32,000 nucleotides of DNA from Opitutia bacterium KCR 482 (GCA_029269845.2 CP149973.1:810001-842000); one strand, 5' to 3'; positions 1 to 32,000 are shown, counted from the stretch's first letter. Notes: a model not told the origin generated them from the sequence alone. Program-made: numbers and translations.

Positions 1-2
1 TC

Positions 3-1013
3 AAGCAGAAAGACTTGGCGGACGGAATGGAGCTTTCGATTGCGGGCGCGCTCAACGCCCGTTGGGAGGGATACCGCCCCACGATTAACTCCTACATGTA
101 CGGCGAATGCGCGGCGTTGGCGGAAATCGCGAAAATCCTCGGAAACGCGGGCGACGCCGAGCATTTCGGGCAAAAAGCGGCGGAGCTTAAAAAATCAATC
201 AACGAAATGCTGTGGAACAAAAACCTGCGCTTCTATGCGGTCATGCCCGCAAACGGCTACACGGGCGACCTCGCCGACGTGCGCGAGCTTCACGGCTACA
301 CGCCGTGGTATTTCGGCATTCCGCCCGAAGAATATTCCGACGCGTGGCGGCAGATTCTCGACCCCGACGGCTTCAAGGCGAAGTTCGGGCTGACTTCCGC
401 AGAGCGGCGCGACAGGCGTTTCAGACTGAATTACGTCGGGCATGAATGCCAGTGGAACGGCCCCGTGTGGCCGTTTGCGACGTCTATTACGCTGACGGCG
501 TTGGCGAATTTTCTCGGCGAATACAAAAGCCGCCCCGTGTCGAAAGACGACTTTTTCGACGCGCTCAGAACCTACGCGAAATCGCATACGCTGACGAAAC
601 CAGACGGCAAAAAAGTATTCTGGATTGACGAATCGCAACACCCCGACAACGGCGACTGGATTACCCGCACGCGCTATGTCCGCGGCGGCGACAAGGTTAA
701 AGCGTACTACAAGGAGCGCGGCAAAGACTACAACCACTCCACTTTCGCCGACATCGTAATTACGGGGCTTGTCGGGATTCGCCCGACGGCGGACTCGACG
801 CTGAAAATCAACCCGCTCGTCCCCGACGGCTGGAAGTACTTCCGCCTCGCAAACGTGCCCTACAAGGGCGCAAAGCTCACGGTTTTCTACGACGCCGACG
901 GCTCGCGCTACGGCGAGGGTTCGGGCTTCTTTGTTGTCGCCGACGGAAAGGTTTTGGCGCGCGCCGACAAGCCTCAAAAAACGGAAATCGAAAATTTCCC
1001 GAAAGGCGAATAA
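3..1013 (+). CDS. Glycoside hydrolase, (alpha/alpha)6 six-hairpin type, C-terminal part (5' end outside window)
   Basis: Frame 3 is open from nt 3 (KQKDLADGME...), so the 5' end lies outside the window; stop at 1011-1013. Motifs ELHGYTPWYFG and GHECQWNGPVWPFATSITL, followed by a beta-rich tail (GLVGIRPTADSTLKINPLVPDGW), resemble the catalytic barrel plus C-terminal sandwich of GH63/MGH1/trehalase-like enzymes. The exact GH family is not resolvable by eye. Confidence 0.6.
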   Translation, partial: KQKDLADGMELSIAGALNARWEGYRPTINSYMYGECAALAEIAKILGNAGDAEHFGQKAAELKKSINEMLWNKNLRFYAVMPANGYTGDLADVRELHGYTPWYFGIPPEEYSDAWRQILDPDGFKAKFGLTSAERRDRRFRLNYVGHECQWNGPVWPFATSITLTALANFLGEYKSRPVSKDDFFDALRTYAKSHTLTKPDGKKVFWIDESQHPDNGDWITRTRYVRGGDKVKAYYKERGKDYNHSTFADIVITGLVGIRPTADSTLKINPLVPDGWKYFRLANVPYKGAKLTVFYDADGSRYGEGSGFFVVADGKVLARADKPQKTEIENFPKGE

Positions 1014-1053
1014 ACTTAAACGCCGCGCCGCCCGCGCCGATAAAACAGGCGTT

Positions 1054-1443
1054 ATGAGAAAATTATCGGCTCTTGTGTTGGCGGTCGCAGCGGCGTTTAC
1101 GGCGTCCGCGCAGGCGGAAAAATCCACGGCGGACTATTATTATATAAAGAATTTTGCGGGCATAGGGGCGTCGGCGACGCTGTATGTGTCGGCGGCAAAA
1201 CCGCTGGCTATTTACTGCGACAACAACGTTGTGTGTTTCGAATGCAAAACGGTAGGCTCGGACGGCTCGTTCGGCGGGAAAATCCGCGTGCTCATGCCGC
1301 AGTGGCGCGCCGCCGCCTTCCGCGAAAAATACGCAAGACCCGCCACGCCCAAGCCGCTTTCGGGCACGATAAAAAAATACCAGTGGGGCGACGGAATCTC
1401 GACAATCGTGCTGTTCATAGAAAGCGACACCGCCGAAAAATAG
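1054..1443 (+). CDS. Small secreted hypothetical protein (signal peptide)
   Basis: Start moved to ATG 1054 (MRKLSALVLAVAAAFTASAQA/EK, classic signal peptide with AxA site). The ORF-track start at 931 overlaps the upstream gene and encodes a basic junk leader. No recognisable family. Confidence 0.55.
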   Translation: MRKLSALVLAVAAAFTASAQAEKSTADYYYIKNFAGIGASATLYVSAAKPLAIYCDNNVVCFECKTVGSDGSFGGKIRVLMPQWRAAAFREKYARPATPKPLSGTIKKYQWGDGISTIVLFIESDTAEK

Positions 1444-1755
1444 CGTGCCCTTGCGCGGATTTTACGCGCGTGCGAAAGCCCAGCGGAAGCGTCGGATTTG
1501 CGTTTTTGCCGAGGCGGCGCGTTTTGTTGAGGACTCATGCAGGCGAAGTGAAATGCGTAATTGCCAAAGACATGCGCGGCGGTCGCGCGATAAAAATCGC
1601 CTTTAATTCCACAAAATCTCAAAATTTATCGGCGATTTTTAGGCAAAATTATTCTTGTATTCCGCAAAAAGTCAGGCAGTTTTCTTGGGATTGTTCCGCG
1701 CGCGGAAATTCGGCACGGAATCATCTTTATTCTATCCATATCTCGAAAACTGCAT

Positions 1756-3375
1756 ATGAACACAAAAAAAGCATTGTTTGCATTCGCGGCGGCGGTCGCG
1801 GCGTTCTCGGCAAGCGGCGTTTACGCCGACCTCCCCGCGCCAACGACGCCCAACCCCGGCCTTAAATACTACTATCCCCTTCCCAAGTCGGAAAATCCCG
1901 TAGAAAACGAATACGACATCGTAGTCTACGGCGGCACGCCCGCGGGCGTCGGCGCGGCTTTGCAGGCGCGCCGCATGGGCAAAACCTCCGCGCTATACGT
2001 TTTCAGAAGACACGTCGGCGGCATGACGAGCGGCGGCCTCACGGAATCCGACATCGGCAAGAAAAGCTCGCTCGGCGGCGCGGTAGTCGAGTTCTACAAG
2101 AGACTCGGCAAATGGACGGGTTTCCGCCCGTCGGACGCCGAAAGGGTCTTCCTTGAAATGTTGCAGGAAGCCGGCGTTCCCGTCTACTTCGAACACCGCC
2201 TCGAAAAGGTCGAAAAGAAAGACGGCCGCATCACGAGGCTCGTTTTCGAAAACGGAAATTCAGCAAAGGGCAAAATGTTCGTAGACGGCACTTACGAGGG
2301 CGACCTCATGGCGATGGCGGGCGTTTCGTACATGCTCGGCCGCGAAGACAACGAACGCTTCGGAGAAACGTACAACGGCACATATTTCTCGAAACACAGC
2401 CACCTGCCCCGCCACGCGGTAGACCCCTATGTCGTCCCCGGCGACCCGTCGAGCGGACTCATCGAGGGTGTTGCGGACTCGAAAGTAGACGTTCTCGGCA
2501 AGGGCGACAAAAAGCTTCAGGCGTACTGTTTCAGAATGTGGGTTTCGAAAAAAGACCCGCACATCGAATGGCAGAAGCCCGCAAATTACAGACCCGAACG
2601 CTTCGAGCTTCTCAAACGCTACGTCAACGGCGCGCCCTCGACGTTCTGGAATCTCAGATACAGCACGGGGCCCGTCAAGCTCAACGAAGGCGACTGCAAC
2701 AACGCGGGCCCGATTTCCATCGACCACGTCGGCGCAAACTTCGGCTGGGTTGAGGCTTCGTACGCCGAACGCGAAAAAATCTTCCAAGACCACGTAGACT
2801 ACCAAATGGGCTTCATGTTCTTCCTCGCGAACGACTCGTCCGTTCCGAAGGAACTCCGCGACCGCGTTGCGGCGTTCGGCCCCGCGCTCTCCGAATTCCC
2901 CGAAACAAACCACTGGCCGCACGAACTTTACGTCCGCGAAGGCCGCCGCATGCTCTCCGACTACGTGATGACGCAGGCGGACTGCCAGGGCAAGAGGGTT
3001 GCGCCCGACTCCGTTGGCTTGGGCAGCTACCAGATGGACTCACACCACATCGAACGCGTCGTCCGCGACGGCAAGGTCGCCATGGAGGGCGGTTTCGAAA
3101 AACCCGTGAGAATCGCCTACCCCATCAGCTACCGCAGTCTCGTTCCGATGAAGTCGGAATGCCAGAACCTCTTTGTGCCGTTCGCGCTCTCGGCGTCGCA
3201 CGTGGCTTTCGGCTCAATCAGAATGGAGCCGAACGTAATGATTTTGGGTCAAAGCTCGGCTACGGCGGCGGCGATTGCAATCGACGACAACGTCGCGGTT
3301 CAGGACGTGGACTACCAGAAGCTCCGCGCCCGCCTCGTCAAGGACGGTCAGAAGCTTGACGGCTTCAAAAAATAG
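1756..3375 (+). CDS. Secreted FAD-dependent oxidoreductase
   Basis: Signal peptide MNTKKALFAFAAAVAAFSASGVYA, then the dinucleotide-binding fingerprint DIVVYGGTPAGVGAALQARRMG. The 539-aa length fits the FAD_oxidored-type family often found beside glycan-degrading genes. Confidence 0.75.
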   Translation: MNTKKALFAFAAAVAAFSASGVYADLPAPTTPNPGLKYYYPLPKSENPVENEYDIVVYGGTPAGVGAALQARRMGKTSALYVFRRHVGGMTSGGLTESDIGKKSSLGGAVVEFYKRLGKWTGFRPSDAERVFLEMLQEAGVPVYFEHRLEKVEKKDGRITRLVFENGNSAKGKMFVDGTYEGDLMAMAGVSYMLGREDNERFGETYNGTYFSKHSHLPRHAVDPYVVPGDPSSGLIEGVADSKVDVLGKGDKKLQAYCFRMWVSKKDPHIEWQKPANYRPERFELLKRYVNGAPSTFWNLRYSTGPVKLNEGDCNNAGPISIDHVGANFGWVEASYAEREKIFQDHVDYQMGFMFFLANDSSVPKELRDRVAAFGPALSEFPETNHWPHELYVREGRRMLSDYVMTQADCQGKRVAPDSVGLGSYQMDSHHIERVVRDGKVAMEGGFEKPVRIAYPISYRSLVPMKSECQNLFVPFALSASHVAFGSIRMEPNVMILGQSSATAAAIAIDDNVAVQDVDYQKLRARLVKDGQKLDGFKK

Positions 3376-3391
3376 TCGATTTTACTCCCAG

Positions 3392-3422
3392 CGCGCCGAT
3401 AAAAAATCGGCGCGTTTTTTTT
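3392..3422 (+). terminator. Rho-independent terminator after the oxidoreductase gene
   Basis: 9-bp stem CGCGCCGAT (3392-3400) / ATCGGCGCG (3406-3414), AAAAA loop, then 8 T (3415-3422). Confidence 0.8.
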
Positions 3423-3486
3423 GCGACAAAAGCTTTGCAAAACAAATTAGACGCATCTAACTTACTGCAAAAATTTCAAAATCGAT

Positions 3487-5517
3487 ATGGATAACGAAAG
3501 CGAAAAACACGGTCATTCGTGCTGCTGCGGGCACAAGCACGAAGAGGAACTTCACAGCTGCTGCGGCGGACACGCCGCGGGCGGAATGCACTCGTGCTGC
3601 TCGGGCGGCGGAAAAAAATACGTTCCGACGTCCGTAAAGCTCTGGCTGTCGGGGCTGTCGCTCGTGGCGGGATTCGTTCTCTCGAAAACTTGGGCGGGAT
3701 TTTCGCCGCTCGCCGACCCGTCGTGGATTGCGGTGGCGCTTTGCGGACTGCCGATTTTCGCCGCGGCGCGAAACGCCCTCGAAAACGGAAGAATCGGCGC
3801 GCCGGCGCTCGTTTCGCTTGCGATGATTGCGACTATCGCGCTTCAATTCGCGGTCGAATGCGGCGCGGAATCGGGCGGAGGACACGGCGGGCACGGGTAC
3901 ATTTTTGCGGCGGGCGAAATCGCGTTTCTGATGGCGTGCGGAGAGGCTCTCGAAGAAAGAACGGTCGGACGCGCCAAGCGGGGGGTTCGCAGGCTCGCGG
4001 AGCTTGCGCCCAAAACCGCGTTCGTGAAAAATCCCGACGGCTCGCTTCGGGAAAAACCGATTTCGGAGCTGAGCGCGGGCGATATTGTGGCGGTCAAGCC
4101 GCACTCGGCAATCCCCGCCGACGGCACGATTGTTGTTGGGCGCACTTCCGTCGACCAGTCGAACTTCACGGGCGAATCAATGCCCGCCGACAAGGCGGAG
4201 GGCGACCGCGTGTTTGCCGCAACGACAAACCTTTCGGGCGCGATTGAAGTGCGAGTCGAAAAAGCGGGCGGCGACTCCGAAGCGGGAAAGCTTGCGCGGC
4301 TTGTCGAGGAGGCGGCGGGCACGCGCGCGCCGATTTCGCGCATCGCAAACGTCTGGGCGGGGCGGCTCGTGGTTGTGGCGCTGCTCGCGTCGGTCGCGGT
4401 ATTTTTCATCGTAAAATTCGGCTTCGGACTGTCGGCGATGACGGCTCTTGTGAGGTCGGCAACCGCGCTCGTTGTGTTCTGCCCGTGCGCGTTCGTGCTC
4501 GCGACGCCGACGGCGATTGCCGCAACCATCGGCAGGTTCGCAAGGCTCGGCGTAATCGTTAAAAGCGGCGCGGCGATAGAAACGCTCGCGAAAACCGACA
4601 CTCTCGTTTTCGACAAGACGGGCACGCTCACAAAGGGCGAAATCAAGGTGGCTGGAATCATAGCTTGCGACGGCGACGCACGCGCCCTCGCAAGGCTTGC
4701 CGCGTCCGCCGAACGGCTCTCGGAGCACCCCATTGCGGCGGCAATCTCCGAATTCGCTAGGGCGGAAAAAATCGAGGCTTTGCCCGCCGAAAATTTCGTG
4801 TCCGTTCCCGGTCGCGGGATTTCGTGCGAGACCGCCCTCGGAAAAATCGAAGTCTGCAAGCGCGGCGCGTTTGCGGGCGAAATAGAAGGCTCGAAAATAC
4901 TCTCGGATTTCGAAAAACAGCACGGCGGCGAAACGCTTGTAGCGGTCGCGCTCGACGGCAATTTGCGCGGGCTTATCGCGCTCGGCGACACGCTCAGAGG
5001 CGAGGCGAAAACCGCGGTAGACGAGTTGCGCGCGCTCTCCATTGACGCCGAAATGCTCACGGGCGACAACGAGGCCGCCGCAAAGGCTGTCGCCGATGCC
5101 GTAGGCATTGCGAAATTTTCGGCAAACGCCATGCCCGCCGACAAATTCAACGAGGTCGAACGCCTGGCAAAAAGCGGCAGGACCGTCTGCATGGTGGGCG
5201 ACGGCGTAAACGACGCCCCAGCCCTCGCCGCCGCAAACGCATCGGTTGCGATGGGGAAAATCGGCAACGACATGGCGGTCGAAAACGCCGACATCACACT
5301 GCTCTCCGACGGAATAGCCGAAATACCGCGCATTATCAAATTCTCGCGCAAAACAATGGCGGTTATCAAAACTAACATGGGCATTTCGCTCACGGTTAGC
5401 GCGCTCGCAATCACGGCCTCCGCTTTCGGTCTCCTCGACCCCGTCTCGGGCGCACTCCTCCACAACCTCTCCTCAATCTTCGTAGTCTCCAACTCCGCCA
5501 GACTGAGCGGACAATAA
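3487..5517 (+). CDS. P1B-type heavy-metal-translocating ATPase (metal specificity unresolved)
   Basis: DKTGTLT phosphorylation motif, CPC membrane metal site (VVFCPCAFVLATP), actuator TGES (FTGESMP), hinge GDGVNDAPAL. A Cys/His-rich N-terminal tail is present instead of an obvious HMA domain. Confidence 0.9.
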   Translation: MDNESEKHGHSCCCGHKHEEELHSCCGGHAAGGMHSCCSGGGKKYVPTSVKLWLSGLSLVAGFVLSKTWAGFSPLADPSWIAVALCGLPIFAAARNALENGRIGAPALVSLAMIATIALQFAVECGAESGGGHGGHGYIFAAGEIAFLMACGEALEERTVGRAKRGVRRLAELAPKTAFVKNPDGSLREKPISELSAGDIVAVKPHSAIPADGTIVVGRTSVDQSNFTGESMPADKAEGDRVFAATTNLSGAIEVRVEKAGGDSEAGKLARLVEEAAGTRAPISRIANVWAGRLVVVALLASVAVFFIVKFGFGLSAMTALVRSATALVVFCPCAFVLATPTAIAATIGRFARLGVIVKSGAAIETLAKTDTLVFDKTGTLTKGEIKVAGIIACDGDARALARLAASAERLSEHPIAAAISEFARAEKIEALPAENFVSVPGRGISCETALGKIEVCKRGAFAGEIEGSKILSDFEKQHGGETLVAVALDGNLRGLIALGDTLRGEAKTAVDELRALSIDAEMLTGDNEAAAKAVADAVGIAKFSANAMPADKFNEVERLAKSGRTVCMVGDGVNDAPALAAANASVAMGKIGNDMAVENADITLLSDGIAEIPRIIKFSRKTMAVIKTNMGISLTVSALAITASAFGLLDPVSGALLHNLSSIFVVSNSARLSGQ

Positions 5518-5548
5518 GGCGGGAGCAATATGCGACGCCTGGCGGAGC

Positions 5549-5641
5549 TTCGCTCATTTCTGCGATAATTCGGCGCGGCTACAACCGCGCCTTTTCTCTT
5601 TTAGCCCGTATTGGCTTCGCCAATTACTGGCGTTGGGAAAT
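5549..5641. repeat. Left copy of 93-bp imperfect direct repeat bracketing the phage-like cluster
   Basis: Aligns without indels to 13129-13221 (offset exactly 7580 bp), 82 of 93 positions identical by hand count. 5607-5641 is a perfect 35-nt match. Weaker similarity with indels continues to ~5690 / ~13296. Confidence 0.9.
5572..5597 (+). terminator. Terminator-like hairpin inside left repeat (downstream of ATPase gene)
   Basis: GGCGCGG (5572-5578) / CCGCGCC (5585-5591), 6-nt loop, followed by TTTTCT. Confidence 0.6.
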
Positions 5642-5737
5642 CTTTTAGTTTGGCGGGAAACAAATAGCGCGCATTGCGCGACGGAAATCGAAAAAGTATC
5701 AAAAAATGTAGTTTTATCAAAAGTTCCCAAAGTAAAT

Positions 5738-5766
5738 TTGCCGACGCGCCCTGTCCGTGATATTCT
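5738..5766 (+). promoter_or_regulatory. Candidate sigma70-like promoter upstream of portal gene
   Basis: TTGCCG (5738-5743), 17-nt spacer, TATTCT (5761-5766). This would give a nearly leaderless transcript (ATG at 5774). Weak match; promoter rules for this taxon are unknown. Confidence 0.2.
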
Positions 5767-5773
5767 GGGACGC

Positions 5774-6961
5774 ATGAATGCAAAAGGCAACAATCCCACG
5801 ATAAGTTCGCGCTTCCTGAGGGCGCGATTCAACACGATTAAAAACCTGCGCCCCGATACGCTCTCCCGCGCCCTCGAAGAATTCGAAGCCGGAAGGCTCG
5901 GAACGGCGGCTCGAATGTTCGAGGCAATTCTGCGCCGCGACGACGTAATTTGCGGGCTGAACCTCAAACGCAAAAAATCGATAGCGCGGCTCGAATGCGA
6001 AATCGTCGTAAGCGAAAATTCGCAGAGGGCGTTCGAGCACAAAAAGATTCTGTCCGACTTCTATTCGTCGCTCGAAGCAAGGAGCGCGACCGACAAAAAC
6101 GAGCGCGGCGGGCTTCGCATGCTCGTCTCGCAGATGATGGACGCTGTCGCGATGAAATACTCGGCGCACAAAATTTCGTTTTCCGAAAAGAACGGGAAAA
6201 TCCGCGGGGTGTTCGAGCAATACCCGCTCTGGCTCTTCGAAAACACGAGCGGCAAACTGAGGCTGCTCGAACGCGAGGGGCAGCTCGCCGACGGCGCGCC
6301 GCTCGACGAGGGCGAATGGCTCATCACCTGCGGCGACGGTCTGATGACGGCGTCGTCAATCGCATACATTTTCAAACAACTGCCGCTCAAAGACTGGCTC
6401 ATCTACTGCGAGCGCAACGGCATGCCGGGGATTAAGGCGAAAACCGACGCCTTCCCAGACTCGCCCCAGTGGGAGGCGGCGTGCGAGGCCGTCGCCGATT
6501 TCGGCGCGGAATTCCACGCTGTGCTTTCGGAGGGCACGGACATAGAGGCAATCGACGTTTCCACAAAGGGCGAGCTGCCCTACCCCGCGCTCGTCGAACG
6601 CGTAGACAGAATGCTCTGCGCCCTCTGGCGCGGCAGCGACCTCAACACAATCAGCGGCGACAACAGGCAGGGCGCGAGCGTGCAGTGGTACGAAAGCTCG
6701 CTCATAGAGGAGGCCGACGCCGCGCTTGTAGGCGACACGCTCAACCGCTGTGTGGACGCGCAGGTAATCAGGCTTGCGACGGGCGACGAAACGCCGCTTG
6801 CGAAATTCAGGCTGAAACTGCCCGACTACGAAATGCACAAGTGCGAGCTTGAAATCATCGAACGCCTCGCCGCCCTCGGACTCTCGCCCGACAAAACCGA
6901 ACTCGCGCGGAGGTTCGCATTCCCCGCTTCAAACAAAAAGGAATCCAATGAAATCGGATAG
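5774..6961 (+). CDS. Phage portal protein, DUF935 / Mu gp29-like
   Basis: Start moved to ATG 5774 (MNAKGNNPT...) because 5633-5773 overlaps the non-coding repeat that recurs at 13129-13296 without an ORF. The segment LRPDTLSRALEEFEAGRLGTAARMFEAILRRDDVICGLNLKRKKSI matches my recollection of the DUF935 portal N-terminus. Its 395 aa and first position in a capsid module agree. Confidence 0.7.
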   Translation: MNAKGNNPTISSRFLRARFNTIKNLRPDTLSRALEEFEAGRLGTAARMFEAILRRDDVICGLNLKRKKSIARLECEIVVSENSQRAFEHKKILSDFYSSLEARSATDKNERGGLRMLVSQMMDAVAMKYSAHKISFSEKNGKIRGVFEQYPLWLFENTSGKLRLLEREGQLADGAPLDEGEWLITCGDGLMTASSIAYIFKQLPLKDWLIYCERNGMPGIKAKTDAFPDSPQWEAACEAVADFGAEFHAVLSEGTDIEAIDVSTKGELPYPALVERVDRMLCALWRGSDLNTISGDNRQGASVQWYESSLIEEADAALVGDTLNRCVDAQVIRLATGDETPLAKFRLKLPDYEMHKCELEIIERLAALGLSPDKTELARRFAFPASNKKESNEIG

Positions 6962-7637
6962 GGAGCTTTTGCAGGTGCTTTGCCCCTTCGGAGAATGGCC
7001 GCACGCAAAGGGCATGCAGGTTGTCGACGAAGAGTCGGCGCGGAAAATGAAACGCGCGGCGGCTTGGAGCGCGGCGGTCGGCATTCCGATTTACGTCGGA
7101 CACCCCGACGACGAGGGAATCAGGGCGGAGGCGGTGGGGCGCATAAAGCGCATATGCCCGACAAACGACGGCATCGCGGTCGTGGCGGCGTACCCGCAAA
7201 AAACCTACGAGAAAATAGTGAGGGGAGAATTTTCGGCGATGTCGCCGCGCTGGCGAATGCAGAAGCTCGGCGACGGCAGATACCGCCCCGTGAAGCTCCT
7301 GTCGGTAGGTCTTACGAACAACCCGAACATTTCCGAAAGCGGAAAAATTCTCGGCTTCGGCGGGCGCGGTTTGGCGCAAACTGCCGAACGCTCCCGCGCG
7401 GCGATGGCGAAAATGGGAAAGCTCGCGGAGGAAATAGAAATCTGCGCGGAAAAGGCGGAGTCGCTCAGAAAAAGCGCGGCGGCGGCGACAATCTCGGAAC
7501 GGCTGGCGGCGCGGAAAAACGCCGACGAACGCCCCGAAAGGAGGCTTGCCGAACTTGCGCTCGAACGGTCGCGCAGACTCGGCGAGCCGTACACGAAAAG
7601 CTTTGCGGCGGTAAAAAAACAGAAACTCAACGGATAG
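6948..7637 (+). CDS. Head maturation protease/scaffold, Mu gpI-like
   Basis: Start at ATG 6948 with AAGGA 5 nt upstream, overlapping the portal stop by 14 nt. The N-terminus LQVLCPFGEWPHAKGMQVVDEESARKM...IPIYVGHPDD resembles Mu-like prophage protein I. The C-terminal third is an Ala/Glu/Arg/Lys-rich probable coiled coil, as in scaffold domains. Confidence 0.65.
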   Translation: MKSDRELLQVLCPFGEWPHAKGMQVVDEESARKMKRAAAWSAAVGIPIYVGHPDDEGIRAEAVGRIKRICPTNDGIAVVAAYPQKTYEKIVRGEFSAMSPRWRMQKLGDGRYRPVKLLSVGLTNNPNISESGKILGFGGRGLAQTAERSRAAMAKMGKLAEEIEICAEKAESLRKSAAAATISERLAARKNADERPERRLAELALERSRRLGEPYTKSFAAVKKQKLNG

Positions 7638-7677
7638 CACTAAAAATCCGTCCGCATAAAAAACAACAGGAAATAAT

Positions 7678-8373
7678 ATGACAGACAACAGACAAAAACT
7701 GTCCGCGCGGCTCGCAGAAGGCCTCCGCGCGGCGTTCGAACGCAAGCCCGCGTTCTGCAACATCGCAGACGGCACGCACGCAGGCTCGATTACAATGGTC
7801 GCGGAGGAATCCGTAGACAACGCGTACCTCGTGGTAAAGGCGGGCGCAAACGACGGCGGCTTCGCGGTTGCGGGCGCGGCGGACAAGCCTTTCGGAGTGT
7901 GCTCCGACGAGGGCGCAAAAGGCGAAAGGCTCGCGGTGATTCTGCCCGCAAGCGCGGAAAGCACAATCATGTGCCGCGCGGCGACCGACATTCCCGCGGG
8001 AGCAAGCGTATACACGTCGGCAAACGGCAAGGTTTCGGCGGCGGCGGCGGACGGCTCGTACAAAGTGGGCGTCGCGGTGTGCTCGGCGGTTTCCGGCGGG
8101 CTTGCGGAAATCGACCCGCAGGGCTTCGGCGAATCGGCGTGGAAGCTCGCCGCGTGCGGCGTGCACGAATGGACTACGGCGACAACTTCGGACTCCCTCG
8201 AATTTTCGGGGCTTAACTCCGACAGCGTTGTAATCGCCGCCGTTCAAAGCGCGGGAGGCTCGGAAAAGACGGTAAAGGCCGCGGCGTCTACGTCGGGCAT
8301 AAGCTTCACGCTCGACGCGAACGGCACGGCTGGCTCCACGAAAATCGCATGGATTGCAATAAGCAAAAACTAA
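7678..8373 (+). CDS. Head decoration / capsid-associated protein (DUF2190-like N-terminal domain plus C-terminal beta-rich domain)
   Basis: AGGA 8 nt upstream of the ATG. A Gly/Ala/Val-rich beta pattern (KPFGVCSDEGAKGERLAVILPASAESTIMCRAATDIPAGASVYTSANGKV) is typical of DUF2190 proteins found between protease and capsid genes. The extra ~95-aa C-terminal Ser/Thr/Ala-rich part is possibly Ig-like. Confidence 0.5.
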   Translation: MTDNRQKLSARLAEGLRAAFERKPAFCNIADGTHAGSITMVAEESVDNAYLVVKAGANDGGFAVAGAADKPFGVCSDEGAKGERLAVILPASAESTIMCRAATDIPAGASVYTSANGKVSAAAADGSYKVGVAVCSAVSGGLAEIDPQGFGESAWKLAACGVHEWTTATTSDSLEFSGLNSDSVVIAAVQSAGGSEKTVKAAASTSGISFTLDANGTAGSTKIAWIAISKN

Positions 8374-8377
8374 TATC

Positions 8378-9298
8378 ATGAACGAAAACATAATAAGCGC
8401 AAACGAAAATAAATTCACCGCGGGCAACTACTCGGAAGCCCTCACGGCGTTCACTACGGGCTGGGTCGACCCCGACAACATCTCGGCGATTCTCGACTTC
8501 ATCGCCCCGCCCGTCCCCGTCGGCAGACGCTTCGAATTCAAGCGCAGCGACAACGCACAGGCGTTCTTCTCGGAAAGCGACGACGTGCGCTCAATCGGCG
8601 CGGAGTTCAAGCGCGTCCGCTACGACGGCGAGTCGGTCAACGAAAAGACGCTCAACAAGGGGCTTACAATCCGCGTAGACCACGACGAAGCCGCGGGCGA
8701 CGACTGGCAGGAACGCTATGTGCAGATGCTGCTCCAACGCCTGCTCCGCAACGAGCTGCGCAGGGCGGTTGCAGCCCTCGACGCAATCGCCACGGCGCAG
8801 ACAAAGGCGGACTGGTCGGCGAGCGCAAACCCCGACGCCGACATTCGCGCAATGCTTTCCTCCGCCGCAGACCAGAGCGGAATCCGACCGAACAGGCTGC
8901 TGCTTGGCGAATCGGCGTGGGACAAGCGCATGACGTGCCTCGAATCGCAAAATTCGGCGGTTGCCTTCAAGGGCGCGGCGATGGCGCAGGACGAGCTTGC
9001 GGGCAAATTCCTGCTCGACGGCTGCCGCGTGCTGGCGTCGCGATTCCAGAGTTCCGACACCGCAAAATCGAAAATCCTCGGCAATACGGTCTACGCGTTC
9101 TACGCGCAGAACGCCGTTTCGAAGGACGAACCGTCGAACCTCAAACGCTTCTACACCCCCACGGAGGAGGGCTCGGCGTTCAGGGTTTACTGCGACGAAC
9201 ACGCAAAGTACACCGACATCACTGTCGAGCACTATTCAAGCATAGTGGCGGCGAGCGAGCTCGGCGTGCGCAAACTCGAAATCAAGGAAGGAGCGTAA
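8378..9298 (+). CDS. Major capsid protein (HK97-fold expected)
   Basis: 306 aa, sited directly after the protease and decoration genes (4-nt gap). Acidic/aromatic composition without TM or signal sequence, and followed by a strong intercistronic hairpin. Family (lambda E-like vs Mu T-like) not resolvable by eye. Confidence 0.6.
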   Translation: MNENIISANENKFTAGNYSEALTAFTTGWVDPDNISAILDFIAPPVPVGRRFEFKRSDNAQAFFSESDDVRSIGAEFKRVRYDGESVNEKTLNKGLTIRVDHDEAAGDDWQERYVQMLLQRLLRNELRRAVAALDAIATAQTKADWSASANPDADIRAMLSSAADQSGIRPNRLLLGESAWDKRMTCLESQNSAVAFKGAAMAQDELAGKFLLDGCRVLASRFQSSDTAKSKILGNTVYAFYAQNAVSKDEPSNLKRFYTPTEEGSAFRVYCDEHAKYTDITVEHYSSIVAASELGVRKLEIKEGA

Positions 9299-9300
9299 TA

Positions 9301-9338
9301 GGCGGCGCGACGGAGGCCTTCGGGCTTCCGCCGCGTCC
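9301..9338 (+). promoter_or_regulatory. Intercistronic GC-rich stem-loop (UUCG loop) just after the capsid gene
   Basis: GGCGGCGCGACGGAGGCC (9301-9318), TTCG loop (9319-9322), GGCTTCCGCCGCGTCC (9323-9338): about 14 pairs including 2 G-U plus internal and terminal mismatches. No T-tract follows. Confidence 0.45.
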
Positions 9339-9346
9339 ATGCGGTT

Positions 9347-9796
9347 ATGGAATGGATTAAAATTTTCCCCGAAGACCTCGAAGAGGCTCTAAACAAACCA
9401 CAGCTCGACACGCTCAAAGCCGAGGCGTTCAAGTCGCGCAAACGCGACATTTCGGTGGACATCATAGCGACGGTCATAGCGCGAATCAGGGTGGAAATCG
9501 CAACGAGCGGGCTGAACGCGCTCGACGCCGACCACTCTAAAATTCCGCCCGAGCTCAAAGACTGCGCGTTGCGGCTTGCGGTGGAATCGCTCCACCTGCG
9601 CGTGCCGTCGATTGAAATTTCAGACATGCAGAAGAAGCACGCCGACATCGCCCGCGAAACGCTTGCAAGAATCGCGCGGGGCGAGCTTGTGGTGTCGCGA
9701 CCGCTCGACGGCGTAAAAACCGTGCGTCCCCGACGCGGCGTATCGGCGGCTTCGGCGGCGAGAAACGCAAGCCGCAAAACAATGGAGGGCATTTAA
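9347..9796 (+). CDS. Head-tail adaptor / head completion protein (DUF1320, Mu gp36-like)
   Basis: 149 aa, first gene after the capsid gene. Helical pattern with a conserved-looking C-terminal ARETLARIARGEL segment, similar to DUF1320 adaptor proteins. Assignment rests on position plus weak motif recollection. Confidence 0.45.
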   Translation: MEWIKIFPEDLEEALNKPQLDTLKAEAFKSRKRDISVDIIATVIARIRVEIATSGLNALDADHSKIPPELKDCALRLAVESLHLRVPSIEISDMQKKHADIARETLARIARGELVVSRPLDGVKTVRPRRGVSAASAARNASRKTMEGI

Positions 9797-9797
9797 A

Positions 9798-10205
9798 ATG
9801 GGAACGCTCGAAAGCCTGCAAAATTCGATTTACGAACGCCTGCGCGGCGCGTCCGACCTGCGCCTTGCCGACATCAAAAAGGAGGGCGCGGACGACGACG
9901 GCGGAAAGGCGAACGGACTCCGAATAACAGTGGGAAGGCCGCTGCCGAAAACCGCGTCGAAATACGCGGCAGGCCCGACATTTTCGGAGGTGGAGCTGCG
10001 CGTGGAAGTTTCGCGCGCCGACCCGATAGCCGCAAACGCGCCGTCGCTGCTTTCCGCCGCCGAAACCGTATCGAAATCGCTTCACAACTGGACGCCGCCG
10101 CTGGCGTGCGGATACGGGCGCATGACCCTTGCGCCGCAGTATCCGTGGATTTCCAAGGACGGGAAAATCTCGATAATCCTCAACGCGCAATCGGTTTTGC
10201 AATGA
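9798..10205 (+). CDS. Putative neck / head-tail joining protein
   Basis: 135 aa, 1-nt gap from the upstream gene and an ATGA overlap with the downstream gene. The N-terminal LESLQNSIYERLRG pattern resembles small phage head-tail joining proteins. No firm family. Confidence 0.35.
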   Translation: MGTLESLQNSIYERLRGASDLRLADIKKEGADDDGGKANGLRITVGRPLPKTASKYAAGPTFSEVELRVEVSRADPIAANAPSLLSAAETVSKSLHNWTPPLACGYGRMTLAPQYPWISKDGKISIILNAQSVLQ

Positions 10206-10588
10206 AAATAAAATTCGCCGACACAAACCTTGCGAACGACGGAGAGTTCCCGAAATCGCTTTCGCTCGAAACGTGCAGACGCTCGCAGACGGAATACACT
10301 ATCGACGCCGACGAGGCCAAAATTTTCGACAGGGGCAACACAAAAACTACCCTCGCGTTCGAAATCGAACGCGCCCACGGAAGCGAAGCCGACGCCGAAA
10401 AATTCGCGGTCGGGCACGCCTCCGAAATCGCCGCGCTCTCGCCCGCCGCGCTCGTTTTCGAACACGCAGACGGCTCGAAAACGACATTCGAAAACGCGGT
10501 GGTTTCGAAAATCAAAACCGAATACGAAAAACTTGTATCAAATACCCGCTACGAATTTTCGGCGGGCAAACCAAAGGAGCAACAATGA
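10202..10588 (+). CDS. Hypothetical phage structural protein (128 aa)
   Basis: Start at ATG 10202 (ATGA overlap with the upstream stop). Beta-rich, acidic, no TM. Could be a tube/distal-tail-like protein by size and position only. Confidence 0.4.
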   Translation: MKIKFADTNLANDGEFPKSLSLETCRRSQTEYTIDADEAKIFDRGNTKTTLAFEIERAHGSEADAEKFAVGHASEIAALSPAALVFEHADGSKTTFENAVVSKIKTEYEKLVSNTRYEFSAGKPKEQQ

Positions 10589-10734
10589 CAATCGACGACA
10601 TCGAACGCGAAATGCGCACGGAACTCGACAGGCTCGAATCGAAAATCGACGAGCTTGAAAAAACCGTGGCGCAGCTGAAATCCGACATCGAGGAAAGCCT
10701 CGAACAAATGAAAAAACTCAAAGGCGAAGTATAG
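10585..10734 (+). CDS. Small coiled-coil protein (49 aa)
   Basis: ATG 10585 with AAAGGAG 6 nt upstream and an ATGA overlap with the upstream stop. Heptad-like sequence MTIDDIEREMRTELDRLESKIDELEKTVAQLKSDIEESLEQMKKLKGEV. Confidence 0.5.
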   Translation: MTIDDIEREMRTELDRLESKIDELEKTVAQLKSDIEESLEQMKKLKGEV

Positions 10735-10735
10735 A

Positions 10736-12454
10736 ATGAACGTCGTTTTCAGGATAAACTCGGCGGCGGTAGACGCCGCAAAATTCCCGGTGTGCGCGGC
10801 GAAAATCCTCCGCAAAACGTCGTCGGCAGACGAGCTTAGAATCACGCTCGCGCCCGACGCGCAGACCGTGCCCGACATCGACGACACAATCGAGGTTTTC
10901 GTCGGAAGCACGCGCAAATTTTTCGGACGCATCACGAAAATCCCCAAACGGCGCGCGGCGGAAAAAACGGCGTCGGAAATCGTCGCAAAAAGTCCGTGGA
11001 GGGACTTGGAGGAAACCGTCTACCAGCAGTACTGGAAACGCGCCGTCGGCGGAGAATCGGCAAGCGTGCTCCGAAGCAGAGTCGCGCTCGGACAAAACGC
11101 CGCGGGCGGGAAAATCAAGGTCTCGGAGCAAATCAGAGAAATCGCGCTCTACGCGGCGTCGTGCGGAGCGCAGCTCGCCGTCGGCACAATAGACACAGAC
11201 TCCGACATGCTGCTTGACGAAGCCCGCGACATCTCCTGCGCCCAGGCAATAGCGCGTACCCTCAAATGGGCGCCGAATTCCGTGGCGTACTTCGACTACG
11301 CGACGGACGGCTACCCCAAGCTCGAAGTCCGAAAACGCCCCGCCCTGCCGTCGGAGACAATAGATATTTCGAAGAAAACCACGCTCTCGGCAAGCGTCGC
11401 CGAGCGTCCCGACCTGCGCGTAGATTGCGTTTCCGTAAAGTACGAGCAGGAAAACGAAGTGGACGGCGAAACGTGGCTCGCGGTCTCCGAGGAAAAATAC
11501 CCGCAGGACGCGCAGTCGAACTCGCGCCGCGCAATCGTGATGACGGTCGATTTGGACGGCGCGAAATCGTCGTCTTCGACATATAAAATCGTCTGCGGAA
11601 CGGTGCAGCCAAACAGCGTGCAGTGGTGGCGAAAGCATGTGCCGTCGCTCGCGGACGAATCGGACATGACGGTTGTCGAATCGGCGCGTGAAACGCCGAC
11701 ATACGCGCGGGAGCTGCTCGTAGGCTCGATTGTAGCGGGAATGAACTTCCAAACGCTCTCCGACCGCATTACGGCGAAAGTAAAATACACAACAGACGAC
11801 GGAAGCATTGTCACAAAAAACGTCGCAGCAAACATTCTTTCGACAAACGCAGTCAGCGGAACGTACACAATCTGGAAGACGTCGCAGTTCGCGGAGGAAA
11901 AGCCGTCGGGACTTGCGGAAGCCGTCTACAAAGCCGTTTCCGACGCGCAGTACGAAGGCTCGGTTAAGATTCTCGGCGCGCTCGAAAAGAGCTTTCTCGG
12001 CAAACGCATCGGCATTTCGGATTCGAAAAATCCCGACTGGGCGGACATAGGAGCGACGGTCGTGCAGACCGAGGAAAACCTCGCCGACGGCACGACGCTC
12101 GTAAAATTCGGCCCGCCCAAACACCTCTACCCCGACAACATGGAGGAGCTTTTCAGAATCAACCGAAACCGAACCGTAAGCTCCGACATATCGACGCGCA
12201 CGACGGGCAAAATTTCGGGGAAATCCGACGAGCCTACGCAGACGAAAGCCGAAATCAACGGCGGCGAAGGCGACGCGGTTTTCGACAAATTCGTGATTGG
12301 CGCAAGCGGCGGCGAACAACCCGACGGAATCGAGCTCGACCCAGCCGACCTCGACGACGGCGAGCTTGCGAAAATGCGCGAAATCTACATCTGCCACAAC
12401 GGCTACCTTGCAACCGCAAAAGTACTCATGAGCGAACCCAAATACGTAGAATAA
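10736..12454 (+). CDS. Large phage structural protein, possible tail hub / tip protein (572 aa)
   Basis: 1-nt gap from the upstream gene. The N-terminal pattern (ELRITLAPD...IEVFVGSTRKFFGRITKI) is reminiscent of gpD/gp27-like hub N-domains. No enzymatic motif seen. Functional call is positional and tentative. Confidence 0.4.
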   Translation: MNVVFRINSAAVDAAKFPVCAAKILRKTSSADELRITLAPDAQTVPDIDDTIEVFVGSTRKFFGRITKIPKRRAAEKTASEIVAKSPWRDLEETVYQQYWKRAVGGESASVLRSRVALGQNAAGGKIKVSEQIREIALYAASCGAQLAVGTIDTDSDMLLDEARDISCAQAIARTLKWAPNSVAYFDYATDGYPKLEVRKRPALPSETIDISKKTTLSASVAERPDLRVDCVSVKYEQENEVDGETWLAVSEEKYPQDAQSNSRRAIVMTVDLDGAKSSSSTYKIVCGTVQPNSVQWWRKHVPSLADESDMTVVESARETPTYARELLVGSIVAGMNFQTLSDRITAKVKYTTDDGSIVTKNVAANILSTNAVSGTYTIWKTSQFAEEKPSGLAEAVYKAVSDAQYEGSVKILGALEKSFLGKRIGISDSKNPDWADIGATVVQTEENLADGTTLVKFGPPKHLYPDNMEELFRINRNRTVSSDISTRTTGKISGKSDEPTQTKAEINGGEGDAVFDKFVIGASGGEQPDGIELDPADLDDGELAKMREIYICHNGYLATAKVLMSEPKYVE

Positions 12455-12456
12455 AC

Positions 12457-13080
12457 ATGCAAGCGTTTACACACCTTTCCCCGATTCCCTACCCGACGAC
12501 GGAAGTTCTGCCGGGCGGCGGGCTTGCAATCGGCCCGATGACGCCGCAGGAGTGCGTGGAGTTTTTCTGGCTGACATCGGAAGTGTCGCTCGACTTCTCG
12601 GTGCGCGTGTTCGAGCAGCACGCAAAAAGCGGCGACGTGCTCGTTGACATAACAAAAGCGGCGCATGCGGACAATTTCTGCTCGGCGACAATGCCGTTTT
12701 CGCTCGAACCCCGTGCGCGCTGCACGGCGTCGGGCAAAACGCTGTGCGACATATTCCTGCCCGACGGCGGACTCGACTTCCAAATTTCCGGCCCGTACGT
12801 CGATGCACACTACCCGCAAGAAATATCATTTGCAAGCAAATCATACTACTATAAACTTGCATTCCATTTCGGCGCAGGCTCGCTGGAAATCGATACAAAC
12901 TACTCGACAAATACCGGCCCTGCCTACATGACAACCGTAAAAAGATTCCCGTTTACAATATTCGATAAAACCTACTATTTGAACCTCAACGTGCCCGACA
13001 TGTACCTAAACCCCGCCCAATACGAACTAAACGTCTCATACAGCGCCGACATCTCATTAAGCAGGCAAAGCGCAGGCTAG
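12457..13080 (+). CDS. Hypothetical protein, last gene of cluster (207 aa; possible receptor-binding/tip protein)
   Basis: 2-nt gap from the upstream gene. Aromatic/beta-rich C-terminal half (YYYKLAFHFGAGSLEIDTNYSTNTGPAYMTTVKRFPFTIF). No recognisable family. Followed by three hairpins. Confidence 0.4.
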   Translation: MQAFTHLSPIPYPTTEVLPGGGLAIGPMTPQECVEFFWLTSEVSLDFSVRVFEQHAKSGDVLVDITKAAHADNFCSATMPFSLEPRARCTASGKTLCDIFLPDGGLDFQISGPYVDAHYPQEISFASKSYYYKLAFHFGAGSLEIDTNYSTNTGPAYMTTVKRFPFTIFDKTYYLNLNVPDMYLNPAQYELNVSYSADISLSRQSAG

Positions 13081-13128
13081 CAGCAGGCTGCAGCCTGCAC
13101 GGGCGCGAGCCGCGCCGGTCGTCGGAAC

Positions 13129-13221
13129 TTCGTTCCTTTCTGTGATAACTCGGCGCGGCTATAACCGCGCCTTTTCTGGATAAGTTCGTATTGGCTTCGC
13201 CAATTACTGGCGTTGGGAAAT
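13129..13221. repeat. Right copy of 93-bp imperfect direct repeat
   Basis: See left copy. The perfect 35-nt core is 13187-13221 (CGTATTGGCTTCGCCAATTACTGGCGTTGGGAAAT). Confidence 0.9.
13152..13177 (+). terminator. Terminator-like hairpin inside right repeat (end of phage-like operon)
   Basis: GGCGCGG (13152-13158) / CCGCGCC (13165-13171) then TTTTCT. Preceded by two further GC hairpins (13083-13098, 13102-13116). Confidence 0.6.
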
Positions 13222-13280
13222 GCTTAACGCAGAAAAGAAACTAATTTAAATAGACGCGCTATGCGCGGATAAAAAGAAAA

Positions 13281-13315
13281 GCGGAAATCCCGAATCTCGG
13301 AATTTCCGCTTTTTT
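13281..13315 (+). terminator. Strong rho-independent terminator in non-coding region
   Basis: 13-nt arms GCGGAAATCCCGA / TCGGAATTTCCGC (12 pairs, 1 mismatch), 3-nt loop, then TTTTTT (13310-13315). Confidence 0.75.
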
Positions 13316-13317
13316 GT

Positions 13318-13640
13318 AAAACCAACTTTTATCCCAACACACTCTAAAAATCTTCCGCGCCGTGCGCTCACTATTTAGGCGCGTCAAAGTGCTAGTATAA
13401 GGGCGGCTTTACGCGCGAAACAGGGCGCGTAGCATACACGGCTATCCGCAAACATTAGTCGGCTCACAAACCAAACAACTCCACTTTTCTCCCAGCGCAT
13501 TCTAAAAAACTTTGTGCGTTAGCACTCATTTGTTAGGGGTGTTAGAGTGCCGTTCAGGCGGTGGCTTTCACGCATGCGCAGGGCGCGTGGCGTACTTTTG
13601 TACGCGAGCGGTCTGCGCATGCGGGGAAACGCCGCATCAA
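13318..13640. repeat. Two degenerate tandem non-coding units (~158 bp period)
   Basis: Unit 1 from ~13325 (ACTTTTATCCCAACACACTCTAAAAA...) and unit 2 from ~13483 (ACTTTTCTCCCAGCGCATTCTAAAAAA...) align at roughly 60-65% identity. Blocks GGCTTT(C)ACGC..CAGGGCGCGT.GC.TAC are shared and hairpin positions are conserved. Boundaries are approximate. Confidence 0.55.
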
Positions 13641-13658
13641 CGGTGCTATAACACCCCG

Positions 13659-15143
13659 TCAGCGGTTGCGTTTCCTGTGCTTTTTGGTTTCTTCCACGAG
13701 GATTGGCTCGTTTCTGTACGCAAAGCCCTCCAACTTTCTGCGCTCGATTTTCGCGTTTATAAATTCCTCTATTCTTTTCAGGAACATAGTTTCGTCGGAG
13801 GAGTAAAGCGTGATTGCCGTGCCGTCCTTGTTCGCCCTGCCCGTTCGCCCGATTCTGTGGACATAGTCCTCCGCGTGTTCGGGAACGTTGTAGTTTATGA
13901 CGTACTGGACATCGTTGATGTCAAGCCCGCGCGAGGCGATGTCGGTTGCGACAAGTATGTTGGTCTTGCGCTCCTTGAAATCGGCGAGAGCCTTGTCGCG
14001 TTCGCGCTGGGTGCGGTCGGAGTGGAGAATCGACACTTTGTAGTCGTGCCCGACGAGCCATTCGCCGATTCTGTCGGCGTCGATTCGCGTGCGGGTGAAA
14101 ACTATGAGCGAGTCGAAAGTTATCGATTTAAGATATTCTATCAGTAAATCGTATTTTTGAATTCCGTCAACGGGATAGACGAAGTGCTCGATTGTATCGG
14201 CGGGGCTGTTTTGGGCAATGCCCGTGTCGAGCCTCTGCGGGTCGGTCAACGCCCATTTGGACAGGCGCATTACGGCGTCGGGCATTGTTGCCGAAAAGAA
14301 GAGCGTCTGGCGTTCCTTGGGGCAGTACCTGATGATGTTGGAAACGTCTTCGATGAAGCCCATGTCGAACATGCGGTCAACCTCGTCGAGCACAAGGTAC
14401 TTTATGTTTTTGAGCGAAATTGCGCGGTTGCGGTTGAGGTCGAGAAGCCTTCCGGGGGTGGCGACCACGACGTCCACGCCGCTTTTGAGCGCGGCAATCT
14501 GGCGTTCCATCGAGACGCCGCCCTGAACGAGGAGCGTTTCGATAGGCGAATATTTCGAGAAATTTTTGAACGCCTCGGCGGTCTGCGAGGCAAGCTCGCG
14601 AGTGGGGCTTAACACAAGCACGCGCGGCTCGAACTGCGATTCGCCGAGCTTGTCGACGAGCGGAAGCGCGAACGCCGCCGTTTTGCCCGTGCCCGTCTGC
14701 GCCGTGCCGATTACGTCCGCGCCAGAAAGGACAATCGGGACTGCCTTTGACTGAATCGGCGTGGGCGACGCGTAGCCCATGTCCTTGACGGCGGAGAGAA
14801 CCGCGGGGGAAAGACCGAGCGCGGCGAAGTCGGGAAGCGACGCCGAAAGCTCGTCCTGCGGATAGGGGGCGGGAACGTTTTTGGGAGCGCGTTTTTGCGC
14901 GGGGACATTCTGCACGTCCAAGCCTTTTTTGCCCGACTCGCGGCGCGGACGGCGACCCTCCCTGCGGCGGTCGTCGGGGCGGCGGGCGGCGTTTGCGGGG
15001 GCATTTTTGGGGCGCGGCGCGGCGGAATTTTTCTTTCGGGCGCCGCCCTGCTGTTTCCCCGCCTTGCGCGGCTCTGACTCATTTTTGGAAAAAACCTTTT
15101 TTCCGAGAGATACGATTTTCTTAAATAAATTCATGAAAGCCAA
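13659..15143 (-). CDS. DEAD-box ATP-dependent RNA helicase with basic N-terminal extension
   Basis: GYASPTPIQ (Q-motif region), AQTGTGKT (Walker A), DEVD (motif II), SAT, HRIGRTGR. The first ~105 aa are Arg/Lys/Pro-rich low complexity. Confidence 0.9.
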   Translation of the reverse strand: MAFMNLFKKIVSLGKKVFSKNESEPRKAGKQQGGARKKNSAAPRPKNAPANAARRPDDRRREGRRPRRESGKKGLDVQNVPAQKRAPKNVPAPYPQDELSASLPDFAALGLSPAVLSAVKDMGYASPTPIQSKAVPIVLSGADVIGTAQTGTGKTAAFALPLVDKLGESQFEPRVLVLSPTRELASQTAEAFKNFSKYSPIETLLVQGGVSMERQIAALKSGVDVVVATPGRLLDLNRNRAISLKNIKYLVLDEVDRMFDMGFIEDVSNIIRYCPKERQTLFFSATMPDAVMRLSKWALTDPQRLDTGIAQNSPADTIEHFVYPVDGIQKYDLLIEYLKSITFDSLIVFTRTRIDADRIGEWLVGHDYKVSILHSDRTQRERDKALADFKERKTNILVATDIASRGLDINDVQYVINYNVPEHAEDYVHRIGRTGRANKDGTAITLYSSDETMFLKRIEEFINAKIERRKLEGFAYRNEPILVEETKKHRKRNR

Positions 15144-15237
15144 ATATCAAATCAAAGGCGGACGCGCTCTTCAAGCTATTTCTTGCGCCCCTTAAAATAA
15201 AGACGCGCCCTAAAAGGCGTCGGGCGCGTTAAATTGG

Positions 15238-15265
15238 TTGACACGCGGGGAATGCCCAATAGGAT
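15238..15265 (+). promoter_or_regulatory. Candidate sigma70-like promoter for the 551-aa secreted protein gene
   Basis: TTGACA (15238-15243), 16-nt spacer, TAGGAT (15260-15265), 12 nt before ATG 15278. Confidence 0.3.
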
Positions 15266-15277
15266 TTTCGACTTTCT

Positions 15278-16933
15278 ATGAAGACATTTATCACATCAAT
15301 CTCGTTGGCGGTAATCGCAGCCGCATCGGCGTTCGCTCAGGAAATGCCCGCCGAATTAAGGGCGAAACTCGAAGCGAAATCGGCGGAAGTAAACGCCGAC
15401 AACGCGTCGAAGGCGAAATCCTGGGTAAAAAAACAGGTCGAAGCGTGGGAGACTATCCAGAACATGTCGTTCTCGGCGGACGAAAACGACATCAAGCTCG
15501 TGAAGGAGCTTGCCGACAAAAAGTTCCCGCTCGACTTCGTAAAGCAGGAGCCGTTCATCGGCGAACAGGCGTCGATTGCGTCGGGGCTGGGAGACTATAA
15601 AACGCAGCTTGGCGCGGCGGCGTACGGCGAACTGAAAAAGAAATTTACGGAATCGGGCAAGACGAACCTCAACACATTCCTCGAACTGCTCCAAAACGAA
15701 ACCGCCGCAAAGCTCGAACTCGACGCTATGACGACGGACAAAATGCGCCCGCGCACATTCGCGCTGATAAAGAAAGCCGCCGCAGAGGAATTCCCCGGAA
15801 ACTTCGCCGAACAGCTGAAAACCATCAAGGAAATTTTGTCGGGCAAGGCGGCGGAAGCTTCGGCTTCCGAGACTGTCGCCGCCGGCGGAAACGAGCAGGG
15901 GCAGAAAAAACGCCCCGCCACAATGAGCGAACTCGAAAATCTCGTCAAGGAACGCTACACCGCGCAGACCTACATGACCGACGGCGACGTCCGCGGCGCG
16001 GCATTCCTTTCGGAAATACAGGGCAAACAGGTTGCGTTCATTCCGTTTGCTGCGTTCACGCCGGGGCTTACGCTTTCGAACGCGCGCGGCGAACAGCTTG
16101 AATACAACGAAAAGGAAATCTACGTTTCGAAAAACCTGCCGCTGGTGCTCGTCTTCCCAAAAGAGCTGCCCGAAGGCACGAAAAATTCGGAATTCATCAA
16201 CGAAAAGCAGTACCGCGACCTCGTTGGAACCTCGCAGTTTGTCGTGGGTTATTTGAAGCAGAAGATGATGGCGTTCCCGGTAAAAATCAACGCAATCAAC
16301 GACAGGATTTTGAAGCTAAACAACAACCTGCCCATAAGCTACTCGGAGGGCACGCTCATAATCAACCCCAATTCTATGGAAACGCTCGCGGTCGTAATGC
16401 CCGCGCAGGCGAAAATCAGGCGCATAAACTGGTTCCAACGCTCGGAAGTAAACAGGCTAATGCGCGACATCGAATCGGAGGCTGGCACTCTCGAAGCCCG
16501 CAGGCTCGACAACCTCGGCAAGTGGGAAAAATTCTCCGAAGACAACTACATAGACCAGAAGATGAAAGTCGAAAGAATCGGGAACGTCGCAAAAGACTTC
16601 GTAAAACTTTTCTCGACTACACAGCTTGCGGACTCGGAGAACTCGCCCGTAATCGGCATGATTGTAAAGAAGCACCTTTCCGCGCTCAAAAAACGCATGG
16701 ACAAATCGAGCTTCGAACGCGCCTACAAGGCGTACATGCTAGACCTTTCGAACCTCATCAAAACGGAAGTGCGCGAAATCAACAATACGGACTTCTATTC
16801 GGGCTTCGAGGGCGACGTGAAGAAATACACCGAAGTGCTCGAACAGGTGCAAAAGACTTTCGAAAACGCCGCAAAAAGCCAGGCGTTCCGAAATCTCGTT
16901 CAGGAGGACATCAAGAGAAGTCAGGGCTGGTAG
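15278..16933 (+). CDS. Secreted hypothetical protein (551 aa)
   Basis: Signal peptide MKTFITSISLAVIAAASAFAQE. Lys/Glu-rich helical N-terminal third and mixed C-terminal part. No family recognised. The 3' end overlaps the convergent thiL by 13 nt. Confidence 0.7.
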   Translation: MKTFITSISLAVIAAASAFAQEMPAELRAKLEAKSAEVNADNASKAKSWVKKQVEAWETIQNMSFSADENDIKLVKELADKKFPLDFVKQEPFIGEQASIASGLGDYKTQLGAAAYGELKKKFTESGKTNLNTFLELLQNETAAKLELDAMTTDKMRPRTFALIKKAAAEEFPGNFAEQLKTIKEILSGKAAEASASETVAAGGNEQGQKKRPATMSELENLVKERYTAQTYMTDGDVRGAAFLSEIQGKQVAFIPFAAFTPGLTLSNARGEQLEYNEKEIYVSKNLPLVLVFPKELPEGTKNSEFINEKQYRDLVGTSQFVVGYLKQKMMAFPVKINAINDRILKLNNNLPISYSEGTLIINPNSMETLAVVMPAQAKIRRINWFQRSEVNRLMRDIESEAGTLEARRLDNLGKWEKFSEDNYIDQKMKVERIGNVAKDFVKLFSTTQLADSENSPVIGMIVKKHLSALKKRMDKSSFERAYKAYMLDLSNLIKTEVREINNTDFYSGFEGDVKKYTEVLEQVQKTFENAAKSQAFRNLVQEDIKRSQGW

Positions 16934-17895
16934 TGGTCGAAACCGCCCGCCGAAAACGGCTCGCGGCGGTTTTGCGAAACGACAAACACGGCGTCTTCCC
17001 CGTCTGCGGGATTCGCCGTTTTTATTTGCCCCATGACGTAGAACGGCTCGCCGAAACGCGCTTCGTAGACGCGCGAAAACGCGCTAAGCTCGGACGCCGC
17101 GCCGGAGAAAGTGAAGAGAAGCTCGTAGTCTTCGCCGTCGCAAAGAGCCTGTTTTAGTGTCGCGGTTTTGCCGCAGTACTCCCTGCGGGGGACGGCGCTT
17201 TCGGACAGCTCGGCGCAAGTTCCGCGCGGAAGGAGGTTGCGGAGGTCGGACGCCGCGCCGTCGCTCAAATCGGTGCACGCCGAAACGCGCGGCTCGGCGG
17301 CGAGGAACACGCCCTGCTCAACGCGCGGCTCGAAAGCCAAATGGTGCCCGCTTTCGAACGACGCGCCTAACGCGCCGCTTACGCAAATGTAGTCGCCCGC
17401 CGACGCTCCGACGCGCAAAAGCGTGCGTCCGTCGGTCTGCCCCAAGAGGGTAAGGTGGGTCGAGAAGAAGTCGCCGCCGACCGACGCGAAATCGCCGCCT
17501 ATTATTTTCAGCCCGTACTTTTCCGCGGCAACGCCCATGCCCCCGCAAAAACCGTCGAGCCATTCGACCGACACGTTTGGCGAGCATATCGAGCTTGCAA
17601 GCGCGGCGAACGGACGCGCCCCCATTGCGGCGATGTCGCTTACGTTGCGCTTCACGAGCTTTGCGCCCGCGAGTTCGGGCGGGGTGTCGGGAGAAAAGTG
17701 CCTGCCCAAAATGACGGCGTCGCTTGTAAGCAGGACGTTTTTTTTCAGGGACTGCGAAAGCACGAGGGCGCAGTCGTCGCCCGCCCCGAATGGGGGCGGC
17801 AAATCGGCTGCCGCGCCGAATTTTGCGCACACGCGCGAAATCAGGCGTTTTTCGCCCAAGCCGCCGACCGTTCCGACTGTCGCAAAAGGTTTCAT
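16921..17895 (-). CDS. thiL: Thiamine-monophosphate kinase
   Basis: Start set at ATG 17895 (MKPFATVG...), ATGA overlap with the upstream CPBP stop. Motifs GAGDDCALV, LLTSDAVILGRHF and NVSDIAAMGARP fit ThiL. The ORF-track extension to 18426 overlaps the CPBP gene out of frame and is not credible. Confidence 0.85.
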   Translation of the reverse strand: MKPFATVGTVGGLGEKRLISRVCAKFGAAADLPPPFGAGDDCALVLSQSLKKNVLLTSDAVILGRHFSPDTPPELAGAKLVKRNVSDIAAMGARPFAALASSICSPNVSVEWLDGFCGGMGVAAEKYGLKIIGGDFASVGGDFFSTHLTLLGQTDGRTLLRVGASAGDYICVSGALGASFESGHHLAFEPRVEQGVFLAAEPRVSACTDLSDGAASDLRNLLPRGTCAELSESAVPRREYCGKTATLKQALCDGEDYELLFTFSGAASELSAFSRVYEARFGEPFYVMGQIKTANPADGEDAVFVVSQNRREPFSAGGFDHYQP

Positions 17896-18683
17896 AAAAT
17901 TAAAATCACCGCGATGTTCGCGGCGTTGAAAAGCGAATGCGCAACTATCGGCGAAACGAGCGAGCCAGATTTTTCGTAGGCGCAGACGAGGATTATCCCC
18001 ATCAGGAAAATCGGCGCGGCGGCGTACGCGCTCGCGTGGATTAGCGAAAACAAAACCGACACTACCGCCGCCGAAGCCGCCGTTGCGACGGCTTTTTTCG
18101 AATCTGGCAAGACCGCCGAAAACGCGCCCTTGAAGACGGGGTACAGAATGCCGCGGAAAAACGTCTCCTCGGCAATCGGCGCAAGAAGCGCGATTGTGAA
18201 GACGGCGAAAATCTTTACCCGAATGTCGCCTATTCCCGCAAAGAGAGCTACAATCTCCTGCCGCGCAATGTCCTCGCCGAACGCCGCCTTGTAGAACACC
18301 GCTATGCACGCGCCGCACGCAAGCACCGCAAGGGTCGGGAAGAAGTACAACGCACCCGTTTTGAGAGCGGCGCGGGTCGGATTGAAGTCGAGCTTGATTT
18401 TCGCGAAACGCGCAAAAACAGCGCAAAGCGCAAGCGCCGTAATTTGCGAAGCGGAAGTCGGCAGAAATATTTTGAAAAAGTCGCCCGAAGCGTCGGCAAA
18501 CGCCCGCGCAACGGACATCGAAACAAGCGCGCCCAGCACGAAAAGGAACGCGAGAAGCATCGTCGAAAACGCGTCAAGCTCCGCCGAACGCACGCCGCGC
18601 GCGCTCCCCGCAGTCTTCGCAACGGTAGCCCACACAGCCGCAAGCGACAGAAGCCCGAGAACGCCTGCCCCGAAATACTCCAT
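17892..18683 (-). CDS. CPBP-family (CAAX/Abi) intramembrane metalloprotease
   Basis: Start set at ATG 18683 (MEYFGAGVLG...), ATGA overlap with the pyrC stop. Multiple hydrophobic segments. Motifs IAEETFFRGILY (EExxxR), FSLIH, HSLFN. Confidence 0.8.
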   Translation of the reverse strand: MEYFGAGVLGLLSLAAVWATVAKTAGSARGVRSAELDAFSTMLLAFLFVLGALVSMSVARAFADASGDFFKIFLPTSASQITALALCAVFARFAKIKLDFNPTRAALKTGALYFFPTLAVLACGACIAVFYKAAFGEDIARQEIVALFAGIGDIRVKIFAVFTIALLAPIAEETFFRGILYPVFKGAFSAVLPDSKKAVATAASAAVVSVLFSLIHASAYAAAPIFLMGIILVCAYEKSGSLVSPIVAHSLFNAANIAVILIL

Positions 18684-19939
18684 CAATAAATCTTCGAGCC
18701 GCCGAGGTATGTTGCCACGACCCTGCCGCGCAGTTTTTTGCCGAACCACGGCGAATTCGTCGAGCGGGAGAGCGTTTTGTCGTAGACGTATTCGGCATTT
18801 TCGTCGATGAGAACGAAGTCCGCCTTTGCGCCGGCGGCGAGAGTGCCCGCGTCGATTTTCAGAAGCTGCGCGGGGCGCGTCGACATCAGTTCAACAAGCT
18901 TCGGCATGCCGATTTTGCCCGAGCGCACAAGGACTTCGTGGCAGACCGAAAACGCGGTTTCAAGCCCAGTAATGCCGAATGGGGCGCAGTCGAACTCCCT
19001 GTCTTTGTCGTTTTCGGAATGCGGTGCGTGGTCGGTCGCGATGACCTCTATTGTGCCGTCGACGACGCCCTCTATAAGCGCGTCCACGTCGGCTTTTGTG
19101 CGGACGGGCGGGCACATTTTGAAATTGGTGTCGTAGTCTTTGAGGCACTCGTCGGTTAGCGAGAGGTGGTGCGGGGTAGCCTCTGCGGAAATGCTAATTC
19201 CGCGCTTTTTGGCGTCGCGGATAATTCCCACCGACAACGCGCTCGAAATGTGCTGCAAATGGATATGCGACTTTGTGTAGTGCGCCAAAATCGCGTCGCG
19301 CGCCACAATTATGTCCTCCGCCGCCGACGGCCAGCCTCCCAAACCGAGCCGCGCCGACCACTCGCCCTCGTGCATCTGCCCCGTGCGCGTGAGCGTGTTT
19401 TCCTGACAGTGGTCCATGACGAGCATTCCGAACATGCCCGCGTACTGCATTGCGTTGCGCATAAGCTCCGCGCTCTGCACGCACGAGCCGTCGTCGGTCA
19501 GAGCAATCACACCGAGATTTTTGAGAGTCCCGAAAGGCGCGAGAGTCTCGCCCTTTCTGCCCTCGGTAAGGCACGCGCTCTGGTAGACGCGCACTTTTGC
19601 GGTTTCGGCGACGATGTCGTTAATAAGCCTAACGGTCGAGGCGTTGTCCGCCGCGGGAACGGTGTTGGGCATCGCCACGATTGAAGTGAATCCGCCCGCC
19701 GCCGCCGCCGCCGTGCCCGTCGCCACAGACTCTTTCGAAGTCTGACCGGGTTCGCGCAGGTGAACGTGCATGTCAACAAAACCGGGGGCCAAGACAAGCC
19801 CCTTGGCGTCCACGACTTCGGCTTTCGGCGAAACATTTTCGGCGAACACTCCGTCGCGGACTGCAATGTCGCAAACTTTGTCGAGATTCTGCGAGGGGTC
19901 TACAACCCTCGCGTTTTTAATCAAAATTTCGTTTTCCAT
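18683..19939 (-). CDS. pyrC: Dihydroorotase
   Basis: MENEILIKNARVVDP start (ATG 19939; the upstream ATG at 19969 would overlap pyrB). Motifs FVDMHVHLREPG and VIATDHAPHS. Confidence 0.9.
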   Translation of the reverse strand: MENEILIKNARVVDPSQNLDKVCDIAVRDGVFAENVSPKAEVVDAKGLVLAPGFVDMHVHLREPGQTSKESVATGTAAAAAGGFTSIVAMPNTVPAADNASTVRLINDIVAETAKVRVYQSACLTEGRKGETLAPFGTLKNLGVIALTDDGSCVQSAELMRNAMQYAGMFGMLVMDHCQENTLTRTGQMHEGEWSARLGLGGWPSAAEDIIVARDAILAHYTKSHIHLQHISSALSVGIIRDAKKRGISISAEATPHHLSLTDECLKDYDTNFKMCPPVRTKADVDALIEGVVDGTIEVIATDHAPHSENDKDREFDCAPFGITGLETAFSVCHEVLVRSGKIGMPKLVELMSTRPAQLLKIDAGTLAAGAKADFVLIDENAEYVYDKTLSRSTNSPWFGKKLRGRVVATYLGGSKIY

Positions 19940-19944
19940 AATAA

Positions 19945-20901
19945 TTACCGGTTTGTGCGGTGCATGCAAAGGTTCATGACGGCCATTCTGACCGCGACGC
20001 CGTTGGTGACCTGCGTGAGGATAACGGAGCGGTCGGAGTCCGCAAGCGGCGTGTCAAGCTCCACTCCCCTGTTAATCGGACCGGGGTGCATGATGAACGC
20101 GCCCTTTTTGAGGAGGTTTTCGCGGCGCAGGTTCAGCCCGAAAACGTTGGCGTATTCGGAGACCGACGGGAAGTGCGTCGCGCTCTGGCGTTCGTGCTGA
20201 ATGCGAAGAAGCATCACGACATCGGCGTCGGCGACAGCCTCGGCAAGGTCGCAGCAGACGCGCACGCCTAGCTTTTCGAACTCGCGCGGGACGAGCGTCG
20301 ATGGTCCCGCAAGGGTCACCTCCGCGCCGAGCTTTTGGAGCAGATAGATGTTCGACCGCGCAACGCGGCTGAAAAGAATGTCGCCCAAAATCGTTATTTT
20401 TTTGCCCTTGAAGTTTCCGCCGAATTTTTCGCGCATGGTGAACGCGTCGAGCAAAGCCTGCGTTGGGTGCGCGTGCGCGCCGTCGCCCGCGTTGATTACG
20501 GGAATTTTCACCCTGTCGGCAAGGTACTTCGCCGCGCCCGACGAGCTGTGGCGCACGATAATCATATCCGCCATCAGAGCCTCTATGTTGCGGGCGGTAT
20601 CTTTGAGCGTCTCGCCCTTGACCGACGACGAAATGTTCGACGCCACGCTTATGACGTCCGCGCCGAGCTTGTGCGCCGCCATTTCGAAAGCGGTGCGGGT
20701 GCGGGTGCTCGGCTCGAAAAAGAGGTTCACCACAACCCGGCCTTTCAGGTAGGGAAGCTTTGCCTTGTCGCTTTTGAGCGACGCCTTGAAAACGTCCGCC
20801 ATTGCGAAAATTTTGCCGATTTCGTCGAGGGTAAGGTCTTCGGTCGAAATCAAATCTTTGCGCGACCACGAAAGGTCCTTCATAAAATCTTTTGCTTTCA
20901 T
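19945..20901 (-). CDS. pyrB: Aspartate carbamoyltransferase catalytic subunit
   Basis: EPSTRTRTAFE (STRTR), HPTQALLD and IMHPGPINRG motifs. 318 aa, directly upstream of pyrC. Confidence 0.92.
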   Translation of the reverse strand: MKAKDFMKDLSWSRKDLISTEDLTLDEIGKIFAMADVFKASLKSDKAKLPYLKGRVVVNLFFEPSTRTRTAFEMAAHKLGADVISVASNISSSVKGETLKDTARNIEALMADMIIVRHSSSGAAKYLADRVKIPVINAGDGAHAHPTQALLDAFTMREKFGGNFKGKKITILGDILFSRVARSNIYLLQKLGAEVTLAGPSTLVPREFEKLGVRVCCDLAEAVADADVVMLLRIQHERQSATHFPSVSEYANVFGLNLRRENLLKKGAFIMHPGPINRGVELDTPLADSDRSVILTQVTNGVAVRMAVMNLCMHRTNR

Positions 20902-21040
20902 GACAATTTTTCGCCGAATCTATTTTTTCGCCCGCTTTTGTCAAACGCATTATACGCGGCGGGCGATTTTTTCCGCAGTCGGGAGGACGCCAAAAAAAGC
21001 TTTTTATTCGCGCGAAGTCTGTTAGTGTCGATAGGTAGAT

Positions 21041-22390
21041 ATGAAAATAATAATAGTCGGAGCAGGAGACGTGGGGCACTACCTTTGCCAAGTCCTCAGC
21101 GAGGACGGGCACGGGGTAACGCTCTTGGAGTCCGACACTGACCGCGCGGACGAAATTGAGGAAAACCTCGACGTGCGGGTAATCCGCGGGAACGGCGCGT
21201 CGGCAAAATTCCTGTCGCTCGCGGGCGTGTCCGACTGCGACTTCCTGCTGGCGATGACCGCTTTCGACCAGCTCAATATCGTCGCCTGCGCAATAGGCAA
21301 AAAGCTCGGCGCAAAAACCACAATCGCAAGGGTTCACGACCAGGTATACGCCGACAACTCCCTTGTAAACTACCAAAAGCAGTTCGGCATAGACATTCTC
21401 ATAAACCCCGAAGCTCTTACCGCCGTGGAGCTTGCAAAACACGTCCGCAACCCCGAAAGAATGGCGGTCGAAGACTTCGCGCGGGGGCAGATTGAATTGC
21501 AGGAAACCGAAATTTCGGAGGGCGCAAAGGCGGAGGGCAAACGCCTGCGCGACATCAAGCTCGACCCCGCCGTGAAAATCGGCTACGTCGAACGCGGCGA
21601 CAAACTCTACGTTCCGACCGCCGACACCGTGCTCGAACGCGGCGACAAAATCACCCTCATCGGCACGCCCGACAGCATTTTGAAACACCGCGGAACGTTC
21701 TCTTCGGAGCGCAACTCGGAAAGCGTGAGGATAGTCCTCAACGGCGCGACGGAAACGGCGATTTCGGTAATCCGCAGGCTCTCGAACTACCGCTTCAAAA
21801 TCAGGGTCATAGAACCCGACCTCGACAAATGCCGCGAAATCGCCGAACAGTTCCCGTCGGTCACGGTAATCAACGGCAGCGCAACGTCCCTGCGGCTTCT
21901 CGAAGAGGAGCAGATAGGCGACGCCGACTACTTCATAGCCTGCACGAAAGACGACGAAGAAAACGTCATGACCTCGATTCAGGCAAAAAAGCTCGGCGCA
22001 AAATACGTGGAACTTGTAATCAACAAGCCCGACTACGAGCAGGTTCTGCGCAACATCAGCGGATTCCTCAACATCACCGCCGACGCCTCTCCCCGCCGAG
22101 TTACGGCCGACGAAATCAAAAAATACGTCGCCAACAGAGACTTCGCAGTGGTCGGCGCGCTCAAAGGCGGCGCGGTCGAATTCATCGAGCTTAAAGTGTC
22201 GGAAAAGAGTGCGGCTTGCGGACAGTCGGTGAAGGACCTCAAACTTCCGCCCGCGTGCATAATCGCGGCAATCGTAAACGATACCGACGCAAAAGTGCCC
22301 GGGGCAAACGACGTCATAGAAAGCGACGACAGGCTCATTCTCATTCTCGAAAAGGAGAAAATCGGGGAAGTCGCGGCGATGTTCAGATAA
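21041..22390 (+). CDS. trkA: Trk potassium uptake system, NAD-binding component
   Basis: MKIIIVGAGDVGHYL Rossmann start and duplicated RCK N/C architecture (second half from RIVLNGATETAIS). 449 aa, abuts trkH. Confidence 0.9.
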   Translation: MKIIIVGAGDVGHYLCQVLSEDGHGVTLLESDTDRADEIEENLDVRVIRGNGASAKFLSLAGVSDCDFLLAMTAFDQLNIVACAIGKKLGAKTTIARVHDQVYADNSLVNYQKQFGIDILINPEALTAVELAKHVRNPERMAVEDFARGQIELQETEISEGAKAEGKRLRDIKLDPAVKIGYVERGDKLYVPTADTVLERGDKITLIGTPDSILKHRGTFSSERNSESVRIVLNGATETAISVIRRLSNYRFKIRVIEPDLDKCREIAEQFPSVTVINGSATSLRLLEEEQIGDADYFIACTKDDEENVMTSIQAKKLGAKYVELVINKPDYEQVLRNISGFLNITADASPRRVTADEIKKYVANRDFAVVGALKGGAVEFIELKVSEKSAACGQSVKDLKLPPACIIAAIVNDTDAKVPGANDVIESDDRLILILEKEKIGEVAAMFR

Positions 22391-23869
22391 ATGAACTACT
22401 CTATCATATTCAAGATGCTCTCGATGGTGCTGTGGGTCATGGCGCTGGCGTTTTCGGCGTGCACGGGGGTGTCGCTGCTCTACGGGGCGTCGCCGCTCGA
22501 AAGCGAGGCAATGCCGTCGTGGATATGCGTAATCGCCCTCTGCGTAATGCTTGCGTTCGCCCTCTACCTGCCGAGCCGCAACGCGCCCAAAAAGCTCTTC
22601 AAAAAGGAGGCGATGTGCGTCGTGGGGCTTGGCTGGATTATCGCCTCCGCCGTCGGAAGCCTGCCCTACGCGCTGATTCTGGGCTGCGGGTTTCCAGACG
22701 CGTTTTTCGAATCGACAAGCGGGCTGACAACCACGGGATCGAGCGTGTTTTCTAGCTTTGCCGACTTCCCCCACAGCCTGATGTTCTGGCGCTGCCTTTC
22801 GCACTGGATAGGCGGCATGGGAGTGCTCGTGTTCTTCGTGGCGATTCTCTCCTTCATGGGGTCGGGCGGAAGGATTCTGTACGCAAGCGAATCGAGCGCG
22901 AACGCGGGCGGCGGAATAGAAACCGCGCGCATTCAAAGCGGAATCTTCAAAATACTCGCGCTCTACCTCGGCGTCTCCGCGCTGTGCCTTGCCGCGTTCA
23001 AAGTCTGCGGAATGGGCTGGTTCGACGGCGTCTGCCACATGTTCTCGGCGGTCGCAACGGGCGGATTCAGCGTGTACGAAAACGGCATGGCGCACTACGA
23101 CAGCAACGCGGTCTACTGGGCGACGACGTTCTTCATGTTCGTCGGCGGCGTGAGCTTCATGCCGATGCTTGCGGCAATCGGCGGCGACTTCAAAAAACTG
23201 GCGTCGAACACGGAGTTTCGGACATACTCGGCAATACTGCTCGTATCGACGGCGGCGGTCGCGGCGTTCATCGCGCAAGACTTCCGATCGGCGTCCGACT
23301 GGGGAGAGGTGATTACAAAGGCGGCGTTCGCGTCGGTTTCGCTGATGACCACAACGGGCTTTGCGGGAATAGACTACGGAACGTGGCTTCCGGCAACGCA
23401 CGCAATATTTTTCGTGCTGATAATAATCGGCGGCTGCGCGGGCTCGACGTCGGGCGGGCTGAAAGTCTCGCGCGCGGTCGCGGCGTTCAAGATAGCATGC
23501 AACGAGGTTGAAAAATCGTTCCGACCGAGAGTCGTGAGGAACATCTCCGTCAACGGCAAGAGCCTCGACGACTCCGACATCAAAAGCGTGCTCTCGCACT
23601 GCGCAATATTTTTCGGGCTGTCCCTATGCGCCACGGTGCTGCTTGCGGTTCTCGAACCCGACATGTCCTTGGAGGGTACGCTGTCGGCGGCAATCGCGTG
23701 CCTGAACAACATAGGGCCGGGGTTCGCGGAGGTCGGGCCGTCGAAAAATTTCGGATTTTTCGGCGACTCGTCGAAAATAATTTCGGCATTTTTAATGATT
23801 ACGGGGCGTCTCGAATTCTACGCAATCCTCGTGCTGTTCCTGCCGTCGCTCTGGAAAAAATTTCAATAG
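22391..23869 (+). CDS. trkH: Trk potassium uptake system, membrane component
   Basis: ATG immediately follows the trkA TAA. Polytopic membrane protein with four selectivity-filter-like Gly motifs (TTTGSS, ATGGFS, MTTTGFA, CAGSTSGG). Confidence 0.9.
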   Translation: MNYSIIFKMLSMVLWVMALAFSACTGVSLLYGASPLESEAMPSWICVIALCVMLAFALYLPSRNAPKKLFKKEAMCVVGLGWIIASAVGSLPYALILGCGFPDAFFESTSGLTTTGSSVFSSFADFPHSLMFWRCLSHWIGGMGVLVFFVAILSFMGSGGRILYASESSANAGGGIETARIQSGIFKILALYLGVSALCLAAFKVCGMGWFDGVCHMFSAVATGGFSVYENGMAHYDSNAVYWATTFFMFVGGVSFMPMLAAIGGDFKKLASNTEFRTYSAILLVSTAAVAAFIAQDFRSASDWGEVITKAAFASVSLMTTTGFAGIDYGTWLPATHAIFFVLIIIGGCAGSTSGGLKVSRAVAAFKIACNEVEKSFRPRVVRNISVNGKSLDDSDIKSVLSHCAIFFGLSLCATVLLAVLEPDMSLEGTLSAAIACLNNIGPGFAEVGPSKNFGFFGDSSKIISAFLMITGRLEFYAILVLFLPSLWKKFQ

Positions 23870-23882
23870 AAAGGGAAATACC

Positions 23883-24638
23883 ATGACAAAACTCGGAGTA
23901 AACATCGACCACAGCGCAACGCTCAGACAGGCGCGCTACCGCGAATCGCTGGACAATCCCGACGTAATAGTCGAACCGAACCCCGCGGAAATCGCGCTCG
24001 CGGCGGAACGTGGCGGCGCGGACTCAATCACCGCCCACCTGCGCGAAGACAGACGCCACATGCAGGACGCCGACATCGCCGAACTGCGCAGAAAAATCTC
24101 CACAAAACTCAACCTAGAAATGGCGTGCTCGGAGGAAATTGTTAAATTCGCGACGGAAATTTTGCCGGACTACGCGTGTCTCGTTCCCGAAAACCGCCGC
24201 GAAGTCACAACCGAGGGCGGCGTCAACCTGCTCGACCCCGACATCAAAGACAGAACCGCCCGCGCCGTCGAAACGCTTTCGAAAAAGGGAATAATCTGCT
24301 CGATTTTCATCGACCCCGAAGCCGAACAAATCAGGGTTGCCGCGGAAATCGGCGCGCCCACCGTCGAACTCCACACGGGCGCATACGCAAACGCGTGGGG
24401 CAACGTTGAAAAACGCAACGCCGAGCTCAAACGCATAGCCTCCGCGCGGGACTTCGCAAAATCGCTGGGACTCACCGTAAACTCAGGGCACGGCATAAAC
24501 TACCGCAACGTCGGCGAACTGCTCCGCGCGGCTGATTTCAACGAACTCAACATCGGCCACACCATCATGTCGCGCGCGCTTCTTGTGGGAACGGAACGCG
24601 CCGTCGCCGAAATGAGGGAACTTATAAATGCCCGCTAA
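23883..24638 (+). CDS. pdxJ: Pyridoxine 5'-phosphate synthase
   Basis: LGVNIDHSATLRQAR, ITAHLREDRRH, VELHTG and VNSGHGINY motifs. 251 aa. Confidence 0.92.
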   Translation: MTKLGVNIDHSATLRQARYRESLDNPDVIVEPNPAEIALAAERGGADSITAHLREDRRHMQDADIAELRRKISTKLNLEMACSEEIVKFATEILPDYACLVPENRREVTTEGGVNLLDPDIKDRTARAVETLSKKGIICSIFIDPEAEQIRVAAEIGAPTVELHTGAYANAWGNVEKRNAELKRIASARDFAKSLGLTVNSGHGINYRNVGELLRAADFNELNIGHTIMSRALLVGTERAVAEMRELINAR

Positions 24639-25032
24639 CTTGCAGGACGCAGGAGGCGTCGCGGGCGTCGGCACCGACATCGCCGACGTCGCCCGCATTT
24701 CGAAAATGCTCGAACAGTACGGCGACGCCTTCCTGAAAAAAACATTCACCGACGCCGAAATAAAATACTGCGCCGCGCGCCCCGATGCCGCCCTGCGCTT
24801 CGCCGCAAGATTCGCCGCAAAAGAGGCAATGGCAAAAGCGCTCGGAACGGGACTGCGCGGGAAAATCACGCTCAAAAGCCTGTCGATTGAAAACGACGAA
24901 CTCGGCGCGCCCCGCGCCGTGCTCGACGAAGCCGCCCGCGCCGCGCTCGAAAAACTCGGAGCGTCGAAAATGCTCGTGAGCGTCTCGCACTTGAAGGAAT
25001 ACGCAATCGCATTCGCAGTAGCCTCACGCTGA
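24628..25032 (+). CDS. acpS: Holo-[acyl-carrier-protein] synthase
   Basis: GVGTDIADVARI and RFAAKEAMAKALG motifs. 134 aa, with an 11-nt overlap of the pdxJ 3' end. The exact start is slightly uncertain. Confidence 0.85.
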   Translation: MPANLQDAGGVAGVGTDIADVARISKMLEQYGDAFLKKTFTDAEIKYCAARPDAALRFAARFAAKEAMAKALGTGLRGKITLKSLSIENDELGAPRAVLDEAARAALEKLGASKMLVSVSHLKEYAIAFAVASR

Positions 25033-25035
25033 ACA

Positions 25036-26562
25036 ATGGAAAAAATATCCCACCCAATACTCTCCTGCGCCGACGCAAAACGGCTCGAAGCCGCCCTGCT
25101 CGGCGACTCCGATAACGCGTCCTTTGCCGCCATGCAAAAGGCGGGAACGGGTGTCGCGCGGGAATTTTTGCGCGAATTCGGCCCGCGACTGCCCTACTCC
25201 CCCAAACTGCTCGCATTCGTCGGAAGCGGACACAACGGCGGCGACGCCCTGATTGCGCTCTCCTCAATCGCGGAAAAATTCGCGTCGCCTAAAATCACCG
25301 TCATTTGCGGCGACACCGCAAAAATGAAGCCCAATACAAAAAAGGCTCTCAACGCGCTCGCAAAAAAATTTCCCGAACTCGAAATCGGCAGGGAAATCGA
25401 TACCGCGCGTGAGTTCGACCTCGCAATCGACGGCATTCTGGGAATGAGCTTCACGCCCCCGCTGAGGGAGTCTGCGGCGGAGAAAATCCGCGCGGCAAAC
25501 ACAGTCCGCGCCGGCATAAAAATTTCGATAGACATTCCCTCGGGCGCGGCGGATACTCCGCAGGAATGCGTGTTCCGCGCCGACGCAACATACGCCACGG
25601 GCATAGCAAAAGACGTTTTGTTCAAGCCGCATAACCGCGAATGCGCGGGCAGACTCAGATACGTCGATATCGGCTTTTTCGATGCCCCCACCGAATTCGA
25701 CGGCGCGGCAATCAGAATCGCCCGCCCCGATATTCTCCGCTTCGCAAACACTCTGCGCCCCGCACTCTCCGATAAACGCACATTCGGGCATCTGTTCATC
25801 GTAGCAGGCTCGCGCAAATATCCTGGGGCGGCAATGCTCGCAACACGCGCGGCGTTGCGCGCGGGCGCGGGACTCGTTTCAAGCTTCGTGCCAGAATCGC
25901 TCGCGCCCGCATTCGCGGCGGCGGAACCGTCCGCAATCTGGGTCGGGTGCCCCGAAGACGAATCGGGGGCTATCGCGCTCGACGCGCTCGGACTCGTGCG
26001 CGACAGATTCGGCGCGGCAAGCGCATTGCTCGCAGGCTGCGGACTTTCAGATTCGCCCGAAACGCAGGCACTCGTCGGCGAAATCCTGCGGCTCAACCCC
26101 GCACTGCCCGCAGTGCTCGACGCCGACGCAATACGCGAGCCGATAGTAAAAATCCTGCCGTCGCGCAACGCCCCCGCTTTGCTGACACCACACGAGGGGG
26201 AAATTCTGCGGCTCGCCCCCGACGCCTCCGATGCGTCATTGCTCGACGCATGCAAAAAATACGAATGCGCAATCGCATTGAAATCGGCGGCGACGAGAAT
26301 CTCCGACGGCAAGACAATCATAATCCAAACGCGCGGCTGCCCCGCCCTCGCCCGCGGGGGAAGCGGCGATATGCTCGCCGGAATTTCGGGAGCATTACTC
26401 GCAAACAAGTCGTTGAAAAACGACGCCATAAGGGCAGGCGCACAGGCATCAATGTGGCTCGGACTCGCCGCGGAAACGGCGACAACAGAACTCGGAGAAA
26501 CGGCTCTTGCCACAAGCGACCTCCACAAATACCTCCCACGCGCAATCTCCCCGCACAGATAG
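25036..26562 (+). CDS. nnr: Bifunctional NAD(P)H-hydrate repair enzyme (epimerase + ADP-dependent dehydratase)
   Basis: N-terminal YjeF_N-type motif FVGSGHNGGDAL. The C-terminal kinase-fold dehydratase carries GSRKYPGAAMLATRAALRAGAGLV and GGSGDMLAG. Confidence 0.88.
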   Translation: MEKISHPILSCADAKRLEAALLGDSDNASFAAMQKAGTGVAREFLREFGPRLPYSPKLLAFVGSGHNGGDALIALSSIAEKFASPKITVICGDTAKMKPNTKKALNALAKKFPELEIGREIDTAREFDLAIDGILGMSFTPPLRESAAEKIRAANTVRAGIKISIDIPSGAADTPQECVFRADATYATGIAKDVLFKPHNRECAGRLRYVDIGFFDAPTEFDGAAIRIARPDILRFANTLRPALSDKRTFGHLFIVAGSRKYPGAAMLATRAALRAGAGLVSSFVPESLAPAFAAAEPSAIWVGCPEDESGAIALDALGLVRDRFGAASALLAGCGLSDSPETQALVGEILRLNPALPAVLDADAIREPIVKILPSRNAPALLTPHEGEILRLAPDASDASLLDACKKYECAIALKSAATRISDGKTIIIQTRGCPALARGGSGDMLAGISGALLANKSLKNDAIRAGAQASMWLGLAAETATTELGETALATSDLHKYLPRAISPHR

Positions 26563-26652
26563 AAAACCGACCGCCCCCTCTCGATTGGAAAATTGAAAGG
26601 GCGGACAAGTCTTGCTTAAAACGGACGGCAAAACGCAAAAGCAACGGAAAGC

Positions 26653-26907
26653 CTAACCCTTGCAAACTTTGCAGGCAACACCCTCGTCTTTCGAGCAGGG
26701 TCGCCCCTTGCACTTGTAATAACGGCAAGACGAGTTATGCCGCTTGCCCGTTTTAGACAGCCAATAGCCGGTTTCCTTCTGCGCGGTTTGCCCGGAAGGC
26801 GGATAGGCGGCTTTGTCATTTTCCGCCGCTTCGACAAACGAAACAAAGAAGACCGAAACCGCCGAAAATAAAACCAAAAATATAAAACGCAAAAATCCTT
26901 TATTCAT
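26653..26907 (-). CDS. Small secreted/membrane-anchored Cys-rich protein (84 aa)
   Basis: Hydrophobic N-terminus FLRFIFLVLFSAVSVFFVSFVEA, then YWLSKTGKRHNSSCRYYKCKGRPCSKDEGVACKVCKG. As I recall, the YW..(S/T)GKRHNSSCRYY...C..C(G/K)G tail matches a widespread small-protein family (annotated in some databases as the sunset domain). Function unknown. Confidence 0.6.
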   Translation of the reverse strand: MNKGFLRFIFLVLFSAVSVFFVSFVEAAENDKAAYPPSGQTAQKETGYWLSKTGKRHNSSCRYYKCKGRPCSKDEGVACKVCKG

Positions 26908-26981
26908 AGTAAAGCAATCCTAATATTTTGAAATAAACAAGCAATAAAAAACACACAAATCACGCAAACATTTGTTATGTT

Positions 26982-28070
26982 TTATTTATTATTTTCGGAT
27001 AATATCTTCCTCATCTCGCCGTGAATATTCTTTGCAAGTTTTTCCGAAATCGAAACCTGTTTTGCAACTTCAACAATGTCGTCTATGCTCGGATTTCCCT
27101 TTCCGTTGACGGACGTCGTGTGCATGTCGTTGAACCCCGCGCTCGGCAGCATATCGTAGGCGGGCGACAATCTCCATTCGCCGTTTTTATATTGGAACGC
27201 GAAATTTTTCGAGTGGTCGTCTTTGTTGCCAATCAGAACATTGAAGACCATTCTGCGGAAGAGTTGCACAACCTGCGCTTGGTCTTTTGTGAGGTCTTTG
27301 CAAACAGTAAGCAAGTCGGCATAGTCGAGGCTCGGCAAGCGGTAGTGTGCGTTCAAAAGCCCCGACGCCGAAATTGTGTGAACACGCCCGTTCGGCGTTC
27401 TGTCGAAACGTTCAACCGCAAAATATTTGCCGTTTACCAAAAGCGTTTCGGGCATTTCGATTCGGCATTTATTTGCAAGCAACGAATACCTGTATTCGAT
27501 TTCCCCGATATTTTTCGGGTCGAAGCTCGACCTAAATTTTACGAGCCATTCTCGTCCGTCAATTTTCGCAAACACTTTCGGACACGCACCGCCCGACGAA
27601 CCGCCGTTCTTGTAAAGCTCTTCAAGCGAATGCGCGTCGATTTTCCTCTCTTCGAGGATTTTTTTACACTCCGACGAAATCTTGTCGAAATCCTTAAAAT
27701 GGCTGTCGGCAATAAAACTGTTGTCAGGACGGTATTCCAACGCCCCGCGTCCGTTCGAGCCAATCAGCGACAGTTTGTCCAAGATTGTGAGCTTCGACAA
27801 CTCTTTGCCTTGCTCTTTCAGGAATCTGTCGAGCAACAAACTTCCCCAACCGTCTGGAAGCGAATCGTCAAATACGCCGAAATTCCCGTCAAAAGGATCG
27901 CGCTCGGCTACAAAAACTTTCTTTTGAAGCGGCAGAACATACGGCGAAATAGAAAAGCCTCTTTCGAGAAACTTTGAGTCATACTCAAACGCACATAGCC
28001 CCTCGGAAATCAGCGCAATACGCCCCACAAGCGAACTACCAAGCCAGACTTCAACAAGCCCCTTATCCAT
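26982..28070 (-). CDS. hipA: HipA-family serine/threonine kinase toxin
   Basis: N-terminal coupling domain (VEVWLGSSLVGRIAL...FEYDSKFLERGFSISPYVLPL) and catalytic region IGNKDDHSKNFAF ... LSPAYDMLP. 362 aa, with an 8-nt overlap of the upstream HTH gene. Confidence 0.88.
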   Translation of the reverse strand: MDKGLVEVWLGSSLVGRIALISEGLCAFEYDSKFLERGFSISPYVLPLQKKVFVAERDPFDGNFGVFDDSLPDGWGSLLLDRFLKEQGKELSKLTILDKLSLIGSNGRGALEYRPDNSFIADSHFKDFDKISSECKKILEERKIDAHSLEELYKNGGSSGGACPKVFAKIDGREWLVKFRSSFDPKNIGEIEYRYSLLANKCRIEMPETLLVNGKYFAVERFDRTPNGRVHTISASGLLNAHYRLPSLDYADLLTVCKDLTKDQAQVVQLFRRMVFNVLIGNKDDHSKNFAFQYKNGEWRLSPAYDMLPSAGFNDMHTTSVNGKGNPSIDDIVEVAKQVSISEKLAKNIHGEMRKILSENNK

Positions 28071-28332
28071 TTTTCGACGCCCTTTTTCTTTTCGATTTTT
28101 CGCTCAGCACTTCTTCAATCGAAGAATATTCGCGCTTCGTGAAGAGATTTTTTATATCGCCCGCAAGGTCGAAAAACTTGGCGATTTCAACCAACTTGCG
28201 GAAAGAAATCTCGCCCGTAGTTTCAAATCGCCTGTATGTCGGCAACGCAATCCCGACACGCAATGCAAAATCTTTCTGCGAAATATTCCGCGCCAACCTC
28301 ATTGCGCGAACATTCCCCGCCACCGCCTTCAT
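28063..28332 (-). CDS. hipB: XRE-family helix-turn-helix antitoxin (HipB-like)
   Basis: MKAVAGNVRAMRLARNISQKDFALRVGIALPTYRRFE is a typical XRE HTH. Start set at ATG 28332 rather than 28425 because 28371-28422 holds two AT-rich palindromes better read as operators. Overlaps the hipA start. Confidence 0.75.
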   Translation of the reverse strand: MKAVAGNVRAMRLARNISQKDFALRVGIALPTYRRFETTGEISFRKLVEIAKFFDLAGDIKNLFTKREYSSIEEVLSEKSKRKRASKNG

Positions 28333-28370
28333 AATCTCCGAAGCCGTCGCGTTTCTATTACGCACAACAG

Positions 28371-28422
28371 ATAATATATTATTACTCACTTGCCTATTAC
28401 GCTGTAAATAACAATATATTAT
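28371..28422. promoter_or_regulatory. Pair of AT-rich palindromes upstream of hipBA (candidate operators)
   Basis: ATAATATATTAT (28371-28382, perfect 12-nt palindrome) and ACAATATATTAT (28411-28422, 11/12 identical), centres 40 bp apart. On the coding strand they flank TTTACA-N18-TAATAA. Confidence 0.45.
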
Positions 28423-28469
28423 CAATAAAATGCCAAGAGAATTTGTATATAAAGAGCTTTATAATTCAA

Positions 28470-29117
28470 CTATTGCCCGCATTCCACCTCTTTCCTGAGG
28501 TCGTCTAAAATTTTGCCGTTGTAGGAAAAGAATTTTGCCCCCTGATACGCGCCCGATGTGTTGCGCCTATCGGCGGGCATAAAAGTTCCGACAAACGGCG
28601 AAAGCTTGTAAATGCGCCCGTCGTATTCAACAGTGTCGTCGCTTGCTACCGTAACGACAGTTCCCGTCGGAATGAACGTGATTTTCTCGCCGATTTTTAT
28701 GCCGACCATACTGAACTTGAACCTTCCTCGCCTTGCATGCGGACATTCGTCGGAGCCATCGCCCGCCGAATCCGAGTCCTCTTTTTTGTATTCGATAAGC
28801 TCGGCGTCTTCCACTGCCGAAGCGATGTCTTTGAAAATGTCGAACGCGACTTGCGGCGGAACGTTAAAAAATTCGCGATTCTGGCGTATGCGCAAATGCG
28901 TTAAACGATCTATTGTTTTATGTACAAGCTTTTCAACCTCGTTGTATTTTGATGTCTTTATCGCGGCATAAATTTCAAACGGCAACGGAACGGCTGTGTT
29001 ATCCAGTTCTTTCGAGCGGACATCTACAGGGCGGGCAGATTTGCCAATTTTCACCCAATCCTCCTTGAAACTCGGATTGGTCAAAATATATACATATCCA
29101 ACTTTTGCCTCTGCCAT
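28470..29117 (-). CDS. T5orf172 / GIY-YIG-superfamily domain protein with C-terminal beta-rich domain
   Basis: N-terminus GYVYILTNPSFKEDWVKIGKSARPVDVRSKELDNTAVPLPFEIYAAIKTSKYNEVEKLVHKTI fits the T5orf172 (MUG113) pattern. The C-terminal ~85 aa (FKFSMVGIKIGEKITFIPTGTVVTVASDDTVEYDGRIYKLSPF...) looks like the small domain often fused to such proteins (DUF4357-like; uncertain). Confidence 0.7.
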   Translation of the reverse strand: MAEAKVGYVYILTNPSFKEDWVKIGKSARPVDVRSKELDNTAVPLPFEIYAAIKTSKYNEVEKLVHKTIDRLTHLRIRQNREFFNVPPQVAFDIFKDIASAVEDAELIEYKKEDSDSAGDGSDECPHARRGRFKFSMVGIKIGEKITFIPTGTVVTVASDDTVEYDGRIYKLSPFVGTFMPADRRNTSGAYQGAKFFSYNGKILDDLRKEVECGQ

Positions 29118-29368
29118 ATTTTATCCGTTTTTATTGTTCTAATTTTATGCACTTTCCTGCTCTTCCATATCGCTATTGTCTGTCCACATTTCGCACTGAG
29201 CAATAACGGTATATAGGGCTTATTTCCGCGCAACGTATTCGCCGCACGACATATATCCTACATTAGGAACAAATAGAACATGTGTAATTACGAGCAACTT
29301 GCGTAATTTTTTCCCAGTGGTAAGGCAATCCCTTACCATTTCGCTTTTTTGACAGGAAAGGAGTTTGC

Positions 29369-30529
29369 ATGAAGAACAGATCACCTTCCTTTCCAAAAAA
29401 AGTTGCTGAAAAAAACCGCGAGCGCTGGGTCGTTTACTATTTCGACACCGAAAAGCAAAAACGATGGGCGCGCAGGTTTTCAACCCAAGCCGAAGCCCTC
29501 GAATTTTTCCGAGAGAAAAACATTTACGACGAAAAGCTCGGCGTCGAAGCCGACAGGATTTCGCCAAACGACAGGCGCGAACTGGTCGAGGCAAAGATGC
29601 TGCTTTCCCCTTTGCGGGTGTCGCTTACAAACGCCGTCCTCACCTACGTGAAGCTTACGAATGATTTGCAGTCGCTCGGAATCAGCCTAAGCCAAGCCAT
29701 AGAGGAGTACAAATCGCTCGCAAAGCTAAAGGAACGCTCCGCAAGGTTGGACTTCGCAATCGACAAATACTGCTATACGCTCTTGAAAAAGGAGCTGTCG
29801 AGCGAATATGTAACAGGGGTCGAGCGCACTCTTGCCCGCTTCATGGGCGATTTCGGCAAGGAGCGGATAGTCTCGCTTATAACTGGCAGGGAAATCTTCC
29901 AATGGCTCATAAACCTCAAAAAGCGCGAATACGACGACAGCGACACGCTGACAGTTGACGGACGCCCCATGAAGGTTTTCAAGGAAACGCAGAAAGACTT
30001 GGGGATTTATTCGAGAAACGAATACAGGCGCACGCTCTATTCCTTTTTCAAATTTTGCAAGATGCAGGACTGGCTCGACGTCAACCCCGTTGAGAAAGTG
30101 GAAAGCTGGCGAGCAAGGGGCAGAACGCCCGGAATATTCACGCCCGAAGAAGTGCGAAAAATTCTAAACTCCACGCCGCCGCAAAGCGAAATCCGCGCAT
30201 TTACAGCCATAGCCGCCTTTACAGGAATACGCAACGCCGAGCTAAAAAGGCTGACTTGGGACAAAATAAGGCTCGACGACCGAGAAATCATACTCGACAG
30301 CGAAATTACAAAAACGGCGTCGCGCAGAATCGTAAAGATTCCAGAAAACTTGGCGAAATGGCTCGAACCGTACGTCTGGGATCTCGGCACGAAGAAAAAG
30401 ATTCTTACAAGGCGAAAAGTTCCAGTGTTAAAAAAGCTGCACGAGAGCCTCGGCAAAGGCAACTGGATAAAGAACGGCCTGCGCCATTCAGCGGCGACCT
30501 ACTACCTCGCTCTGACAAAGAACGCATAA
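29369..30529 (+). pseudogene. Tyrosine recombinase/integrase, apparently truncated before the catalytic Tyr
   Basis: AAAGGAG lies 5 nt upstream of the ATG. Box I Arg context is AAFTGIRNAELKRLTWDKI and box II is GLRHSAATYYL. The ORF stops only 13 aa after the RH, whereas the nucleophilic Tyr of this family normally lies ~30 aa downstream. The stop coincides with an abrupt G+C drop. Confidence 0.6.
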
Positions 30530-30533
30530 CTCG

Positions 30534-31619
30534 TTGCCACCCTTGCCACCTTCTTTTGATGTCGAAACAAAAGATGTTTTAAAGGCATGTTTAGAAGCAA
30601 CCAGATCATTAGCCGAACTGAAAGGGATTGGAAGTATTCTTCCTGATCAGTCTATATTGATAAATTCAATACCATTACAAGAAGCAAAATTAAGCTCAGA
30701 AATTGAAAATATAGTCACAACTCAAGACAAGCTATTCCACGCTAATTTGATAAATGAGAGTAATATTATAAAAGAATCTTCTTATAGCGAAGATAAAATA
30801 GACCCTGCGACAAAGGAGGTCATAAAATACAGAACTGCATTAAAATACGGTTACGATGAAATAAGACTACGTAAAAGACCGTTTGATTTAAGATTGATTA
30901 GAGACATTTGCTCTATCTTAAGAGGGAAAAGTGTAGATTTTAGAGATTATGGATCTAATGTTGCTCTCGCAAATCCTTATACGCAGGAACGAAGATATAC
31001 TCCGCCAGAAGGTGGAGTCGTTCTAAAGAATAAACTTGATGATTTAGAAAAATATATATTCGAATATAACGAACATGATCCATTAATAAAAATGGCGTTA
31101 ATACATTACCAATTTGAAAGTATTCACCCTTTTGATGACGGAAATGGAAGAACGGGTAGGATTATGAATATTCTATACCTTGTACACGCAGGATTGTTAG
31201 GTATTCCAGTTTTATATCTAAGTAAATATTTGATAGAAAATAAAAACGAATATTATAAGAAGCTGCGCTTAGTTACTGAAAATTCAGAATGGGAATCATG
31301 GGTTCTGTATATGTTAAAAGGCGTCGCCGAAACTGCCCAGATAACAACGAACCGTATAAAACAAATATCTACCCTTTTTTCAGAAATAAGCGATGAAGTT
31401 AAACAAAAAGCTCCCAAAATATATTCTAAGGATCTAATAGAGTCTATATTTAAGCAAGCATATACAAAGGTTTCTTTTCTTGTTCACGACAATATTGCAA
31501 AAAGGCAAACTGCGTCTATATATCTTCAAGAGCTTTCCGCTTTAGGGATATTGGAAGAAATAAAGATAGGCAGAGAAAAAGTATATATAAATTCAAGACT
31601 TGTAGATCTGTTAAGATAA
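30534..31619 (+). CDS. Fic-family protein (class II, N-terminal inhibitory motif), 5' end possibly truncated
   Basis: Active site HPFDDGNGRTGR (HxFx[D/E]GNGRxxR). The Fic_N-type N-terminus LPPLPPSFDVETKDVLKACLEATRSLAELKG and SSEIEN match the (S/T)xxxE(G/N) inhibitory helix. There is no ATG: the frame opens at 30516 and the only start candidate is TTG 30534. Homologues as I recall carry ~15-20 more N-terminal residues. Confidence 0.8.
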   Translation: MPPLPPSFDVETKDVLKACLEATRSLAELKGIGSILPDQSILINSIPLQEAKLSSEIENIVTTQDKLFHANLINESNIIKESSYSEDKIDPATKEVIKYRTALKYGYDEIRLRKRPFDLRLIRDICSILRGKSVDFRDYGSNVALANPYTQERRYTPPEGGVVLKNKLDDLEKYIFEYNEHDPLIKMALIHYQFESIHPFDDGNGRTGRIMNILYLVHAGLLGIPVLYLSKYLIENKNEYYKKLRLVTENSEWESWVLYMLKGVAETAQITTNRIKQISTLFSEISDEVKQKAPKIYSKDLIESIFKQAYTKVSFLVHDNIAKRQTASIYLQELSALGILEEIKIGREKVYINSRLVDLLR

Positions 31620-31654
31620 TTCATGTCGATTTTTTTAAAAAAATCGACATGAAT
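31619..31654. terminator. 36-bp perfect palindrome immediately after the Fic stop (probable bidirectional terminator)
   Basis: ATTCATGTCGATTTTTTT / AAAAAAATCGACATGAAT: 18-nt arms with no spacer, and T/A runs at the centre. It starts at the last base of the TAA stop. Confidence 0.55.
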
Positions 31655-32000
31655 GTATGATATGTCGATTCGATAAACATATCGAAAAACTTTACTTTGA
31701 TTCTTTTTGAACATTAGATACTTATCTATTTACCAGATGGTATTTTTTTAGGGTCAAGCGCATAATCCATTTATTTTTTAATCCCATTACCATTTGATAA
31801 TAGCCTATTTGAGAATTTTTATTTGGCTGTTTTTTAATAAGACAAATAAAGGCTCTGAAAAACGGAACGCATGGCAAATTTTGCGGAAAATGGAAGTTTA
31901 TATCTTGGAATTCCATTTGTATAACCAGTGTTACATCCTACCCCAAGCAATTTTTGCCAAATTTTTTTGCGCCATATAATCCAAAATCGACACACTTTTA

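What the first reader, a model, noticed from the sequence alone, without database searches (positions are those of the whole stretch)
5549..13221. Terminase-less, integrase-less phage head-neck-tip cluster, repeat-bounded, between housekeeping genes
**Seen in sequence.** Ten same-strand ORFs are packed with translational-coupling signatures:
- a 14-nt portal/protease overlap;
- ATGA overlaps at 10202-10205 and 10585-10588;
- gaps of 1-4 nt elsewhere.

All ORFs are intact, and composition and codon style are indistinguishable by eye from the flanking chromosome.

**Recognisable parts.** These form a Mu-like head module: DUF935 portal, gpI-like protease/scaffold, DUF2190-like decoration protein, capsid, and a DUF1320-like adaptor. 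Four unknowns of 128, 49, 572 and 207 aa follow.

**What I could not find inside the repeats.** Large or small terminase, tape measure, sheath, lysis, replication, repressor or integrase genes. In Mu-like phages the large terminase gene sits directly upstream of the portal. Here the portal is preceded by the terminator of a metal ATPase gene.

**Hypotheses.**
1. A domesticated particle-forming locus (GTA-like or other phage-derived nanoparticle) whose packaging enzyme, if any, is encoded elsewhere.
2. A satellite or cis-mobilisable element that borrows terminase and recombinase from a helper.
3. A prophage remnant.

Intact coupled ORFs and host-like composition argue against a decaying remnant.
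Basis: partly seen in the sequence, partly recalled or inferred. Interest (0 to 1): 0.85.

Follow-up and report, generated by a model that had tools for sequence, protein, structure and literature searches.

The report
Split phage-derived particle genes in gut Opitutales
The ten genes are the head, neck and stubby-tail operon of a phage-derived particle system fixed in the chromosomes of gut Verrucomicrobiota; its supposedly missing DNA-packaging enzyme sits in a second, co-regulated operon about 13 kb away, just outside the window, so it looks like a new gene-transfer-agent-like system rather than a terminase-less oddity.

Summary
The ten coupled same-strand genes (5774-13080) are real. They encode a Mu-type portal, protease/scaffold, cement protein, major capsid, adaptor, a 135-aa unknown, a tail-tube-fold protein (g7), a 49-aa coiled coil in the tape-measure position (g8), a VgrG/Mu gp44-like hub (g9) and a 207-aa tip protein.

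"Terminase-less" holds only for the window. On the same 560-kb scaffold, an operon of three small genes plus an intact Mu/B3-type large terminase lies 12.5-13.5 kb upstream of the portal, on the opposite strand.

Both operons carry the same promoter signature, which occurs almost nowhere else in 1 Mb of fetched sequence.

The ten-gene order recurs in 31 species of gut Opitutales/Puniceicoccales. It usually sits between UDPGP and purH, with no integrase or replication genes nearby. All ten genes are under purifying selection within the species.

The flanking repeat is real, but it is a dispersed three-hairpin, terminator-carrying element, not an att site.

Best reading: a domesticated, two-operon, GTA-like particle system. 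This is a new variant of a known kind; its function is inferred, not shown.

The parts
5520..5641 (+). Left copy of a roughly 91-nt three-hairpin repeat (covariance-model match 5542-5632). It includes the ATPase terminator hairpin at 5572-5591.
   Evidence: - Direct repeat D1, with a 35-nt exact core.
- Terminator-like hairpin.
- Seven covarying base pairs.
- Covariance-model match of 107.8 bits.
5694..5773 (+). Conserved promoter region of the head operon. It contains the motif CCAAAGTAAATTTG at 5727-5740 (the -35-like TTTGC lies within it) and a -10-like GATATTCT at 5759-5766. The ATG follows 7 nt later, so the transcript would be leaderless or nearly so.
   Evidence: - The DNA is conserved upstream of the portal in species whose g9 proteins are only 40-60% identical.
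- The motif occurs once in the window, against 0.03 expected.
- It lies 45-48 nt before the predicted ATG of the portal operon or the TerL operon in nearly every locus.
5774..6961 (+). g1: portal protein, Mu type (395 aa).
   Evidence: Portal_Mu PF06074, E 5.3e-54; PHROG 113; dN/dS 0.06.
6948..7637 (+). g2: head maturation protease/scaffold, Mu gpI-like (229 aa).
   Evidence: PF10123 at 30.1 bits, above the 25.2 cut-off; PHROG 328, 5e-9.
7678..8373 (+). g3: cement/decoration or scaffold-like protein (231 aa).
   Evidence: PF09956 at 23.8 bits, just below the cut-off of 24; PHROG 673 'head scaffolding', 1e-7. The assignment is tentative.
8378..9298 (+). g4: major capsid protein (306 aa).
   Evidence: - PHROG 1005 'major head protein', 7e-12.
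- Profile hit to PDB 3bjq, 0.015.
- 0 non-synonymous against 78 synonymous differences among strains.
- 55-87% identity across species.
9347..9796 (+). g5: probable head-tail adaptor, DUF1320/Mu gp36-like (149 aa).
   Evidence: Weak only: PHROG 195, 0.0057; the best PDB profile hit is the DUF1320 protein 8rka, E 0.21. Conserved in 32 loci.
9798..10205 (+). g6: neck protein of unknown fold (135 aa). A head-closure or tail-terminator role is inferred from position only.
   Evidence: No family or PDB hit. Conserved in 27 loci. dN/dS 0.07.
10202..10588 (+). g7: tail-tube-fold protein (128 aa).
   Evidence: - AlphaFold2 model with pLDDT 97.
- Foldseek hits to the phage 812 neck/tube, the siphophage R4C tube, the AFP/PVC tube, lambda gpV and Hcp, E 1e-4 to 4e-3.
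10585..10734 (+). g8: 49-aa coiled-coil protein in the tape-measure position, a candidate minimal tape measure.
   Evidence: - A 49-56 aa coiled-coil ORF lies between the tube and hub genes in all 29 loci checked, with a conserved C-terminal LK(S/N)LKS-like motif.
- In phage contig L045 the g9 homologue directly follows a 628-aa tape measure.
- The role itself is inferred.
10736..12454 (+). g9: tail hub/central spike, gp27-gp5/VgrG/Mu gp44-like (572 aa).
   Evidence: - AlphaFold2 model with pLDDT 82.7.
- Foldseek hits to the PVC/AFP/eCIS central spike, Mu gp44 (1wru), MuSo2 (3cdd), VgrG1 and siphophage Tal, E 7e-15 to 1e-7.
12457..13080 (+). g10: conserved tip protein of unknown fold (207 aa). 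A distal tip or receptor-binding role is inferred from position.
   Evidence: No family or PDB hit. A 180-228 aa ORF with the same N-terminal motif follows g9 in nearly all loci.
13100..13221 (+). Right copy of the three-hairpin repeat (covariance-model match 13122-13212), including the operon's terminator hairpin at 13152-13171. This copy appears native to the operon's 3' end.
   Evidence: -; covariance-model match of 111.8 bits.
- The same element follows g10 in two other species, L012 and L014.

Best explanation
The interval is the structural operon of a two-operon, phage-derived particle system. The system is fixed in the chromosome of a human-gut Opitutales bacterium (Verrucomicrobiota) and of at least 30 related species.

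**What the two operons encode**
- The structural operon encodes a small Mu-type head (portal, protease/scaffold, cement protein, capsid) and a neck (g5, g6). It also encodes a minimal non-contractile tail: a tube protein (g7), a 49-aa coiled coil where a tape measure would be (g8), a VgrG-like hub (g9) and a tip protein (g10).
- The packaging operon lies 12.5-13.5 kb upstream on the opposite strand, outside the window. It encodes a 135-aa membrane/coiled-coil protein, an 86-aa protein, a 132-aa candidate small terminase, and a Mu/B3-type large terminase.

**Inferred mechanism**
- One dedicated factor switches on both operons through their shared promoter.
- Procapsids assemble, and the headful-type terminase fills them with DNA.
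- The neck and stubby tail are added, and the particles are released.
- The two operons are separated by eight housekeeping genes, and no replication, integration or immunity genes accompany them. The particles therefore cannot propagate as a phage. They most likely carry host DNA, as gene transfer agents do.

**Shown:** gene identities and folds, the second operon, the shared promoter motif, conservation, purifying selection, and the absence of mobility genes nearby.

**Inferred:** particle formation, DNA content, transfer, lysis, and the roles of g6, g8, g10 and the three small packaging-operon proteins.
For: **Structural genes**
- Portal_Mu E 5e-54 and Mu-like_Pro above its cut-off.
- Capsid: PHROG 7e-12 and PDB 3bjq.
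- g7 has a tail-tube fold, pLDDT 97.
- g9 has a hub/spike fold, pLDDT 82.7, Foldseek E down to 7e-15.
- g8 is conserved at 49-56 aa in all loci, and g10 is conserved by position.

**Terminase on the same scaffold**
- TerL protein P0156 lies at 237,753-239,102 of ERZ28573323 scaffold_2.
- The head operon lies at about 216.9-224.2 kb of that scaffold. The two fetched stretches (L058 and L004) overlap.
- The protein matches Terminase_6N/6C and keeps KSRQIGMS and VLDE motifs that I read as Walker A and B.
- It is 52-53% identical to the TerL of B3-like transposable phages.

**Arrangements in other species**
- TerL lies directly upstream of the portal in L031/L034/L039/L047/L063.
- It is divergent across a single gene in L012-L014.
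- It is at a separate locus next to an HU gene (cupin and ApbE also adjacent) in four other lineages.

**Shared promoter**
- The motif C[AC]AAAGT-N3-TTTG occurs 50 times in 1.04 Mb of fetched sequence. Of these, 46 lie at the two operon starts, usually followed by a -10-like ATAnnnT box and the predicted ATG.
- About one match would be expected from base frequencies.

**Domestication**
- The same gene order occurs in 31 GTDB species.
- The neighbours galK-galE-UDPGP and LysM-purH are conserved in 12-14 species.
- Divergence of cluster genes tracks that of the neighbours, rho 0.3-0.84.
- Within-species dN/dS is 0-0.35, like the flanking genes at 0.03-0.14.
- No integrase or replication gene was found next to the operons in any locus whose flanks were scanned.
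Against: - There is no experimental evidence of particles, packaged DNA or transfer.
- Only about 50 kb of this genome was visible. A full prophage backbone elsewhere cannot be excluded, although the two operons are embedded in housekeeping genes.
- No lysis genes were identified. The 135-aa membrane/coiled-coil protein is only a guess (PHROG E 0.003).
- The small terminase is unassigned.
- Head size, and therefore whether the particle could package its own roughly 10 kb of genes, is unknown.
- The shared promoter could simply be a strong housekeeping-type promoter, although it is nearly absent elsewhere in 1 Mb.
- The p-values are inflated by non-independent pairs.
- Two loci (the L012 portal and the L021 capsid/g6) show interrupted genes. 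These could be assembly errors or real decay.
Confidence: 0.6

Rival explanations
1. A domesticated particle with a function other than gene transfer. Examples are a PBSX-like killer particle or a protein- or DNA-delivery device aimed at competitors or host cells. It would use the VgrG-like spike, with DNA packaging incidental or vestigial.
For: - The best structural matches of g9 are the central spikes of extracellular contractile injection systems and VgrG.
- The tail is minimal.
- The conservation and selection data fit any beneficial function.
- PBSX is a known precedent for a GTA-like particle that kills rather than transfers (PMC7667829).
Against: - An intact, co-regulated headful-type terminase is retained in all lineages examined, which argues that DNA packaging matters.
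- There is no sheath, toxin or effector gene in or next to either operon.
Confidence: 0.2
2. A defective prophage remnant with no current function. It would be retained by chance or hitch-hiking and merely look intact.
For: - Lysis, replication and integration genes are absent nearby.
- Two loci have interrupted genes: the L012 portal and the L021 capsid/g6.
- Strain diversity at the TerL operon is too low to measure selection well; m132 shows 8 non-synonymous against 2 synonymous differences.
Against: - The ten-gene order is intact in 31 species whose g9 proteins have diverged to 30-60% identity.
- Pooled dN/dS is 0-0.35, with no amino-acid change in the capsid across 78 synonymous differences.
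- A promoter motif is conserved at both operons across species.
- The length of g8 is conserved.
Confidence: 0.07
3. A phage satellite or cis-mobilisable island (capsid-forming PICI-like). It would be bounded by att-like repeats and would borrow recombinase, and perhaps tails, from a helper phage.
For: - A 122-nt direct repeat flanks the cluster in this species.
- In L011 the upstream homology starts just after the left repeat.
- The cluster sits at a different site in this species than in most relatives.
- Some relatives were binned as viral in IMG/VR.
Against: - The repeat is a dispersed three-hairpin terminator element. A third copy lies near the TerL operon, and further copies in L012 lie 5 and 8 kb from the cluster.
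- No flanking repeats exist in 12 other species.
- No integrase, primase or regulator lies in or next to the cluster. The only integrase in the window (29369-30529) sits in an unrelated low-GC island 16 kb away.
- All ten strains read share one site.
- The system has its own TerL and its own tail tube and hub.
Confidence: 0.05
4. A functional but unconventional temperate phage whose remaining genes are scattered or lie outside the sequence seen.
For: - Only about 50 kb of the genome was inspected.
- The contiguous versions (L031/L034/L039/L047) look like a normal phage morphogenesis module.
- The TerL is closely related to that of B3-like transposable phages.
Against: - The two operons are separated by eight housekeeping genes in this species, and lie at unlinked loci in others.
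- The flanks of the contiguous versions are housekeeping genes: PlsY, a PilT-like ATPase and RluA in L034; RlmN and folate-synthesis genes in L063.
- No transposase, repressor or lysis cassette was seen.
Confidence: 0.05

Closest known systems
RcGTA-type gene transfer agents of Rhodobacterales (and other GTAs: BaGTA, VSH-1, Dd1, VTA, Caulobacter GTA)
   Same: - Phage-derived head-tail genes fixed in the chromosome.
- Conserved across a host clade and under purifying selection.
- No integrase, replication or immunity genes alongside.
- Genes distributed over more than one locus under common control. That RcGTA also has accessory loci under shared regulators is my own background knowledge.
- One of the best structural matches of the tube protein is the tube of siphophage R4C, which I recall as a relative of RcGTA.
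   Different: - Different ancestry: Mu/B3-type portal, protease and TerL, with no NCBIfam match of any kind for these proteins.
- A different phylum. None of the known GTA hosts listed in PMC12946183 is a Verrucomicrobium.
- The terminase is split from the portal into its own operon.
- The tail is reduced to a tube, a 49-aa coiled coil, a hub and a tip.
- DNA packaging and transfer are untested.
Head module of Mu-like / B3-like transposable phages
   Same: - Portal PF06074 and gpI-like protease PF10123.
- DUF2190-like and DUF1320-like proteins in the same order.
- TerL of the gp28 type, 52-53% identical to phage B3.
- A hub with the Mu gp44 fold.
   Different: - No transposase, repressor, gpF (Phage_Mu_F), sheath, baseplate wedge or lysis genes.
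- TerL is not adjacent to the portal in this species.
- The capsid protein has no tblastn match in 50,697 cultured-phage records.
- The element is inherited with the chromosome rather than transposing.
PBSX-like defective prophages (phage-like bacteriocins that package host DNA)
   Same: A chromosomally fixed, non-propagating particle with a head, a terminase and a tail (PMC7667829).
   Different: - PBSX is a single contiguous, myovirus-like cluster with a contractile tail and its own lysis and regulatory genes.
- Here there are two operons, no sheath and no recognised lysis genes.
Capsid-forming PICIs / phage satellites
   Same: A compact set of capsid genes without a full phage genome.
   Different: - Satellites carry an integrase, replication genes and att sites, and vary in presence between strains.
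- None of these features is seen here.

Membership tests
Gene transfer agent (functional class) | Phage-derived structural and packaging genes reside in the host chromosome and are inherited vertically under purifying selection. | tested here: met
   - 31 species share the gene order.
- Neighbouring genes are conserved in 12-14 species.
- Cluster genes co-diverge with the neighbours.
- dN/dS is 0-0.35.
Gene transfer agent (functional class) | The element cannot propagate itself: it has no replication, integration or immunity functions, and its genes are not packaged as a unit. | tested here: inconclusive
   No such genes lie within 10-20 kb of either operon, and the operons are separated by eight housekeeping genes. 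The rest of the genome and the head capacity were not seen.
Gene transfer agent (functional class) | Particles package essentially random host DNA and deliver it to recipient cells. | not testable with these tools
   This needs particle purification, sequencing of DNase-protected DNA, and marker-transfer assays.
Gene transfer agent (functional class) | Expression is under coordinated control across the loci. | tested here: inconclusive
   A shared promoter motif lies at both operon starts in nearly all species. The regulator was not identified and no expression data exist.
RcGTA-type (alphaproteobacterial) GTA | Homology to the RcGTA head-tail cluster proteins. | tested here: not met
   NCBIfam release 20 gave no hit of any kind for nine cluster proteins (g8 not scanned) and TerL. 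My recollection is that this library includes the GTA-specific models. Pfam assigns Mu-type families instead.
Mu-like transposable phage | Mu-type portal (DUF935) and gpI protease. | tested here: met
   PF06074 E 5e-54; PF10123 at 30.1 bits, above the 25.2 cut-off.
Mu-like transposable phage | Large terminase directly upstream of the portal, plus gpF, transposase A/B, a repressor and a contractile tail. | tested here: not met
   - TerL lies 13.5 kb away on the other strand.
- No Phage_Mu_F, transposase or sheath hit among the window ORFs scanned.
Phage satellite (PICI / capsid-forming PICI) | Integrase with att repeats, replication or primase genes, and variable presence at a site. | tested here: not met
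   - No integrase in or next to the cluster.
- The repeats are dispersed elements.
- The same site is occupied in all ten strains read, out of 439 index blocks that hold the identical capsid protein.
Siphovirus-type tail tip (tube, tape measure, hub) | A tube-fold protein and a gp27-like hub. | tested here: met
   g7: Foldseek E 1e-4 to 4e-3 against tail tubes. g9: E down to 7e-15 against hubs and spikes.
Siphovirus-type tail tip (tube, tape measure, hub) | A tape measure protein between tube and hub. | tested here: inconclusive
   - Only a 49-aa coiled coil occupies that position.
- Its PHROG tape-measure hit (0.0011) is one of many coiled-coil matches.
- The phage homologue of g9 follows a genuine 628-aa tape measure.
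Tailocin / extracellular contractile injection system | A sheath and baseplate, with no capsid. | tested here: not met
   Capsid, portal and terminase are present, and no sheath or baseplate-wedge gene was found. Only the spike fold is shared.

The most novel reading that the evidence does not exclude
This is an independently domesticated gene transfer agent of Verrucomicrobiota, derived from a Mu/B3-like phage and carried by many gut Opitutales, including a bacterium common in human-gut metagenomes.
- It is organised as a two-operon regulon with a dedicated promoter.
- It builds a capsid with an exceptionally short tail, set by a 49-aa tape measure and tipped by a VgrG-like spike.
- It moves chromosomal DNA between cells in the gut.
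Probability: 0.4. Interest if true: 0.8.

Novelty: new variant of a known kind. Interest (0 to 1): 0.62.

Why it matters
**Rarity.** Only a handful of independent GTA lineages are known, none in Verrucomicrobiota (PMC12946183). Each has changed how horizontal transfer is viewed in its host group.

**Prevalence.** This system occurs in a bacterium common in human-gut metagenomes: the identical capsid protein is indexed in 439 blocks of the assembly collection. It also occurs in at least 30 related species, two of them cultured isolates.

**Testable handles.** The analysis gives a two-operon regulon with a sharply defined promoter, a Mu-type headful terminase, and a minimal tube/49-aa coiled coil/hub tail. 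That tail would be a compact model for tail-length determination.

**A lesson for genome scans.** A "missing" core gene can lie just beyond the window edge.

Tried and rejected
- **Att-site reading of the repeat: rejected.** The element has three hairpins with seven covarying pairs. A third copy lies near the TerL operon, and further copies in L012 lie away from the cluster. No flanking repeats exist in 12 other species. Rfam has no match.
- **A terminase among the four unknown ORFs: rejected** on fold assignments and the absence of Pfam/PHROG hits.
- **Sequence-profile searches of g5, g6, g7, g9 and g10 against PDB:** nothing significant.
- **The search for homologous proteins with g7:** only 4 hits because of the word index. 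The exhaustive HMMER search was needed instead.
- **Exact look-up of the window's ATPase protein to find an empty site:** no record.
- **First promoter pattern:** it had the wrong spacing (N4) and gave no relevant hits. It was corrected to N3.
- **TerL candidates P0036, P0044, P0048, P0035 and P0046:** the look-ups showed the conserved neighbourhood (HU in four of five, cupin and ApbE nearby) but did not tie any of them to this species. The link came from matching a contig length of 559,746 bp in the cluster-member list.
- **Promoter motif in marine Rubellicoccus:** absent, so the motif is confined to the gut clade.
- **Literature searches for an Opitutales or Verrucomicrobia GTA:** nothing relevant.

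Full report
**1. What is in the interval**

The window comes from a gut member of the Opitutales (Verrucomicrobiota). Contig L011, "Opitutia bacterium UBA4654", carries the same cluster at 92-100% protein identity.

Ten same-strand ORFs run from 5774 to 13080. Four junctions have gaps of 1-4 nt. Two junctions have gaps of 40 and 48 nt. Gene callers on ten independent assemblies give the same ten genes.

The left neighbour is a P-type ATPase gene and the right neighbour is a DEAD-box helicase gene on the other strand. The rest of the window is housekeeping, except for a low-GC island from about 26.9 kb.

**2. Identities of the ten proteins**

| Gene | Size | Assignment | Evidence |
|---|---|---|---|
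| g1 | 395 aa | Mu-type portal | PF06074, 5e-54 |
| g2 | 229 aa | gpI-like protease/scaffold | PF10123, 30.1 bits vs cut-off 25.2 |
| g3 | 231 aa | cement or scaffold-like (borderline) | PF09956, 23.8 bits vs cut-off 24; PHROG 673 |
| g4 | 306 aa | major capsid protein | PHROG 1005, 7e-12; PDB 3bjq, 0.015 |
| g5 | 149 aa | DUF1320-like adaptor (weak) | PHROG 195, 0.0057; PDB 8rka, 0.21 |
| g6 | 135 aa | unknown neck protein | no hits |
| g7 | 128 aa | tail-tube fold | pLDDT 97; Foldseek matches to tail tubes |
| g8 | 49 aa | coiled coil in the tape-measure position | conserved at 49-56 aa in all 29 loci checked |
| g9 | 572 aa | hub/central spike | pLDDT 82.7; Foldseek E down to 7e-15 |
| g10 | 207 aa | unknown tip protein | no hits; positional orthologue in nearly all loci |

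- The g7 model was built from 79 homologues found by exhaustive HMMER search. It matches the phage 812 neck/tube, the siphophage R4C tube, AFP/PVC tubes, lambda gpV and Hcp.
- The g9 model matches the central spikes of PVC/AFP/eCIS, Mu gp44, MuSo2 gp, VgrG1 and siphophage Tal.
- In an IMG/VR phage contig (L045), the g9 homologue directly follows a 628-aa tape measure protein. In the Opitutales cluster that position is held by g8, which has a conserved C-terminal motif.

Together the operon encodes a head, a neck and a very short non-contractile tail tip.

**3. The terminase is not missing**

In three Puniceicoccales MAGs (L031, L034, L039), an IMG/VR contig (L047) and the complete genome of Rubellicoccus peritrichatus (L063), a Terminase_6N/6C protein sits directly upstream of the portal.

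In the closest other species (L012-L014), the TerL operon is divergent from the head operon, across a single 3-keto-disaccharide hydrolase gene.

A search with that TerL gave a 90%-identity cluster. One of its members, P0156, is recorded on a contig of 559,746 bp. That is the length of the scaffold that carries the window-type head cluster as L004.

The look-up confirmed the link.
- L058 covers 227,753-249,102 of ERZ28573323 scaffold_2 and overlaps L004, which covers 210,675-231,595 in reverse.
- In window orientation the order is: cupin(-), HU(-), TerL(-), m132(-), m86(-), m135(-) | 3-keto hydrolase, SerRS, SRP54, GH5, MGH1-like GH, a 129-aa gene, FAD oxidoreductase, ATPase (all +) | portal ... 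g10 (+) | DEAD helicase (-).
- The TerL operon starts 12.5 kb from the portal start codon, and TerL itself starts 13.5 kb from it. This is about 6.7-9.1 kb before window base 1.

TerL (449 aa) matches Terminase_6N/6C. It keeps KSRQIGMS and VLDE motifs that I read as Walker A and B, and it has acidic residues in the nuclease domain. It is 52-53% identical to the TerL of B3-like transposable phages.

The three upstream genes are unassigned.
- m135 has an N-terminal transmembrane segment followed by a coiled coil.
- m86 has no informative match.
- m132 has a lysine-rich N-terminus and, by position, is a candidate small terminase.

**4. Both operons share a promoter**

The DNA upstream of the portal is conserved across species whose tail proteins are only 40-60% identical. 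It aligns with the DNA upstream of the TerL operon.

The pattern C[AC]AAAGT-N3-TTTG occurs once in the window, at 5727-5740, against 0.03 expected. It occurs 50 times in 1.04 Mb of fetched loci. Of these, 46 lie at the start of one of the two operons. They are usually followed by a -10-like ATAnnnT box, with the predicted ATG 45-48 nt downstream of the motif.

This points to a dedicated common regulator and near-leaderless transcripts. Both points are inferences. The motif is absent from the marine Rubellicoccus locus.

**5. Evolutionary status**

The g9 family is small: 29 clusters among 5.8 billion proteins. A scan of one genome per GTDB species found 31 loci, all from Opitutales or Puniceicoccales, most of those with a stated source being from animal guts. 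The ten-gene order is kept in all of them. Identities to the window range from 86-87% (capsid, nearest species) down to 30-32% (g9, most distant).

- None of the window's flanking genes recurs in the other species.
- Instead, 12-14 species share a different context: galK-galE-UDPGP, then the cluster, then LysM/TPR(-) and purH(-).
- In four other lineages the TerL operon is followed by an HU gene, with cupin and ApbE genes also adjacent.
- Pairwise divergence of cluster proteins correlates with that of purH, UDPGP and galE, with rho 0.3-0.84. The pairs are not independent.
- Within the species (window against L001-L011), pooled dN/dS is 0-0.35 for all ten genes. The capsid gene shows 0 non-synonymous against 78 synonymous differences. 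The flanking genes give 0.03-0.14, and dS is similar inside and outside the cluster.
- Strain diversity at the TerL operon is too low to be informative; TerL shows 3 non-synonymous against 9 synonymous differences.
- No integrase or replication gene was found beside either operon in any locus whose flanks were scanned. Flanks of the contiguous versions are housekeeping genes.

**6. The repeat**

The direct repeat is real. Its allelic variants show compensatory changes in three hairpins, one of which is the terminator stem. Seven base pairs covary.

A covariance model finds the following copies:
- three in this species: after the ATPase gene, after g10, and between the 3-keto hydrolase gene and the TerL operon;
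- three in L012: one after g10, and two that lie 5 and 8 kb downstream;
- one in L014, after g10;
- none in the other species.

There are no flanking repeats around the cluster in 12 other species. Rfam has no match.

The element is therefore a lineage-restricted, dispersed, terminator-associated repeat. The copy after g10 appears native to the operon's 3' end. Similarity between the two flanks continues for a further 55 nt or so, into a GC-rich hairpin. In L011, homology to the window starts right after the left repeat.

This fits relocation of the operon in this species by recombination between such repeats. It is not evidence of site-specific mobility.

**7. Interpretation**

The shown facts fit a domesticated, GTA-like particle system built from a Mu/B3-like phage morphogenesis module that has been split into two co-regulated operons. 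The inferred steps are:
- co-induction of the two operons;
- assembly of a small decorated head;
- headful packaging by TerL;
- attachment of a neck and a stubby tube/hub tail;
- release of particles, and delivery of host DNA.

The rivals are a killer or delivery particle, a functionless remnant, a satellite, and an unconventional phage. They are weighed in their own sections. A particle function other than DNA transfer is the only serious rival.

**8. Comparison with known systems and novelty**

No NCBIfam family of any kind matches these proteins. The capsid protein has no match in 50,697 cultured-phage records. Literature searches found no GTA or similar element described for Opitutales or Verrucomicrobia. 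PMC12946183 lists the known GTA hosts as Rhodobacterales, Desulfovibrio, Brachyspira, Bartonella, Caulobacter and Methanococcus.

I rate the system a new variant of a known kind. The "terminase-less" surprise is removed. What remains is a well-supported candidate for a new, independently derived GTA-like system with an unusual split architecture and a minimal tail, in a bacterium common in human-gut metagenomes.

Noticed in passing
window 5542-5632 and 13122-13212; L058 8444-8534 (-); L012 12391-12481, 17386-17476, 20524-20617; L014 12396-12486: A roughly 91-nt intergenic element with three hairpins (one a terminator stem) and seven covarying base pairs. It is dispersed in this species and its nearest relatives, is absent from Rfam, and its alleles differ between strains by compensatory changes.
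   Followed up: yes
window 13250-13660 (between g10 and the DEAD-box helicase start); L001-L010 about 14900-15430: A unit of roughly 190 nt (CTTTTATCCCAACACACTCTAAAAATCTTCCGCG...GGGCGCGTAGCATAC) is present in 1 to 3 tandem copies depending on the strain. It lies in what would be the 5' leader or promoter region of the helicase gene. A strong 17-bp hairpin sits at 13277-13313.
   Followed up: partly
L001/L002/L007/L008 14705-14830; L058 8555-8860: GC-rich palindromic repeats (for example GGGGGAGTGGGTGGTGAATTTCGCAAAGCGAAATCCACCCCTGGGGGCG) are inserted in some strains after g10, and occur in two copies upstream of the TerL operon. They look like REP- or MITE-like elements.
   Followed up: no
window 26900-32000: A low-GC island (31-47% against about 58%) carries a HipA-like kinase, a T5orf172/MUG113 protein, a tyrosine integrase (29369-30529) and a Fic/SoFic protein. 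It is a separate mobile or defence island unrelated to the cluster.
   Followed up: partly
L031 11866-13509: The gene after the g10-like ORF of the contiguous cluster version in a Puniceicoccales MAG encodes a 547-aa protein with a eukaryote-type ubiquitin C-terminal hydrolase domain (PF00443, 1.5e-29), which is unusual for a bacterium.
   Followed up: no
L052/L053 4218-4231 (+); L054 856-869 (-); L040 9057-9070 (+): These are the only other exact matches to the shared promoter motif. Two of them precede uncharacterised genes (512 aa and 102 aa) that could be further members of the regulon.
   Followed up: partly
L063 (Rubellicoccus peritrichatus CP136920) 10001-15867: A cultured marine relative has TerL, portal, protease, cement, capsid and adaptor genes contiguous. 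The cluster is then followed directly by folate-synthesis genes, with no tube, hub or tip genes at that locus. This suggests further splitting or loss of the tail part.
   Followed up: partly
L045 and L048 (IMG/VR contigs): These contigs look like real phages. They carry distant g7-like and g9-like genes about 8 kb apart, with large fibre-like proteins and a full-length tape measure between them. They may be relatives of the ancestor of the tail genes.
   Followed up: partly
L012 about 4990-6172; L021 about 7543-9284: The portal gene in L012 and the capsid and g6 genes in L021 appear interrupted or only partly matched. These could be MAG assembly errors or local decay.
   Followed up: no
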